Assembly (NCBI GenBank): GCA_902384555.1
Contig: CABMCD010000004.1
Location: forward strand, 11,909-75,908
Direction: 5' to 3'
Length of the DNA: 64,000 bases
DNA from: an uncultured archaeon
GTDB lineage: Archaea; Micrarchaeota; Micrarchaeia; Anstonellales; Anstonellaceae
Both the position numbers and the translations under genes were made by a program. How positions within the stretch are numbered: position 1 is the stretch's first letter; each line of letters starts with the position of its first letter. Shown one piece after another: positions 1-64,000 of the stretch. The notes beneath the pieces were generated by a model that was given only the letters and a program-made list of their open reading frames with translations, did not search any database and had not been told where the DNA came from.

Positions 1-46
1 CATCCTGTCGTTTAGACGTTCGTGGGTTCAAATCCCACCTCCTCCA
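1..46 (+). tRNA. 3' part of a class II tRNA, probably tRNA-Leu (5' part and anticodon outside window)
   Basis: Anticodon-stem 3' strand TCCTG, long variable arm CGT-TTAG-ACG, T-arm GTGGG-TTCAAAT-CCCAC (22-38), acceptor strand CTCCTCC, discriminator A46. A long variable arm with A73 fits archaeal Leu. Confidence 0.7.
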
Positions 47-118
47 AATCCCATTTTTTCCGGCGGACCGCGCGTTTTAATAATCTTTTAACATAATAAT
101 ATTGAAAGTAACACTAGA

Positions 119-775
119 ATGAAAACAGGTGGGATCAATATGGCTCAGAACGGAACTTACACGCTCCAAGATGCGAAAAAGCTCACAGAGAAAACCCTTC
201 AAATCACGGGAACGATGACAGATGCCAGCCCCCAGAGCGGCATCTACCGCTTTTCCCGGATGCTGCTGGACCGGACCATCATGATGCTCGAGTCCGATAT
301 GATGGGGAAGAACCGCGTCTATCCGAAGTGCATAGTCGATTTGTGGGAACAGAAGCTGAACTTTTCGAACGACAACGCAGAGCGCACCGGCATCAAAATG
401 AAAGTCGGCGTACAGTACTTTAAGGCGGCCCTCGCCGAGTCTTCAAAGCTGCCGCTCGTCCCCACCGAGGGGAAGATGGAGGAGTATAACAAACAGGTGC
501 AGACCATCCGCGACTACTTCGGGCACGCCGTCGACTACGTGCTTGTTAAGGAAGCGGACTTGACGGAGATGCGGTTCCTCTTCGGCATGCTGGATACGTG
601 GTATGTGCGTGAAGTGGCGAATATGAGCCACCTCAAAGGAGGAAAGGACGTGCAAGCCATGGAGCGCATCAAGACATATACAACACAGTTCCGGACCCTT
701 GCGCTGGACCAGCGGTTTGATGGGAGCTTGGAGCCCGAGGTAAAGAAGACTTACGGCTGGAAGTACATCAACTAA
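119..775 (+). CDS. hypothetical protein (alpha-helical orphan; alternative start 140)
   Basis: 218-aa ORF with AT-rich upstream promoter region and downstream T-tract (801-810); no motif recognised. Confidence 0.7.
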   Translation: MKTGGINMAQNGTYTLQDAKKLTEKTLQITGTMTDASPQSGIYRFSRMLLDRTIMMLESDMMGKNRVYPKCIVDLWEQKLNFSNDNAERTGIKMKVGVQYFKAALAESSKLPLVPTEGKMEEYNKQVQTIRDYFGHAVDYVLVKEADLTEMRFLFGMLDTWYVREVANMSHLKGGKDVQAMERIKTYTTQFRTLALDQRFDGSLEPEVKKTYGWKYIN

Positions 776-880
776 AACCGGCCTTTCGCCCGACACGCAT
801 CTTCTTTTTTGAAATTTAGAGCAGCTTAGTGGAAACAGGAAAAAAGAGAGAAATAAAAAAGAAGGAAAAAAGGCCGGAGA

Positions 881-2446
881 TTATTCTCTCAAGCTATCCA
901 ATACCACTTTCTCCATCTCGACCGCTTCCATCTTCTCGAACACCCGCAGCGCCATGTCCAGCTTGCCCTCGCTCTCGGCATACAAATCCATGAGCGGGTC
1001 GCCGGCCTTGATGAGGTCGCCCTTTTCCATGTGCAGATAGACGCCCGCGCCCTTGTCGGCCGGGGCGCCGCAGGCGCGCGCCACGCGGGCCAGCAGCTTG
1101 TTGTCGAGGTGCGAGACGCGCCCCGAGCGGGTGGCGGTGATGCGGTGGTGGTAGCTTCCAATCGGAACCGAGTGGGAATTGAGCTTCTTCACCTCGCCGC
1201 CCTGCCATTCCACGATTTGCTTGAACTTGGCCAAGGCCTTGCCGTTGTCCAGCAGCGAGGCCGCGATGGAATAGCCCGTGCCCTTCTTGGCCTTGCCCGA
1301 CAGCTCGAGCAGCGTGCCGCTCAGCTGGCAGGACTTGTCGCGCAAATCGCGCGGGCCGTTTCCTTCCAAACACGCCAGCGCGTCGCGGCATTCCAGCGCG
1401 GGCCCAATCCCGTTGCCAATCGGGTCCTCGCCGTTGGTGATGAGGGCCTCGATGGTGATGCCGAGGCGCTTTCCAATCGAGATGAAATCCTTGGCCAGCG
1501 CGCGCGCCTCCGCCATGTCGTTGAGTTTCACGCCGCGCCCGACAGGAATGTCGATGACGCAGTACTGCGCCCCCACGCTCTTTTTCTTGGCCAAAATGGA
1601 TGAGAGCAGCACGCCCTTGGGGGCGAGGGAGAGGGGGGTGCGGATTTTGATGAGCTTGTCGTCCGCGGCCGCGAGGTTGATGGCCCCGCCCCAGACCACG
1701 CAGCCGCCAATCGAGCGCACCTGCTTCTCCATCTCATGAATCGGCATGCTCACGTCGCACAGCGTCTCCATGGCGTCCGCCGTGCCGGCGGCCGAGGTGA
1801 TGGCGCGCGAAGAGGTCTTGGGGATGAAGCAGCCGGCCGCGGCCACGATGGGCACCATCACCATGGTGGTGCGATTCCCCGCCACGCCGCCGATGCAGTG
1901 CTTGTCCAGAATGGGGGATTTGCCCACTTTGAGCGTCTCGCCGGTGGCCACGATGGATTCGGTGAGCCCCACCACCTCGTCCTCGTTCATGCCGCGGATG
2001 TAGCAGGAAGTCATGAAGGCCGCCAGCTCGCCCTCGGCGAGGCGGTTGTCCATGGTGTCGTTGATGATGGTGCGGATTTGGCCGGCCTCCAGCGTCTTGC
2101 CCTCCATCTTGGCCTTGATGTATTCGATGGACTGGGGGCGGCTGGTGAGTTCCAGTTCCACCGTGCCGTGCGTGCTGGCGCCAAGCGCCTTGTGCACCTC
2201 GTAAAACAGGCCGATTTCGCCCGGTTTGGCCAGGTCGTTGGACAAATCCACCATGGCGATGATTTGCCGCTTCTTGTAGCGCACGATGACGCGGTAGCCG
2301 GTGTAGATGTCGTTTTGGTGGGCATAGGCGGAATTGAGCACCACCACCAGCCCGCCGGCCATGACGTCCAGCAATTTGGGCTTGAGCGACAGGCGGCGCA
2401 TGCGCATGACTTCCTCTTTCACCTTGCGGTATGACGACTGCACCAT
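881..2446 (-). CDS. deoA: AMP phosphorylase (thymidine phosphorylase family, archaeal type)
   Basis: Motifs DKHCIGGVAGN, PKTSSRAITSAAGTAD, IDIPVG, GIGPALE, GAPADKGAG; SD GAGGTGA 4 nt upstream; adjacent to R15P isomerase. Confidence 0.93.
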   Translation of the reverse strand: MVQSSYRKVKEEVMRMRRLSLKPKLLDVMAGGLVVVLNSAYAHQNDIYTGYRVIVRYKKRQIIAMVDLSNDLAKPGEIGLFYEVHKALGASTHGTVELELTSRPQSIEYIKAKMEGKTLEAGQIRTIINDTMDNRLAEGELAAFMTSCYIRGMNEDEVVGLTESIVATGETLKVGKSPILDKHCIGGVAGNRTTMVMVPIVAAAGCFIPKTSSRAITSAAGTADAMETLCDVSMPIHEMEKQVRSIGGCVVWGGAINLAAADDKLIKIRTPLSLAPKGVLLSSILAKKKSVGAQYCVIDIPVGRGVKLNDMAEARALAKDFISIGKRLGITIEALITNGEDPIGNGIGPALECRDALACLEGNGPRDLRDKSCQLSGTLLELSGKAKKGTGYSIAASLLDNGKALAKFKQIVEWQGGEVKKLNSHSVPIGSYHHRITATRSGRVSHLDNKLLARVARACGAPADKGAGVYLHMEKGDLIKAGDPLMDLYAESEGKLDMALRVFEKMEAVEMEKVVLDSLRE

Positions 2447-2450
2447 GATT

Positions 2451-3422
2451 TCACCTCGAAAGACTAAGCTTGGACTGCGCGATGATGCCCAGTTGCGCGG
2501 GCGGCACCAGCCCCTCTTCGGTGATGTAGGCCGAAATGAGGCGGGCGGGCGTGCGGTCGAAGGCCGGGTTAAGGACCGAGAGCTTGGCGGGCTTTTTCAC
2601 TTTCTTTCCTTTCTCCTGCCCGTAGAGCCCGCTGCCCCACACCTCCTCCCAGGCGCGCTGCTCAATCGGCTCGGCGCGGCCCAAACGGGTGAGGGGGTCG
2701 AATTTCCACGTCTCGGCCGCGCACAAAAAGCGCACCGAATGCAAATGGGCCAGCTGCGCGAGCGTGGAGGTGCCCACCTTGTTGATGAGGTCGCCCTCGG
2801 AGGTGATGGCATCCGCGCCGACCAGCACCAAATCGATTTGGTTTATCAGCGAGCCGCAGGCCGAATCCACGGCCAGCGTGGTCTTGATGCCGGCGGCCGA
2901 CAGCTCGCGCGCCGAGAGGCGGCCCTGATAAAGCGGGCGGGTTTCCAGGCAGGTGACGCGCAGATGCTTGCCCATTTTATGCGCGCGAATGAGCAGGCGC
3001 ATGAGCGTGGTGGAGTGGCAGTGGATGAGGATGGAGGCGTTGTCGGGAATTTCGGCCGCGCCGATTTTGGCGATGGTGTCGGCCGATTTTTCCATGTCCG
3101 AGAGCAGGAGCGCCTCGCGCTTGGCCAGCGCGGCGCGCAGGGCCGCAACGTCGCGGGCCGGGTTGGCGTGAATCCAGGCCATGGAAAAGCGCAGCGTCTG
3201 CTCCAGCGCATTTCGCATCATCGGCTCGGTGGGGCGCGTGGCCTCGAGCAGGCGCGCGGCGGCCAGCAAATCGGAGTGAAAGCCGGCCTTGTTTTTGGCC
3301 CGGCTCGCCTTCGCGGCCAGCATCAGCCCCTCCAGCGCGGATTTGGCAATGCGCCGCGCGCCCTGTATTTTGAGGGCTTTGATGTCGGCGGCAATTTGCT
3401 GCACCGAGCGGGTTTTGGCCAT
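2451..3422 (-). CDS. e2b2: ribose-1,5-bisphosphate isomerase (eIF-2B alpha/beta/delta family)
   Basis: IQGA, TRPTEPMM, IHCHS (catalytic Cys), ETRP, GADAI (catalytic Asp), NKVGT, NPAFD; TATA TTTTAAAA ~23 nt upstream of ATG 3422. Confidence 0.9.
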   Translation of the reverse strand: MAKTRSVQQIAADIKALKIQGARRIAKSALEGLMLAAKASRAKNKAGFHSDLLAAARLLEATRPTEPMMRNALEQTLRFSMAWIHANPARDVAALRAALAKREALLLSDMEKSADTIAKIGAAEIPDNASILIHCHSTTLMRLLIRAHKMGKHLRVTCLETRPLYQGRLSARELSAAGIKTTLAVDSACGSLINQIDLVLVGADAITSEGDLINKVGTSTLAQLAHLHSVRFLCAAETWKFDPLTRLGRAEPIEQRAWEEVWGSGLYGQEKGKKVKKPAKLSVLNPAFDRTPARLISAYITEEGLVPPAQLGIIAQSKLSLSR

Positions 3423-3543
3423 GGCGGACAGACGAGGAGGAGGTTTTAAAACGCGACGGAAAAGGGTGGAAAAGAGAAGGGCGGAGGGCGGAGAAAAATG
3501 GGCCTCCGGCGGATGAAAAACGTCGGGCTTGGATGAAGGCGGC

Positions 3544-4119
3544 CTAATCCGCCAGTCTTCCAATCCGCATGCGAGCATAGCCACCCATCATGCCGCCCGG
3601 ACCGGAGCCCGGCTGGCCGCCGTAGGCACCGGGGCCTCGGGTTCCGGCCGTACGTCCTCCGTATCCGCCCGAAGCGTTCATCATGCCCCGCGTGCCGTTG
3701 CGGCTGAAATTGCCGGCTCCCCGCCCTGCCGTGGAAGGGAGCGAGGAAGTCGCATCGGTGCCGCACAGGGCCGAGAAATTCGCATTCTGCATCAGGGGCG
3801 AGTTGCTGAAATTGAACACCGAGCCGTTGATGGCCACCCAGCAGTCGGAGGGCGTGGCGTGCGCCTTCACATCGGAGAGCGAATAGGCGGGCAGGTTGGA
3901 CCAATCGGGTGCGCCATAGCCGCCGCTTGGAGAGCCTTGGGCGCCGGAGCCGCCTGAAGCGGCTTCGGGGCCGGAGCCGGAATCTGTATTGTAATTGGAG
4001 CCGGGCACGTATTGGCCGGAGCTGCCTCCCGGCCCCTGCGTGCAGCCGGCGAGAAGAAAGAGGAAAACAAAAGCCGCACCCAGCAGGGGCAGCAGCGATT
4101 GGATGGACCGAGTCATCAT
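3544..4119 (-). CDS. lipoprotein with cytochrome b5-like domain and Gly-rich linkers
   Basis: Lipobox LAGC after a hydrophobic stretch; YSLSDVKAH..DCWVAINGSVFN..CGTDAT matches the cyt b5 fold signature. Confidence 0.75.
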   Translation of the reverse strand: MMTRSIQSLLPLLGAAFVFLFLLAGCTQGPGGSSGQYVPGSNYNTDSGSGPEAASGGSGAQGSPSGGYGAPDWSNLPAYSLSDVKAHATPSDCWVAINGSVFNFSNSPLMQNANFSALCGTDATSSLPSTAGRGAGNFSRNGTRGMMNASGGYGGRTAGTRGPGAYGGQPGSGPGGMMGGYARMRIGRLAD

Positions 4120-4135
4120 CTCACCTAAAGTGCGT

Positions 4136-5356
4136 TCATTCGTACCTCAAGGCCTCGACGGGCGGCACCGAGGCCGCGTTGCGCGAGGGGAAGAAACCGG
4201 AGAGCACCCCCACCAGCACCGAGAAGAACAGGCCCAGGGCCACCAGCTCGATGGTGATGCGCGTCGGGATGCCGAACACGCTCATGCCGCTGGACGCCAC
4301 GTAGGAGAGCGCGATGCCCAAGAGCCCGCCCACCAGGCCCACCAGCGCCGATTCGAAAAGGAAGAGCTTGGAGATGTCCCAGCGCGTCGCGCCCAAGCTC
4401 TTGAGGATGCCGATGTATTTGGTCTGCTCCAAAACGGAGGTGAACATGGCGTTGGCCACGCCGATGCCGCCCACAATCAGCGAGATGGAGGCGATGACGC
4501 CCAAAAACAGGCCCAAGGTGCTGGTGACGCTGGAGACCGAGGACTGGATGGAGGAGGCCGTGGTGACGCGGAAGTCCTCCTTCTCCGCCGTCACGCGGTG
4601 CAGGCGCTGCAGCACCGATTCCAGCGAGAGGGCCACGCTGTCGGGGTCCCAGCTGGGTTTGGCCAGCACCACGACCGAACTGGCGTTGTCATAGTTGGAG
4701 AACAGGCTCTTGGCCGTGTCCACGGGAATATAGATTTCGTTGTCCGAGCCGCCAAAGGTGGCGCCGGTCGAATTGAGGATGCCCACCACGCGGAAGGGAG
4801 TGCCGTCGATTTTGATTTGCTTGTCCAGCATGTCCTGGGACTGGAAGGTGCGGTTCACCACCTGCGCGCCCAGCACCGCGGCCGCCTTGTCGCTGGAGCG
4901 CAGGGAGCGCCCTTCGGCGATTTGCACGTTCGAGGTGGAGAGGAACGCGCTGGGGTCGGTGCCCACCACGCTCACCGTGGAGTTGCGGGTGCGGTAGCTC
5001 ACGGTGGCGGATTTGGAGAGACGGGCGTCCACCATCTGCACGCCGGCTACCGTGCGCAGCTGCTCGGCCTCCTTGAAGGTGATGGGCTTGCCGGAGCTGG
5101 AGCTTCCAAAACCCCCCGGCCCGCCGCCGCCAAAGGCCACGCGCCCCGCCTGCCCGCCGCCCGGCGAGACGGTGATGATTTGCGCTCCAAGGCCGGAGAG
5201 CTGGCTGGAAATCTGGTCCTGCAGGCCGGTGCTGATGGAGATGAGGGAGATGATGGAGGCCACGCCGATGACCACGCCCAGAATGGCCAGCCAGCTGCGC
5301 AAATTGCGGTAGCGGATGGAATTGACGGCCAGTCCGAGGATTTCAAGGTTTTCCAT
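4136..5356 (-). CDS. ABC transporter permease, MacB/FtsX family
   Basis: RSWLAILGVVIGVASI, VGGIGVANAM, IGILKSLGA, PVEALRYE. Confidence 0.92.
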   Translation of the reverse strand: MENLEILGLAVNSIRYRNLRSWLAILGVVIGVASIISLISISTGLQDQISSQLSGLGAQIITVSPGGGQAGRVAFGGGGPGGFGSSSSGKPITFKEAEQLRTVAGVQMVDARLSKSATVSYRTRNSTVSVVGTDPSAFLSTSNVQIAEGRSLRSSDKAAAVLGAQVVNRTFQSQDMLDKQIKIDGTPFRVVGILNSTGATFGGSDNEIYIPVDTAKSLFSNYDNASSVVVLAKPSWDPDSVALSLESVLQRLHRVTAEKEDFRVTTASSIQSSVSSVTSTLGLFLGVIASISLIVGGIGVANAMFTSVLEQTKYIGILKSLGATRWDISKLFLFESALVGLVGGLLGIALSYVASSGMSVFGIPTRITIELVALGLFFSVLVGVLSGFFPSRNAASVPPVEALRYE

Positions 5357-5424
5357 GCGAGTTCCCCCTGTCAGTGAGTCGTGCGCCCGCCCCGATTCTC
5401 AAGTCCCGGATGGCGCAGGGGCTT

Positions 5425-7035
5425 TCATGCAGTCTCCTTCTTTTTCTTGCCCTTGAAGTGGCGCCAGAGCAGGAAAGCCGCGATGGCCACGACCACGAGG
5501 GCCGCCAGGATGAGCGGGAGCGGAAGGCCGGAAGCGCCGGTAGAACCGCCGGGCCGGCCGCCAAGCAGGCCGCCCAGCAGGCCGCCGGTCGCCGGGCGGC
5601 CGCCGAGGCTGCTGACCGTGCCGGAGCGCACCGTGCCGGTGCCGTTGGTCATGAACGACAGGCCGCTGCTGCCCGCGTCCAGCTGCCGGGTGATGGTGTG
5701 CGGCTGGTTGGAGCTGTCGCGGAAGGTCACCTCCACGTTCAGGGTGCCCGACGCGCCGCTGGCGAGCGACACCGACGAATAGTCGTCCACGTTAAGCGTG
5801 CCGATGAAGCTGCGCACCGGGGCCTCGCGCGGGTTGCTCTCGGAAGTGACGGTGACGTCCACGCTGCGCACCTGCGAGTTGCCGGTGTTGGCCAGCATCA
5901 CCTGTGCCGGCTCGCCGGACTGGTCGAGGCTGATGCTCAGCTGCGGCGTCGCGGTCACCGACAGGCCGAAGGACTGGCCGAACGCATTGCCGCTGCTGGG
6001 CGTGACCTGCAGGGGCAGCAGGTAGTAGCCGGCCGAGGCGGACGGGGAGACGCCCACCTCCACGTCCTGGCTGGAGGAGGAGCCGGGGGCGACGGAGTCG
6101 AAGTAGAGGCGCTGGGCGCCGATGGGGGAGAACACGTCGCTGGAATTGAGGTCCACCACGGCCGAGACGGAGCGGGTGCCGGCGTTGGAGAGGGTGACGT
6201 GCAAAGTAGCCTTGGAGCCGATTTCGACCGAGGAGGGGGCGCGCACCGACAGGCGCGCCTCGCTGGACGCGTCCTGCACGCTCAGGGGCCCGACGCTCAA
6301 TTCCACCGAGTTGGGGCGGTTGAGCTTGTCATAGTAGGTGAAGGTGAGCGGGACGTTGTAGGTGCCCACCGTGGTGGAGGAGGAGGCGAGCAGGTTGACC
6401 AGGACCATCTGGCTGGCGCCGGGGGCAATGGTGCCCACGGCCTGCTGCGACGCGCCCTCCAGCGAGAAGGACGAGTTGGCGGGCGTGGTGACCACGATGT
6501 TGTTGGTGGTTCCGCCGATGTTGCTCAAATTCAGGCTCACCGCCACATCCTCGCCGGGGGAGATGGAGGGGTTGTCAATGGAGACGGTGCGCGCCACCAG
6601 CGGCGTGGGCTGGCTGACCTGCACCGGCACCTGCAGCGACACTTTCTTGGAAGTGCTGGCCGTGGTGCGCCCCGTCGCGGTGCTGGTGGTGTCGTCGCTG
6701 TAGTAGAAATCAACCGACACCACCTGGATGCCGCCCGCCGCGGCCTGCGAAACCTGGAAGGGGATGGCGACCTGCACGTCCGAGCCGCTGGCCAAATCGC
6801 CCAGCGAAATGGAACTGGCGGCGCCGTTCACCACAAAGGCGGCGCTGGTGCCGAACGCCGTCGCGTCGCCGGTGTTCTTGAGGTCCACCTGCAGGTAGCC
6901 CAGCGTGCCGGCATACACGGAGGAGGGCACGGTGCTGTAGTTGTAGATTTGAAGGATGGGGCTGGCAAAGCCGAAGCCGGCGATGAGGGCCAGCGCGAAT
7001 GCGAACGTATACAGGGTGGCGGTTTTCATGTTCAT
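5425..7035 (-). CDS. COG1361 S-layer-domain-like membrane-anchored protein
   Basis: Signal peptide, repeated Ig-like LxNxG strands, C-terminal TM helix and basic tail; ATGA overlap with the ATPase stop; SD GGAGG. Confidence 0.85.
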   Translation of the reverse strand: MNMKTATLYTFAFALALIAGFGFASPILQIYNYSTVPSSVYAGTLGYLQVDLKNTGDATAFGTSAAFVVNGAASSISLGDLASGSDVQVAIPFQVSQAAAGGIQVVSVDFYYSDDTTSTATGRTTASTSKKVSLQVPVQVSQPTPLVARTVSIDNPSISPGEDVAVSLNLSNIGGTTNNIVVTTPANSSFSLEGASQQAVGTIAPGASQMVLVNLLASSSTTVGTYNVPLTFTYYDKLNRPNSVELSVGPLSVQDASSEARLSVRAPSSVEIGSKATLHVTLSNAGTRSVSAVVDLNSSDVFSPIGAQRLYFDSVAPGSSSSQDVEVGVSPSASAGYYLLPLQVTPSSGNAFGQSFGLSVTATPQLSISLDQSGEPAQVMLANTGNSQVRSVDVTVTSESNPREAPVRSFIGTLNVDDYSSVSLASGASGTLNVEVTFRDSSNQPHTITRQLDAGSSGLSFMTNGTGTVRSGTVSSLGGRPATGGLLGGLLGGRPGGSTGASGLPLPLILAALVVVAIAAFLLWRHFKGKKKKETA

Positions 7036-7769
7036 GCTCCTCCGGGTTTGTGCTTGCGTATGGCAGGCTTGGTAATCGTGTCGCTCTCGATTTTCCCGTC
7101 GAGAATGCGGATTTGCCGCTCGGTCTGGCCCGCGATGCGCGGGTCGTGGGTGACGAAGATGACGGTGATGGCGCGCTCCTTGCACAGGCCCATGATGAAC
7201 TGGATGACCTCGTCCGAGGATTTGGAGTCCAGGTTGCCCGTGGGCTCGTCGGCGAGCAGGATTTTGGGGCTGGTGACCAGGCTGCGGGCCACGGCCACGC
7301 GCTGCTTCTGCCCGCCCGAAATCTGCGAGGTCATGTTGCGGGCCTTGTCCGAGAGGCCGACCACCGCCAGGTGCTTGTCCACCAGCGGGCGGCGGGCCTC
7401 GGGGGGCAGGCCGCGGATGATGAGCGGCAGCTCGACGTTCTGGAACACGTTGAGGGTGGGGGCGAGGTTGAAGGCCTGAAAGACGAAACCAATCGTTTCG
7501 CGCCGGGCGCGCGCGAGGCCGTTGTCGTCCATCTTTGACACGGGCTGGCCGTCGAGGAAAATCTCCCCGCCGCTGGGCTTGTCCAGGCAGCCCAGCAGGT
7601 GGAGCAGCGTGCTCTTGCCCGAGCCGGAGGGCCCGATGATGGAGATGATTTCGCCCCTTCGAATTTCGAGGCTGATGTCATCCAGCGCCCTGAACGGCGG
7701 GTCGCCCTCGTAGACCTTGGTGACGTGCTCCATCTTGAGCACCACGTCGGAAGCCGAACCGGGCCGCAT
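7032..7769 (-). CDS. ABC transporter ATP-binding protein (LolD/MacB type)
   Basis: Walker A GPSGSGKST, signature ISGGQKQR, Walker B LLADEPTGNLD, H-loop VTHD. Confidence 0.95.
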   Translation of the reverse strand: MRPGSASDVVLKMEHVTKVYEGDPPFRALDDISLEIRRGEIISIIGPSGSGKSTLLHLLGCLDKPSGGEIFLDGQPVSKMDDNGLARARRETIGFVFQAFNLAPTLNVFQNVELPLIIRGLPPEARRPLVDKHLAVVGLSDKARNMTSQISGGQKQRVAVARSLVTSPKILLADEPTGNLDSKSSDEVIQFIMGLCKERAITVIFVTHDPRIAGQTERQIRILDGKIESDTITKPAIRKHKPGGA

Positions 7770-7891
7770 GAGGAAATGGGTGCGCGGGGGGAATAAAAAG
7801 ACGCTCCAAAATCGCTCCGAAATCAAAAAAGGGGGAAATTGGGGAAAATGAAAGAACGGGCGGGGGTGGGGCGCCCGGCCTTTCTTGTCCC

Positions 7892-8410
7892 TCATTCGTT
7901 GCTCAGTTTGGCGAACACCACCAGCCCGACCGCCGAGAAGAGCAGGGGGATGAACTGGAAGACCTCCCCCAGCGGGCCGGGGCCGGACAGCAGGCGGGTG
8001 AAGGGCAGGGTGGAGAGGGCGTAGAGCAGGAAGGAGAAGAGGAAGGCCACTATCCCCAGCGCGAAGCTGGTCCTAAAGCGCAGGTAGTCCTTCACATAGA
8101 CGTAGAGCAGCCACACCACCAGCGCGAGGTTGATGATGGAGAGGATGCCGCGGACGGCGAAATAGCTGCCCAAATCGGAATTGACCATCATGAACTCGCC
8201 GTGGGGCGTCATCACCAGCTCCGCGTTCTTCATGTCCTCGATGAACTTGATTTGGGGCAGGATGACGGAGGAGAGGTAGATGATGACCAGGGCCGCCACG
8301 ATGAGGCCGGCCGTGCACAGGAGCGCGCGCCCGCGGCCGGACTGCGCCGCATCGCTGCGGGCCGGGCCCTTTGGCGGCGCGCCTTTCTTTGAATTGGCTG
8401 ATTTTTTCAT
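7892..8410 (-). CDS. membrane protein of the type co-encoded with archaeal ArsR-like HTH regulators
   Basis: About 4 hydrophobic helices; YLRFRTSFALGIVAF segment; directly downstream of the wHTH gene. Confidence 0.75.
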   Translation of the reverse strand: MKKSANSKKGAPPKGPARSDAAQSGRGRALLCTAGLIVAALVIIYLSSVILPQIKFIEDMKNAELVMTPHGEFMMVNSDLGSYFAVRGILSIINLALVVWLLYVYVKDYLRFRTSFALGIVAFLFSFLLYALSTLPFTRLLSGPGPLGEVFQFIPLLFSAVGLVVFAKLSNE

Positions 8411-8416
8411 GTCCCC

Positions 8417-8692
8417 TCACCCCTTGATTTTCTCCATCACATAGGCCCGCGCATCCGGCAAATCCGTGAGCGCGTAGAGGCGGCCGTAGCCCGCGCCCAC
8501 GCTCTCCACGATGGAGTGCTTCTCCATCAGCCGGATGTGGTGCTCCACCGTACTGTAGTCCAGTTTGGCCGCGAGGGCCAGCTGGCGCAGGTTGAGCGGC
8601 CGCTTGGCCAGGATGGCGAGCAGGCGCACCCGCGTAGGGCCGCCCCGCGTGCCGTCCAGCAGCCAGAACAAAAACCGCCGAGTGGAATCCAT
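8417..8692 (-). CDS. ArsR-family winged helix-turn-helix regulator
   Basis: WLLDGTRGGPTRVRLL..RPLNLRQLA..LDYSTVEHHI..GYGRLY; TATA ~24 nt upstream of ATG 8692. Confidence 0.88.
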   Translation of the reverse strand: MDSTRRFLFWLLDGTRGGPTRVRLLAILAKRPLNLRQLALAAKLDYSTVEHHIRLMEKHSIVESVGAGYGRLYALTDLPDARAYVMEKIKG

Positions 8693-8776
8693 TGGAACCA
8701 AGACGCGAAGGCAGGATATAAAGCTTGTCCAAAATCGCAAAAGAAGAACCGCAAAAGAAGATAGGCGTTGAAGAAA

Positions 8777-9736
8777 CTATTGCACGGCCTTGAATACGCC
8801 GTAGCCGATGATGCGCGGGCGCTTGTTGGCCCGCACCACCAAAAAGCGCGCGCCCTCCAGCGCCGCCATGGGCAGGAGGAGCGAGAATTTGACAACAGAT
8901 TTGGAGCCCGCGGCAAGAGGAGAAGAAAGCTCAAGCTTCGCGGCGACATACTGCAATCCGTAGGAAAAGAACAGTTCGGTGCCGGATTCGATTCCCTCTT
9001 TGGCAAACGGGGACAGCACCAGTTCGGCCTCTCCCTTGGTGAAGCTCTTCATGCTGGCGCTCTCGGCCAGATAGCAGCCGCGCTTGACCGAATCGGGCGA
9101 CGCACCCTTGAGCGAGAGGCCCACGCGGCTGCCCAGCTCCGCCTTTTGGATGTCCTCGTCCTGCACCTGGATGGACTTGACGCTCAGGTGCGTCTTGCCC
9201 GGAAAGAGCTCGAGGTTGTCGTGCACCGAAATTTCGCCGGCCTCGGCCTTGCCCAAGACCACGGTCCCCACGCCGCGCACTTCGAAGCAGGCGTCCACCA
9301 GCACGCGCTTGGGCGACTGGGAGTAAACGGGCTCTTTTTCCATGAGCTTGGCCTTGAGCTCGACGGCCGAGAGGTCGGCGGAAAGCAGGGGCCAGGCGGC
9401 CATCGGCGTCTTGGAGAGGATGGCCTTGACCTGCGCCTCGTCCACGTCCTTGAGGATGATGAAGCCGTCCTTCTTGCCGGCCTGCATCAGCGCCAGGGTG
9501 ATTTCGCCGAAATCGGCATCCACGGCCGAAATGACCCACAGCGCGGTGTCGGAGGCGTTGAGGCAGTGCAGCAAAGACTGGATTTTGTCCGGATAGGCGT
9601 GCGGCTCGTAGAGGCAGAGGACCTTGTCGCCCTCCTTGTGGTTGTAAATGACGTAGTCGGTCTCCTGCGTCTTTTTGGCGAGGAGTTTGGCGTAGCTTTT
9701 GGTGGAATCGAGAACGGCGATGTGGTAGTGAGTCAT
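8777..9736 (-). CDS. SelB-like translation factor (aSelBL; degenerate G domain plus EF-Tu domain II)
   Basis: YPDKIQSL, VDACFEVRGVGTVVLG, VKSIQVQD, RVGLSLKG; no intact P-loop. Confidence 0.82.
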   Translation of the reverse strand: MTHYHIAVLDSTKSYAKLLAKKTQETDYVIYNHKEGDKVLCLYEPHAYPDKIQSLLHCLNASDTALWVISAVDADFGEITLALMQAGKKDGFIILKDVDEAQVKAILSKTPMAAWPLLSADLSAVELKAKLMEKEPVYSQSPKRVLVDACFEVRGVGTVVLGKAEAGEISVHDNLELFPGKTHLSVKSIQVQDEDIQKAELGSRVGLSLKGASPDSVKRGCYLAESASMKSFTKGEAELVLSPFAKEGIESGTELFFSYGLQYVAAKLELSSPLAAGSKSVVKFSLLLPMAALEGARFLVVRANKRPRIIGYGVFKAVQ

Positions 9737-9763
9737 ACAAAGCACCCGCAAGAGGGAATATTC

Positions 9764-9832
9764 GTATCAGAGGTGATAAATCAATCATTTTGCACTTGCG
9801 TGCAATCAGACAATCGAACGCTCATCATCTGA
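9764..9832 (-). ncRNA. box C/D methylation-guide sRNA
   Basis: Minus strand: box C ATGATGA (9828-9822), 12-nt guide, D' CTGA (9809-9806), GCAA-tetraloop hairpin, C'-like ATGATTGA (9788-9781), guide, box D CTGA (9770-9767); TATAAAA at 9860-9854. Confidence 0.72.
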
Positions 9833-9893
9833 GCAGAGTGGGGGCGAGGAGGATTTTATAGGCAGCGGTCGGCACGAAAAGAGGAGGGCGAAT

Positions 9894-10049
9894 TGCGGCT
9901 GCCGGGATTTGAACCCGGGTCACGAGCTTTTTTCGAGCTTTTCGGAATTTCGGGTATTGCCCCCGGAAATTCGTTTTCCGAGGTTTTTGGCGCTCCGCGC
10001 CAAAAAGCTCTTGGGAAGCTCAGATCCTACCAGGCTGGACTACAGCCGC
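9894..10049 (-). tRNA. tRNA-Gly(CCC) with 83-nt intron at 37/38 (intron 9929-10011)
   Basis: GCGGCTG acceptor stem, TGAGC-TT-CCC-A[intron]A-GCTCG anticodon arm, CCGGG-TTCAAAT-CCCGG T-arm; BHB-like junction; mature length 73 nt. Confidence 0.92.
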
Positions 10050-10143
10050 GCGCATGGGATAGGGACGCAGAAGAATAAAAACAAAGGGGCCGAAGCCCGC
10101 CGATGGACAAGGATTTTAAACCGTTAAGCCGTGCAGCTGGGCG

Positions 10144-10593
10144 GTGGAGTCGCTATTCGGCCTCAGAAACCGCTACAAGATGACTGCGGCCCTCTTCGTG
10201 GCGGGTCTCGCCCTGTTTGCGCTCGGCATCAACGCCGACGCGGAAGGCCAGCGCCTGCTCACCGTCGCCCATATCATCATCGGGGCGCTGCTCATCCCGC
10301 TGAGCATGGTCCGCACCGATTTCGACGTCAACCGGGCCGGGCGCGAGGAGCTTATGCGCGGATTCACCACCGTCTTCCTCTTCGCCGTCGGCATCTTCGC
10401 GGTCGTTTTCCTGAACGACATCTACCTCCGCCACCAGGCGCTGGAATTCACCCTCTTCGATGCCGCGGTGCTCGTCATCCTGCTCTCGCGGGTGTTTGTG
10501 CTCAAGGTGATGGGCGAATCGATGGAACAGCAGTATTCGGAAATCGACCGGGCCGAACTGGACGCCGAGCGCCGGCGCCGCTCGTCGCTCTAA
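10144..10593 (+). CDS. hypothetical membrane protein (4 TM)
   Basis: Four hydrophobic segments, host-like codon use, TTTTAAA ~24 nt upstream of the GTG. Confidence 0.75.
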   Translation: MESLFGLRNRYKMTAALFVAGLALFALGINADAEGQRLLTVAHIIIGALLIPLSMVRTDFDVNRAGREELMRGFTTVFLFAVGIFAVVFLNDIYLRHQALEFTLFDAAVLVILLSRVFVLKVMGESMEQQYSEIDRAELDAERRRRSSL

Positions 10594-10693
10594 GGCCGTT
10601 GTTCGTTTTTCGTCGGAAAAAGGATTGGCTTAAGTCGCAGCTTTATTAATCTTGCAAGGGAGCCCACGTCACCAATCCACGGAAGGGGACACC

Positions 10694-12439
10694 ATGCGAA
10701 TCAACGATGTCACGCTCAAAGTCGGCGGCGAGGCCGGAAGCGGCATTCTCACGGTCGGCCACATGTTCGCCAAGCTGATGCAGAAATCCGGCCTGCAGGT
10801 CTTTCTCACCAACGACTATCCCTCGCTCATCAAGGGCGGGCACAACACCATCACCGTGCGCGCCAACCCCCAGCGCATCTACGCCCTCACGGCCGGCATC
10901 GACATCCTCATCGCGCTGGACAAGAAGACGGTGCAGGAGCATTACCGGGAGCTGCGCGAGGGCGGCGCGCTCATCTATGATTCGGGCAAGCTCAAAGAGG
11001 AGGACGTCAAGCTCGAGCGGCCGGACGTGCGCAAAATCGGCGTGCCGCTCTCCAAAATCGCCACCGAGGCGGGCGGCGACATCTTCTTCAACCAGGCGGC
11101 CATGGGCGCCATGCTGGCCCTGCTCAAGATGGATTTGGCGAAATACGACCACATGATTGAGAAGGCGTTCGGACGCAAGGGCGCCGACATCGTGGCCAAG
11201 AACAAGCAGGTGGTGCGCGCGGGCGCGGACCACGTGCGCACCAATTATCCCGACCCGTTCGGCATCAACGTCAATCCCGTGCAGACCGACGCGCGCAACC
11301 TGCTCATCAACGGCAACGACGCGCTGTGCAGCGGGGCGGTGGCGGCCGGAGTCCATTTAGTGGCCGAATACCCCATGAGCCCCTCCTCATCCGTTCTCCA
11401 CTGGATGGCGGCGCACGCGGTCAAATACAACATCGTGGTCAAGCACACCGAGGACGAGATTGCGGCCATGAACTGGCTGTGCGGCGCGGGCTTCGCGGGC
11501 GTGCGCTGCCTCACCGCCACCTCGGGCGGCGGCTTCTCGCTCATGAACGAGGCGCTGGGCAATGCCGGCATCGCCGAAATCCCCTGCGTCATCATCAACG
11601 ACATGCGCTGCGGGCCCTCCACCGGCCTGCCCACCTACACCGAGCAGGCCGATTTGCGCTTCGCGCTCCATGCCTCGCAGGGTGAGTTCCCCCGCATCGT
11701 GGCGATGCCCGGCGACGCGCAGGAGGCGTTCTGGATGATGGTGGACGTCTTCAACATGGCCGATTTGGTGCAGACGCCGGCGATTGTGCTCATGGACAAG
11801 TACGTGGCCGAGTCGGTGACCACCATCCCCTCCATCAAGGCCGAGCAGGTGCGCATCGACCGCGGGCTTTTGCAGACGGATGCGCAGATGGCCGAGGCAG
11901 CCAATTTCAAGCGCCACGCGCTCACGCCCAGCGGCATCTCGCCGCGCTGCATACCGGGGCAGAAGAACGGCATCCACGTCTGCTCGTCCTACGAGCATGA
12001 CGAAACCGGATACACCAGCGAGGAGGCGTCCATGCGCATCGCGCAAATCGACAAGCGCGAGCGCAAGATGAGGGCGATTTCGCCGCTGCTCTACCAGCCC
12101 GCCTTCTTCGGCGACCAGTCCTCGGATTTGCTGGTGGTGTCGTGGGGCTCGAGCAAGGGGCCGGTGATGGAGGCGCTCAAGCTGCTGGCGGCAAAAGGAA
12201 AGAGCGTGCGCTACATGCACATCCGCTACGCCTGCCCCTTTGCGGCCGACACCATTTCGGCCGCCCTCAAGCGGGCCAAGAAGAGCCTCATTATCGAGGG
12301 CAATTCCGAGGGGCAGATGCGCAATTTCATCCGCGAGAAGACCGGGCTGCTCATTCCCGAGCTCTACCGCCGCTATGACGGCCGGCCGTTTGAGGCCGAG
12401 GAAGTGGCCGCTGTTATTGAGGAGCGGCTGCTCAAATAG
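10694..12439 (+). CDS. korA: 2-oxoacid:ferredoxin oxidoreductase subunit alpha (gamma-alpha fusion)
   Basis: GGEAGSG, YPSLIKGGH, EYPMSP, EDEIAA, ATSGGGFSLM, GPSTGLPT, WGS, YDGRPF. Confidence 0.93.
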   Translation: MRINDVTLKVGGEAGSGILTVGHMFAKLMQKSGLQVFLTNDYPSLIKGGHNTITVRANPQRIYALTAGIDILIALDKKTVQEHYRELREGGALIYDSGKLKEEDVKLERPDVRKIGVPLSKIATEAGGDIFFNQAAMGAMLALLKMDLAKYDHMIEKAFGRKGADIVAKNKQVVRAGADHVRTNYPDPFGINVNPVQTDARNLLINGNDALCSGAVAAGVHLVAEYPMSPSSSVLHWMAAHAVKYNIVVKHTEDEIAAMNWLCGAGFAGVRCLTATSGGGFSLMNEALGNAGIAEIPCVIINDMRCGPSTGLPTYTEQADLRFALHASQGEFPRIVAMPGDAQEAFWMMVDVFNMADLVQTPAIVLMDKYVAESVTTIPSIKAEQVRIDRGLLQTDAQMAEAANFKRHALTPSGISPRCIPGQKNGIHVCSSYEHDETGYTSEEASMRIAQIDKRERKMRAISPLLYQPAFFGDQSSDLLVVSWGSSKGPVMEALKLLAAKGKSVRYMHIRYACPFAADTISAALKRAKKSLIIEGNSEGQMRNFIREKTGLLIPELYRRYDGRPFEAEEVAAVIEERLLK

Positions 12440-12447
12440 GTGATATC

Positions 12448-13305
12448 ATGGTTACTCTTGCCGAACTGGCCGAACCCAAACACACCGTCACCTGGTGCCC
12501 CGGCTGCGGCGACTTCGCCATTCTGGTCGCCCTCAAGCAGGCCTTGGTGAAAGCCGGGCGCGAGCCGCACCAGACCGTGGTGGTGTCCGGCATCGGATGC
12601 TCGGGCAAGCTGCCCCATTTCATCAAGACTTACGGATTTGAGGGATTGCATGGGCGCAGCCTGCCGGCCGCCTCGGCCATCAAGATGGCCAACCACGCGC
12701 TCACTGTGGTGGATGTGGGCGGCGACGGGGACGGGTACGGAATTGGGATGGGCCACTTCATCCACACCTGCCGGCGCAACATCGACTTCACCTACATCGT
12801 GCACAACAACCAAATCTATGGGCTGACCACTGGGCAGACCTCGCCCACTTCCGAAAAAGGCTTCAAGACCAAGAGCACGCCAGAAGGGGTGCTGGAGGAG
12901 CCGGTCAATCCCATGGCCTTGGCCATTTCGGCCGGAGCCACTTTCGTGGCGCGCGGATTTTCAGGCAATCTGCCCCACTTGGCCGACCTGATGTGTCAGG
13001 GCATCCAGCACAAGGGCTTTGCCATCATTGATGTCTTGCAGCCCTGCGTGACGTTCAACAAGCTCAACACCTACGAATATTTCGTGAAAAAGGTGTACAA
13101 GCTCGATGAGAGCAACCACGACGCCTCCGACAAGACGGCCGCGCTGGCCAAGGCGGAAGAGTGGGCCGAGAAAATCCCGATTGGGGTGCTCTACAAAGTG
13201 AGCAAGCCCACCTATGAGGACGGCACGCCCCAATTGAAAGAGGGGCCGCTGGTGAAGCAAAGCCTCAAACGGGATGTGGGCGCGCTGCTGGCCGAATTCG
13301 AGTAG
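12448..13305 (+). CDS. korB: 2-oxoacid:ferredoxin oxidoreductase subunit beta
   Basis: WCPGCGD, SGIGCS, HGR, TPP motif GGDGDG..NN, YGLTTGQ, QPCVTFN. Confidence 0.94.
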   Translation: MVTLAELAEPKHTVTWCPGCGDFAILVALKQALVKAGREPHQTVVVSGIGCSGKLPHFIKTYGFEGLHGRSLPAASAIKMANHALTVVDVGGDGDGYGIGMGHFIHTCRRNIDFTYIVHNNQIYGLTTGQTSPTSEKGFKTKSTPEGVLEEPVNPMALAISAGATFVARGFSGNLPHLADLMCQGIQHKGFAIIDVLQPCVTFNKLNTYEYFVKKVYKLDESNHDASDKTAALAKAEEWAEKIPIGVLYKVSKPTYEDGTPQLKEGPLVKQSLKRDVGALLAEFE

Positions 13306-13394
13306 GACGGCAGGGCCAAAAGCAGGTGGAGGCTGGAATTCGAGCGGCGGGCGGAAAACTCGGGGGCGAGCCGGCCGGGCAAAGCGGCGTTTTT

Positions 13395-13631
13395 TCAGGG
13401 CTTGAGCAAAGGCTCGGGCTCTGATTTGTAGCCCAGCCTGCAGAAGGAGCGGTTCCGGGATTGGTACTCGCACAGACCGCCATAGGCGCAGCTGAAATGA
13501 GCCCGGTCTTTTTCCCCGTCAGACTGGAAGTGGCAAAGCCGCTCGCCGCGGGCAGACTGGTTGAAGAGAAACGCCGCGAAGTGGATGGTGGGGGAGGGCG
13601 GAACTGTTTTGAGCAACCCACCCGGCACCAT
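13395..13631 (-). CDS. possible small Cys-containing protein
   Basis: 78-aa ORF starting just after the suhB stop, filling an otherwise empty gap; 4 Cys. Confidence 0.35.
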   Translation of the reverse strand: MVPGGLLKTVPPSPTIHFAAFLFNQSARGERLCHFQSDGEKDRAHFSCAYGGLCEYQSRNRSFCRLGYKSEPEPLLKP

Positions 13632-13635
13632 GCGC

Positions 13636-14460
13636 TCACGCGCTCCAATCCAGCGCCTTGAGCAGCTGGCCGTGCACTTTCCCATTCGAGCAGAGCATGC
13701 CCGGCATGTCCAATTTCCAGTCATCCCCAACTAGATTCGTCACTTTCCCCCCAGCCTCGCGAATGAGAAGCGCGCCGGCCGCCCCGTCGTAGGGCTGCAG
13801 CTTGAATTCCACGCACCCGTCGGCCAAACCCGAGGCCACAAAGCCCAAATTGAAGACGGCAGAACCCAGTGAGCGCACATTGAACACGTTTTTGGCCACC
13901 CGGCCCAGTCCGGCCAGATGCAAATCGCCATTGGCGGTGGTGAGGTGGGCGCACACCAGCACCATGCATTTGTGCAAATCCGTGCGCGGGGAGACATGAA
14001 GCCGCCGGGGCTTTCCAAGAGCTGGGCGCTCACCTGCCTTGGCGCCTTCCTCTTCCCTGTATTCCCACGCCCCCTTGCCTTTTTCGGCCAGCAGATAGAT
14101 TCCCTGCAAGGGATAGGCGATGCCGCCGGCCTGCAATTCCCCGTTTTGGGCATAGGCAATCGAGATGCCCCAAATCGGGAAGCCGTAGGCATAGTTGTTG
14201 GTGCCGTCGAGGGGGTCGATAATCCAGACATGGGGCGCGAACAAATCGTCATGCGCGCGCGGGCTTTCCTCCGAATAGATTTTGTGGGTGGGGAAGCGGT
14301 CTAGAATGGCGTTGATAATGAGCTTTTCGGACGCCAAATCGGCATCGGTCACCAAATCATGCTCGCCCTTGTTTTGCGCGGAAGCATTCTCCTGCTTTTC
14401 GATAAGCAATTGGCCGGATGAGAGCAGCAGGTCGAGGATAAAGGGGCGCAGGGAAGGCAT
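13636..14460 (-). CDS. suhB: inositol monophosphatase family protein
   Basis: DLVTDAD, SEE, WIIDPLDGTNNY, RSLGSA, YDGAAG, EAGG. Confidence 0.92.
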   Translation of the reverse strand: MPSLRPFILDLLLSSGQLLIEKQENASAQNKGEHDLVTDADLASEKLIINAILDRFPTHKIYSEESPRAHDDLFAPHVWIIDPLDGTNNYAYGFPIWGISIAYAQNGELQAGGIAYPLQGIYLLAEKGKGAWEYREEEGAKAGERPALGKPRRLHVSPRTDLHKCMVLVCAHLTTANGDLHLAGLGRVAKNVFNVRSLGSAVFNLGFVASGLADGCVEFKLQPYDGAAGALLIREAGGKVTNLVGDDWKLDMPGMLCSNGKVHGQLLKALDWSA

Positions 14461-14552
14461 GAGGAGGTGAGGCTGAACAGATATAAGAGGCTGAGGGCCG
14501 GCAGGCATATAAACACAATATTCCATAATATAAGACATAAAAAGGTGGGAAT

Positions 14553-15074
14553 ATGGGCTTCTCGACTTCGAATGCAAAATGCCAAGTGTCCGGGCACCGG
14601 GCCAAGGTCATCCGCCAAAATCCGGACCAGCAGCCCCAGCTGGTGAAAAACCTGCTGTATGACAAATTCCCCAAATTCTCCACCTTGGATGAGAACACCA
14701 AAAACCTCATCCAGCAGGAAGTGCTCAAGGCCGTGGAGGACAAGTGCAATTCCTATTCCCTGCGCCCCGGCGCGCTGGGCGGCGCGGGCGTGTGGGAAAT
14801 CGCCAAGCACGCCATTCCGGTCGGAGTCGCGACCAGTGCCTGCGGCTACACCGCCATCGCTCTGGGCCAGCCCGTCGTGCAGGATGCCCTGCAGGGGCAC
14901 TGGGGCAAGGTCGGCGTGCGCCTCGGCATTGGAGTGGTGCTGGCCTATTCGGCTTGGCGCATCGTGAAGGATATCTTCCACTCCGGCGCCCTGCACGCGC
15001 CGCTGGCGCGCGAAATCAACGAGGCGGCCGTCTATTCCATCAGCCAGCATGCGCCCAGAGAAAACGCGGCTTGA
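14553..15074 (+). CDS. hypothetical membrane protein (orphan)
   Basis: 173-aa ORF with its own TATA (ATATAAAC at ~14507) and GGTGGGA SD-like site; two hydrophobic segments. Confidence 0.7.
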   Translation: MGFSTSNAKCQVSGHRAKVIRQNPDQQPQLVKNLLYDKFPKFSTLDENTKNLIQQEVLKAVEDKCNSYSLRPGALGGAGVWEIAKHAIPVGVATSACGYTAIALGQPVVQDALQGHWGKVGVRLGIGVVLAYSAWRIVKDIFHSGALHAPLAREINEAAVYSISQHAPRENAA

Positions 15075-15232
15075 AGCGCTTGTTTTTTAGCCCGGAACCG
15101 CGGAGGGGGAACCGAACGCCGACCCTTATCCCCCTCCCCAGTTTCACGCTCCTCCTGACCCTCCCCCTAAGTTCTTGCCCTTCACAAAGGAAGAAAAAGA
15201 CCCGCGGTTTCAAAAGGGAAAGGAAATGAAGT

Positions 15233-15307
15233 GGGCCCGTAACTCAGCTTGGATAGAGTGCCTGCCTTCTAAGCAGGAAGTCGAGAGTTCAAATCTCTCC
15301 GGGCCCG
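15233..15307 (+). tRNA. tRNA-Arg(TCT)
   Basis: GGGCCCG acceptor, CCTGC-CT-TCT-AA-GCAGG anticodon arm, GAGAG-TTCAAAT-CTCTC T-arm. Confidence 0.95.
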
Positions 15308-15489
15308 AACCCATATGGGGGAACACTCGAATTATCCAAGTCCCCCCTGAGGGATTCACCTCCCCTACAAAATACACCCGATAAACGAGCTGTGCTAACA
15401 AATCGCTTTATATACAATTCCGCCGTATATCCGACTCATTCTCTCATTTAGAAGCATGCATCAGGTGTGGATTCCAGCAGGTGATACTC

Positions 15490-15744
15490 ATGACCGAGCA
15501 GCGCATCAAGGAAGTCATCGGCCTCATGGATTTGATGATTGACGATTCGTCCGTTCCAAAGAACATCCGCAAGGTGGTGGACGAGGCGCGCACCCACCTG
15601 CGCTCCAACGAGGAGGCTCCGACGCGGATTTCATCGGCCGTGCAGTCGCTGGTGGGCGTGAGTGAGGACATCAACATGCCCATGCATGCGCGCACGCAGG
15701 TGTGGACCATCCTCTCGGCGCTCGAATCGATTAAGACCGACTGA
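15490..15744 (+). CDS. UPF0147 family protein
   Basis: DSSVPKNIRK, EDINMPMHARTQVW signature; SD AGGTGA. Confidence 0.9.
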   Translation: MTEQRIKEVIGLMDLMIDDSSVPKNIRKVVDEARTHLRSNEEAPTRISSAVQSLVGVSEDINMPMHARTQVWTILSALESIKTD

Positions 15745-15862
15745 TTTTGGGCTGAAGCATACCGGCTGTTTTTTATCCTCTCGCGGCGTAGCGGATGCCA
15801 TACCCCGATCGCTCTACCCACGCCCCCTCGGGGGCTTATGAGCGTGAAAAGACAGTGGAGTT

Positions 15863-17470
15863 ATGCAGACCGACCTATCGGTCCTGCGCCAGGCCGGCAA
15901 GCGCCTCGCGCTGGATGCCGAGCAGTTCCTAGCTTCGCAGGCCATTACGCCAGATGCGCTGGAGCGCCTGCGCAAAAGCACTTCTTTCGTCCTCACCCTC
16001 GATGAGGTCAAATCCAGCCTCGCCGAATCGGGCAAGCTGCCCGACGCCGACCCCATTCACAAGGACCATGCGGCCGAGCAGCATGCGGAAGGGCTGCTCT
16101 CCAAAGGGGAGGCGCACGCGGAAGAAAAGAAAAGGGAGGAAGGAAAAGAGAAAGAGATTTCGCCGCCTGTTTCTTCGGCAGAGCCCGAGCGCAAGTCCAT
16201 TGAGGTGAGCGTGGCGCGCCCGGCCTCCTTCCGCCCGCTCGCCAAGGAATACGCGCCCAACATCAAAATCCAGAACCACACCGACGTGTCCGGCCAGTCG
16301 AGGTGCGTCGGCTCGGTGGACGACTTCGTGGCCTATTTCCGCGACCGCTTCGAGCGCGAGGGCCAGATTCTGCGCACCCACCAGACCAATTTGAGCATCG
16401 TGCGCACCGACCAGCTCAGCCAGCACCCCGGCGAGGAAATCCGGCTCATCGCCATGGTGACCGACAAGCGCATGACGCACAACGGCAACCTCTACATCGA
16501 ACTGGAGGACGAGCGCGGCGCCACCAAGGCCATCTTCAGCAGCCGCGAGCGGCAGTTTCCGAAAGCGGCCAAGCTCATCAAGGACGACGTGGTGGCGATT
16601 GACGCGCGCATGGGCCCCAACTTCCTCTCCGTCAAGGACATCACCTGGCCCGATTTGCCGCTCTTGCGGCAGCAGAAAAGCACGGATGCGGATTTGGCGG
16701 TGGCCTACCTCTCCGACACGCACGTGGGCAGCAAATTGTTTTTGGAAAAATCTTTCCGCCGCTTCATCCGCTGGCTCTGGGGCGAGGAGGGGCGCGAGGA
16801 CTTGGCCGGAAAAGTAAAATACGTCGTCATCGCCGGCGACGTGTGCGACGGCATCGGCGTCTATCCCAGCCAGGAGAAGGAGCTGTCAATCAAGGACATC
16901 TACGAGCAGTATGAAGCCTTTGACAAGCTGGTGGAGGCCATGCCCGACTGGGTGGAAGTGATTGTGTCCCCCGGCAACCACGACGGCGTGCGAAGAGGCG
17001 AGCCCCAGCCCATCCTGCCGATGGAATTGGTGAAATCGGATGTCAAGAAAATCGGCTCGCCCGCCATGGTCGATATTGAGGGCTTCCGGCACTTGGTCTA
17101 TCACGGCACATCGCTGGACTCGGTGATTGCGAACGTGCCGGGCCTGAGCTACCAAAAGCCGGAAGGGGCGATGATGGAAGTGCTGCGCCGCCGGCATCTC
17201 TCGCCGGTGTATGGTGAAAACCCCATCGTGCCGGAGCGGCGCGACTACATGCTCATTGAGGAGGAGCCCGACATCGTGCATATGGGCCATTTGCACAAGA
17301 ACGCGGCCATGAAATACCGCGGCACCCTGCTCATCAATTCCGGCACTTTTCAGGACCGGACGGATTTCCAAGTGAGGATGGGCCATGTACCAACGCCCGG
17401 CATTGTGCCCATTCTCGAACTCAAGGACCAGCGCTTGTCGCAGCTCAAATTCACGGAGGAGAACCTGTGA
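15863..17470 (+). CDS. polB: DNA polymerase II (PolD) small subunit DP1
   Basis: OB fold (ELEDERG) plus phosphoesterase motifs SDTHVGS, AGDVCDGIG, PGNHD, YHG, RRHLSP, GHLH, NSGTFQ. Confidence 0.95.
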   Translation: MQTDLSVLRQAGKRLALDAEQFLASQAITPDALERLRKSTSFVLTLDEVKSSLAESGKLPDADPIHKDHAAEQHAEGLLSKGEAHAEEKKREEGKEKEISPPVSSAEPERKSIEVSVARPASFRPLAKEYAPNIKIQNHTDVSGQSRCVGSVDDFVAYFRDRFEREGQILRTHQTNLSIVRTDQLSQHPGEEIRLIAMVTDKRMTHNGNLYIELEDERGATKAIFSSRERQFPKAAKLIKDDVVAIDARMGPNFLSVKDITWPDLPLLRQQKSTDADLAVAYLSDTHVGSKLFLEKSFRRFIRWLWGEEGREDLAGKVKYVVIAGDVCDGIGVYPSQEKELSIKDIYEQYEAFDKLVEAMPDWVEVIVSPGNHDGVRRGEPQPILPMELVKSDVKKIGSPAMVDIEGFRHLVYHGTSLDSVIANVPGLSYQKPEGAMMEVLRRRHLSPVYGENPIVPERRDYMLIEEEPDIVHMGHLHKNAAMKYRGTLLINSGTFQDRTDFQVRMGHVPTPGIVPILELKDQRLSQLKFTEENL

Positions 17471-20400
17471 GCCAGACCGATGCATCAAGCCCGAATCCAA
17501 TCGGCGATGCGCCGCTGGCCCCAGAGCCGGAAATAAATGAAATTGTTTCTCCCGCCCGGACGGCCCCGTCCGGCCAGCCCGTGAGCGGGGCAGAAAACGC
17601 CCGGCCTCCCGCCCTCGGCGCCTCCGCATCCCCGCCGCCGGGCGGGGCGGAAGAAAAGAAAAGCGCCGCCGCCCCCTCCGCCAAATCCGCCGACCAGCCC
17701 CACCATGACACGGCGGCTGAGAAGGCCATGCGCCTGGCGGCCGGCCTGCTCACCCATTCCGAAACCAAAAAAGAGAAAGGGGGAGGGGAGAAAGAGCCCA
17801 AGGCATCGGCCGAGATGGAGAAATATTTCGAGCATTTGCGCACCCGCATGGAAAAGGCGCTGGACATGGCCAACGCCGCCCGCAGCCGCGGCCTCGACCC
17901 GGAGCGCTATGTGGAAATCAATCCCGCCGCCGACGTGGCGGCCCGGGTGGAGGGGCTGGTGGGCCCGCCGGGCGTGGCCGCGCTCATCCACAAGTGGGAG
18001 GAGAGCGGCAAGTCCCGCGAGCTGGTGGCCTATGAAGTGCTGCTGGCCATTTGCCGCGGCGAACTCATCAAGGGCGACCGCGACGCGCTCATCGACCAGG
18101 GCGTAAGAACGGCCGTCTCCATCCTGACCGAAGGCGTGCTGGTGGCCCCCACCGAAGGAATCGCGCATATCCGCGTGAAAAAGAACCCTGACGGCTCGGA
18201 CTATCTGGCCATCTATTTCGCCGGCCCTATTCGCTCGGCCGGCGGCACGGTGGCCGCGCTCTCGGTGGTGATGGCCGACGTGGCCCGCCGGCATTTCAAA
18301 CTGGGCGACTACCGCCCGCTCGATGACGAGGTGGAGCGCTATGTGGAGGAAATCAACCTCTACAACGACCGCTGTGCGCACTTGCAATACAAGCCCTCCG
18401 ATGACGACATTAGAAAAATCGTGCGCGCCTGCCCCGTGTGCGTGGAGGGCGAGCCGACCGAGGAGATGGAAGTGTCGGTCAAGCGCGACTTGGCGCGCGT
18501 GGAGACCAACCGCGTGCGCGGCGGCATCGCGCTGGTGATTTGCGAGGGCATTGCCCAGAAGGCGGCCAAGGTGCTCAAATACACCTCCAAAATCGGACTG
18601 GACTGGACCTATCTGGAATCCATGACCAAGGGCGTGAAAAAGTCCATGGGCAGCTTCGAGCTCAAGGGCGACCCGCGCTTTATGGACGAGCTGGTGGCCG
18701 GGCGGCCGGTGTTCTCATTTCCCCTCAAGCCGGGGGGCTTCCGCATCCGCTATGGAAGAACGCGCGCCTCCGGAATTGCGGGCAAGGCCATTCATCCGGC
18801 CACCATGTACATTCTCGACTCGTTTCCGGCCATTGGCACCCAGCTCAAAATCGAGCGGCCCGGCAAGGGAGCCGTGGTGAGCCCCTGCGACGCCGTGCTG
18901 GGGCCGGTGGTGAAATTGCAGGATGGCTCGGTGGTGGAGGTCACTTCTTCCAAGCAGGCGCAGGAGATTGTGGCGCAGGTGGTCGAAATCCTCTTTCTTG
19001 GCGATTTGCTGGTGCCGGTGGGCGACTTTTTGAAAGCCAACCACCCCCTCGTGCCTTCCGGCATGGTGGAGGAGTGGTGGGTGCAGCTGGCGGCAGCCAA
19101 GGGGCTCAAATACAAAATCGAGCAGGTGCCCCCCGCGCCGGAGGCCTTCAAGCTCTCGCACGAGCACGGCCTGCCGCTGCATCCGCGCTACATCTATTTC
19201 TGGCAGGACATCACGGCCGAGCAGATGCGGGATTTGGCCGAATGGCTGGTGCACGGCAAATTGGAATACGAGTGGTTCCATCTCAAGGGCATGAGCGTGG
19301 AGAGCGCGCCCGCCAAGCGGGTGCTCGAGCTCTTGTGCATTCCCCATCAGGTGCTGGGCGCGCGCATCTACATCGCGGGCGACACGGCCTATGCGCTGCT
19401 CACCACCCTTGCGCTGCTGGACGAGGCCAAGCACGCCCTCACCCCTGAAAAATTCCGCAAGAACTTCGACCCGGCCAGAAGCGCGCAGGAAAACGCCAAT
19501 TCGCTCTCGGGCGTCAACATCCTGCCCAAAGCGCCGGTCTATGTGGGCACCCGCATGGGAAGGCCGGAGAAATCCAAGGAGCGCAAGATGGCCCCGCCCA
19601 CCCACGTGCTCTTCCCGCTGGGAAGGCTCAACAAGAGCCGCCAGGTGGTGCGCACCTACGACAAGGCGCGGGGGGATGAGAAGAAAGAGGGGCGCGGCAT
19701 GGAAGTGGACGTGGCCCGCCTGCGCTGCCGCACCTGCAAAACGTTTTCGCTCTCCATCACCTGCCCGGCCTGCGGTGGGGACTGCGAGCGCCAGCGCGTG
19801 TGCTCCAACTGCGGAGTGCAGACCAACCGCGAGGAGTGCCCGACCTGCCACGGCAAGACGCGGTGGTGGGAGCGGCGCAACATCGATTTGGTCAAGCGGG
19901 TGGAAGAGGCCAAGCGCCGCCTGAATTGGAGCGCGCTGCCTGAAATCAAGGGCGTGCAGGGCCTTATCTCGGAGAGCAAGATACCCGAAGCGCTGGAGAA
20001 GGGCTTTTTGCGCGCCAAGCACGGGGTGACGGTTTTCCGCGACGCCACCTGCCGGCACGACTCCACCAACGTCACCCTCACCCATTTCACCCCCCGCGAG
20101 GTGCGCGTCTCGATTGACAAGCTCAAGACCTTGGGCTACACCCACGATTTGGAGGGCAAGCCCCTGCATTCGCCCGACCAGGTGCTGGCCCTGAAAGTGC
20201 AGGACGTCATCGTGTCGGACGACGGGGCGCAATTTTTCTTCAAGGTGGCCAACTACATCGACGAGATGCTGGTGACGCTGTATCAGATGCGGCCCTATTA
20301 CCAGCTCAATAAGCCCGAGGATTTGGTCGGGCATCTGGCCGTCGGCCTCTCGCCCCACACCTCGGCCGGCTGCTTGTGCCGCATTGTCGGATTCACGCGC

Positions 20401-21201
20401 GCGCACGTGGGCTATGCGCACCCCTATTTCCACTGCGCCAAGCGCAGGAATACCGATGGCGATGAGGACTCGCTCATGCTCCTCGCGGACGCGCTCATCA
20501 ATTTCTCGCGCCGCTTCATTCCCGCCACCCGCGGCGGCACCATGGACGCTCCGCTGGTGCTGACCACGCGTTTGGACCCGACCGAAGTGGATGACGAAGT
20601 GCATTCCATGGAGGCGTGCGAGAGCTATTCGCTGGAATTCTATGAGCTGGCGGCCCGCTTCGCCTCGCCGTCCGAGGCCAACGTGCCGCTGGTGAAGAAT
20701 TTGCTTGGAAAGGCGGGCCAATACGAAAGCTTGGGCTACACCCATGCGGTGAAATCCATTGACGAGGGCCCGCTGATGACCTCCTACATTTCGCTGGAAA
20801 AAAGCATGGTGGCCAAAGTCAAGGTGGAGTTCGCGCTGGAGGACAAACTGCGCGCGGTGGACCCGGCGGATGTGGCCAACCGCGTGCTCTTGTCGCACTT
20901 TTTGCCCGACATGTACGGCAATTTGCGCTCGTTTTCAAGGCAGACGTTCCGATGCGTGGACTGCAACGCCAAATTCCGGCGCGTGCCCCTCGTGGGCCAC
21001 TGCACCAAATGCAACGGCAAATTGATTCTGACCATCTACAAGGGCGGGATTGAGAAGTATTTGAAGCCCTCTTTGGAGCTGGTGGAGCGATATCATTTGC
21101 CGGCGTATATGAAGCAGAGAATCGAGCTGATAAGAAAGGACATTGACTCCATCTTTACGGATGAGAAGAGCGTGCAAAAAGGGTTGGCAGATTACATGTG
21201 A
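17467..21201 (+). CDS. polC: DNA polymerase II (PolD) large subunit DP2
   Basis: TEGVLVAPTEGI, YFAGPIRSAGGT, RYGRTR, GTRMGRPEK, Zn fingers, catalytic RRNTDGDED, RGGTMDAPL; GTGA overlap with DP1. Confidence 0.97.
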   Translation: MSQTDASSPNPIGDAPLAPEPEINEIVSPARTAPSGQPVSGAENARPPALGASASPPPGGAEEKKSAAAPSAKSADQPHHDTAAEKAMRLAAGLLTHSETKKEKGGGEKEPKASAEMEKYFEHLRTRMEKALDMANAARSRGLDPERYVEINPAADVAARVEGLVGPPGVAALIHKWEESGKSRELVAYEVLLAICRGELIKGDRDALIDQGVRTAVSILTEGVLVAPTEGIAHIRVKKNPDGSDYLAIYFAGPIRSAGGTVAALSVVMADVARRHFKLGDYRPLDDEVERYVEEINLYNDRCAHLQYKPSDDDIRKIVRACPVCVEGEPTEEMEVSVKRDLARVETNRVRGGIALVICEGIAQKAAKVLKYTSKIGLDWTYLESMTKGVKKSMGSFELKGDPRFMDELVAGRPVFSFPLKPGGFRIRYGRTRASGIAGKAIHPATMYILDSFPAIGTQLKIERPGKGAVVSPCDAVLGPVVKLQDGSVVEVTSSKQAQEIVAQVVEILFLGDLLVPVGDFLKANHPLVPSGMVEEWWVQLAAAKGLKYKIEQVPPAPEAFKLSHEHGLPLHPRYIYFWQDITAEQMRDLAEWLVHGKLEYEWFHLKGMSVESAPAKRVLELLCIPHQVLGARIYIAGDTAYALLTTLALLDEAKHALTPEKFRKNFDPARSAQENANSLSGVNILPKAPVYVGTRMGRPEKSKERKMAPPTHVLFPLGRLNKSRQVVRTYDKARGDEKKEGRGMEVDVARLRCRTCKTFSLSITCPACGGDCERQRVCSNCGVQTNREECPTCHGKTRWWERRNIDLVKRVEEAKRRLNWSALPEIKGVQGLISESKIPEALEKGFLRAKHGVTVFRDATCRHDSTNVTLTHFTPREVRVSIDKLKTLGYTHDLEGKPLHSPDQVLALKVQDVIVSDDGAQFFFKVANYIDEMLVTLYQMRPYYQLNKPEDLVGHLAVGLSPHTSAGCLCRIVGFTRAHVGYAHPYFHCAKRRNTDGDEDSLMLLADALINFSRRFIPATRGGTMDAPLVLTTRLDPTEVDDEVHSMEACESYSLEFYELAARFASPSEANVPLVKNLLGKAGQYESLGYTHAVKSIDEGPLMTSYISLEKSMVAKVKVEFALEDKLRAVDPADVANRVLLSHFLPDMYGNLRSFSRQTFRCVDCNAKFRRVPLVGHCTKCNGKLILTIYKGGIEKYLKPSLELVERYHLPAYMKQRIELIRKDIDSIFTDEKSVQKGLADYM

Positions 21202-21206
21202 GGAGG

Positions 21207-21842
21207 TCAGGCCCCAACCGCCTTCCCCACCAAGCCCGGAAACACGGCCACCAATCCAGTGGTAATGAACTGCACGCCAATGGCGCACACAATCAGGCCC
21301 ATGATGCGCATCAGCGCATACAGCCCCTCCTGCCCCAGCACTTTCATGATGCGCTCGGACGAGCGCAGCACCAGATAGTTGAGGGCGCAGGCCACGAAGA
21401 TGGCGCCCCAGAGGGTGAATTCCTCCAGCAGGCCCGTCACCTGCCCGGCGAGAAGCACGGTGGTGGAGATGGCCCCCGGCCCCGAGGTCATGGGAATGGC
21501 CAGGGGCACCATGTAAACCAGGTCCTTGCGCACGTCCTGCTTCTTTTTCTCATCAGTCGGGAAGAGCATGCGCAGGCCGATAATCAGAAGGGCGATGCCG
21601 CCCGCGATGCGGAAGGAGTCGATGGTAATCGAGTAGATTTTGAACAGCCACAGGCCGGTGAGGGCAAAGAAGAAGAGCACGCAGAAGGCGACCAGCGAAG
21701 TCAGGAACGCCACCCTATTCTGCTCGGCCGTTTTCTGTCCTTTGGTGAGCGAGAGGAAGATGCCGATGGTGGAGAGGGGGTTGATGATGACCAGAAGCGC
21801 GATGAGGGAGGTGATGAAATAGGAATCCAGGGCCATGGCCAT
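21207..21842 (-). CDS. MarC family inner membrane protein
   Basis: IINPLS, FRIAGG, PLAIPMTSGPGAI, RIMGLI. Confidence 0.9.
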   Translation of the reverse strand: MAMALDSYFITSLIALLVIINPLSTIGIFLSLTKGQKTAEQNRVAFLTSLVAFCVLFFFALTGLWLFKIYSITIDSFRIAGGIALLIIGLRMLFPTDEKKKQDVRKDLVYMVPLAIPMTSGPGAISTTVLLAGQVTGLLEEFTLWGAIFVACALNYLVLRSSERIMKVLGQEGLYALMRIMGLIVCAIGVQFITTGLVAVFPGLVGKAVGA

Positions 21843-21866
21843 ATGGGCAAGGGCACGCACGGGCGA

Positions 21867-21873
21867 TTTAAAA
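21867..21873. promoter_or_regulatory. shared bidirectional TATA box for marC and the HAD hydrolase
   Basis: A single TTTAAAA lies 22-24 nt from each of the two divergent ATGs (21842 and 21896). Confidence 0.55.
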
Positions 21874-21895
21874 TGATGACGGGCGAGAGGAGGGC

Positions 21896-22846
21896 ATGAA
21901 ATCCAAAAATCGGAATTTCAGCCGCATCATTTTCGACATGGACGGCGTGCTCTACCGCGGGCACACCCCCATTCCCGGCGCGGCCCAAGCCCTGGATAAA
22001 ATCCGCCAAGCGGGCTACCCCATCTCCTTTGTCACCAACAACGCGACGCGCTCGCGCGCCGAATTGCAGCGGCGCATGAAAAAAATGGGCATCCGCGCGC
22101 ATCCGGATGAAATCATGACCTCGGCTTATGCGGCCGGCTGCTATTTGAAGGGCATGAAACAAAAGCCGAAATCGGTTTACGTCATTGGAGAGAGGGGATT
22201 GAAGAACGAGCTGCGCTCGGCCGGATTTTCAGTCTTGCCCCTCCATCTCCGCGGCGAGCGCGAATCCACCACCACCTTTTCCCGCCTTTCCAACTCCGAA
22301 TTGCACCCTGCTTCGCACGTGCTGGTCAGCGGCCTCGACCGCCACCTTACATACGCCAAGCTCGCGGCCGGCCTCGACATGCTCAACGCGGGCGCGAGCT
22401 GGGTGGCCTGCAATCTGGACCCCACCCTGCCGATGGAAAACGGCGTCCATCCCGGCTCGGGCAGTCTGGGCGCGTGCCTGGCCTATGCGGCCGGACAGGT
22501 TAGGCCGGACGAGCCGGGCCGGCGCGGGCGGCCGGGCGCACGAAAGGCCGGGGCGCATTTTTCCAACATCATTTTGCGCGAGCCGGACGTGGTGGTGGGC
22601 AAGCCCACCACATATATGCTGGACATGATTTGCAAGAAATGCTCGCCCGCCCAGCGGCGCTCCATCCTTTTTGTGGGCGACCGCCTCGACATGGACATTG
22701 CCTTCGCCAGCGCGGGCGGGCTGTCCTCCCTGCTGGTGCTGAGCGGGGTGGCTAAAAAAGAGGAAGCTAAGAGAGCCAAGGGTTCGCTCAAGCCCGGCGC
22801 CATCCTCAATTCGGTGGCCGAGCTGCCGAAATGGCTCGGCGTTTGA
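21896..22846 (+). CDS. HAD-IIA family hydrolase (NagD-like phosphatase)
   Basis: FDMDGVLY, VTNN, GKP, VGDRLDMDI. Confidence 0.92.
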   Translation: MKSKNRNFSRIIFDMDGVLYRGHTPIPGAAQALDKIRQAGYPISFVTNNATRSRAELQRRMKKMGIRAHPDEIMTSAYAAGCYLKGMKQKPKSVYVIGERGLKNELRSAGFSVLPLHLRGERESTTTFSRLSNSELHPASHVLVSGLDRHLTYAKLAAGLDMLNAGASWVACNLDPTLPMENGVHPGSGSLGACLAYAAGQVRPDEPGRRGRPGARKAGAHFSNIILREPDVVVGKPTTYMLDMICKKCSPAQRRSILFVGDRLDMDIAFASAGGLSSLLVLSGVAKKEEAKRAKGSLKPGAILNSVAELPKWLGV

Positions 22847-22854
22847 ATTCTTTT

Positions 22855-23934
22855 TCAATAGCGGTACATGCCGTTGAGCGTGTCGTCCACATCCTCGTTC
22901 TCGCTCTTTTTCTTGATGGCCTCCAAGCCCTGAGAGGGAGCGGGCTCGGGGGAAGCCGCAGGCGGACTGGCGATGGGCCAGCCGGAGGAAGAAGAGGTTG
23001 ACTCGGTTTGGGACGGGGACGGCCAGCCGGAGGGAGCCGGACTCGCGGCCGCTGGGCTTTGGTTGGAACTGGGGTCCAAATCCATGGCCGCGCGCGTGAG
23101 CCAGTCTGAAAAGTGGGGCTGGGACGCCGGGCGCGGCTCGGCGGGGGGAGAAGCGGCCGGCGGGGAATACGGCGGAGCGGCCGGAGCCAGCGCATAGGGC
23201 GAGTTGGGTTGGGTGTATTCGCCCGCGTGCGCGGGCTGGGGCGCGAAGAGAGAGGGTGAAGCGGGGGCCGGCTCGTTGGAAAAGATGGAGGGCGGATTTT
23301 GGGAAACCGAGAAGGGCGAGGCCGGGGCGCCAAACGCGCCGGCAGCCGGGGCCGGGCTTGGAGAGCCATAGGGGGCCGGCGGCTGGCTGGGCGCGCCGTA
23401 GGGGCTGGAAGGCTGGCCGGAATAGCCATACGAGGGGGTATTGGAGGGGCTGGGCGCGCCATACCCGCCGGGCGAGGGCTGGCCGGCAAACAGGCCCGAG
23501 GGCGGAGCCGGAACGGAGTGGTAGGTGAGCGGGGGCGTGATTTGCGAGGCCGGAGCGGGGTCGGAAAACATGTCCATAGGGGCAGGTGAGGGCGCGTCGG
23601 CGCCATTGAGCGCCGAAGCGGGCGTGCTAAACGGGCCGGACAGGTGGCTGGGGGTTTCGGCTGGGCGCGTCTGCTCGCCAAAAGAGGGCCAAGAGGGAGC
23701 GGGAGAAGAAGGGGCCGACCACGCCGGAGCGGGCGAGGAGGGCGCGATGGAGAGGGACTGGAAGGTTTCGGATTTTTGCGAGGGCCGCAGCAGGGGCGAG
23801 AGCGACACCTGCACCACGCGGCCCGAAGCCGGGTCGAGGCCGGTGACTTCCACTTCGTCCAAATCCAGCGAGGAATTGACCTCGATGAAGTGCGCCTGCC
23901 CGTTCACCAGAATCTGTTTCTTGATGCTTGACAT
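22855..23934 (-). CDS. Pro/Ser/Ala-rich, largely disordered hypothetical protein
   Basis: Short beta-rich N-terminal domain, ~270-aa low-complexity tract, charged C-terminal tail; SD GGAGG. Confidence 0.7.
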   Translation of the reverse strand: MSSIKKQILVNGQAHFIEVNSSLDLDEVEVTGLDPASGRVVQVSLSPLLRPSQKSETFQSLSIAPSSPAPAWSAPSSPAPSWPSFGEQTRPAETPSHLSGPFSTPASALNGADAPSPAPMDMFSDPAPASQITPPLTYHSVPAPPSGLFAGQPSPGGYGAPSPSNTPSYGYSGQPSSPYGAPSQPPAPYGSPSPAPAAGAFGAPASPFSVSQNPPSIFSNEPAPASPSLFAPQPAHAGEYTQPNSPYALAPAAPPYSPPAASPPAEPRPASQPHFSDWLTRAAMDLDPSSNQSPAAASPAPSGWPSPSQTESTSSSSGWPIASPPAASPEPAPSQGLEAIKKKSENEDVDDTLNGMYRY

Positions 23935-24044
23935 GCCCAACCGCCTCCGAGACGGGCAAGCCTCTCGGACAGGGTTTATTAGCCCTCGCGGGCGTGTGTG
24001 GAGAATAGTATATAAATGTGAATATTCATATCAATTCGACGAAT

Positions 24045-26087
24045 ATGGGCACTTATTCCCTCAAAACAACCGCTGCGCGGACCGGGTGGATAACACTCGA
24101 CGGGCAACCCAAAAAGGTCGAGCTGTGCGTCCTGCCGCGCGACGCCATCACGGCCTTCAGCCAGAAGAAGATGGACCGGTTCAATGGCGCGATTCACGTT
24201 TTCCCTGAGCAGAAGGCCGAATACGACAAATGGAGGGCCTATCAAGACAATGGCCACGCGTTCGTCCTCATGGCCATGGGCGAGCAGCTGGCGGCCGAGC
24301 GCCTCGCGCTCGAAACCGCGTTTGCCAAAACCAAAGCCAGACTGGAAGAGGCGAAGAAAACCTGCGACAGGCTGGAAAAGGAAGAATGCCGGGAGGGCAG
24401 GATTTGCGCAAGGCTGGAAGAGCCGCTCAAGGGCCCGATGCGGGAGCGGCAGAAGCTTCTGCAAACCCAGAATGAGCGCTACCGCAAATTGGGCGAGATT
24501 CAGGCCCAGCTCATCGACTTGGAGAAGAAAAACCGCTCCCTCCTGCTCGGGGCTGAAGAAAAGGCAGGTGTAGGACAATGGCTGCAAACATTCTTCGACC
24601 CCGGCGCCGGACGTCCCATGCAGATATGGGACGTCATTCTCAAGGACGCGGAAAGGGGATTGTCGGATTTGGAGATCGTTTGCCGCCTGCTGGAGTTGGC
24701 CGGATTCGGGGCGGCCAATAATCCGAAAACCCTGGATGCGAAACGGCTGGGCGGGCTGGATGAGAAGGTGCTGCAAGAGCTTGAGAGGGGCTGGGCACAG
24801 GTCATCCGGAGCAATCAGGAACTGATGGAGAGGCTGGGAGAATGGGAGGCCGTGCTCGTGCGCACGCGGGACCAGCTCAAGGAAGCGCTGGCCGACATAA
24901 GAGAACAGCGGCGCAAGGAGAGAAACCAGACCGGGCCGAAACTCCCCCTCAAGGAGCGGCTGGCGCAGATGAAGAGACACAAAGCCCGGGACAAAGCCGG
25001 AAAGCGGGCCGAAATGCTCATCAGGCACTTGGAGCTGCAGCTCGCATTCCTGCATAAGATAGAGGATATCGCGGCCGGGGCCAACCGGGCGGTCGAGAGC
25101 CTGCAGGAGCAGGTCGAGCCCAGCCAAAAGCTGGAGGGGCCGCTAAGGAAGCTGGAGCGCACGCAGGAGATGCGGCGGGCGCAGGAGAAAAAAACGGCGG
25201 AGCTGCAGGCCGAATATGACGGGCTGGAGCGCCAGTGTCAAAGCGTGCGGGCGCGGGAGGAAAAGCTGCTGGAGCAGACGAACGAGCTCATCGGGCGGCT
25301 GGACGCGCGCCGCAAGCGCCGGGCGGACTATGAGAAAAGGAAGGTGGAGCGGGCGAACGCCCCCAAACAGAAGGAGGCGCAGGAACTGCACGAGCTGCAA
25401 TGTCAGATTGCCGAGCTGGAACGCGAAGAGCGCAAGAACAAGAAGCGTGAGGAGTGGCTGGGCCGCTTTGACATGGAGAAGCGCAAGGCGGAGGAGCGCC
25501 TCAAAGAACTGGATGAGATTATCCTGACATCAAAACAAAAGCTGGCGGACGAGTTGTGGAACCCCGAGCTCTTTGTGTTCTGCCAGAGCGGCCAGCACAC
25601 GCCAAGGCAGAGGGAGGACTTCGATGAAACGGTGGGCCAGCTGGCCGACCTGTACATGGAAACGGGAGGCAAGCTGACCGCCAATAATCTGCATGCCTGG
25701 TTACCCCGCAGCGCCAAGCCGCAGAACACGGCCTGGATGGACCGAGGCTACCAGCTTATTCGCGTGGGCTTCCACGCCCGCAATTTCGACCGCTTCCTCA
25801 TCGACTTGGCCGAGCCGCCGGAGAGGCCGGGCCTGAACGAGCCGGTGGGCCCCCGAATCTATTTCATAGGCGGAAAGGGAGACTGCGTCAGCTTCATGAA
25901 AAACCGCAAATATGTCAATGAGGAGGCCGCTTCCCAAAATGACTGGCGGGCCGGGCTTTTCAAGCGGGTGCTCGGGCCGGCCATTGAGGCCCAGAAGGAG
26001 ATGGACGAGCTGCTGGGCAACGGGCACGCGAATGGAAACGGCAATGGACAGAATGGAAAAGGAAATGGGGAAAAGAACGGCGCTTAG
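24045..26087 (+). CDS. long coiled-coil protein with possible C-terminal RelE/ParE-like domain
   Basis: E/K/R/L heptad-rich over ~450 aa; C-terminal GYQLIRVG..RFLID..RIYFIG; TATATAAA at 24009. Confidence 0.75.
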   Translation: MGTYSLKTTAARTGWITLDGQPKKVELCVLPRDAITAFSQKKMDRFNGAIHVFPEQKAEYDKWRAYQDNGHAFVLMAMGEQLAAERLALETAFAKTKARLEEAKKTCDRLEKEECREGRICARLEEPLKGPMRERQKLLQTQNERYRKLGEIQAQLIDLEKKNRSLLLGAEEKAGVGQWLQTFFDPGAGRPMQIWDVILKDAERGLSDLEIVCRLLELAGFGAANNPKTLDAKRLGGLDEKVLQELERGWAQVIRSNQELMERLGEWEAVLVRTRDQLKEALADIREQRRKERNQTGPKLPLKERLAQMKRHKARDKAGKRAEMLIRHLELQLAFLHKIEDIAAGANRAVESLQEQVEPSQKLEGPLRKLERTQEMRRAQEKKTAELQAEYDGLERQCQSVRAREEKLLEQTNELIGRLDARRKRRADYEKRKVERANAPKQKEAQELHELQCQIAELEREERKNKKREEWLGRFDMEKRKAEERLKELDEIILTSKQKLADELWNPELFVFCQSGQHTPRQREDFDETVGQLADLYMETGGKLTANNLHAWLPRSAKPQNTAWMDRGYQLIRVGFHARNFDRFLIDLAEPPERPGLNEPVGPRIYFIGGKGDCVSFMKNRKYVNEEAASQNDWRAGLFKRVLGPAIEAQKEMDELLGNGHANGNGNGQNGKGNGEKNGA

Positions 26088-26106
26088 GCGGCTGGCGTGA
26101 AGAGGC

Positions 26107-27879
26107 CTATTCCACCGTCACGCTCTTGGCCAAATTCCTAGGCTGGTCGGGGTCGCGGCCCAATTCAATGGTCATGTAATAGGCCAGCAATTGCAGCGGC
26201 AGGATGTAGAAGAGGGGCACGAAATCCTCTGAAACTTTCGGCATGGCCAAGCTGTGCTCGCCCTCCGAGAGGATGGTCTTGTCGTCCGAGAGCACGATGA
26301 TGGAAGCCCCGCGCGCGTGGCATTCGCGCATGTTGCTCTCCATTTTGGGCGCCAAAGCCCCCGACGGCGCAATCGCAATCACCGGCACCTTGTCTTCCAG
26401 CATGGAGATGGGCCCGTGCTTCAATTCACCGGCCGCATAGGCTTCGGCATGCAAATAAGTGATTTCCTTGAGCTTGAGCGCGGCCTCGAGCGCGCAGGGC
26501 CAGCCGATGCCGCGCGAAATAAAGAAGAAATTCTTGCGCTTGCTCATCAGTTTGGCCAAATGGTGCACCGGCTCGTGCACCTCATCCAGCATCTGCTGCA
26601 CCTGCGAGGGCATGGCGGCCAGCTCCTCCAAGCCCTTCTTGTTGCTGGAAAGCGAATAGGCCAGCTTGTAAATCACGGCCAGCTGCCCGGTGAAGGTCTT
26701 GGTGGCCACCACCCCGACTTCGGGCCCCACGCTGATGTAGAGGGTGGCGTCCGCTTCGCGCGAGAGCGTCGAGCCGACCACGTTGGTGATGGCCAGCACT
26801 TTGGCCCCCTCCTTTTTGGCGAGGCGAACGGCCGAAAGCGTATCCGCCGTCTCGCCGGATTGTGAAATGGCCACCACCACATCCTCCGCGCCGGTGTGCC
26901 AGGAGGCGTATTCCGAGCCCAAGTAGGCGGAGGCGGTGCGCTTTTGCCTGTGCAGCAGATACTGCAAAACCAGGCCGGCATAATAGGAGGTGCCGCAGGC
27001 CACCACGGCCGGGCGCTTGGCCCCGGCCAGCAGCTTCACCCCGTCCGCCACGTCGGCGGAAACAGCGGCCGCCAGCGTGAGGGGCTGCTCCAGAATCTCT
27101 TTTAGCATGAAATAGTCGTGGCCCATCTTTTGCGCCATCTGCGGCGTCCAGTCCACGTGCAGGGGCGAGCGCACGGCCGGGGAGCCATCCGCGCTCCAGA
27201 TTTGCATGCCCTTGGCATCCAGCGCGGCCAAGTCGCCCTCGTTGAGCAGCACGAAGTCGCGCGTGTAGCCCAAGAGCGCGGCCATGTCGGAGGCAAAGAA
27301 CATCTCCTCCTTCTTGCCCTTGCCGATGATGAGCGGGGCGTGGCGGCGCGCCAGAAAGAGGCGGGGCTCGCCCGACACCAGGATGCCCAGCGCATAGGCG
27401 CCCTCGAGGCGGGAAATGGACGAGCGGACGGCGGAAAGAATGGAATCTGAAGAGGATTTTTTGCCCTTTAACTCCTCTTCAATCAAATGGGCCACGATTT
27501 CGGTGTCGGTATCGGAAGTGAATTTGTGGCCCTTTTTCTCCAATTCGGCCTTCAGCGCGCGGGAGTTCTCGATGATGCCGTTGTGCACCACCGCCACTTT
27601 CTTGGAGCAGTCGTAGTGGGGGTGCGCGTTGCGCTCGCAGGGCGGGCCGTGGGTGGACCAGCGCGTGTGCCCCAGGCCGATGCCGCCCTCGAGTGAGAGG
27701 AAATTGTGCTTGGCGTGGATGTCGCGCAGCTTGCCCACGTCCTTGATGATGCGCATGCCCCGGCCGTCCGAGACGGCCATGCCGGCCGAGTCGTAGCCGC
27801 GGTACTCGACTTGGGAGAGGCCGTGCAAAATGACTTCCGCCGCCTGGCGGTGCCCGATGTAGCCGACAATGCCGCACAT
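26107..27879 (-). CDS. glmS: glutamine--fructose-6-phosphate aminotransferase (isomerizing)
   Basis: MCGIVG, EYRGYDSAG, GHTRWSTHG, SQSGETADT, ELKHGP, PRNLAKSVTVE. Confidence 0.97.
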   Translation of the reverse strand: MCGIVGYIGHRQAAEVILHGLSQVEYRGYDSAGMAVSDGRGMRIIKDVGKLRDIHAKHNFLSLEGGIGLGHTRWSTHGPPCERNAHPHYDCSKKVAVVHNGIIENSRALKAELEKKGHKFTSDTDTEIVAHLIEEELKGKKSSSDSILSAVRSSISRLEGAYALGILVSGEPRLFLARRHAPLIIGKGKKEEMFFASDMAALLGYTRDFVLLNEGDLAALDAKGMQIWSADGSPAVRSPLHVDWTPQMAQKMGHDYFMLKEILEQPLTLAAAVSADVADGVKLLAGAKRPAVVACGTSYYAGLVLQYLLHRQKRTASAYLGSEYASWHTGAEDVVVAISQSGETADTLSAVRLAKKEGAKVLAITNVVGSTLSREADATLYISVGPEVGVVATKTFTGQLAVIYKLAYSLSSNKKGLEELAAMPSQVQQMLDEVHEPVHHLAKLMSKRKNFFFISRGIGWPCALEAALKLKEITYLHAEAYAAGELKHGPISMLEDKVPVIAIAPSGALAPKMESNMRECHARGASIIVLSDDKTILSEGEHSLAMPKVSEDFVPLFYILPLQLLAYYMTIELGRDPDQPRNLAKSVTVE

Positions 27880-27962
27880 GGACAGAAGTAGGGTTGGAAA
27901 AGATTATAAATGGGTTGAAAGGACAAAAAAGTTATTTAAAATACTTCCGCTCGGCGCTTTTT

Positions 27963-28157
27963 TCATCCGACGATATCCCCTTCGGCAAAGGTGCGGCCCA
28001 CGTGGCGGATTTTCACCTGATAGGTCTTCCCCGGCTCACCGCCGCGCACGTAAATCACGTAATCTTCCCAGTGCGCCAGGCCCGCGCCGGCCGGGCCGGG
28101 GGTGTCGACCTTGACTTTCACCACTTCGCCAGCATCAACAGGGGGACGGGAGGACAT
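27963..28157 (-). CDS. single TRAM-domain protein
   Basis: PPVDAGE..GAGLA..YVIYV.G..G...VKI..V...FAEG; TATA ~24 nt upstream. Confidence 0.8.
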   Translation of the reverse strand: MSSRPPVDAGEVVKVKVDTPGPAGAGLAHWEDYVIYVRGGEPGKTYQVKIRHVGRTFAEGDIVG

Positions 28158-28225
28158 GGCTTTGGCTGGGAGGAGGAAAATAATAAAGCCGGCGGACGGG
28201 GGGAAAGACGTGTTCTCTGCTTTCC

Positions 28226-30001
28226 TTACATCGGGCCCTTGCTGCGGAACAAGTTCTCGCGCGGCTTCTCGGCCTTTTCGCCACCCTTGCCGGACGGCGG
28301 AACCGAGCCGATGGGCACGCTGGCCCAGTCCGTCACGTCCACGGTGCGCACCTTCATGGGCAGCACGTATTTCTCCCCATCGAAGAGGCGGATGATGCAC
28401 TCGCGCGTGTGCAATTTGACGAACATCTCGCGCTTGCTCTCTTCCAGCTCGGATGGAGAGACGTGTTTTTTGAAGAATTCCTCGACCTTGATTTCCATCA
28501 TGGAAGCCAGCAGGCGCGCATCCTCTTTGGTCACCTTGAAGGAAATCACGTTGCGGGCGTTGGAAATCAGCGAGTCCAGCACCGGCTTGGAGAGCTGGCC
28601 CAAATACTGGGCCGAGGCATACATGCACAAATTGAATTTCCTCGTCTCAGCCATGATGTCCTTGGTGACCTTGCTCTCCACCGTCGGGAACTCGTCCACG
28701 ATGAGCACGGTGGGGTAGGTGAATTTCTCCGAGATGGCCATGATGTACATCTGGTTGATGATGGAGCCGGCGAAGAACTTGATGATGTTGCGCGAGAAGA
28801 AATGCGGGTTGAACGACACCACGGTGACGGGGTTGTTGGCGATGGTGGTGCCCAAGTCCTCCTGGTGGCGCTTCTCGCCCAGATAGAGCAAATACTCGCC
28901 GATGAAGTTGGTGACGGGGAGGATGGCGTCGTTGAAGTGGTGCATGTAGATGTCCTGGAACTCCTTGTCGAAGAAGCGCTTCACTTCGTCGTTCTGGCAC
29001 TGGGCCGTGAATTCCATGCGCTTGCTCGAATCGGTGAGCAGCAGCGAGATGTTTTCCATCGTCAGCTGCTCAATCGAGGCCAGCAGGTGCACCGAATAGA
29101 ACACCACCCGCTCGGCATACTTGCTCTCCTGACCGATGGTGGAGGTGATGAGCTGCGCAATCAGCTGCGCAATCAGCGGGCTCTTGCTCTTGCCCACATC
29201 GAAGGGCTCCACGTAGTTTTGCACGAAGTCAATCACTTTGGCCTGCTTCATGCTTTTGGAAAACTCGCCGTGCGGGTCCACCAGCACGATGTGCGAGTTC
29301 GGATGCTTGGCCCGAATCGCGGCCACGAAGATTTGGATGAACTTGGACTTGCCCGAGCCAGAGGTGCCGACAATGAGGCCGTGCTGGAAGACGTTGAAGT
29401 TGTCCACCCCGATGTTCACGCCATCGGCTGTGAAGATGGGCTGTTTGGAGCTGAAGTAGATGGACTTGGGCACCGGGTCCAATAGCTCGATGTAGAAGAG
29501 CGGGTTGTTCTCCAAATCGATTTCGAGGAATTTGGTGGGGTTGGAGAGGAAGAGCCAGCCGCCCATGCCCTTGTTGTCCACGTATTTGCCGAACCCGTAG
29601 AAGCCGCCCAAAAAGCGGATGACGCGCAGGTGGATTTCGTCCACATTCTCCTTGAGCAGAAAGTCGAAAAGCTGGTGTCCCGAGACGAATTTGAGGCGGG
29701 GGCGCACGCGCACGTTGGGAATCATTTCCACCTCTTTGGGCGGGTTGAGGCGGAAGGGGAAGAGCAGGGCCGACTGCGAATAGAGGTCGCCGGGGTCCTG
29801 CACAAACATCTTGATGGTGTTGGAATAGCGCTTCACCACCAGGTTGATGCCGCCGAACGAGAAGAGGTGGGAGAAGTCGAGGAATTCGAAGAGCGGGATG
29901 TGGCGCCGGATAAGCTGGTCGAAGATGCGCGCATAGTCGGACGCCGTGATTTTGGGCGCATAGATGGAGAGTTCGGAATACTTCTTGGGTTTGCGGGCCA
30001 T
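28226..30001 (-). CDS. HerA/VirD4(TraG)-like P-loop ATPase (DUF87 type)
   Basis: Walker A GTSGSGKS, VDPHGE, Walker B LIVDEF, ETRKFN, AQYLGQL; uncharacterised N-terminal domain, no TM helix. Confidence 0.85.
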   Translation of the reverse strand: MARKPKKYSELSIYAPKITASDYARIFDQLIRRHIPLFEFLDFSHLFSFGGINLVVKRYSNTIKMFVQDPGDLYSQSALLFPFRLNPPKEVEMIPNVRVRPRLKFVSGHQLFDFLLKENVDEIHLRVIRFLGGFYGFGKYVDNKGMGGWLFLSNPTKFLEIDLENNPLFYIELLDPVPKSIYFSSKQPIFTADGVNIGVDNFNVFQHGLIVGTSGSGKSKFIQIFVAAIRAKHPNSHIVLVDPHGEFSKSMKQAKVIDFVQNYVEPFDVGKSKSPLIAQLIAQLITSTIGQESKYAERVVFYSVHLLASIEQLTMENISLLLTDSSKRMEFTAQCQNDEVKRFFDKEFQDIYMHHFNDAILPVTNFIGEYLLYLGEKRHQEDLGTTIANNPVTVVSFNPHFFSRNIIKFFAGSIINQMYIMAISEKFTYPTVLIVDEFPTVESKVTKDIMAETRKFNLCMYASAQYLGQLSKPVLDSLISNARNVISFKVTKEDARLLASMMEIKVEEFFKKHVSPSELEESKREMFVKLHTRECIIRLFDGEKYVLPMKVRTVDVTDWASVPIGSVPPSGKGGEKAEKPRENLFRSKGPM

Positions 30002-30152
30002 ATTTGCACCAATGCAAGGTCAGGGAGTGGAACGGGGCAGAATTTTAACCCCCCGCCTGATTTTAACCATTTTTTATAATATTTTATCACATTTTTGGTA
30101 TTTAAAGGTTCTGCCGGGATTTTGCCCGGTTTCGACAATCGGCGGGAGAAGC

Positions 30153-31766
30153 CTAGGAACGGCCCCGGGCGCCCAGAGAGTAGATGGAAAAGGGCAGGGT
30201 TTTGTCTTTCCCGAGGCGGCCGGCCAAATCGGCCAGAAGCAGTTTTTTGAGCCGCAAAAAGTCCTCCCGCGGCAGCTCGACGTTGCCGATGGCGAAGCGT
30301 TTGCCCTTGACGTTGAAGCAAAAGAGGCACTCTTGGCAGTTTTCGACATGGTGGCAGAAGTAGCAGTCGGAAGAGTCCAGCGAATCGCTCACTTCAAGGC
30401 AGCGCATCAGCCTCAAGGAACGATAGGCGTGGATGCAGCTCTGGGAATAGAAGGTGTGGTCGCAGCCAAACATGCGCTCGGCATTGTGAGAGACCCAGCA
30501 GCCATAAGCGCAGTCCTTGGAATCATACAGGGTGGAGGAGGCAAAGCAGCGCACGGCGTCCGAATAGCTCACCGTGTGGATTGCTTGGGCATTTTGTCCC
30601 AATGCCACCTCGCAGGTGAAGAGGGCAATGGAGGAGAGAAGGGAGCGGGCGTTGGACAAGGACAGGGAGGCCGCGTCGGCCTCGCTGAGCTTCCGCCTGC
30701 CCGCCTCGGCAGCCTCTTCGAGCGCGACATGGGTGTTTCGCACCGGCTCGTTGAAGAGAATGGGCAGCACCCACAGCGGCCGGCCGCTCATGGCCGATTT
30801 GGTTTTGGGCGCGGCGCGCACGTGGCGCATGAGCCACTTCTCGTAATCAGACATGGGGCCCGGGAGCGGGCGGCCCAAGAGCACTTGGCAGGTGGAGGCA
30901 AAAGAGGAGTCGAGAGAGGCAGGGTAGTCGGCCGGGCGGCCGAAATAGGGGGGAGCGGAAATTCCTTCATCCACATTCCAGCTCTTGGGTCTTTTTTCCT
31001 CTTTTCCCGCCCGTGGAGGCCCGCCCAGCAGTTCGGCAATTGAAATAATGTCCTTTTTGCGCTTCAATTCGTCCGCCATTTCGGCCAGCAAATTGGCCTT
31101 GAGCTTGAAGTATTCGTCTTTGGGCAATTCGAGGTTTCCAATCAGATGCCGCTTGCCGGTCTGGTTGAAGGAAAAGAGGCACTCCTGGCAATAGCGCACA
31201 TTGGCCGAGAAATAGACGTCCGAGCAGTACTGGGTATTGGTGGTTTCGAGCATCCGCTGGCTCTTCCAGCCCTGAAAATTCTTGATGACATAATCAATTT
31301 CACCCGTGCAGTCCGAGCCGAACACATAGTTGGACTGGCGCAGCATGGCGCAGTGGGCCACATACTGGCAGTCGGACACGTCCTGTGAGTCTTGCACATA
31401 CTGGACAATGGAGCAGCGATTGGAGCGCTCCACGGCATGGAATTTGCCCAACACCACGTCGCCGGAATAGATGAAGCGTTCCTGCAGAGTGGAGAGCAAG
31501 GAATCCAAATCCTTGATGGAATTGATGTCAAACGCCGCACTGTGCCGCTTCTGGTATTCGGCCTGCTCGGAATTGGAAATATAGCGCACGTCATAGCCGA
31601 AATCGTCGTCTGCGGTGGTGACGGGCCGGTTGGAGAGGCTGGAGCGCCGGCGGGTCTGAACCGGGCCCACATACTTTTTGAGATAAGGCCCGAAATCCGA
31701 AAGCGGGCCGACCTCTTCGTGCAGCAGCACGCGGCAGGTGGAGGCCCAGGCTTCGTTGAGGTCCAT
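30153..31766 (-). CDS. Cys-rich two-module repeat protein, paralog 1 (divergent from Lrp)
   Basis: AWASTCRVLL, IKDLDSL, SDCYFCHHVENCQECLFCFNVKGKRFAIGN. Confidence 0.88.
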   Translation of the reverse strand: MDLNEAWASTCRVLLHEEVGPLSDFGPYLKKYVGPVQTRRRSSLSNRPVTTADDDFGYDVRYISNSEQAEYQKRHSAAFDINSIKDLDSLLSTLQERFIYSGDVVLGKFHAVERSNRCSIVQYVQDSQDVSDCQYVAHCAMLRQSNYVFGSDCTGEIDYVIKNFQGWKSQRMLETTNTQYCSDVYFSANVRYCQECLFSFNQTGKRHLIGNLELPKDEYFKLKANLLAEMADELKRKKDIISIAELLGGPPRAGKEEKRPKSWNVDEGISAPPYFGRPADYPASLDSSFASTCQVLLGRPLPGPMSDYEKWLMRHVRAAPKTKSAMSGRPLWVLPILFNEPVRNTHVALEEAAEAGRRKLSEADAASLSLSNARSLLSSIALFTCEVALGQNAQAIHTVSYSDAVRCFASSTLYDSKDCAYGCWVSHNAERMFGCDHTFYSQSCIHAYRSLRLMRCLEVSDSLDSSDCYFCHHVENCQECLFCFNVKGKRFAIGNVELPREDFLRLKKLLLADLAGRLGKDKTLPFSIYSLGARGRS

Positions 31767-31881
31767 GGAAGAAAATGGGCCGGTTTTATGATTTAAAATT
31801 TGTTTTCAAAATGTTTTAAAATAATTGATAATTTGACTTAAATTTAGATAAAATTAAAAATAAACAGGAAAAAAGAAGAGT
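31767..31881. promoter_or_regulatory. AT-rich divergent promoter/operator region between paralog 1 and the Lrp regulator
   Basis: About 80 nt that are almost pure A/T in a GC-rich genome; several TATA-like boxes; imperfect palindrome AATTTGA-C-TTAAATT. Confidence 0.7.
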
Positions 31882-32883
31882 ATGCAGCCCGCCGGCCCGA
31901 CAGGGCTTGACAAACTGGACCGCTCCATCCTCCACCTGCTCGACCAGGACTCGCGCGCGCCCTATTCCAAGCTTGCGCGCCGCCTGCACACCAGCCCGCA
32001 GGTGGTGAAATACCGAGTCGAGAAGCTCTACGAGCGCCAGCTGCTGCTCGCCTGCTGGCCCATGGTGGAATACCGCGGGCTTGGCTATTTCTTCGGCCTG
32101 CATTTCATCAAGCTGCAAAATCTCACGCCAAAAGAGGAGGAAAAATTCTATGCCTACCTCCACGCGCATCCCTATATCCCCATCGTCATGCGCGCACAGG
32201 GATATGCCGACCTCATTCTGGCCATTGACGGCCGCGGCATCCACCATTTGAGCGAAATCGTGCGCGAGCTGCAGAACCGCTTTTCCACCCATTTCCTGGA
32301 CTGGGACACCGTCATTCCCATCGGCTTTTCGCGCTTCAACCGAAACTATTTGGTGGGAGAAAAAGACCCGACGCCAGACGTGGCCTTCACCGGAGCCCAA
32401 GTTTCGCTTGAAACCGATGAAACCGACCGCAAGCTCCTCTGCATGCTCAATCACGACGCCCGCACGCCGCTGAGCCATATCGCGAAAAAGGCCGGCGTGT
32501 CGGCCGCCACGGCTGCCCAGCGCATCAAGCGGCTGGAAAAGGGCGGGGTGATTCAGTGCTACACCATCCTGCCCGACCACGTGAAGCTGGGCTGGCCCCG
32601 CCACCGCGTGCTCATCAAGTTCAAGAACCTCACTGAAGAGCAGGAGCGCCGCTTCTTTTCCTACTGCAATTTGCACCCCCACATCGTGCACCACATCAAG
32701 TGTTTGGGCAACTGGGACTGCGCCATTGACATCGAAATCGAAACCGGGGAGCGCCTGCGCGAGGTGCTGATGGACATCAAATCGAAATTCTCTGAAGTGG
32801 TGCAGCGCATCGAGCCCAGCTACATCTACAAAATAGACCGGTTCCGCGACATTCCGGACGAGTTTCCCCAGCTTAACAAGTGA
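31882..32883 (+). CDS. Lrp/AsnC-family regulator with two tandem HTH-RAM units
   Basis: LDKLDRSILHLLDQDSRAPYSKLAR and DETDRKLLCMLNHDARTPLSHIAKK HTHs, each followed by a RAM-like domain (GYADL; GNWD). Confidence 0.92.
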   Translation: MQPAGPTGLDKLDRSILHLLDQDSRAPYSKLARRLHTSPQVVKYRVEKLYERQLLLACWPMVEYRGLGYFFGLHFIKLQNLTPKEEEKFYAYLHAHPYIPIVMRAQGYADLILAIDGRGIHHLSEIVRELQNRFSTHFLDWDTVIPIGFSRFNRNYLVGEKDPTPDVAFTGAQVSLETDETDRKLLCMLNHDARTPLSHIAKKAGVSAATAAQRIKRLEKGGVIQCYTILPDHVKLGWPRHRVLIKFKNLTEEQERRFFSYCNLHPHIVHHIKCLGNWDCAIDIEIETGERLREVLMDIKSKFSEVVQRIEPSYIYKIDRFRDIPDEFPQLNK

Positions 32884-34489
32884 GTGGGCTTATTTTTTTG
32901 CCGCCAAGGCTGTAGATGGACCAGGGCAGGACTTTGTCTTTCTCGAGGCGCGAAGCCAGCTCGGCCAGCACCATCTTCTTCACGCGCAGATATTGCTCGC
33001 GCGGGTATTCGACGTTTCCTATCGCATATCGTTTTGCCTTGATGTTGAAGCAGAACATGCACTCTTGGCAGTTCTCGATGTTGTGGCAGAAGAAACAGTC
33101 CGAGCAGTTGTTGCAGTTGTCCAGCTCGAAGCAGCGGCTCACTTTGGTGGAGAAATGGCAGTTGATTCCAAACGAGCTTTCCCGCGCCTCCCGGCAGCCG
33201 AAGAGAAATTCGCACGAGCGGGGCATCAGGCAGTAGGCGCACGATTTGGACAGCATGAACAGCACGCCATGATAGCAGTCGCTGGAGTCGATGGCCAGCG
33301 GAGCCTCGATATCGTTGGACAGCTTGCCGGTGCGCCAAGTGTGGCAGAAATAGGCCAGAGGGCCGATGAGGGCGGGAGCCGTGCGCAGGGACAAGCCTTT
33401 CACTTCCTCTTCACCCAGCGCGGCATGCTCGCCAAAGAAATCGGCCTGTGGTTGGGTGAGCAGGCGCTCGGGCGGGAAGGACATGAAATTGGAATAATCC
33501 ACCCGCCACAACTCTTCGCCGCTGGCGCAGGATTTGGCCTTCTCCATATGGACGGCCGAATTGGACCCCAGCAGCTTGGCATAGGCACCCACCGGACCCA
33601 TGCGCTTGCCGAGCAGCACTTGGCTGGTCTGGCCAAAAGCCTCCTCAATTTTGCTCTGGTCTTCGGCTTCGGCCTTCCATTTGCCCCACTCCGGCAGGGC
33701 CATCACGGCCTTGAGCTTGGAGTGGTCGGGTTTGCGGTTGGCCGTCATTTCCACCAGCGAGGGCAGCCTCTTCTTTTCAGACAATTCCGTGCGCATTTCC
33801 TCCAGCAGCTTGGCCTTGATTTGCAGGTATTGGTCTTTGGGCAGGGCGAGGTTGCCGATGCGCCTGCGCTGGTTCTTGAGATGGAAGGAAAAGAGGCATT
33901 CCTGACAGCCGGTAAGGCCGTGCGAATAATAGCAGTCGGAGGAAAATTCGGATTTGGAGAGCATGAGCGAGCGCATGCAGTCCCACGTGGCCGAGGTGCG
34001 GATGCAGTAGTGCACCGGCCCCATGCCGTGGCAGCCGAAGAGGTAGTCGCTGTATCCGCCCCGGGAGCAATAGGCGGCAAATTTGGAGAACGCCACCCGC
34101 TCGCAGTGATGCGTGTGAAAGCAGTCGGTGATGACGGTGCTGTCCTGCACGAACTTGGAGTTGCCCAGCACGATGTTGCCGCAATAGATGGCGCGCTCCG
34201 ACACCGCCTCGGCCAGCGAGTCGATGTCTTTTATTTCGTTGATGGAGAGGGGGCCGTATTGGGCGTTCAAGTCCAGCTCGTCATAGCTGGCCATCCGGAC
34301 TGCCTTTGGGTAATTGGAATAAACCGAAACCACGTCCTTGCCCGAGAGGCAGGAGGGGCGCACCATGCGCGGGCCGTGGTCTTCCAAAAGCCAGTTCTCG
34401 AATTCGTAAAGCCCGCCGACTTCGCCGCCCAGCACGGTGCGGCAGGTGCTGCGCCAGGCCTCTTCCAGTTCGGCGGACGGCTTGCTCAT
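32873..34489 (-). CDS. Cys-rich two-module repeat protein, paralog 2
   Basis: AWRSTCRTVLG, IKDIDSL, SDCFFCHNIENCQECMFCFNIKAKRYAIGN; ATGA overlap with the upstream gene. Confidence 0.9.
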   Translation of the reverse strand: MSKPSAELEEAWRSTCRTVLGGEVGGLYEFENWLLEDHGPRMVRPSCLSGKDVVSVYSNYPKAVRMASYDELDLNAQYGPLSINEIKDIDSLAEAVSERAIYCGNIVLGNSKFVQDSTVITDCFHTHHCERVAFSKFAAYCSRGGYSDYLFGCHGMGPVHYCIRTSATWDCMRSLMLSKSEFSSDCYYSHGLTGCQECLFSFHLKNQRRRIGNLALPKDQYLQIKAKLLEEMRTELSEKKRLPSLVEMTANRKPDHSKLKAVMALPEWGKWKAEAEDQSKIEEAFGQTSQVLLGKRMGPVGAYAKLLGSNSAVHMEKAKSCASGEELWRVDYSNFMSFPPERLLTQPQADFFGEHAALGEEEVKGLSLRTAPALIGPLAYFCHTWRTGKLSNDIEAPLAIDSSDCYHGVLFMLSKSCAYCLMPRSCEFLFGCREARESSFGINCHFSTKVSRCFELDNCNNCSDCFFCHNIENCQECMFCFNIKAKRYAIGNVEYPREQYLRVKKMVLAELASRLEKDKVLPWSIYSLGGKKISPLTC

Positions 34490-36072
34490 GGCTTGCACCC
34501 CAGATTGAAGATGGAGAGCGGGAGGGTTTTATCCTTTTCCAGACGGGCCGCCAGCTCGGCCAGCACCGTCTTCTTGATGCGCAAATAGTCTTCCTTCTTC
34601 ATTTCCACATTTCCGATGGCATACCGCTTGCCTTTCACGTTGAAGCAGAAGAGGCACTCCTCGCAATTCTCGACATTGTGGCAGAAATAGCAGTCGGTCG
34701 AGCTGTTGCAGGAATGGCATTCCAGACAGCGGGACAAATGGGCCGACAGGCAGCAGTTGGCGCAGAATTTCGAGTCGCGGATGGCATGGCAGCCGAAGCA
34801 GGACTCGGACTCCAGATAGTAGTAGCCATAGGCGCAGTTCTTGGAGGTGACGTGGACCACGCTTTGCAGCATGTTGGAGCAGTCCACGCCGATGAAGTCC
34901 AGATGGTTGTTGAAGTTCTTGCCCACGAAATAGTCGGAGCAGAAAAAGGCCGCATCGGAGACGGCCTTGAACATGCTCTCAAAGGAGGGCGTTGCGCTGG
35001 GCTCGGTCATGCGCGTTTCGCGGCCCAAAAAGAGGGCGTCCGCTTCCCCAACGAGGCGGTCGTGGGGGTAGAAGGAGAAGGCGGCATAATCCGGCAAGCC
35101 GATGCTCGCGCCGGGACGCAGGGAGGGATAGTGATAGATGGCGCGCGCCGTCTGGGAGAGCCAGGGGCCATAGGGCGCAATGGGGGAGAGCGGGCGGCCC
35201 AGCAAGATAGACATGGTTTTGGAAAATGACTCTTCCACGGGCTTGGGGTTCCAGGGCTTCGCAGCGGCGGGCGGGGCGCGCGAGAGCAGGGCTTGGGTTT
35301 TGGCACGGTCAAAGGAGAGCGAGGCGATGCGCTCCTCCAAGCGAGGCAAGGTGCGCTTGTCCTGAAGCTCGTGCGCCATTTGCTCCATCAGCGCCTTCTT
35401 GAGGGCCACATACTTGTCTTTGGGCAGCTGCAAATTTCCAATGCAATAGCGCGAGCTGCGCAGGCCGAAAGAAAACAGGCAGTCGTTGCACTCGTGGATG
35501 TTGTGGCAGTAGGCGCAGTCATTCACATAGCTGGAATGCGACACTTCGAGGCAGCGCACGTTCTTGTCGTTGTTGCTGATGCCGATGCAGTAAGAGCAAT
35601 GGCCGTGATTTTGAGAGCCGAAAATGCAGTCCCCGTATTCGAGGCAGTAGGAATAGGCGATGTATTTGGAGAACGAGATTTGGGTGGATTCGAGCACATA
35701 ATGCGAGTCAATGACGTCCGAGCTTGATTGCACATGGGCCGACTTGCCCAGCACGATGTCGCCGGTGTAGATGAAGCGCTCGCCGAGGGCGGAGAGGATG
35801 GAGTCGATGTCTTTGAGCTGGTCAAGCGGGAGAGGCGCATAGGTTTTTTTCCAGTCCACTTCGCCCAAAGACTGGAAAGAGCCGCACTCGTGCGCGCCGG
35901 TGGATACCAGAGCGACCTCTTTTCCTGAAAGGCAGGACTTTTGCTTGGCGGGCGGGCGCGAGCGGCTCTCCAAATAATTGGAATAGTGGGAGAGCTCCCC
36001 GAGCTCTTGGCCAAAAATGACTTTGCAGGTGCTGGCCCAGCGGGAGTTGAGGGTGTCGTAGGGCTCGCTCAT
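34486..36072 (-). CDS. Cys-rich two-module repeat protein, paralog 3
   Basis: True start MSEPYDTL at 36072 (ATGA overlap); RWASTCKVIFG, LKDIDSI, TDCYFCHNVENCEECLFCFNVKGKRYAIGN. Confidence 0.9.
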   Translation of the reverse strand: MSEPYDTLNSRWASTCKVIFGQELGELSHYSNYLESRSRPPAKQKSCLSGKEVALVSTGAHECGSFQSLGEVDWKKTYAPLPLDQLKDIDSILSALGERFIYTGDIVLGKSAHVQSSSDVIDSHYVLESTQISFSKYIAYSYCLEYGDCIFGSQNHGHCSYCIGISNNDKNVRCLEVSHSSYVNDCAYCHNIHECNDCLFSFGLRSSRYCIGNLQLPKDKYVALKKALMEQMAHELQDKRTLPRLEERIASLSFDRAKTQALLSRAPPAAAKPWNPKPVEESFSKTMSILLGRPLSPIAPYGPWLSQTARAIYHYPSLRPGASIGLPDYAAFSFYPHDRLVGEADALFLGRETRMTEPSATPSFESMFKAVSDAAFFCSDYFVGKNFNNHLDFIGVDCSNMLQSVVHVTSKNCAYGYYYLESESCFGCHAIRDSKFCANCCLSAHLSRCLECHSCNSSTDCYFCHNVENCEECLFCFNVKGKRYAIGNVEMKKEDYLRIKKTVLAELAARLEKDKTLPLSIFNLGCKP

Positions 36073-37661
36073 TTTTTGCCTCTGGAACCGATGGAATAGA
36101 TGGACAAACCGAGATTTTTGTCTTTTTCCAAGCGGGCCGAGACTTCGGCCAGCACCATCTTCTTCACGCGCAGAAATTCCTCCTTGGGATATTCGACATT
36201 TCCAATCGCGTAACGCTTGGCTTTCACGTTGAAGCAGAACATGCACTCCGAACAATTTTCGATGTTGTGGCAGAAGAGGCAGTCCGAGCTGGAAAATGAC
36301 GAGTCGCACTCGAAGCAGCGCTGCAGCTTGACGGAGTTGTAGCACTTGAGGCAGGAGGCGGACTGCAGCACGATTTGGCAGCCGAATACGCTGTCCGAAT
36401 TGCGGGGCCAGAAGGAGTAGGCGCAGCGCTGGTCCTCCACCGAATTCGAGCAGCGGTAGCAGTCGCCCGAATCGATGTTGATGGGGCAGTCGATGCTGTT
36501 GAGGCACTGGCCCTCCCTTTTTTCGGGGCACATGTAAGCCACCGGGCCCATGATGGAAACCGCCTTGGAAAAGTCGAACGAGCGGGCCGCCTCCTCGCCG
36601 ATGCCCGCCAGTTCCCCAAGCGCCGCGCTCTCGTCGAGGCGCACCAGGCGGTTCGCGGGCATGGCGGCCTGCGGAGGATAGGAATTGCGCAGCACGGGCT
36701 TTTTGGAAACCGCGGACGGGGTGGCCCGGACGGCATAGGTGTCCCGCTCCAGCCATTGGGCATAGTGGTCCAGCCCGCGCAGGGGCTTGCCCAGAACCAG
36801 TTGGCTGGTGCGCGCGAACGCTTCCTCCACGCCGGCCATGCTCTGGCCGGGCGGGCTGGCGGAGCGGCGCTCGTCCGCCGAAATGGAGGGTGGCGCGCCG
36901 GCGCATTTTCCAACCAGCTCGAAAAGGGAGGGCAGGCGTTTTTGGGCTTCCAGCTCGTCCGCCATCTGCTCCTTGAGATGGGCCTTGGTCTTGAGATATT
37001 GCGAGCGCTCCAACTTCTGGTTTCCGATGCAATATGATTTGGCGTGCAGGTTGAAGCAGAACAAGCATTCCTGGCAGCCTTCGCAGCTGGCCACGTAATG
37101 GCAGTCCGAGCAGGTGTTGGAATTGTGCGCTTCGAACGAGCGGCGGGTCTGGCGCATCTGCTCGCAGCGCACCAGGCACTCGTTCCCGGCGCCCAGCATC
37201 ATGCAGCCGAACAGCCGCTCGGAAAGCCGCACGTCGGTGCAGTAGGCCGCGCATTTGGAGGCGTCTATCTTGCTGGACTCCAGCACATAATAGCTGTCGC
37301 TGACATTGCAGCTGCCCTGCACCTCCTGGGACGAGCCCAGCACCACTTCTCCGCAATAGACGGCCCGCTCACGCAGGGCTTGGGCCAGCGAATCCAAGTC
37401 CTTTATCTGGTTCAGGCCGATGGGCGCTTCGCGCCTTGAGAAATCAATCTGCGCAAGAGGCAGGAATTGGGCGTTGGGAGGGTAATTTCGGATGGCCAGC
37501 GTGACCGCCGGCCCTCCGTCCATGGACGGGCGCGTGAACACCGGATTCGACAGCTCGCACAGCCACGGCTTGTAGGGGAGCAAACCACCCACGGAGCGGC
37601 CGAAGAGCACTTGGCATGCGCTGGCCCATTCCCTTTCCAGCAGGTCCAGCGGCCCGGTCAT
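36069..37661 (-). CDS. Cys-rich two-module repeat protein, paralog 4
   Basis: EWASACQVLFG, IKDLDSL, SDCLFCHNIENCSECMFCFNVKAKRYAIGN. Confidence 0.9.
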   Translation of the reverse strand: MTGPLDLLEREWASACQVLFGRSVGGLLPYKPWLCELSNPVFTRPSMDGGPAVTLAIRNYPPNAQFLPLAQIDFSRREAPIGLNQIKDLDSLAQALRERAVYCGEVVLGSSQEVQGSCNVSDSYYVLESSKIDASKCAAYCTDVRLSERLFGCMMLGAGNECLVRCEQMRQTRRSFEAHNSNTCSDCHYVASCEGCQECLFCFNLHAKSYCIGNQKLERSQYLKTKAHLKEQMADELEAQKRLPSLFELVGKCAGAPPSISADERRSASPPGQSMAGVEEAFARTSQLVLGKPLRGLDHYAQWLERDTYAVRATPSAVSKKPVLRNSYPPQAAMPANRLVRLDESAALGELAGIGEEAARSFDFSKAVSIMGPVAYMCPEKREGQCLNSIDCPINIDSGDCYRCSNSVEDQRCAYSFWPRNSDSVFGCQIVLQSASCLKCYNSVKLQRCFECDSSFSSSDCLFCHNIENCSECMFCFNVKAKRYAIGNVEYPKEEFLRVKKMVLAEVSARLEKDKNLGLSIYSIGSRGKK

Positions 37662-39256
37662 TTTTTCGCCCCGATGTTGTAGATGGACAGGCCGAGCGTT
37701 TTGTGTTTTTCCAATTTGGAGGCCAGCTCGGCCAGCACGAGCTTCTTGATTTTGAGAAATTCTTCCTTGGGATACTCAACATTACCAATCGCAAATCTCT
37801 TGGCTTTCACGTTGAAACAAAACATGCATTCGGAGCAGTTCTCGATGTTGTGCGAGAAATAGCAGTCCGAGCACTGGTGCGAGTCGCTCACCTCAAAGCA
37901 GCGCTGGAGCTTGCGCGAATTGGAGCATTTCATGCAAAAGGCCGACTCCCACGTGACATAGGAGCCGAAGATGTTTTCCGAATTGTCGGGCCAGAAGGAA
38001 TAGGCGCATTTCTTGCAGCGGATGTTGGCCGAGCCCATGTAGGAATCCTGCGCGTCGATGGTGACCGCGCTGCCTTTCACGTTGACGTTGTGGCCCACCA
38101 CCTTGTCCAAATCACTGTAGGCCACCTTGTGTATGGAGCGGCAAACCGAATCCAGATTCGAGGCATCCAATCCGGCCGCATCCTTCTCTTCAATGGCAAA
38201 ATCAGCCACCCGCTGCACCTCATCATCCGGCAACAGGCGCCCGTCCAGATGGTAAATATCGCCGATTATTTTTCTATAACCGGCAATGAGCGCCTCGCGG
38301 CCGGAAAAGGGGGAGCGCAGGGGCACATTGGCGGGCACATGGGAGTAGAGCCAGCCCGCATAATCTTCAAGCTGGCCCAAGTCTTGGCCCAAGAGCAGGC
38401 GGCTGGTGTCGGAAAAGGCCTGTTGGATGGGGGCCATGTTGAATTTGGGCTCCGACCATTTGGTGCGGATTTGGATTTCGGGCTTGTATGGCCGGCAGGC
38501 CTGCAAAATGGAGAAAAGGGAGTAGAGTTTGCGCTTCTTTTTCAGCTCGCCGGCCATTTCGGCCACAAGCTTGGATTTGAGGGCAAAATACCGCGCTTTG
38601 GGAAGCTGCAGATTCCCAATCAGGAAAGACTTACCCCGCCCGCCAAACGAGAACAGGCAGTCGCTCGAGTTCTGCATGCTGCCGCAGTAATAGCAGTCGG
38701 TCACGATTTCGGAGGAATGGCACTCCAAGCAGCGGGTGAATTTGCTTCCCGAGCACTTGATGGAGGTGGAGGATTTGATGGTACCATACAACCCAAAGCA
38801 GTATTCCGAATTGTTGAGATAGCGCGAATAGGCGCAGTATTTGGAGGCGTCCATCAGGCTGCATTCGTAGATGAAATGACTGTCGATGACATCGGTGCTT
38901 CTTTCCACACCAGTAGATTTGCCCAAAATGATGTTGCCGGCATAATAGAAGCGCTCCGACACGGCTTCGAGGATGGAATCGATGTCCTTGATTTGGTTCA
39001 GGCTCATGGGCGCGTATGATTTGCCATAATCCAGCTCGCCCAGAGCCGCGTATTTGGCGGTTGGGGCATAATCGTTGATGGAAAGAGCCACCGCCTCGCC
39101 CGAAATAGAGGAGCGCCGCTCATGCGGCAGCTCCAGAGAGTCGGAAAGCCAGGGCCCGTATTCCTTGAGCTCACCCAGCGGCTCTCCAAAAATGATTTTG
39201 GACGTGCTGGCCCATGCCCGGTTGAGCGCCGAATAAGTTTCAGAAACCGTGCTCAT
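37658..39256 (-). CDS. Cys-rich two-module repeat protein, paralog 5
   Basis: True start MSTVSETY at 39256; AWASTSKIIFG, IKDIDSI, SDCYFSHNIENCSECMFCFNVKAKRFAIGN. Confidence 0.9.
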   Translation of the reverse strand: MSTVSETYSALNRAWASTSKIIFGEPLGELKEYGPWLSDSLELPHERRSSISGEAVALSINDYAPTAKYAALGELDYGKSYAPMSLNQIKDIDSILEAVSERFYYAGNIILGKSTGVERSTDVIDSHFIYECSLMDASKYCAYSRYLNNSEYCFGLYGTIKSSTSIKCSGSKFTRCLECHSSEIVTDCYYCGSMQNSSDCLFSFGGRGKSFLIGNLQLPKARYFALKSKLVAEMAGELKKKRKLYSLFSILQACRPYKPEIQIRTKWSEPKFNMAPIQQAFSDTSRLLLGQDLGQLEDYAGWLYSHVPANVPLRSPFSGREALIAGYRKIIGDIYHLDGRLLPDDEVQRVADFAIEEKDAAGLDASNLDSVCRSIHKVAYSDLDKVVGHNVNVKGSAVTIDAQDSYMGSANIRCKKCAYSFWPDNSENIFGSYVTWESAFCMKCSNSRKLQRCFEVSDSHQCSDCYFSHNIENCSECMFCFNVKAKRFAIGNVEYPKEEFLKIKKLVLAELASKLEKHKTLGLSIYNIGAKK

Positions 39257-40827
39257 CTGCCCCGGCCCCCTAGAGCGCACACATCCAGTTTGATGTCGCC
39301 CTCTTTCTCCAATTGGCGCACGAGCTCGGCCTGCACCATTTGCTTGATTTGCATGAATTTCTCCCTGCCCACTTCCACATTTCCAATCGCATAGCGCAAA
39401 CTCTTGGTATTGAAACAGAACATGCAGTTCTCCAGATTCTCGCAGTTGTGGCAGAACATCGAGTTGGAGCAGCTCTTGCACGAGTCGAGGTCCATGCTGG
39501 CCGTGCAGTCCATGCAGTCATGGCAGCGGATGCAGAACTTGCAGTTGGTAATCAGGATGCCGCAGCCGAACACGGCCTCGCAGCGGGTGGCATGGGTGCA
39601 ATAGGCGCTCTTTTTGGTGTAGGTGGCGTCCGCGATGTGGTAAACGTCGGCGCAGAAATAGCGGGTGGGGGTGAGGGCGAAATTCACGTTGTCGCCCTCG
39701 TTGAAGTCGGCGCAGTAAAACGCGATGGAGGACATGCGGCGCGCCAAATCCGAAAGAGCGGTGCGCTCGTCGCATTGCAGCACTTGCTGGCCCAGCACAT
39801 AGGCCTCCTCCTGGTTGATGAGCCGCGTCTTGGGCGCGTGGCGGGCCCAGAAATATTCGGAATAGGGCACTTCATTTCCGAACGGACTGGAGGCGCTCTG
39901 CACCGAAGCCACGTGATGCGAGAGGAATTTCTCAAATTTGGAGAGGGGGCCGAACTCCTTGCCCAATACCAGTTTGGTGGTGAGCTTGAAGGCATCATCC
40001 ATGGGCGACAGGCTGAAGGGCAGGGGGGCCTTCTGGGGGGCCGAGAGGCCGGCCATGGCCCCGGAGGCAGGCGGAGCGTAGTCGAAAATGGAATAGAATT
40101 TCTGGTGCTGGTCGATGTAGTCGGCCGCTTCGGCCACCAGTTTCGCGCGCAGGGCGAAATACTGGTCTTTGGGCAGTTCGCGGTTGCCGATGCAGTAGCG
40201 TTTGCTGCGCTGGTTGAAGGAGAACATGGTGTGCGCGCAGCCATGGCAGAAGAAGCAGAAGAACAGGTCCGAATTGTTGGTGGAGAAATAGGTCTCAAAG
40301 CTGCGCACCAGGTCGGCCGCGCCCAGCACCTTGATGAGAAATTTGCTGCGAATAAAGACGCCGGAGCCGAAGACGTGCTCGGACGCGTCGCGCACGTAGG
40401 AGGAATAGGCCACGTTCTTGGACTGCACGACGCTGTGCGAATTCTCCACCTTGAAGCTGTCGGTGCAGTTGTCCGAATATTCGGCCTCTTGGGTGTTTCC
40501 GAACATCTTGTTGCCCGCATAATAGAAGCGCTCGGACAGAGTGAAATAAAGGGAATCGATATCCTTGATGTCGTTGATGGAAAGCGGGGCCCCTTTTTTG
40601 GAAAAGTCGATTTCATCCTGCGAGATGAAGCGGGCATTCGGGGCATAGCGCTCGGCCGCGATGGCCACGGTCTTGCCCGACAGGGCGGAGGCGCGCCGGC
40701 TGGTGGGGTAGTGGTATTGGAGCATGTAGTCTTGGAGGCCCTCCAGCGAGTGCTTGGACTCGCGGCCGAAAATGAGCTGATAGGTGGTCTGGAAAGAGCG
40801 GTTGAGTTCGTCGCTGAGCGGGCTCAT
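39253..40827 (-). CDS. Cys-rich two-module repeat protein, paralog 6
   Basis: SFQTTYQLIFG, IKDIDSL, SNSMFCHNCENLENCMFCFNTKSLRYAIGN. Confidence 0.9.
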   Translation of the reverse strand: MSPLSDELNRSFQTTYQLIFGRESKHSLEGLQDYMLQYHYPTSRRASALSGKTVAIAAERYAPNARFISQDEIDFSKKGAPLSINDIKDIDSLYFTLSERFYYAGNKMFGNTQEAEYSDNCTDSFKVENSHSVVQSKNVAYSSYVRDASEHVFGSGVFIRSKFLIKVLGAADLVRSFETYFSTNNSDLFFCFFCHGCAHTMFSFNQRSKRYCIGNRELPKDQYFALRAKLVAEAADYIDQHQKFYSIFDYAPPASGAMAGLSAPQKAPLPFSLSPMDDAFKLTTKLVLGKEFGPLSKFEKFLSHHVASVQSASSPFGNEVPYSEYFWARHAPKTRLINQEEAYVLGQQVLQCDERTALSDLARRMSSIAFYCADFNEGDNVNFALTPTRYFCADVYHIADATYTKKSAYCTHATRCEAVFGCGILITNCKFCIRCHDCMDCTASMDLDSCKSCSNSMFCHNCENLENCMFCFNTKSLRYAIGNVEVGREKFMQIKQMVQAELVRQLEKEGDIKLDVCALGGRGR

Positions 40828-42407
40828 GGTTTTGCCCCCACATTATAGATGTCCAAGTCGAGCTTTTTATCCTTCCCCAACGTGTGCGCGATTTCAGCGA
40901 GCAGCATTTTCTTGACCCGCAAGTAGTCCTCTTTTTTCATTTCCACGTTTCCAATCGCATATCGCTTCGCCTTCACGTTGAAGCAGAACATGCAGTCTTG
41001 GCAGTTCTCGATGTTGTGGGAGAAGAGGCAGTCCGAGCAGTCGCGGCTGGAATCCAGCTCAAAACAGCGGGTGAGCTTGAGCGAGTAATAGCAGTTCACG
41101 CAGCAGGAGGAATCGAAGATGGTGTCGCAGCCGAAGCAGGACTCGGAGCGCACGCACCAGAACGAATAGGCGCAAAGCTTGGAATACACCGGGGCGGCCA
41201 TGCGGTAGCAGTCGGAGGAATGGACGCTGACCACGCAATAGACGATGTTGCTGTTCTGTCCAATCCAGAAGTCCATGTCGAAATAGGCCAGCTTGGAAAT
41301 CAGTTCGTGCGCGTTGGAAAGGCAGATGCGCTCGACCCGGCCCGGGTCCGCCTGAACGGACTGGCCGATGGCATCGGCCTCGCGCATGCCCACCACGCGG
41401 TCTTTGGGAATGGGAATGAGGGACATGGTCTTGGGGCAGACGCCCAGGGGCTTGGCGCTGATGGCCGAGCGGCGCTCCTCCATGGGCTTTACATGGCGCA
41501 GCAGCCAGGGCCCGTAATCGTCAATATCCGAGAGAGGCTTTTCGAAAAGGGTCTTGGAGGCTTGTGAGAAGGCCCCCTCGATTTGGCGCCGGTCGCTGGA
41601 CGGGGAGGAGTTCTCGTCTTCGGGGGCGCCGCGGATGGCGGGCTTGTCGGATGCGCACCGGCCGGCGATGTCCATCAGAGTGGGCAGGGACTTTTTCTCC
41701 CTAAGCTCACGGACCATCTCGCCCAGCAGCCGCCGCTTGACGGCCGCATACTGCGCCGGTTCCAGCTGGACGTTGCCCACGCAGTGGCGCCGGTTCTTGA
41801 GATGGAAGCAGAAGATGCAGTCCTGGCAGTTGTCCAGACCGTAGCTGTAATAGCAGTCCGAGCAATGGGTGCAGTTCCAGGCTTCCAGGCTGCGCTTGAC
41901 GCGCACCAGCTGGCTGCAGCTGACGCAAAAGGCCGATTCACCCGGCCCGTAGGAGCCGAACACGCACTCGTTCTCGCGGCCGAAGCTTATTTTGAGGCAG
42001 TATTTCGACGCGCTGTGCTGCATGGTTTCGTACACATAGTAGCAGTCCGACACGTTGGAGCTTCGGCTGACCTCCCGTGAATTGCCCAGCACGATGTTGC
42101 CGGCATAGCAGACGCGCGGACGCAGCGATTCGGCCAGCTCGGCCAGCGAGCGGGCGCGGATTTCACCCAAGGGCGGGGCTTTGGCGGAAAAATCCACCTC
42201 GTCCAGGCTGATGAACCGCCCGCCCGCGTATTCCCGCGACTCGTAGATGACGTCCTGGCCGGACACGGACGATTTTTTCGTGAAAACCGGGCCCGGATGG
42301 ACGCCCAGCCAAGGCAGGAAGGCTTCGAGCCCGCCCACTTCCTCGCCCAGCACGATGCGGCAGGTTTCCTTCCATTTCTGCTCGAGGGTGTCCATCGGCT
42401 CGCTCAT
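40824..42407 (-). CDS. Cys-rich two-module repeat protein, paralog 7
   Basis: True start MSEPMDTL at 42407; KWKETCRIVLG, SDCLFSHNIENCQDCMFCFNVKAKRYAIGN. Confidence 0.9.
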   Translation of the reverse strand: MSEPMDTLEQKWKETCRIVLGEEVGGLEAFLPWLGVHPGPVFTKKSSVSGQDVIYESREYAGGRFISLDEVDFSAKAPPLGEIRARSLAELAESLRPRVCYAGNIVLGNSREVSRSSNVSDCYYVYETMQHSASKYCLKISFGRENECVFGSYGPGESAFCVSCSQLVRVKRSLEAWNCTHCSDCYYSYGLDNCQDCIFCFHLKNRRHCVGNVQLEPAQYAAVKRRLLGEMVRELREKKSLPTLMDIAGRCASDKPAIRGAPEDENSSPSSDRRQIEGAFSQASKTLFEKPLSDIDDYGPWLLRHVKPMEERRSAISAKPLGVCPKTMSLIPIPKDRVVGMREADAIGQSVQADPGRVERICLSNAHELISKLAYFDMDFWIGQNSNIVYCVVSVHSSDCYRMAAPVYSKLCAYSFWCVRSESCFGCDTIFDSSCCVNCYYSLKLTRCFELDSSRDCSDCLFSHNIENCQDCMFCFNVKAKRYAIGNVEMKKEDYLRVKKMLLAEIAHTLGKDKKLDLDIYNVGAKP

Positions 42408-43165
42408 TTGGGGCACCCCACGTTGAAGACGTTCAAATCCAGCTTCTGGTCTTTTTGCAGCTTGGCCGAGATTTCGGCCAGCACCAGCTTTTTGACGCGC
42501 AAATATTCCTCCTTGGGATAGGAATGGTTGAAGATGGCGTAGCGAAGCGATTTGGCGTTGGTGCAGAAGAGGCATTCGGAGCAGGCGTCCACGTTGTAGC
42601 AGAAATAGCAGTCGGAAGAGTTGGAGGAGTGCGACACCTCAAAGCAGCGCGTCAAATTCACGGAATTGTAGCATTTGAGGCAGAATTTGGAGTGGAAGAC
42701 GACATTGACGCCGAAGAGGTATTCGGAATTGCGGGGCCAGAAGGAGTAGCCGCTGTATTTGCTGTGCACGAAGGAGCTTCCTTTGGAGCAGAAGCTGGAG
42801 AAGCCGTAGATGCCGCACTCGTCCACCGCCTCGTTTTGGCCGATGACCCATTCCGGCGTGTGGAAGGCGAGCGACCGCGTGAGTTTCTTGGCGTTGGAGA
42901 GGTTGATGGACAGGGCGTCCGCCTCGCTTAAGTGCCGGGCCCCCAGCGGGGCGGCCTCATCCTCTTTGAGGGCCGTGGAGAGAATGTGATAATAGAAGCT
43001 CAAGGGGGGCGAGTAGACCGTGCGCCCGCTGATGGGGGATTTGGACAAAATGTCGGGGCGGGTGTTCTGCCGCAGCCACGCCTCGTAGGGCCCGATGGGG
43101 CCCAAAGAGCGGCCCAAGAGCGTGCGGGTGAGGGTGTCGAACGCCTCCTGTACCTTAGGGTGCAT
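42404..43165 (-). CDS. Cys-rich single-module protein (C-module type), paralog 8
   Basis: VQEAFDTLTRTLLG, YSFWPRNSE, SDCYFCYNVDACSECLFCTNAKSLRYAIFN; own SD GGGGGAG. Confidence 0.88.
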   Translation of the reverse strand: MHPKVQEAFDTLTRTLLGRSLGPIGPYEAWLRQNTRPDILSKSPISGRTVYSPPLSFYYHILSTALKEDEAAPLGARHLSEADALSINLSNAKKLTRSLAFHTPEWVIGQNEAVDECGIYGFSSFCSKGSSFVHSKYSGYSFWPRNSEYLFGVNVVFHSKFCLKCYNSVNLTRCFEVSHSSNSSDCYFCYNVDACSECLFCTNAKSLRYAIFNHSYPKEEYLRVKKLVLAEISAKLQKDQKLDLNVFNVGCPK

Positions 43166-43922
43166 CCGCTCCCCCCAAAATGTCCAGTATGGACAAGGTG
43201 TTTTTCTTGGATTTCAATTCCGAGCGCACCTGCTCCAAGAGGCTTTTTTTCACCGCCAAGTATTTGGACGGCTCCAGCGCCAAATTGCCGATGAGGTGCC
43301 GCCGGTTGCGCTGGTTGAAGGTGAAGAGGCAGTCCGAGCAGCCCCACAGGTTGGAGGTGTAGTGGCAGTCCGAGCTCTCGAAGGTGATGTTGGTCTCGAA
43401 GCAGCGCTGCTGCCGATAGGTCTGGAAGCAGCGGATGAGGTATTTGGCCTCCCCCGACCAGTTGACGCCGAAGATGTACTCGTCGAGGCGCGCGAGGGAG
43501 GAATAGGCCACGAACTTGCCGCTCCACACCTGCTGGGACTTGTACACCACTTGCGAGTCGATGATATTGTCGGATTCGGCCACATCAAAGGAATTTCCGG
43601 TGACCTGGTCGGCCGCGTAAAAGAAGTGGGGGGAGATTTCGGACAGGATGGACTCGATGTCCTTGATTTGGTTGAGGTTGAGCTTCACGTCCGAGATTTT
43701 TTTGTTGTAGGCGTCCTGCTCGGCCAGGGAGATGAATTTGGCGGCCGGGCAGAAATAGGGGACCGAGACGGGGAGGCTCTGCCCGCCCAGAGCCGACTTT
43801 TTGGAAAAGATGGGCTCCACGTATTGGGTAAGATAGGCCTCGTAGGTTTTCAGCTCGCCGATTTCGCCGCCCAGCACGATGCGGCAAGTGGCCTTCCATG
43901 CATCATTGATGTCCAAACCCAC
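43155..43922 (-). CDS. Cys-rich single-module protein (N-module type), paralog 9
   Basis: DAWKATCRIVLG, IKDIESI, SDCHYTSNLWGCSDCLFTFNQRNRRHLIGN; GTG start 3 nt after the guaAA stop. Confidence 0.87.
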   Translation of the reverse strand: MGLDINDAWKATCRIVLGGEIGELKTYEAYLTQYVEPIFSKKSALGGQSLPVSVPYFCPAAKFISLAEQDAYNKKISDVKLNLNQIKDIESILSEISPHFFYAADQVTGNSFDVAESDNIIDSQVVYKSQQVWSGKFVAYSSLARLDEYIFGVNWSGEAKYLIRCFQTYRQQRCFETNITFESSDCHYTSNLWGCSDCLFTFNQRNRRHLIGNLALEPSKYLAVKKSLLEQVRSELKSKKNTLSILDILGGADAP

Positions 43923-43925
43923 ACC

Positions 43926-44564
43926 TTACTTCTTGACCATTTGGCAGAAATTCTCCAAAATCTTCTCTCCATTTTGCGTGTGCCACACTTCGGGGTGGAA
44001 CTGCACGCCCCACAGCGGGAGCTTCTCGTGCATCATGGCCTCCACCGCGCAGGTGTCGGAATGCGCCAGAGCCCGAAAGCCGGCGGGCACCTTCTTCACT
44101 TCGTCGAAATGGGAAACCCACGCCTGGAATTTGGGGGGCATGCCCGCCAGCGGGCCGGCCGCCTCATCCACCAGAATTTCGGAAACCCCGTATTCGGCCG
44201 AGGGGCCCTTGCCGACCGTGCCGCCCAGCACGTGCCCCATGAGCTGGTGGCCCATGCAGATTCCAAGAATGGGCTTGGAAGCGGCGGAAGCCGAGGCGCC
44301 TGGGCCGGAGGCGCCCGCCAGACCGGCCGCCTGCGCGAGGGCCGGGTCGGCCAAGGCGCTGGCTTTCAGCAGCCGGTGGCACTGGTTGGGCTTCATGTCC
44401 GGCGCCGAGGCCGGACCGCCGGAAAAGATGAAGGCGTCGAAAAAGTCCACCACGTCGGCCGCCGCGTCGGGCTGGTGGATGACGGCCTCGACGCCCAAAT
44501 CGCGGCAGGTGCGCCAAATCACGTGCGTGTACTGCGAACCCAGATTGAGGATGGCGATTTTCAT
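43926..44564 (-). CDS. guaAA: GMP synthase subunit A (class I glutamine amidotransferase)
   Basis: GSQYTH, SGGP, PILGICMGHQ, SHFDEV, GVQFHPEV. Confidence 0.93.
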   Translation of the reverse strand: MKIAILNLGSQYTHVIWRTCRDLGVEAVIHQPDAAADVVDFFDAFIFSGGPASAPDMKPNQCHRLLKASALADPALAQAAGLAGASGPGASASAASKPILGICMGHQLMGHVLGGTVGKGPSAEYGVSEILVDEAAGPLAGMPPKFQAWVSHFDEVKKVPAGFRALAHSDTCAVEAMMHEKLPLWGVQFHPEVWHTQNGEKILENFCQMVKK

Positions 44565-44625
44565 GGAAAAAAGAAGGCCGCCAAATCATATATGCATATG
44601 GGTTGGGCGCCGGGAGTGCCGGTGC

Positions 44626-45072
44626 CTAATTCTGCAGGCCGCGCCGCCCCGGACCCGGTATCGACACGTGCGGGATGCGCACCACGATGAGGGTGAAGAC
44701 CGTGAGCGCCAGCGCGATGATGGGATAGCCAAAACCGATGGCCATCCCGATTGCGGCCGACATCCAGACCGTGGCGGCCGTGGTAAGGTTCATCACGCGG
44801 TTGCCGGAGGGGTTGAAGATGATGAGCCCGGCGCCCAAAAAGCCGATGCCGGTCACCACGTTGGCCGCGATGCGGCTGGGGGAGTAGGGGTCCATGAGGG
44901 TGGAGAAGAAGCAGAAGGCCATCGAGCCGGCAATCACCAGACACTGCGTGGCGATGCCCGCCGTCTTGCCCCGCGACTCGCGCTCGGCGCCGATGAGGTA
45001 GCCAAAGGCCAGCGAGAGGAGGAGATAGAGGCCGAAAAGAAAATCCTGGGAGCTGAGCGAGGTTTCAAGCAT
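44626..45072 (-). CDS. MgtC/SapB family membrane protein
   Basis: IGAERE, AGIAT, SRIAANVVTGIGFLGAG, LTTAATVW. Confidence 0.92.
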   Translation of the reverse strand: MLETSLSSQDFLFGLYLLLSLAFGYLIGAERESRGKTAGIATQCLVIAGSMAFCFFSTLMDPYSPSRIAANVVTGIGFLGAGLIIFNPSGNRVMNLTTAATVWMSAAIGMAIGFGYPIIALALTVFTLIVVRIPHVSIPGPGRRGLQN

Positions 45073-45140
45073 GGAAGCCCCAGCGGGGAGAAAGTTAAAA
45101 AGGAAATGCGGCCCCCGCCCGGCCCGGCAGGCGGAAGGCT

Positions 45141-45731
45141 TCAGGCGGTCGCGAGGGAGGCGAACAGGGCGGTCGAGCCCTTGGCAATCATCTCAATCGC
45201 AATGGCCGTGAGGAAGAGGCCCATCACCTTGGAGACGATTTCAATCACCTTGGGGTTGATGCGCGGCAGGAAGAGGGAGAAGAGCCAGAACACCAGCCCG
45301 ACCACGAAGAAGGCGCCGGTGGCCTGCACCAAAACGGGCAGCACGCCCATCTCGATGGTGCGAATCGTGAGAAACGACATCACGGCCGGACCGGTGAGCA
45401 GGGGGGTGGCGATGATGGCGATGAGGCTGTCCACCTCGTTCACCTCCTCGCGCACGGGCTTGGGGCGCACGGTCTCCACGCCCAGCAAAAAGAGGATGAC
45501 GCCGCCCGCGATGCGGAAGGAGTTGATGGAAATGCCGTAAAGCGAGAAGAACTGCGGCCCGAAGAGAATGATGCACACCGCCACCGCGTAGGCGGCCACC
45601 GAGGCCTTGATGGCGATGGAGCCGACGTCGAGCTTCTTCTTTTGGGCCGACATCAGCACCGGAAAGGAGCTCAAGGGGTTGAGCAGGACGAAAATTTGCA
45701 GGATAATGGCCGTGTCGAACATCGACAGCAT
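45141..45731 (-). CDS. MarC family membrane protein
   Basis: LLNPLS, FRIAGG, IATPLLTGPA, KVMGLFL. Confidence 0.88.
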   Translation of the reverse strand: MLSMFDTAIILQIFVLLNPLSSFPVLMSAQKKKLDVGSIAIKASVAAYAVAVCIILFGPQFFSLYGISINSFRIAGGVILFLLGVETVRPKPVREEVNEVDSLIAIIATPLLTGPAVMSFLTIRTIEMGVLPVLVQATGAFFVVGLVFWLFSLFLPRINPKVIEIVSKVMGLFLTAIAIEMIAKGSTALFASLATA

Positions 45732-45878
45732 GCGAATCGCCTCCAGAAATTGGGGAAATCAACATAACGGCCCGGCATGCGGGCTTGAGCCGACTTTCGA
45801 TTAAGCGTCTCATCGATTGGGAATGGTCGCCTGCCGCCTGTTGGAGGGTGAAGCTTTTTATCCCATTGCCCCCGGGGC

Positions 45879-46850
45879 CTACTGCAGCTCGCCCACCAGC
45901 TCTTCCAGCAGGTCTTCCAGCGTCACGATGCCCACCATGCGGCCCTGCGCGTCCTCGACGCCGGCGATGTTGCGGCCCATGCGCTGCAGGCGCGCGAAGG
46001 CCGTGTGCGTCTTCTCGTGCGCGGGGAAAAGCACGGGCTTGGTCATGGCGGTGCCCACCGGCATGCCCGGATGGTGGCGCACGGCGCGCGCGAGGGTGCG
46101 GGTGCCGATTACCCCCACCATGCGGCCCTGCGCGTCCAGCACCGGGAAGCGGGAGTATTGGCTGTCAATCGCCTGCTCCAGCGCCAGCTCGACGGGCTGG
46201 GACATCGAGAGCGAGGTGACGCGCTCTTTGGGCGTCATCACCTGGTCCAGCGACTTCTTGTCGAATTCCAGCACGTTCTCAATCAGCTTCTTTTTCTCCA
46301 GCGTGATGCTCTGGTGCTCCGCCCCCAGCTGGATGGCCGAGCGCACGTCGTCCTCGCTGAAACGCTCGACGCCGGTGGGGCGGGCATAGACGCCGGGAAT
46401 GAGGCGGTTGATGAACTCGAAGACCACCACCAGGGGGAAGAAGGCCCAGCAGAACACCTCGATGATGGGGGAGAAGGAGAGGATGATGGATTCTCCGTAC
46501 GTGGTGGCCGCGCTCTTGGGCGCGATGTCGCCAAACGTGAGCAGCAAAAAGCTCATCAGGCCCACCGCCACCCCAAGGCCGGTCTCCTCGCCAAAAAGGG
46601 TGGTGGTGATGGAGGTGGCCAGCACCGAGGCGGCCACGTTGGCGATGTTGCTGCCGATGAGAAGGGTGATGATGACGCGCCGGCGCTTGGAGCGCAGGCG
46701 GCCCAGGCTCTCGACCCCGGGCTTGCCGCGCTCGTGCAGGGTGTGGAAGCGCACGTTGCTCATGGAGAGGAAGGCGACTTCGGAGGCGGCAAAGAAGGCC
46801 GAAATGCCGATGAGAAGAGCCAGGAAAAAGAGCTCCAGCCAAAATTCCAT
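45879..46850 (-). CDS. CNNM/CorC-type (DUF21 + CBS) membrane protein
   Basis: SAFFAASEVA, LLIGSNIAN, FGDIAPK, VMTP, YSRFPV, VTLEDLLEELVGE. Confidence 0.92.
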   Translation of the reverse strand: MEFWLELFFLALLIGISAFFAASEVAFLSMSNVRFHTLHERGKPGVESLGRLRSKRRRVIITLLIGSNIANVAASVLATSITTTLFGEETGLGVAVGLMSFLLLTFGDIAPKSAATTYGESIILSFSPIIEVFCWAFFPLVVVFEFINRLIPGVYARPTGVERFSEDDVRSAIQLGAEHQSITLEKKKLIENVLEFDKKSLDQVMTPKERVTSLSMSQPVELALEQAIDSQYSRFPVLDAQGRMVGVIGTRTLARAVRHHPGMPVGTAMTKPVLFPAHEKTHTAFARLQRMGRNIAGVEDAQGRMVGIVTLEDLLEELVGELQ

Positions 46851-46978
46851 GCTACACTGATGGGTCAAAAGGCTTTTATCCCGCACGCCAGAGGGGGATT
46901 AAAAAGGCAGACCGGCCCCGCCCGGCCGCAAGGGGGGGGTGGAAAAGAGGAGAACGGGCGGATGGGCCGGATGGCGGC

Positions 46979-47935
46979 TCATTCCAGCTCGACGGTGGCC
47001 GGCGGCTTGTTGGTGATGTCGTACACCACGCGCCCCACTTCGCGCACCGAATTGGTGATGCGGCTGGAGATTTTCTCCAAAAGCTTGGGGGGCAGGTGCG
47101 AGAAGTTGGCCGTCATGCCGTCCAGCGAGCGCACGGCGCGCACCACCACGGTGTAGTGGTACGAGCGCTCGTCCCCGCGCACGCCCACGGTCTTGGTGGG
47201 CAGCAGGGCGGCAAAATACTGCCAGGGCCGCTCGATTTCGCCCGCGGCGGCGGCCTTCTCAATCTCCTCTTCCACCACCACGCAGCATTTGCGCACGATT
47301 TCAGCCTTTTCGCGCGTCACTTCGCCCACGATGCGCACGCCAAGGCCGGGGCCGGGGAAGGGCTGGCGCTCGGAAATGAGGGGCGGCAGGCCCAGCTCGC
47401 GGGCGAGAATGCGCACTTCGTGCTTGTAGCAGTCGCGCAGGGGCTCGAACAGCTCCAAACCCATCTGCTCGGGCAGGCCGCCCACGTTGTGGTGGCTCTT
47501 GATGGTGTCGCGCCCCGCCCCGCCGGACTCAATCCAGTCGGGGGCGATGGTGCCCTGCACCAGGACTTTGATGTGGTGCCCTTTGGCGTATTCCTCGAAC
47601 ACGCGGATGAACTGCTCGCCAATGATTTTGCGCTTTTGCTCCGGCTCCTCCGCCCCTTTGAGGGCCGAGAAAAAGCGCTCGGAGGCGTTGACGATTTCAA
47701 GGCGCAGGCCCAGCGGCGCGAAGGCGGCCTTGATTTGCTCGGCCTCGCGCTCGCGCATCAGGCCGGTGTCCACAAACACGCAGTGCAGCTGCGCCCCCAC
47801 GGCCTGGTGCACGATGAGGGCGGCCACGGAAGAGTCCACGCCCCCCGACAGGGCCAAAAGCGCGGGCTTGGAGCCGATTTTCTGCCGGGCCAGGGCCGCT
47901 TGGGTTTCGATGAATTTGGATGGGTTGAACGCCAT
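46979..47935 (-). CDS. guaAB: GMP synthase subunit B (ATP pyrophosphatase)
   Basis: LSGGVDSS, VDTGLMR, QGTIAPD, IKSHHNVGGLP, QPFPGPGL, DITNKPPATVELE. Confidence 0.96.
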   Translation of the reverse strand: MAFNPSKFIETQAALARQKIGSKPALLALSGGVDSSVAALIVHQAVGAQLHCVFVDTGLMREREAEQIKAAFAPLGLRLEIVNASERFFSALKGAEEPEQKRKIIGEQFIRVFEEYAKGHHIKVLVQGTIAPDWIESGGAGRDTIKSHHNVGGLPEQMGLELFEPLRDCYKHEVRILARELGLPPLISERQPFPGPGLGVRIVGEVTREKAEIVRKCCVVVEEEIEKAAAAGEIERPWQYFAALLPTKTVGVRGDERSYHYTVVVRAVRSLDGMTANFSHLPPKLLEKISSRITNSVREVGRVVYDITNKPPATVELE

Positions 47936-47969
47936 GTCAAGACCTCGACAAACGGAATGAAACGGAAAT

Positions 47970-48563
47970 CTAGGAACCCAGGGAGCGCACGTCCACCAGC
48001 TGGCCGCTGTGCTGGGAGAGATAGACCGAAATCCCGCTGCCGTCCGCCAGCGCCCAATTGACCTGCCACACGTTGGATTCGCCATTGAAGGCGGGCAGGA
48101 GCTGGACCGAGGGCACGGCCTCGGGGTGGTTTCTCAGAAAGGCGCCCACCGAATCGGTGCGCGGGGCGGTGTGCGAGGCGATGATGGCCTCCTCCATGTA
48201 GGACAGCACGCAGGTGCTGTTGGCCCCGAGGCACACCTGGCAGTTCCCCACCAGCGTCTCGGGCGAGCGGCGCACGAAGCTTTGCGGTGGGTAGTAGTAT
48301 TCGACTTCGAGGCGCCGGGGGCAGGGGGTGGAGAGGTTGTAGGCCACGCGCGCCTTGAGCAGGTAGTAGGCGGACGCGCCCTCGCCCACCTGCGCCGAGC
48401 TGAGGATTTCGCGCGCGTCCGCGTTGGGATAGCTGCGGGCCAAATCCTCGGCAAAGAACTGCCGCGCGTCGGTGTCGGTGGGCTTGTTATAGCGGTTGGA
48501 GAGCGAGAGCAGGGCGATGACGGCCACCGCCAAGAGGAGGATGAGAACCACTTCTTTTCGCAT
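47970..48563 (-). CDS. membrane-anchored or secreted hypothetical protein
   Basis: N-terminal signal/TM helix; 4 Cys; EEAIIASH motif; TATA ~22 nt upstream. Confidence 0.78.
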   Translation of the reverse strand: MRKEVVLILLLAVAVIALLSLSNRYNKPTDTDARQFFAEDLARSYPNADAREILSSAQVGEGASAYYLLKARVAYNLSTPCPRRLEVEYYYPPQSFVRRSPETLVGNCQVCLGANSTCVLSYMEEAIIASHTAPRTDSVGAFLRNHPEAVPSVQLLPAFNGESNVWQVNWALADGSGISVYLSQHSGQLVDVRSLGS

Positions 48564-48620
48564 AGGGAGGAGAGGGAAGCCGGATTATTTAAGGATTGGC
48601 CCGAAGGGGAAGAAAAAGGC

Positions 48621-48658
48621 AAAAAAAACAGCCCGGCGGCCTCGGGGCCGCCCGGCTT
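48621..48658 (-). terminator. GC hairpin plus T8 tract downstream of priS
   Basis: Minus strand AAGCCGGGCGGCCCCGAGGCCGCCGGGCTG followed by TTTTTTTT. Confidence 0.5.
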
Positions 48659-48691
48659 GGACAGGAGGCTCGCAATCGAAGGCAGACCTCT

Positions 48692-49858
48692 TCAGACCGG
48701 CACCGCCGCCTTTTTGCACACCAAATACACGGCATAGGCCTGCGGCAGCTCGAGCGTCCGGCCGGCCTCAAGCGCGTCCATGGTCTGCCCGCCGATTTGG
48801 ATGGACGGCACGGCGCGCTCCACTCTCACCTTCTCCTGCGCATCCATGCGAAACGCCAGGGCCGAGCGCATGGGCTCGTAGGACGAGAGGCCGATGCCGG
48901 GCGGAATGGTTTTGGCCAGCAGGCCGCTGCCGCCGTGGATGGTGTCGGGCATGCGCAGGATTTTGGTGGTGTCAAACGTCACGTTCACGTCCGTGTCGAC
49001 TTGGTTGGATAGCTGCAGTTTGATGCCCGTAAGCATGCGCTTGAACACCTCTTCGGCATGCGGGATTTGCACGTCTGACCAGCGGCCGGCCTTGAGGCCG
49101 GAGATGAAGCGCTCCACGTTCTCCTTTTTCTTTAATTTGGTGGAAATGGAAGGCGCCAAGGCGGGGTCGGAGGCCATGGCGACGAGGCGGCGGGCGAACT
49201 TGCCCCCATAGCCGCCCGTGGTGGGCGTGGGGCCCAGCAGGCGCGACATGGTGGTGTGGCCGGGAATCGGCTCCTGCACCAGCATCTGGTCCAGCGCCAC
49301 GCCCGCGCCTTCGATGTAATCCACAATCTCTCTTCGCTCGTCGCGGCCCAGCGGCTCGAGCTCCTTTTTGTAGGCCCGCACATGAAAGCCCCGCGAGCCG
49401 GAGAAGGAGAGTTGCATCTCCTCGCGCTTGAGGCCGAAGTCGGGAATGAGGAAGTCCTCCACGAGGCGAATCATGTTTTCGCGCACCTTGTGGATGCAGG
49501 CCTCGCAGGTGAAGGGCGCGCAGGGCTCGCCCCCAGAAGCACACTTGTCGGAAGGGGCGTCCAAATCAAAGACCAAGTCCGCGCCCTGCCAGTTCTTGCG
49601 CGCCATGGGCCGGCCGTCGGGGAATTCGTAGTAGGCGGAGGAGGCCGACACATAGAGCGGCTTGTCGCGCACCAGCTGCGCCTTCAAATCCTCGGCCGAG
49701 GCAAAGCTCATGTGCCGAAACTCGATTTTGCGCTCCCAGCCGCCGAATCCGAATTCGCGCCGCTCGATGCGCGGGAGGGTGGGTGCGGGCGCGCCGCGGT
49801 AGTAGGAGGCAAATCGCTCGCACAGCCACAAATGGGGGGAAAGAGCCATGAGAATCAC
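48692..49858 (-). CDS. priS: DNA primase small (catalytic) subunit
   Basis: REFGF, GADLVFDLD, Cys4 Zn motif, FSGSRGFH, LRMPDTIHG. Confidence 0.93.
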   Translation of the reverse strand: MILMALSPHLWLCERFASYYRGAPAPTLPRIERREFGFGGWERKIEFRHMSFASAEDLKAQLVRDKPLYVSASSAYYEFPDGRPMARKNWQGADLVFDLDAPSDKCASGGEPCAPFTCEACIHKVRENMIRLVEDFLIPDFGLKREEMQLSFSGSRGFHVRAYKKELEPLGRDERREIVDYIEGAGVALDQMLVQEPIPGHTTMSRLLGPTPTTGGYGGKFARRLVAMASDPALAPSISTKLKKKENVERFISGLKAGRWSDVQIPHAEEVFKRMLTGIKLQLSNQVDTDVNVTFDTTKILRMPDTIHGGSGLLAKTIPPGIGLSSYEPMRSALAFRMDAQEKVRVERAVPSIQIGGQTMDALEAGRTLELPQAYAVYLVCKKAAVPV

Positions 49859-50934
49859 GAACTACTCTTCTTCTCGGCGTGGGGGTCGGAAATTTCCTCC
49901 CCTTTTTCAGCCGGCGCCATGCCATGCACCGTATGCTTCATGCTCTCGCGCGCATTTCGGCCGTGCTTTTCCTCGCGGTAAAAAACGGGGCTGCCGCAGC
50001 GGCACACCGCGATGCAAAGCCCCCAGCTGTCCATGGTGGAGCACGAGGCCATGGAATAGCCCTTCTTGCGCGCGTATTCCACCTGATAGCGCGTGGTGTC
50101 GGCGTTGTAGTCGGGGGCGGAAGCGAAGAGGGCGCAGATTTGCTCGTCCGGCAGGCCGGCCTTAATCAGATACACGGCCAGCGCCACGCGGCCCAAATGC
50201 GGCACGTTGATGGAGGCGCGCAAATCGGTAATCAGCTTGTTGATGCAGGGCGGGAAGTCCTTGGTGTCGATTTTGATGGGGGCCAGATTCTCGCGCGGAA
50301 GCAGGTCGGTGAGGCGGGCGATGACGGGCTTGTATTCGTCCGGCGGGTCGGGCATGGGCGGGAGCGGCTCTTCGAGGCGGCGGCGCACGGCCTCCTCCAA
50401 TATGCGCAGGCGCTGGTGCGCCGAGACGCGCACCAAACCCTTGTCCAATTTGGCGTTCACCAGCTTGTAGTGCACGTCGCGCGGGCAGAAGCGCAGATAC
50501 TGCCAGAAGGGGATGGAGAACGCGGGTTCGGAAGAGGAATTGGAGGCGGAATCGGCCGCCAAGACGGGAGCAGGGCTGAAATCCAAACCCAGACTTGCGG
50601 CCAGTTTTTCGGCATACTGGGCCCGGCCGTCCTCGCTGGTGCGCAAATAATCGTGCGCCCGCTTCGACTCGGCCACCGCCATGCGCCGCTCGGCCCAGCG
50701 ATTGCCCCACGCGGCCAGAATCAGGCGCGAGGCGGCGTAGGAGAGGATGGCCTGCTTGTGCTCCGAATCCAGGGAGGTGGCTTCCAGCTTCAGCTCGCCG
50801 GATGAGAGCGCCGCGCGCAGGCGCGCCTCGCCGGAGGCAAGGGCGGCCGCATCCAGCTGAAGCTTCTGCTCGCGCGCCCAGGAGCGGGCCTCCCCGCTGA
50901 AGGGGAAATGGGCGCAAAAACGCAGGTCAGCCAT
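49855..50934 (-). CDS. priL: DNA primase large subunit
   Basis: FPF, YKLVN..L.KG.V, FPPCI, H.GR, PDYN..TRYQV, SC..M, C-terminal Fe-S Cys. Confidence 0.9.
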   Translation of the reverse strand: MADLRFCAHFPFSGEARSWAREQKLQLDAAALASGEARLRAALSSGELKLEATSLDSEHKQAILSYAASRLILAAWGNRWAERRMAVAESKRAHDYLRTSEDGRAQYAEKLAASLGLDFSPAPVLAADSASNSSSEPAFSIPFWQYLRFCPRDVHYKLVNAKLDKGLVRVSAHQRLRILEEAVRRRLEEPLPPMPDPPDEYKPVIARLTDLLPRENLAPIKIDTKDFPPCINKLITDLRASINVPHLGRVALAVYLIKAGLPDEQICALFASAPDYNADTTRYQVEYARKKGYSMASCSTMDSWGLCIAVCRCGSPVFYREEKHGRNARESMKHTVHGMAPAEKGEEISDPHAEKKSSS

Positions 50935-51043
50935 CGCCACACTTGGGGAAGCAGACGATAAATAGGTTGAGGTGGGGGTTTTCCGCCAAAAAAAGGCGAA
51001 ACGCGGGCTGGCGCAAGAAAGGCTCGCTCGAAAAAGGGCCGAG

Positions 51044-51601
51044 CTATTTCCTTTTCCGCTTCGGCTTGGCGGGAGCGGTTTGGGGCGCGTGGGCCGGATA
51101 TTCCAAACTCACCACCCAGCCGCCGAAGCGGAAGGAGAGGTCGAAGAGCAGCAGCACCAGCAGAAAGAGCAGCGGCAGCCCGAAGAAGGCGGTGCCCAAG
51201 AGGGCGGCCAGCGGCGTCCAGACCCGCTCCTCGTTGAGGCGCTCCAATAATTTGCCCCGGCCCAGCTCCAGCTCGTCAAGCAGGCCGCTGGTGAGAAAGA
51301 GCGCAAACCACCACGGCGAAAAGCCGCCCAATGGCGTGAGCAGAATCACCAGGGCAAAAGCGGCCGCGCCCAGCAGATGGTAGGGGTGGTCGATTTTGCC
51401 CGACAGCAGGGAAGCCAGCGCCAAGGCGATGAACAGCGAGGAAAGCCCGGCCGGCCCGGAGAGCCAGCCCAGCAAAAGGCCGTAGGCTAGGGCGAGCAGA
51501 ATGGGAAGGTAGGAGGGGACGCGCAGGCGCCGGTCGATGATGTCGTCCACCACCTTGGCGCAAAAGCCGGCCAGCGCGCCGGCTCCCAAAATCTCGAACA
51601 T
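51044..51601 (-). CDS. hypothetical membrane protein
   Basis: Multiple TM helices with KVVDD, GKIDH and LLDE motifs. Confidence 0.75.
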   Translation of the reverse strand: MFEILGAGALAGFCAKVVDDIIDRRLRVPSYLPILLALAYGLLLGWLSGPAGLSSLFIALALASLLSGKIDHPYHLLGAAAFALVILLTPLGGFSPWWFALFLTSGLLDELELGRGKLLERLNEERVWTPLAALLGTAFFGLPLLFLLVLLLFDLSFRFGGWVVSLEYPAHAPQTAPAKPKRKRK

Positions 51602-51633
51602 GAAGAAAAGAGGGGGATAGAGAATAAAAGAGA

Positions 51634-51900
51634 CTAGGAGCGCAGGGCGCGCAGGAGCGCCACGCGCGCCGTCTTGTCATTGATGACCAGGCTGCGCAAA
51701 GCCGAGGAGGCCGAGCGCTCGCCGAGCATGTCCAGCCAGGGGCCGAAGTGGTGGCCCTTCGCATGATAAAGCACGGCTTCCAGAGGCGCGGTCTTGATGA
51801 GGTTGGCCAGCTCGTTGAGGCTCTTGGCCCGGCCCACCACGGCACCGCCCTTCTCCGGCGGCATCTTGAACACGAACTCCTTACCAATAGGAGCATCCAT
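51634..51900 (-). CDS. small DUF5752-like protein
   Basis: F.F..G.A.SL.EL...I......V.YH....HF..W pattern; SD GGGGTGA and own TATA. Confidence 0.75.
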   Translation of the reverse strand: MDAPIGKEFVFKMPPEKGGAVVGRAKSLNELANLIKTAPLEAVLYHAKGHHFGPWLDMLGERSASSALRSLVINDKTARVALLRALRS

Positions 51901-51989
51901 ACTAAATCACCCCTCTCACTAATTAGGCCAACAGCTAGGAGGTATATAACACTTGTGGCTTGCTCCACGACGTAAAATACAAAATTGAA

Positions 51990-52838
51990 TCAACGCCCAC
52001 ATTCGATTAAATGGGCAGTCCGGGGCAGCTCGCTGGCCAAATCCAGCGAAGAGTAGTGCGCGCCCATCTTTTTGGAGAGCCGCAGGCCGGCCATGCCGTT
52101 GAGATAGGCGGCCGCGCAGGCGGATGAGAACAAATCGTTGTGGTCGGCCGCCAGGGCGGCGCACAGGCCGGCCAGCACGTCGCCCGTGCCGCCCTTGGTC
52201 ATGCCGACATGGTGGGTGGAATTGGTTTTGAAGCGGGCGGGCGAGGCGATGAAATCGGCCGGGCCCTTGCAGAGGAGGGTGCAGCCGGATTTTTTGGCGG
52301 CGTGGAAAACGGAGCGGGCCGTGGCCTTCTCCCCGAAAAGCGCCTTGAATTCGCCGGCGTGGGGGGTGAGGAGGAGGTTGGCGCGGATTTGGTTTGGTTT
52401 GAGCATGCGCAGGGCCGTGGCATCCAAAACAACGGGCATTTGTGAAGAAATGGCGCGGGCCAGCAGGGCGCGGTTCGCCCGATTGTCTTCCCAGCCCGGC
52501 CCGAGGAGGAAGGCGTCCGCCTTGCGCCAAAATTCGGCCAGTTTGTTTTTGCGCACCACAATGAGGTTGGGGCTGGCCCGCTTGAGGCGGGAAACAAGAG
52601 CCAGATTCTCATCCGTGGAATGGACATAGATCAAATCACAGAAGCGCACGGCCGCCAGGGCGGCCAGAATGAGCGAGCCGCTGTATTGCGAAGAGCCGGC
52701 CAGAATGAGCAGGCGGCCGTTGTCCCCTTTGTGGCTGGATTTGGAGGGCAGTCGCAGGGCGCGCCAATCGGCGGGAGAGCAGCGGGCGCGGGGCGGGCGG
52801 AAGCGCCCGGTGGACGAAGAAGCGCGGCGCGAAGCCAT
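51990..52838 (-). CDS. nnrD: ADP-dependent NAD(P)H-hydrate dehydratase (YjeF C-terminal)
   Basis: SHKGDNG, GS.QYSG, GPG, VLDATAL, LTPHAGEF, GGTGDVLAG. Confidence 0.92.
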   Translation of the reverse strand: MASRRASSSTGRFRPPRARCSPADWRALRLPSKSSHKGDNGRLLILAGSSQYSGSLILAALAAVRFCDLIYVHSTDENLALVSRLKRASPNLIVVRKNKLAEFWRKADAFLLGPGWEDNRANRALLARAISSQMPVVLDATALRMLKPNQIRANLLLTPHAGEFKALFGEKATARSVFHAAKKSGCTLLCKGPADFIASPARFKTNSTHHVGMTKGGTGDVLAGLCAALAADHNDLFSSACAAAYLNGMAGLRLSKKMGAHYSSLDLASELPRTAHLIECGR

Positions 52839-52960
52839 GGCAGAGCCTCGAATAAGGGGAATAAAAGACCGCGCTCACGCTGCAGGGTTGTAGGTTATAC
52901 AAAACTCGTCTCTAACTATACGGCTGTCAGAACATATAAGTAAAATAACTCTAATTTACG

Positions 52961-53821
52961 TCAGAGCCGGCAATCCAGCGCCCGGTTGATGCGCGCGATT
53001 TCGTTCAGGGCCGCCTCCACGTGGTCCGACACGTTGGCCTTGAGATAGCCGTACGCAATCGAGGAGGAGGCGTTGATGCGGTGCAAGCCCAGATGCGAAT
53101 GGTCCAAGGCGCACAGGATGCGCCCGACTTCCTCCGGCGAGCCGCCCTGCGTGCCCACGCCGGGAATCAGCAGCGGCGTGGGCTGGCCCTTTTTGGAAAT
53201 GGCCTTGAGCACGGCTTCCAGCTCGACGGGGGCGGTGGCGCCCACCACCAGTCCGAGGCCGTCCGCGTGCCATTGCAGGGCCTTGTCCAGCACTTCCAAA
53301 TAGAGCGAGCGCTTGGATTCCTTGACGGTCAGCTCCTGAAAATCGGCTGCGCCGGCATTGCTGGTGCGGCAGAGCAGGTAGGCGCCGCGCCCCTCGCCGA
53401 ACCGGTCGATGAAGGGCTTCACGCTGTCGTGGCCCATGAAGGGCGAGAGCGTCACCGCGTCCGCACCCCAGAAATCGTAGCACTCTTTCGCGTAGGCGGC
53501 CGAGGTGGTGCCGATGTCCCCGCGCTTGACGTCGAGGATGACGGGGTAGCGGCCATAGTAGCGGTAGATGAGGTCCTGCATGGCCTGCAGGCCGTCCCAG
53601 CCGTATTGGGCGAAGAAGGCATAGTTGGGCTTGAGCGCCGAGATGCCGGGGTTTTCGGGAATGGAGTCGATGATGGTGGAGTAGAATTTCACGATGCGCT
53701 CGCGCGGGGAGCCCTTGATGGAGGAGGGGATTTTCTCCAAGACCGGGTCGAGGCCGAAGCAGAGCAGCGAGTCGTGCCGCTCGGCGGCCATTGCGAGTTT
53801 TTCGGTGTATAAAACGGTCAT
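52961..53821 (-). CDS. pyrF: orotidine-5'-phosphate decarboxylase
   Basis: LCFGLDP, KPNYAFF, LDVKRGDIGTT, RTSN, VVGAT, PGVGTQGG. Confidence 0.95.
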   Translation of the reverse strand: MTVLYTEKLAMAAERHDSLLCFGLDPVLEKIPSSIKGSPRERIVKFYSTIIDSIPENPGISALKPNYAFFAQYGWDGLQAMQDLIYRYYGRYPVILDVKRGDIGTTSAAYAKECYDFWGADAVTLSPFMGHDSVKPFIDRFGEGRGAYLLCRTSNAGAADFQELTVKESKRSLYLEVLDKALQWHADGLGLVVGATAPVELEAVLKAISKKGQPTPLLIPGVGTQGGSPEEVGRILCALDHSHLGLHRINASSSIAYGYLKANVSDHVEAALNEIARINRALDCRL

Positions 53822-53843
53822 GTCATCACGCCAAGGGGCATCA

Positions 53844-54572
53844 TCAGGCGCCGGCCCATTTTTGGGCGGCGGGCGTGCCCCACTTTTTGAAATAGGACTT
53901 CCAGGCCGACGCCTGCGCGGGCGGCAGGCCGGGCGCGAGGGCGGCGTAGAGCTCGCCCATGCGGGCGATGGCGAAGAGGGGGCAGCGCAATTTGGACTCG
54001 ATTTCCTCGGCCGCTCCGGGGCCGGCGGAAGCGGCGTCGCCCGAAGCCTCCTGCCGGTCCACGGCCACCAGGATGCCCGCCAGCTTGGGCTGGGGCAGCA
54101 CGGAGGCGATTTTCTCCCAAGCCTCGAACTTGGCCGCGCCGGTGGTAATCACGTCGTCAATCATCAACAGCTTCTGCCCCGATTTGAACTGGTCGGCCCC
54201 CACGATGACGGCATCGGCCTTCACGTCGCCGTGCGCCTTGGCCTCCTTGCGGTCGTAGAGGAATTTCTTGGAAATCTTGTGCTTTTTGAAGAGCGACGCG
54301 CAGGCCAGCGCGGCGAGGGGGATGCCCTTGTAGGCCGGCCCGAAGAGGAAGTCGAAGTCCTCCAGCTCCCCGGACTTGAGCAGGGCGGCGATTTTGTCTG
54401 CATAGGCTTCGGCCAGCACCACCAGCGCCTCGCCGTCGATGAGCGAGCCGGAGTTGAAATAGACCGGCGAGAGGCGGCCGGATTTGAGCTTGAAGGGCTT
54501 GGAGGCGTCGGGCGCGAGCTTGAAGGCGCCGCGCGCGAGCAGGAACTTGGCGAAATCGGATGAGCCGGCCAT
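53844..54572 (-). CDS. pyrE: orotate phosphoribosyltransferase
   Basis: FKLKSGRLSP, GPAYKGIP, RKEAKAHG, IDDVITTG. Confidence 0.95.
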   Translation of the reverse strand: MAGSSDFAKFLLARGAFKLAPDASKPFKLKSGRLSPVYFNSGSLIDGEALVVLAEAYADKIAALLKSGELEDFDFLFGPAYKGIPLAALACASLFKKHKISKKFLYDRKEAKAHGDVKADAVIVGADQFKSGQKLLMIDDVITTGAAKFEAWEKIASVLPQPKLAGILVAVDRQEASGDAASAGPGAAEEIESKLRCPLFAIARMGELYAALAPGLPPAQASAWKSYFKKWGTPAAQKWAGA

Positions 54573-54638
54573 GGCTACCACTCGCCGGTTGAAAATATAA
54601 AATGAGGGGAAAAGAGAGTGGGAAAAAGAATTTGTTTT

Positions 54639-54965
54639 CTATTCGCTCGGAGCGCCTTCCTCGGCCGGAGCCTCGGACGGGGCGGCCGCCGGAGCTCCCG
54701 TGGCCGGGCCCAGCGCCTCGCCCATGGCGAAGCGCTCGCGCACGTCGGTGATTTTGATGTGCACGGTCTGGCCCATGGAGGCGCCTTTCACGAAAATCAC
54801 GAAGCCCTCCTTCTTGGCGATGCCGTCGCCGCGCGAGGCCGTGGCTTCGATGGTGACGTCAATCTCGTCGCCCACTTTCACCGGCTTGGGGCCGCCCGAG
54901 CCGCCGCCCTCGCCGCCATAACCGCCGCGGCTGGTGCCGCCGAAACTGCCTCGTCCGCTGTACAT
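54639..54965 (-). CDS. single TRAM-domain RNA-binding protein with RG/Gly-rich N-tail
   Basis: PKPVKVGDE.DV.IE....GDGIAK.EGFVIFV.G...G..V.IKI..V..RFA. Confidence 0.9.
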   Translation of the reverse strand: MYSGRGSFGGTSRGGYGGEGGGSGGPKPVKVGDEIDVTIEATASRGDGIAKKEGFVIFVKGASMGQTVHIKITDVRERFAMGEALGPATGAPAAAPSEAPAEEGAPSE

Positions 54966-55048
54966 AACGACTCAACTCCGTGCGGCGCGGGAAAGCTTCT
55001 GCGACCGGCGGGCGCGCAAGCTTCTGCGCGCCATGCGGCCCGCGCCAA
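54966..55048 (-). promoter_or_regulatory. structured 5' leader of the TRAM gene
   Basis: Outer stem 55046-55039/54991-54984, inner hairpin 55032-55011, 11-nt direct repeat; TATA at 55068-55074. Confidence 0.55.
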
Positions 55049-55199
55049 GATGGGAAAGCAGAGGCGGTTTAAAATGATATTTGAGCCGGATGCGCAGAAG
55101 CGGGCGGGCGGGGGAACGGCAGGCCAGCTCCGCCGTTCGATGAAGAAATATACATGTTTTTCTACATTTGAAAACATTTATAATTATCACCGGTGGAAT

Positions 55200-56051
55200 A
55201 TGAGCATGGAATGGAAACCGCCCAATAAACTGAAAAAGGCCGCCCAGAGCGTCACCAGAAAATTCTCGGACGCTCGTGCGGCCGCCCGGCTCTTCGGAGG
55301 CGTCCTCCAGAAATTCGACCGGGGCTTCGATGAATTGGCGTTGGAGACCGGAAAATCCAAATTCCGGCTTAAAATGGCCTATTGGACCCAGACGGTTCCG
55401 GATTTGTGTCGCGATGCTTGGGGTGAGCTGATTTCAGCCCGCGTGCCGGCCGTCCAGAGCCAAAAGACGGTCATCGTTTTCCCGGGCTATATGGCCAAAG
55501 CCACCCAGATGCCCAAACTGCTGAATGCACTGGCTGAATGCGGGTATGAGGTGCGGCAGGTCAAGGGCTGGCTCTTCTTCTCCACGGTGCGAAGAATACT
55601 TGCGGGCGGGGTCACGCACATTCGGCAGGCCAAGGAGAAAAATCAGCAAATCGTCCTGCTGGGCAACAGCTTTGGCGGAGCCTTCGCGCACCAGCTGGGC
55701 CGAAAACATGACCTGCCGTCCATCAGCATGAGCACCCCCCTCGATGCCAAGAGCGGAGTTTTCGGCGTCGCGGTGCGGTTGTTTGGAATGAAAGGGTTCC
55801 AAGACGTGGAGATTCCGCCGAAAGGCATCTCGCTTGTTGAGCAGCATTCGGAAACCATCCCATTCTCTAAAAACGACCCGCCCCAGATAAGGCGCATTGA
55901 GGGGGTCTATAGCCATTTGGCCATCAACAACCCAAAGGTCGTCCAAACCATCGTGAAGGCAACGAAATCCGCATTCCAAATACATTATGAAATGACACCC
56001 GCCGTGAGGCCCGTCGGCGAGCCGGAGCGGAAGACGGAAACGGCGGCGTGA
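55200..56051 (+). CDS. alpha/beta-hydrolase-fold protein (esterase/lipase-like orphan)
   Basis: VIVFPGY oxyanion strand, LLGNSFGG nucleophile elbow, STP, YSHL; AT-rich promoter upstream. Confidence 0.78.
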   Translation: MSMEWKPPNKLKKAAQSVTRKFSDARAAARLFGGVLQKFDRGFDELALETGKSKFRLKMAYWTQTVPDLCRDAWGELISARVPAVQSQKTVIVFPGYMAKATQMPKLLNALAECGYEVRQVKGWLFFSTVRRILAGGVTHIRQAKEKNQQIVLLGNSFGGAFAHQLGRKHDLPSISMSTPLDAKSGVFGVAVRLFGMKGFQDVEIPPKGISLVEQHSETIPFSKNDPPQIRRIEGVYSHLAINNPKVVQTIVKATKSAFQIHYEMTPAVRPVGEPERKTETAA

Positions 56052-56056
56052 GTGGC

Positions 56057-57124
56057 CTATTTCGGCTCCTGCTGGCTCGCGCAGTGGATGCCACCGTAGC
56101 CGAACACCAGGCCTTGCGCCTGAATCGGAATGACTTCGCGCCCTGAAAAGCACGAGCCCAGAATTTCGGCCGCCTCCTTGTCCTTTTCATCTCCAAACGC
56201 CGGCATCAGCACCACTTTGTTGGCAGCGTAGAAATTGGCGTACGAGGCCGGCAGGCGGCGGTTTTCCTCCTCGTCCACCAGAGGTTTGGGCATGGGCAGG
56301 CGCACCACTTCGGAAAGGCCGGAATGCGCGCGCAGAATCGCCTCGTTTTCCTCCAATACGCGCGTGTTGGCGTCCCCCTTGTTTGAGCTGGAATTGCACA
56401 GCGCCCGGCCGGGGCCGAAGAAGCGGGCGAAATCATCCACATGCCCGTCCGTGTCGTCGCCCTCGATGCCGGAGGAGAGCCAGAGGATGTCGGACACGCC
56501 CAAATAGTCGCGTAAAATTTTGGAAATCTGGCTTTGGTTGAGGGTGGGGTTGCGGTTGGGATTGAGCAGGCATTGTTTGGTGGTCAGCAATTGGCCGGCG
56601 CCGTCCGCATCAATCGAGCCGCCCTCCATCACAATATTGGGATGGAAGACGCGCACGCCCGCTTTCTCGGCCGAGCGGGCGATGGTCTCGCCCGTCTCGT
56701 TGTCCATGAGCAAATCGTCGTATTTGCCGCCCCAGGCATTGAATTCCCATTTGACGCAGGCGCGGCTGCGCGTGCGCTTGTTGAGCAGGAAGGTGGGGCC
56801 GTAGTCGCGAATCCACACGCAGCCGGTTGGGATGAGATGCAAATGAAGATTGGAATCATGCACGCCCGCTTTTTCCAGCCGCTTGCGCACCTGCTCGGCC
56901 ACGGTCTGGTCGTCCACCAGCAGGTTGACCTGCTCCTGCCCGCTCAGGGAGACGGCCATTTGCACAAAAGTTTCCTCTACTTGAGGCAGGATGCGCGGGG
57001 GGAAGGTGAGAGGATTCTTGGGCCAGGTCAGCCAGGTGCCCGAATGAGGAGCCCACTCGGAGGGCATGTAGAAGCCCGCCGAAACAGGGGTGGTGGGAAG
57101 GCTGGTGCGGCCGTCGAGGTCCAT
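56057..57124 (-). CDS. aguA: agmatine deiminase
   Basis: MPSEW, WIRDYGP, FNAWGGKY, EGGS, DDTDGHVD, ASYANF, GGIHC.SQQ. Confidence 0.95.
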   Translation of the reverse strand: MDLDGRTSLPTTPVSAGFYMPSEWAPHSGTWLTWPKNPLTFPPRILPQVEETFVQMAVSLSGQEQVNLLVDDQTVAEQVRKRLEKAGVHDSNLHLHLIPTGCVWIRDYGPTFLLNKRTRSRACVKWEFNAWGGKYDDLLMDNETGETIARSAEKAGVRVFHPNIVMEGGSIDADGAGQLLTTKQCLLNPNRNPTLNQSQISKILRDYLGVSDILWLSSGIEGDDTDGHVDDFARFFGPGRALCNSSSNKGDANTRVLEENEAILRAHSGLSEVVRLPMPKPLVDEEENRRLPASYANFYAANKVVLMPAFGDEKDKEAAEILGSCFSGREVIPIQAQGLVFGYGGIHCASQQEPK

Positions 57125-57126
57125 GC

Positions 57127-58002
57127 TTATTCCTCCGTCAGCTTGCCGTACATTTCAGGCCGCCGGTTGTAGAAAAAGCGCCAGCCCTCGCGCACCATGT
57201 GGGAATGCGAGAGGTCCACCGGCACGATGAGGACTTCCTCGTTCTTGCCGGCTCTGGCCAGCGTCTTGCCGAACGCATCACACACAAACGAGCCGCCCCA
57301 AAAGGTCATGGCATCTTCGCGCCCGCACCGATTCACGGCTGCCACAATGACGTTGTTGGAAATGGCGTGCCCGCGCATGACGTTTTCCCATGCTTCTTGC
57401 CAGTTGCCTTCCGCCTGCTCCACGCCGTCCACCAGGCCGATGGCGGTGGGGTAGAAGATAATTTGCGCGCCCATCAGCGCGCAAATGCGGGCAGCCTCCG
57501 GGTACCACTGGTCATAGCAGATGAGGGGGGAAAAGGAAGCCATTGGAGACTTAAACACCTTGAAACCCGTGTCTCCCTTTTCGAAATAGTGCTGCTCGTA
57601 AAAGTTCGGGTCGTGCGGAATATGGGTTTTGCGGTAAGAGCCCAGCAGATGGCCGTCGGGGCCGAAGGTATGGGAGGTGTTGTAGAGCTTGTCGGTTTTG
57701 GCGTCCTTCTCATAGATGGAGCCGCCCACCAGAGTGATTTTGTTTTTCTTGGCGCAAGTGGAAAGAGCCGAGGCGACGGCCCCGTCGGCCGCCTGCGCGT
57801 AAGATTTGGCCTTTTTGCCCTCTTCGCTCTTGCCCTCATACTGGCAGAAGTAGGGCGCGTCAAACAATTCAGGCAAACACACCATCGAGGCGCCCTTCTG
57901 GGCCGCCTGCTCCACTAAGGAGAGGGCGTGCGCCAGATTTTTGGACGGCTCGGCCTGCATCTTCATCTGCACCAGGCCGACCGAAAATGGTTTGGAAGAC
58001 AT
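57127..58002 (-). CDS. aguB: N-carbamoylputrescine amidase (carbon-nitrogen hydrolase)
   Basis: LPELF, YRKTHIP, FYE, ICYDQWYPE, YPTAIG, FWGGSF; operonic with aguA. Confidence 0.9.
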   Translation of the reverse strand: MSSKPFSVGLVQMKMQAEPSKNLAHALSLVEQAAQKGASMVCLPELFDAPYFCQYEGKSEEGKKAKSYAQAADGAVASALSTCAKKNKITLVGGSIYEKDAKTDKLYNTSHTFGPDGHLLGSYRKTHIPHDPNFYEQHYFEKGDTGFKVFKSPMASFSPLICYDQWYPEAARICALMGAQIIFYPTAIGLVDGVEQAEGNWQEAWENVMRGHAISNNVIVAAVNRCGREDAMTFWGGSFVCDAFGKTLARAGKNEEVLIVPVDLSHSHMVREGWRFFYNRRPEMYGKLTEE

Positions 58003-58057
58003 ATGGTCATTTTTGCGAAGCGGATGGATAAAAAGGCTTGGGGGAGAAAGGGGGAAT

Positions 58058-59089
58058 ATGGCGGAGAAGAAATCGGCAGGGGGGGCCGTCAAGGCTTGGC
58101 TCAAGCTGGTCAGGATTGAGCATGCGCTCATGAGCTGCGTGGGTGTGGGCATTGCCATGCTGCTGGCCATCAAGCAGCCATATATCATCCCCAATCTGAG
58201 CATGCATGCTTCGGCAGAGTTCGGGTTTTGGCCTGCGCCTCCGCTTCTGGCATGGCTGCTTGCCCTCGCCGTGCCCTTCTTTATCAACATTTCCTCCTTT
58301 GCCCTCAACGATTACTTCGACATCGAGGCCGACCGAAAGAACGGGCAACTCAAGCGGCCGCTCGTGTCCGGCGCGCTCAAGCCATCGGTTGCGCTATGGA
58401 CCGCCATTCTCGGATATGCCATCGGCATGCTCGCAGGCTGGCTGCTCAATCCCGTGTGCGGGACCATTGCCACCATCTTCACCCTGCTCTCCATTGCCTA
58501 CAATTACAAATTGAAAGACTGGCCGCTGGTCGGCAATGCCTATATCGCCCTCTCCATGGCGATTGCGTTCTTGTTCGGGGCTGGAGCGGTAATGTCCAAA
58601 AACGACGGCTTGACGGGCTTGTTGGCGATGATGACATCGTTTGGATGGACGACGCCGCTGGTGCTGCTCTTTTCCCCCCTATTCCTTATCTTCAGTGACG
58701 GCATGCCCGCCACCATCCTCTGGCTCACGGCCGGAGCCTTCTTTGCCGGACTTGCGCGCGAAATCATCAAGAGCGTGCAGGACATGGAGGGCGACAAAAA
58801 GGCCAGAAATTCCAAGCACCTGCCCATCCTCATCGGCGCGCAGAACGCGCTGGCCGTCGCTTCCGTGTGCGTGGTGGGCTACAGCGTCTGCGTGGCGCAG
58901 CTGGCCGGCCTGATGAAAGACCAGCCCCTGACGCAGTTCCTGCTCATCCTCTCCGGCGCGGCCTATGCGGCCATTGCCCTCGTGCTCTGGAAGTGGGCGG
59001 AAAAGGATTACATGCTCGAACTGGCGCGTAAGGCCAGTTTGTACGCGCTCATGCTCGCATTGGTGGCCATGCTGGTGGGGGCCATCTGA
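58058..59089 (+). CDS. UbiA-family prenyltransferase, probable digeranylgeranylglyceryl phosphate synthase
   Basis: NDYFDIEADR..RPL.SG, Y..KLK..PLVGN, REIIKSVQDMEGD. Confidence 0.85.
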   Translation: MAEKKSAGGAVKAWLKLVRIEHALMSCVGVGIAMLLAIKQPYIIPNLSMHASAEFGFWPAPPLLAWLLALAVPFFINISSFALNDYFDIEADRKNGQLKRPLVSGALKPSVALWTAILGYAIGMLAGWLLNPVCGTIATIFTLLSIAYNYKLKDWPLVGNAYIALSMAIAFLFGAGAVMSKNDGLTGLLAMMTSFGWTTPLVLLFSPLFLIFSDGMPATILWLTAGAFFAGLAREIIKSVQDMEGDKKARNSKHLPILIGAQNALAVASVCVVGYSVCVAQLAGLMKDQPLTQFLLILSGAAYAAIALVLWKWAEKDYMLELARKASLYALMLALVAMLVGAI

Positions 59090-59101
59090 AAAGGTGAAAA
59101 C

Positions 59102-59980
59102 ATGCAAGTGATAACCAAGACCGAGCTGCCCCTCAAGAAATTCTCTTCCGGCAAGGTGAGAGACACCTATGAGCTGGGCGAGGATTTGCTCATGGTGGCC
59201 TCCGACCGCCTCTCCGCATTTGATGTCGTCTTCTCGCAGGGCATTCCCTACAAAGGAGCCGTGCTCACCGAATTGTCGCTCTTCTGGTTTGATTTGCTCA
59301 AAGGAGTGACCAAGAACCACCTCTTGCCCCTCGACCTTCCCTCCAATCTCGCCCGTCTTCCCATTTCGCTGGAGCGGCGCGCCATGCGCGTGGTGAAGGC
59401 CAAACCCCTCGCCATGGAATGCATCGTGCGCGGCTATGTGGCCGGCTCGGGATGGAAGGATTACCAAAAGAGCGGCATGATTTGCGGGCACCAACTGCCG
59501 GCTGGTTTGAAGCAGGCCCAGCAATTGCCCCAGCCCATTTTCACCCCCTCCACCAAGGCCACGTCCGGCCACGATGAAAACATCAACCGCCAAGCGGGCG
59601 AGAAGCTGGTGGGCAAGGATGTGTATGATGAAGTGGAAGAAAAGGCCATTTCCATCTACGAACACGCATCCAAGCATGCTAAGAGCAAGGGCATCATTCT
59701 GGCTGACACCAAATTCGAATTTGGGCTCTATCAGGACGAAGTGATTCTCATTGACGAGGTGCTGACGCCGGATTCCAGCCGCTACTGGCCGGTGGCGCAA
59801 TACCAGGAGGGCATCAGCCCGCCCTCATTTGACAAGCAATTTGTCCGGGATTATTTGGAAACCACCGGCTGGGACAAGAAGCCGCCCGCCCCCGCGCTGC
59901 CACAGGAAATCATTTCCAAAACGTCCGAGAAATACATCGAGGCGTATGAAAGAATAAGCGGGAAGAAATTTGTGAGATAA
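59102..59980 (+). CDS. purC: SAICAR synthase
   Basis: GKVRD, SDRLSAFD, ECIVRGY..GS, ADTKFEFG, DEVLTPDSSR, DKQFVR. Confidence 0.96.
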   Translation: MQVITKTELPLKKFSSGKVRDTYELGEDLLMVASDRLSAFDVVFSQGIPYKGAVLTELSLFWFDLLKGVTKNHLLPLDLPSNLARLPISLERRAMRVVKAKPLAMECIVRGYVAGSGWKDYQKSGMICGHQLPAGLKQAQQLPQPIFTPSTKATSGHDENINRQAGEKLVGKDVYDEVEEKAISIYEHASKHAKSKGIILADTKFEFGLYQDEVILIDEVLTPDSSRYWPVAQYQEGISPPSFDKQFVRDYLETTGWDKKPPAPALPQEIISKTSEKYIEAYERISGKKFVR

Positions 59981-59995
59981 AAAGGATTTGAAAAA

Positions 59996-60478
59996 TCAAA
60001 TCTTGATGGCCCGCACGTCCTCGGCCATTTTCTTTCTCGACGCCTGCAATTTGGCCATCAAATCAGAGTCTGAGAGCGCGAGCAGGCGCACTGCCAGCAG
60101 GCCGGCATTTTTCGCCGAGTTGATGCCCACCGTAGCCACCGGCACGCCGGGCGGCATCTGCACGGTGGACAGAAGAGAATCAAGACCCTTGAGCGACTTG
60201 GATTCGACCGGAACGCCAATCACCGGCAGGGGCGTCAGCGAGGCGCACACGCCGGCCAAATGCGCGGCGCCGCCCGCGCCGGCAATGATGATTTTCATGC
60301 CCCGCTCGTGCGCGCCCGACACATACTCGTGAACCAAATCGGGGGAGCGGTGCGCCGAGGCCACCTTCATCTCGCAGGAGATGCCGAATTCGCCCAGCGC
60401 CTTGGAGGCTTCGCTCATGACTTCCAAATCGGATTTGGAGCCCATCAGGATGCCGACCAGAGGTTTGGAGGGGGACAT
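59996..60478 (-). CDS. purE: N5-CAIR mutase / AIR carboxylase
   Basis: MGSKSD, SAHR, AGAGGAAHL, QMPPGVPVATV. Confidence 0.96.
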   Translation of the reverse strand: MSPSKPLVGILMGSKSDLEVMSEASKALGEFGISCEMKVASAHRSPDLVHEYVSGAHERGMKIIIAGAGGAAHLAGVCASLTPLPVIGVPVESKSLKGLDSLLSTVQMPPGVPVATVGINSAKNAGLLAVRLLALSDSDLMAKLQASRKKMAEDVRAIKI

Positions 60479-60540
60479 AGGTTCACCAAACAGGCAGACG
60501 GAGCCAGAGGCTATAAACCTAATGCGGAAAAGCGAAGGAC

Positions 60541-61368
60541 ATGGGGAAAAAGTTTGGCCTGCTCTTCTTTCTCTTGCTGCTGATTCTGCCCCTTCTTTCG
60601 GCCAAAATCTGGGTGAACGAGCCCAAGCTGGGGCAAACGCTCGAGGTGCTGGTTGAGAACCAGAGCTTGGACAACCTCACGCTGCGCCACCCGGACGGCA
60701 CGCTCGAAGTGTTGAGTCTGCAGGACGGGCAGCTGAGCTATCCCATCAACCAGAGCGGCCGCTGGGAGCTGGAGGCGGACGGGCAGAAATGGAGCTGGAC
60801 GGTGGCGGCAGAAGGAGGGAGCGGGCCTCTGAGGCCGGGGGACGCTCGGCCCGATGCGCTGGGGCCGATGGCCCTGCTGGCGCTGGTTTTGGTCCTGCTC
60901 GCGCTGGCCGGGCTGGCCGTCTATTTCCTGGTCTTCAAGGCCCCGGCCGCGCAGCCCCCCGCGCTTGAAAAAACCAGAAAAAACGGGAACGTGCGCATCC
61001 GCCTGCGCGCCGGCACCCGGCCCCTCGCGCAGGTGAGCCTGGAGGATTCGGACGGCGCGGGCCGCAAACTGCGCCGCGAGCGGCTGCGCGCGGGCGAGGC
61101 GCTGGAAATGCAGCACGAGTGGGAGGGCGACATGGGGGAAGCGCGGGCAACCTTCGAGCTGGACGGGCGGAAGAGGGAGCTGCGCGTGCGCGAGGGCGTG
61201 CAGGCGCTGGAAACGGTGGAAATGCTGGTGCTGGAAGAAGAGCAGGAGCCCGACAAAAGGCCGCTGGGCCGGGCCGGCCTGCCGGAGAGGAAGGCGGGAG
61301 GGCCGAAATCAAACGCGGATTTTGACCGGGCGGGACAGAAGCGCAAGCTGGCGCGAGAGCGCAGATGA
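60541..61368 (+). CDS. hypothetical single-pass membrane protein with signal peptide
   Basis: N-terminal signal, beta-rich domain, central TM helix, basic C-terminus; TATAAA ~23 nt upstream. Confidence 0.75.
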   Translation: MGKKFGLLFFLLLLILPLLSAKIWVNEPKLGQTLEVLVENQSLDNLTLRHPDGTLEVLSLQDGQLSYPINQSGRWELEADGQKWSWTVAAEGGSGPLRPGDARPDALGPMALLALVLVLLALAGLAVYFLVFKAPAAQPPALEKTRKNGNVRIRLRAGTRPLAQVSLEDSDGAGRKLRRERLRAGEALEMQHEWEGDMGEARATFELDGRKRELRVREGVQALETVEMLVLEEEQEPDKRPLGRAGLPERKAGGPKSNADFDRAGQKRKLARERR

Positions 61369-61380
61369 AGAGCCGATTGC

Positions 61381-61893
61381 TTATCGCTGGGTGCGCTCCA
61401 AAAATCCGGCATCCGGTATTTCGCCCGGCGTCTCCTCCGGGCCGGAAGCGGTTTCCTCCTGCGAGGCGATGCCCAGGCCGCGGGTGAGTATCCAGTACAG
61501 CAGCAGCGCGTCAGCGCCGACGAAAATGGCGGGCATGAGGTCCGCGAGGGTGAACTGGAAGGTCAGGAAGGAGAACTCGTAGACCGGCAGGCTGGAGAAA
61601 AGCAGGAATTCCAGCAGCAGGAGGCAGATGAACATCACCGACTGCGCCAGGCTGATGCTCCGGGTGAAGGCATAGGTGAAGATGCCCAGCACCACCAGCA
61701 TCACCGAGAGCAGCAGGGCGGGGTCGAAAAGCGGGCGCAGCTGGATGAACAGCACCAGCAGCAGGGCGAGGAGCAGCACCTCGGCCGAGGCGAGGATGAC
61801 GAACGCGTAGCGGCTCTGCCTGGCGGAGAAGGAGGGGGCGGATTTGTGCTTGGAATCCAGGGTGGTGAAGCGCATGAAAGAAACCCGGTTCAT
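61381..61893 (-). CDS. hypothetical membrane protein (4 TM)
   Basis: Four hydrophobic helices; overlaps the rsmA stop. Confidence 0.72.
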   Translation of the reverse strand: MNRVSFMRFTTLDSKHKSAPSFSARQSRYAFVILASAEVLLLALLLVLFIQLRPLFDPALLLSVMLVVLGIFTYAFTRSISLAQSVMFICLLLLEFLLFSSLPVYEFSFLTFQFTLADLMPAIFVGADALLLYWILTRGLGIASQEETASGPEETPGEIPDAGFLERTQR

Positions 61894-62879
61894 CGGCCTT
61901 TTCGAGGCGGCTTGGGCGCCGGCAGGGCGCGGGCCAGTTCGGCGAATTCGTCCGGCGCCAGTTGGAAGACGCGGCGAGCAGGTATTTTAAGGTTCTGGGC
62001 CTGCGCGCGCGCCTCTGCCTTGCTCCAGCCCCAGTGCGAGCGCGCATGCACCAGCGCGCCGGCCGCCGACTGCAGGCGGTGGGAGAAGAGGGCGGCCGTG
62101 AGCGCGTCCAGATGGGGCGGAAGGGCTTCGACACCGGATTTTGGAGTCAGGCAGAGGATGGCGGAATCGACTTTGGGGGGCGGCGTGAAGGAGGTGCGCG
62201 GCACCTGCTCGAGGATTTGCATCTCAAAGCGCAGCTGGGCATAAACCGAGAGCCGGCCGTATTCGGACGAGCCGGCCGGGGCCGCCAGGCGCTCGGCCAC
62301 CTCCTTTTGCACGCACAGCACGGCCTTGGCGAATTTCATGCGCCCCAGCTTGAGCAGGATGGGCGAGGTGATTTGGTAGGGGATGTTGCCGGCGATTCGG
62401 GAAAAGGAAGAGGGGGTGGAGGGGCCGGCGGGCGCGAGAGTGTCGGGCAGGGAGAGAAAGTCGGCCTCGACAACCTGCACGCGCGGCTCGCCCCTGAATT
62501 TTTGGCGCAGATATTCGGCCCAGCGGCCGTCCATCTCCACCAACAGCAGGGAGGCGGGGCCTCGCTGCAAAATCCGCTCCGAGAGCCGCCCGTCGCCGGC
62601 CCCGATTTCGAGCACGGCTTCGCCCTTCACGTCCAGCGCCTCGGCCTCGCCCTCCAGCACGCGCGCGTCGGTGAGGAAGTTCTGCGAGCGCGATTTCTTG
62701 AGCTCGAAATGGGGGGAGGAGAGGGAAGAGGGAGGCGCGGGGAGGACGGAAGAAGGGCGGCTGGCGGCCGAGGGATGGGGGCGGACCGGGCCGCGGGCGG
62801 AAGGAGGGCGCGAGGCGGACGAGGAATGCGGGCGGGCGGAGAGCGGACGGGTTTTGCGGCGCGGGTTTGGCGGAGCCAT
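61890..62879 (-). CDS. rsmA: 16S rRNA adenine dimethyltransferase (KsgA/Dim1)
   Basis: SQNFL, VLEIGAG.G, GNIPYQITS, QKEVAER, YGRLS, F.PPPKVDS. Confidence 0.95.
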   Translation of the reverse strand: MAPPNPRRKTRPLSARPHSSSASRPPSARGPVRPHPSAASRPSSVLPAPPSSLSSPHFELKKSRSQNFLTDARVLEGEAEALDVKGEAVLEIGAGDGRLSERILQRGPASLLLVEMDGRWAEYLRQKFRGEPRVQVVEADFLSLPDTLAPAGPSTPSSFSRIAGNIPYQITSPILLKLGRMKFAKAVLCVQKEVAERLAAPAGSSEYGRLSVYAQLRFEMQILEQVPRTSFTPPPKVDSAILCLTPKSGVEALPPHLDALTAALFSHRLQSAAGALVHARSHWGWSKAEARAQAQNLKIPARRVFQLAPDEFAELARALPAPKPPRKGR

Positions 62880-62979
62880 CGGCGCGATTTGCGGCTTTTG
62901 GATTTATATGGCTGCCCGCCGGCGAGAGCAGGAATATAAACACGGAATGTTAGAAAAAGAAACAATTGATGTGGTGGGA

Positions 62980-63516
62980 ATGGGCACAAACCGGTTCATG
63001 GGAAGCTTGGTCCAGCTGCTGCCATCAATCAGCGGATGCGGGCTGGAGCGATGCGCCAAGAAGGCATATGCGGCCAGCGTCTTCCGCTTCATGCCCGGCC
63101 CGCTGAGCGAATCCTATTTGAAGTATTTGAAGGCTCCCACTGAGGAGAACGCGGACAAGCTGCGGGTGCAGATTGTGGAGCGCGCGAGCGGGCTCTTTGA
63201 GAACCGCGCCCCGTTGTGGCGCTGGCGCGCGTCCGAAATCTTCAACCGGGGCATACGCACCTTGTTGGAGCAGAACCCGGCCGTGGCCGAGATGCTGGTG
63301 CTCGACGGCATGACCATGCGCTACCGGCTGCTGGATGAAAAAATCGGGAAATGGAGCAAAAACGGCGGAGCCTGCAAGGCCGAACAGGCGTACAAAAAGG
63401 CGATGTTGGACTTCTCGCCCTCATCCATCGAGTACAAGTACCGCATCAAGTGCCAGAACCCGGAGTTTGGACGGCTCCAGATGAACGTGCAGGGCCTTGA
63501 GCAGCACTTGAACTGA
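62980..63516 (+). CDS. hypothetical protein (orphan)
   Basis: ORF in the gap between DUF655 and rsmA with own TATA (ATATAAAC at 62934) and GGTGGGA SD-like site; alternative start 62947. Confidence 0.65.
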   Translation: MGTNRFMGSLVQLLPSISGCGLERCAKKAYAASVFRFMPGPLSESYLKYLKAPTEENADKLRVQIVERASGLFENRAPLWRWRASEIFNRGIRTLLEQNPAVAEMLVLDGMTMRYRLLDEKIGKWSKNGGACKAEQAYKKAMLDFSPSSIEYKYRIKCQNPEFGRLQMNVQGLEQHLN

Positions 63517-63520
63517 TTTT

Positions 63521-64000
63521 TCACTCGTTTCTCGCCGGCGGGCGCACGAAGAGGTAGTGCTGCACCTTAGCCTGCATTTCCTCCTGGATGCGGTTGGCCA
63601 GAAGCTGCGTCGGGTCGGGCATCAGCGGCAGGCGGGCGTGCAGGTCGGCGAAGCTCTCGAAGGGCTTCTGCTCGCGCGCCTCGAGGATTTGGGTGAGGTG
63701 GCGCTTGCCGATGCCGTTGATAAGCTCCAGCTGGTGCAGGCGCACCGAGAGCGGGCCGGCCTTGTTGAAGAACGAGACGAATTCGGCCTCGCGGTAGAGG
63801 AGAATCTTGCCCAGCACCGTGGGCAGCTCGGTGCGGGCCGTGCCGGTCAGGTCATCGAAATGCAGGCGCTTGCGGATGCGGTCCACTTCCGCGCGCTCGG
63901 CCGGGCCGATGTAGATGCGCTGGCCGAACGCCAGGCTGGTGCCGGGCTTGACGCTGACCTCGAAGAGGGTGAAAAAGCGCTCGCCCACCAGTTGCGCGAT
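63521..64000 (-). CDS. DUF655 family RNA-binding protein (5' end outside window)
   Basis: QLVGE.FFTL.E, LTGTARTEL, FFN.AGP...RLHQLEL..GIGK; normally neighbours rsmA in archaea. Confidence 0.9.
   Translation of the reverse strand: MAQLVGERFFTLFEVSVKPGTSLAFGQRIYIGPAERAEVDRIRKRLHFDDLTGTARTELPTVLGKILLYREAEFVSFFNKAGPLSVRLHQLELINGIGKRHLTQILEAREQKPFESFADLHARLPLMPDPTQLLANRIQEEMQAKVQHYLFVRPPARNE

Follow-up and report, generated by a model that had tools for sequence, protein, structure and literature searches.

The nine beta-solenoid genes at positions 30153 to 43922 of the window, i.e. the whole 64,000-nucleotide stretch of DNA analysed here from an uncultured archaeon of the Anstonellales, very probably constitute one functional system with the gene of a soluble ATPase lying just downstream. 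Comparison shows that the minimal unit is a two-gene operon, in which the ATPase gene is followed by the gene of a single helix-capped beta-roll protein of ~235 aa. Within this order of Micrarchaeota, the N and C types of solenoid module come paired, either fused or as adjacent genes, N then C, and this pair has expanded into old subfamilies, many of them beside their own regulator. The preliminary description of this DNA omitted the ATPase, the strongest partner, from its title, though it named HerA as a thing to check. The features concerned, in window coordinates, are the following.

28226..30001, minus strand: soluble ATPase assigned to the HerA/FtsK/VirD4 superfamily, 591 aa, conserved partner of the solenoid family (Pfam, motifs, hydropathy, co-occurrence)
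30002..30152, no strand: 151-bp gap 5' of the ATPase gene, 56% AT, possible promoter (base composition)
30153..31766, minus strand: g9, fused N+C solenoid, 537 aa, paralog divergent from the Lrp gene (module typing; L008 orthologue)
31767..31881, no strand: putative divergent promoter region of g9 and the Lrp gene, 115 bp, 79% AT (base composition; palindrome count)
31882..32883, plus strand: Lrp/AsnC-type regulator, tandem (two-unit), 333 aa (Pfam HTH_AsnC-type)
32873..34489, minus strand: g8, fused N+C solenoid, 538 aa, last in the coupled run (ORF and module typing)
34486..36072, minus strand: g7, fused N+C solenoid, 528 aa (ORF and module typing)
36069..37661, minus strand: g6, fused N+C solenoid, 530 aa, the protein modelled (predicted structure)
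37658..39256, minus strand: g5, fused N+C solenoid, 532 aa (ORF and module typing)
39253..40827, minus strand: g4, fused N+C solenoid, 524 aa, the most divergent of the run (ORF and paralog comparison)
40824..42407, minus strand: g3, fused N+C solenoid, 527 aa (ORF and module typing)
42404..43165, minus strand: g2, single module of C type, 253 aa, the other half of the split pair, second in order (module typing)
43155..43922, minus strand: g1, single module of N type, 255 aa, begins with GTG, opens the split pair (module typing)

All nine paralogs are intact (253-538 aa, from the open reading frames of the window) and their 16 modules are distributed over seven fused N+C genes and the split pair made of the N-only g1 and the C-only g2. 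Successive genes overlap by ATGA stop/start motifs at 34486, 36069, 37658, 39253, 40824 and 42404, and by 11 nt between g1 and g2 (43155/43165), a layout that reproduces in full what had been described preliminarily. The start of the run lies 3 nt after the stop codon of a housekeeping gene for a GATase (GMP synthase A-type), without a promoter gap of its own. Since the Lrp gene lies on the plus strand between g9 and g8, overlapping the latter tail-to-tail by 11 nt, eight of the genes form one coupled run and the ninth is promoted separately, instead of all nine making a single operon; the translational coupling proposed earlier for all nine genes thus stands for eight, whereas g9 is divergent from the Lrp gene.

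In agreement with the earlier view of an undescribed family, the solenoid proteins match no Pfam, NCBIfam or PADLOC family (one NCBIfam row, E 0.62, is chance) and no PDB sequence (four chance rows, E 0.6-0.9), while the single weak PHROG match is of unknown function (E 4e-5). No description of the solenoid family or of its pairing with the ATPase was found in the literature searched, i.e. mostly non-subscription main texts, though such proteins may appear uncommented among the families tabulated in PMC8204110. The beta-solenoid fold anticipated in the preliminary description is borne out by the predicted structure of g6 (pLDDT 91.5, pTM 0.91); the single-module form, homologous to the N module with a probability of 99.8%, is modelled with lower confidence in its solenoid (pLDDT 53-75 by block). 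Over the nine solenoid ORFs and the ATPase, the maximum 19-residue hydropathy is 1.36, i.e. no transmembrane window, as already proposed for the paralogs. The three module types have ten residues in common (G, S, K, E, S, F, I, N, Y, K), of which six lie in the C-terminal quarter. Two-sided beta-rolls, namely the ryegrass ice-binding protein (3ult), the YadA/UspA1 adhesin heads and a phi29 gp12 domain (3gq7), may be among the nearest known counterparts. YdhT_N came up as a lead for the solenoid (score 0.79, 10% of members), and an Atlas cluster labelled 'Caib/baif family protein' (TM 0.59) carries no Pfam family in the aligned part, the label being presumably a misannotation.

ATPase and family are largely found in the same genomes. 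Among 251 genomes, the family was found in 48, the ATPase in 45 and both in 43, and within the order 40 genomes have both, three the family only, two the ATPase only and 42 neither, the Fisher values being overstated because kin are not independent. Presence is patchy inside genera, with matching tallies for ATPase and family. Two genomes of a distant family that at first seem to have solenoids only do have a divergent ATPase, its gene lying immediately 5' of one and of six solenoid genes. Family loci have the ATPase within ~4 kb in 31 cases out of 74; at metagenome loci with an ATPase identity of at least 32%, a solenoid gene comes directly after the ATPase gene in 25 of 30, and it is absent at 2 of the 27 informative ones. 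Named relatives are CPR bacteria. The ATPase was found without an intact solenoid in three genomes (G007, G029 and G053, 100%, 96% and 93% complete, respectively), and the family without the ATPase in three fragmented ones (G166, G220 and G182). Viral contigs and phage records contain no family member (0 of 164 pattern matches for the former), BFVD gives no match at E <= 0.001, and plasmid records yield a single ATPase match (21%).

The ATPase, mostly single-copy per genome, is assigned on its sequence to the HerA/FtsK/VirD4 superfamily, with Pfam matches to DUF87 (E 2.8e-10, above the cut-off) and TrwB_AAD_bind (E 1.4e-8). Its Walker A, Walker B, arginine-finger (E-x-R-K-F) and Gln sensor motifs are conserved, with G230, G235, K236, D459, E460, E475, R477, K478 and Q488 invariant over 38 sequences. 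ATPases of the HerA/FtsK clade work as hexameric motors (PMC12857230).

The solenoid paralogs are old and conserved rather than fast-turning. Identity among them is 29-41% and their synonymous sites are saturated (pS 0.56-0.68, as the preliminary description had sensed), and the three orthologue pairs with a measurable dS give a dN/dS of 0.09-0.36, which upholds the earlier statement that the copies are not decaying; the L008 orthologue of g9, in the same Lrp/ATPase context, is 67% identical with a dN/dS of ~0.09. The C-terminal tail is under selection as well (pN 0.26 vs. pS 0.67). Recent gene conversion in the array was considered and rejected, the longest exact DNA shared being 30 nt and the tail pS 0.67. 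The source genome holds 16 N and 16 C modules, and each of these 32 is closer to modules of other genomes than to one another, which speaks against a rapidly diversifying repertoire as once envisaged. N modules vary slightly more in their solenoid third than elsewhere (identity 0.35 vs. 0.42), and the variation of C modules is highest in the cap. Of 137 fused genes, none has the order C+N, and N and C halves tend to have their partners at common loci, a tendency that is clear in the case of the split pairs on C16 and C29.

Regarding regulation, the product of 31882-32883 is an Lrp/AsnC-type regulator, with two stretches matching Pfam HTH_AsnC-type (E 2.6e-27) and a ligand domain only weakly shown (AsnC_trans_reg, E 3e-4, below the cut-off). 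It is divergent from g9 only, so that the dedicated Lrp regulator of the preliminary description faces one paralog and not the array; the link to the family nonetheless holds, as 12 of 30 tandem Lrp genes in six genomes are divergent from a family gene at less than 300 bp vs. ~0.25 expected. Considering 422 N-module hits, whose loci were cut at short flanks and which may include some mis-typed modules, divergent tandem-Lrp genes make up 23 of the regulator-adjacent pairs, tandem HTH_10 genes 14 and divergent TrmB-type genes 10; regulators of these types are adjacent to only 50 of the hits, most paralogs having none. Lrp identity correlates with solenoid identity (r 0.54, 0 of 5000 permutations, Mantel values being likewise overstated by kinship). 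A T-run/A-run palindrome, a pattern chosen post hoc, is present in 11 of 23 Lrp-solenoid divergent regions vs. 4.7 expected. An apparent Lrp-solenoid fusion in L008 was rejected, as it corresponds to an antisense open frame.

Our preferred, still tentative reading is that the solenoids are swappable, signal-induced specificity subunits of one ring ATPase. The products of the nine genes would then all be partners of the one soluble ring ATPase, each N+C unit docking on the hexamer via the conserved capping region and showing its more variable beta-roll face to a substrate, either nucleic acid or protein, which the ring would translocate or remodel in the cytoplasm. The regulators would select which N+C unit is produced, and one motor would thereby acquire many signal-dependent specificities. 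Counting against this reading are the genomes with one partner only, the two metagenome loci lacking a solenoid, the majority of paralogs having no such regulator adjacent, the missing promoter gap of the eight-gene run and the way variation is spread over the N and C modules.

As for known systems, type IV coupling proteins (VirD4/TrwB/TraG) belong to the same ATPase superfamily and recruit substrates via accessory factors (PMC12857230). In contrast to them, the ATPase of the window has no membrane anchor and its partner is an unnamed beta-roll family; no VirB4 or channel gene is conserved near ATPase or solenoid over 47 loci, no relaxase gene at the loci examined, and VirB4 (PF03135) has no match in the 92%-complete source genome. 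That the solenoids are instead cargo, exported as N+C units to the surface or the host cell by an ATPase working in the manner of type IV coupling proteins or of the EccC-type ATPases of type VII systems, with the beta-roll binding its target there, is considered unlikely.

Less in keeping with the data is a cytoplasmic filament or scaffold built of N+C units, which the ATPase would assemble or dismantle and whose ratios translational coupling would set. Helical regions precede and follow the solenoid in both modules of the g6 model, and such flanks usually block the end-to-end growth of solenoids; besides, copy number varies from 1 to 28 matches per genome and many copies stand alone at scattered sites, with regulators of their own, which makes this explanation rather improbable.

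Soluble HerA-clade ATPases encoded directly beside a dedicated partner, as in the window, are known from HerA-NurA, SIR2-HerA and DUF4297-HerA complexes. An anti-virus or anti-plasmid system, where solenoids would sense an invader protein or DNA and trigger a HerA-type motor, would suit the patchy presence inside genera and the fact that the ATPase weakly matches mad8 and defence HerA models (E 2e-12 to 1e-3) as well as PDB HerA chains. However, these matches are local, those to the defence models spanning mostly the Walker A region (35 bits vs. a cut-off of 800) with no full-length HerA model match, the loci have no conserved effector such as a nuclease or SIR2, their neighbours being varied housekeeping genes, and the solenoids, numbering up to 28 matches per genome, have no recognisable nuclease or NADase domain. 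Together with the age of the paralogs, this renders a defence role quite improbable. Pentapeptide-repeat DNA mimics (MfpA/Qnr, with the MfpB NTPase) are acidic; the likeness lies in pairs of beta-solenoids encoded beside an NTPase, whereas the present proteins have no Pfam pentapeptide match and a net charge close to zero (-3 to +5), leaving mimicry by acidity unsupported.

Cysteines were indeed found to recur at every third position, as first reported of Cys, Ser and small residues in the core (Cys autocorrelation maxima at lags 3 and 12), the 12-residue periodicity being common with the Tenebrio antifreeze protein (1ezg). In favour of the metal, Fe-S or redox sink suggested at the time, each fused protein contains 21-33 Cys, several positions are 90-98% Cys in 112 close homologues, and H465 of the C module is, with adjacent N, E and K residues, invariant or nearly so. 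Yet no Cys is invariant among these 112 sequences, where Cys exchanges with Ser, Ala, Thr or Val; over 216 sequences, Cys attains 0.82-0.88 at its best positions and, unlike in a TmAFP-type disulfide beta-helix, the 11 pairs six residues apart show no co-variation (mean phi -0.03). With no Cys common to N, C and single-module forms, the latter having 3.2% Cys and 11.7% Ser, and with an ATPase partner that would be needless, a sink is very improbable; the Cys/Ser ladder may rather be the small-residue core of a narrow coil.

Large paralog families are rare in genome-reduced archaea, and the solenoid family accounts for ~2% of this 1.3-Mb genome (rough sum) under purifying selection. More tentatively still than for the window itself, a modular motor could be common to CPR bacteria and DPANN archaea, with one soluble VirD4/HerA-clade ring and interchangeable beta-roll heterodimers, some Micrarchaeota having a library of up to ~28 genes, each switched on by a dedicated sensor of a small molecule; the substrates or cargo handled would be linked to life as a symbiont. 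In Patescibacteria, 5,713 VirD4-like genes were counted, 148 of them near virB4 (PMC12102498). The conserved soluble two-gene unit offers an expressible, testable partner for some of the VirD4-like genes far from virB4, and the modular motor, if true, would provide a function for part of the many coupling-type ATPases so located. The Lrp-solenoid pairing opens a route to function, as the ligand to which an Lrp responds should point to the conditions under which the paired solenoid is required.

The - strand between 30153 and 43922 carries nine intact ORFs for an unnamed Cys-rich, predicted beta-solenoid repeat protein, the seven longer ones encoding 524-538 aa and the two shorter ones 253 and 255 aa; their junctions comprise six ATGA overlaps and one overlap of 11 nt, exactly as the preliminary description had it. 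Two module types, N and C, were resolved by alignment and module profiles, and the proposed division into seven two-module and two single-module genes stands as follows.

Module content of the solenoid genes in the window
Seven long genes, - strand, 524-538 aa (g8, 32873-34489, and g9, 30153-31766, among them): N and C modules
43155-43922, - strand, g1: N module only
42404-43165, - strand, g2: C module only

The seven N+C genes, the lone-N g1 and the lone-C g2 thus make up eight N+C units in the region. The eight-gene run starts 3 nt past the stop codon of a GATase gene belonging to a GMP-synthase/CNNM/MarC/MgtC cluster and, with only these 3 nt between them, may be transcribed by read-through from it. 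The coupled run of the first proposal holds, but its tandem Lrp/AsnC-type regulator gene (31882-32883) lies on the + strand, convergent with g8 and divergent from g9 across a gap of 115 bp (79% AT). An apparent Lrp-solenoid fusion at another locus (L008) was rejected, being an open frame opposite the Lrp gene that continues into the solenoid gene; the antisense of the Lrp gene is open for more than 330 codons in both genomes (window 31882-32889, - strand; L008:7279-8320, + strand). Elsewhere in the window, a 689-aa, largely coiled-coil protein (24018-26087, + strand), convergent with glmS, matched no Pfam family and gave a weak SMC row (E 0.02); its gene is preceded by a divergent 359-aa orphan (22858-23934). 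Nucleoside-phosphorylase-family and IF-2B-family genes stand side by side at 884-3578 (- strand), the pattern of the AMP-to-RuBisCO pathway.

Identity among the array paralogs is 29-41%, their synonymous sites are saturated, and selection rather than gene conversion accounts for the conserved tail. With other genomes partially sampled, each of this genome's 32 modules is closer to a module of another genome, and over all genomes the nearest relative lies in the own genome for only 15 of 114 N modules and 16 of 113 C modules. Orthologue dN/dS in three solenoid pairs amounts to 0.09, 0.24 and 0.36, with dS saturated in two further pairs, which speaks against decay of the copies; by these comparisons, the paralogs are old, maintained subfamilies.

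The family also proved as unfamiliar as first supposed, since solenoid searches against Pfam, NCBIfam, PADLOC and PDB sequences gave no match; no Pfam family is common to the 30 nearest Atlas clusters, and no relatives were found in viral contigs. A family profile retrieved 349 clusters (defined at 50% identity) at E <= 1e-30, 887 at 1e-10 and 2176 at 1e-3, and nearly all homologues bearing names carry Micrarchaeota labels, Anstonellaceae among them, which makes this group the most likely origin of the window. This genome (GCA_902384555.1) holds 20 family genes, i.e. 16 N and 16 C modules, with a lone N and a lone C module at contig ends; among 31 relatives, 13 gave 3-28 matches and 18 none. 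Across 251 phylum genomes, each at least 80% complete, the family was matched in 48, 43 of them from the same order, and in none of the 65 genomes of one large family.

The gene following g9 (28226-30001, - strand) encodes an ATPase of HerA/TrwB type whose motifs are intact and which lacks a TM window; a close homologue of it lies inside 31 of 74 family loci, a sample biased towards arrays since these loci were the top-scoring ones. Mostly in single copy, the ATPase is present in 45 of the 251 phylum genomes, and 43 of these, as counted by hand from genome listings and including G053 through a 42-residue solenoid remnant, are among the 48 family genomes. Within the same order, where kin are not independent, 40 genomes have both, 3 the family alone, 2 the ATPase alone and 42 neither; presence is patchy within genera, and the genus tallies of ATPase and family almost match. 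When the exceptions were checked, no intact solenoid was found in the ATPase-bearing G007, G029 and G053, and no ATPase in the family-bearing G166, G220 and G182 (60-170 contigs). A divergent ATPase lies directly upstream of one (G063) or six (G231) single-module genes, and in G023 a contig end truncates the family gene immediately after the ATPase. Two ATPase copies occur in G083, G090, G108 and G127, the extra ones often lying behind a divergently oriented Lrp or TrmB gene, whether or not a solenoid is present. A PALP (PLP-fold) protein with a hydrophobic segment and a variable tail, which 10 of 47 loci carry close to the ATPase (L107:5350-7203, L119:9835-11214 and eight others), may reflect lineage synteny or be an accessory part.

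A minimal two-gene form relies on a single module homologous to the N module (probability 99.8%), its closest homologues being about 232 aa long and about 50% identical, and the few with taxon names coming from Levybacteria, Woesebacteria and one Patescibacteria-group bacterium. In 30 of 47 metagenome loci, some of them near-duplicates, the ATPase is at least 32% identical and is followed directly by a solenoid (25), by a contig edge (3) or by no solenoid (2); L190, one of the 17 weaker loci, has two modules downstream too. Other neighbours are varied and mostly housekeeping, with no conserved channel gene among them, and this genome gave no VirB4-family match. Three CPR-type ATPase-solenoid operons adjoin recA-recX (L166, L167, L170); in L166 and L170 an RNase Y gene borders the opposite side.

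Regarding regulation, 12 of 30 tandem Lrp genes in six genomes picked for carrying the family are divergent from a family gene at 300 bp or less, vs. about 0.25 expected, the Lrp profile having been built from 11 sequences, 9 of them family-gene neighbours; it also detected 15 Lrp genes without a family gene within 1 kb. Over all loci (422 N-module hits), distinct pairings number 23 with Lrp, 14 with HTH_10 and 10 with TrmB-type regulators; a single clade of 24, with poor support, takes in 13 of the 14 solenoids linked to HTH_10, and Lrp identity correlates with solenoid identity (r 0.54). Some genomes have a compact unit of Lrp, ATPase and solenoid (L114, L144, L158). A T-run/A-run palindrome, a pattern picked post hoc, occupies 11 of 23 gaps vs. 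4.7 expected. Tandem Lrp regulators serve other genes too, as at L030 (G000:C3:575-4216), where two of them lie on either side of a methyltransferase that has an AlaE-like domain. Toxin-antitoxin-like pairs (MarR/DUF6036, AbiEii/AbiEi, HicAB) lie in or next to two arrays (L005:6384-8013, 11272-12488; L006:3649-4081).

Sequence comparison shows soluble proteins, a single ATPase, N and C modules that go together as a pair, subfamilies of old age and regulators that are separate. Tentatively, and at somewhat less than even odds, the N+C pairs would act as specificity subunits of the ATPase ring. That solenoids are instead exported cargo seems unlikely. Less probable again is a filament or scaffold built of solenoids, and a shade below it comes a defence role for the ATPase-solenoid pair.

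The weakest alternative, a metal sink, is highly improbable, and the metal- or Fe-S-binding Cys ladder first suggested finds no support: no Cys is invariant among 112 close homologues, Cys positions interchange with Ser, Ala, Thr and Val, and Cys is absent from the ten residues that all three module forms (N, C and single) have in common. The best positions reach 82-88% Cys in 216 sequences, in which Cys pairs six apart do not co-vary, against a TmAFP-like disulfide reading; in single-module homologues Ser makes up 11.7% and Cys 3.2%. Small residues of the core are the best reading of the ladder, and a local site may exist near H465 of the C module. Cys co-variation is strongest (phi 0.77) between positions 61 and 526 of protein P0001, i.e. 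between the N-module cap and the C-terminus. Both seem to be present in g1 and g2, and the pairing may reflect either a contact or the signal of a subfamily.

The portion of the literature covered offered no description of the solenoid family or of the ATPase-solenoid pair. New here are the co-occurrence table at genome level, exceptions included, and the pairing of three regulator families with single paralogs, as well as the age of the subfamilies and the evidence that speaks against a metal reading and a TmAFP-like disulfide one.
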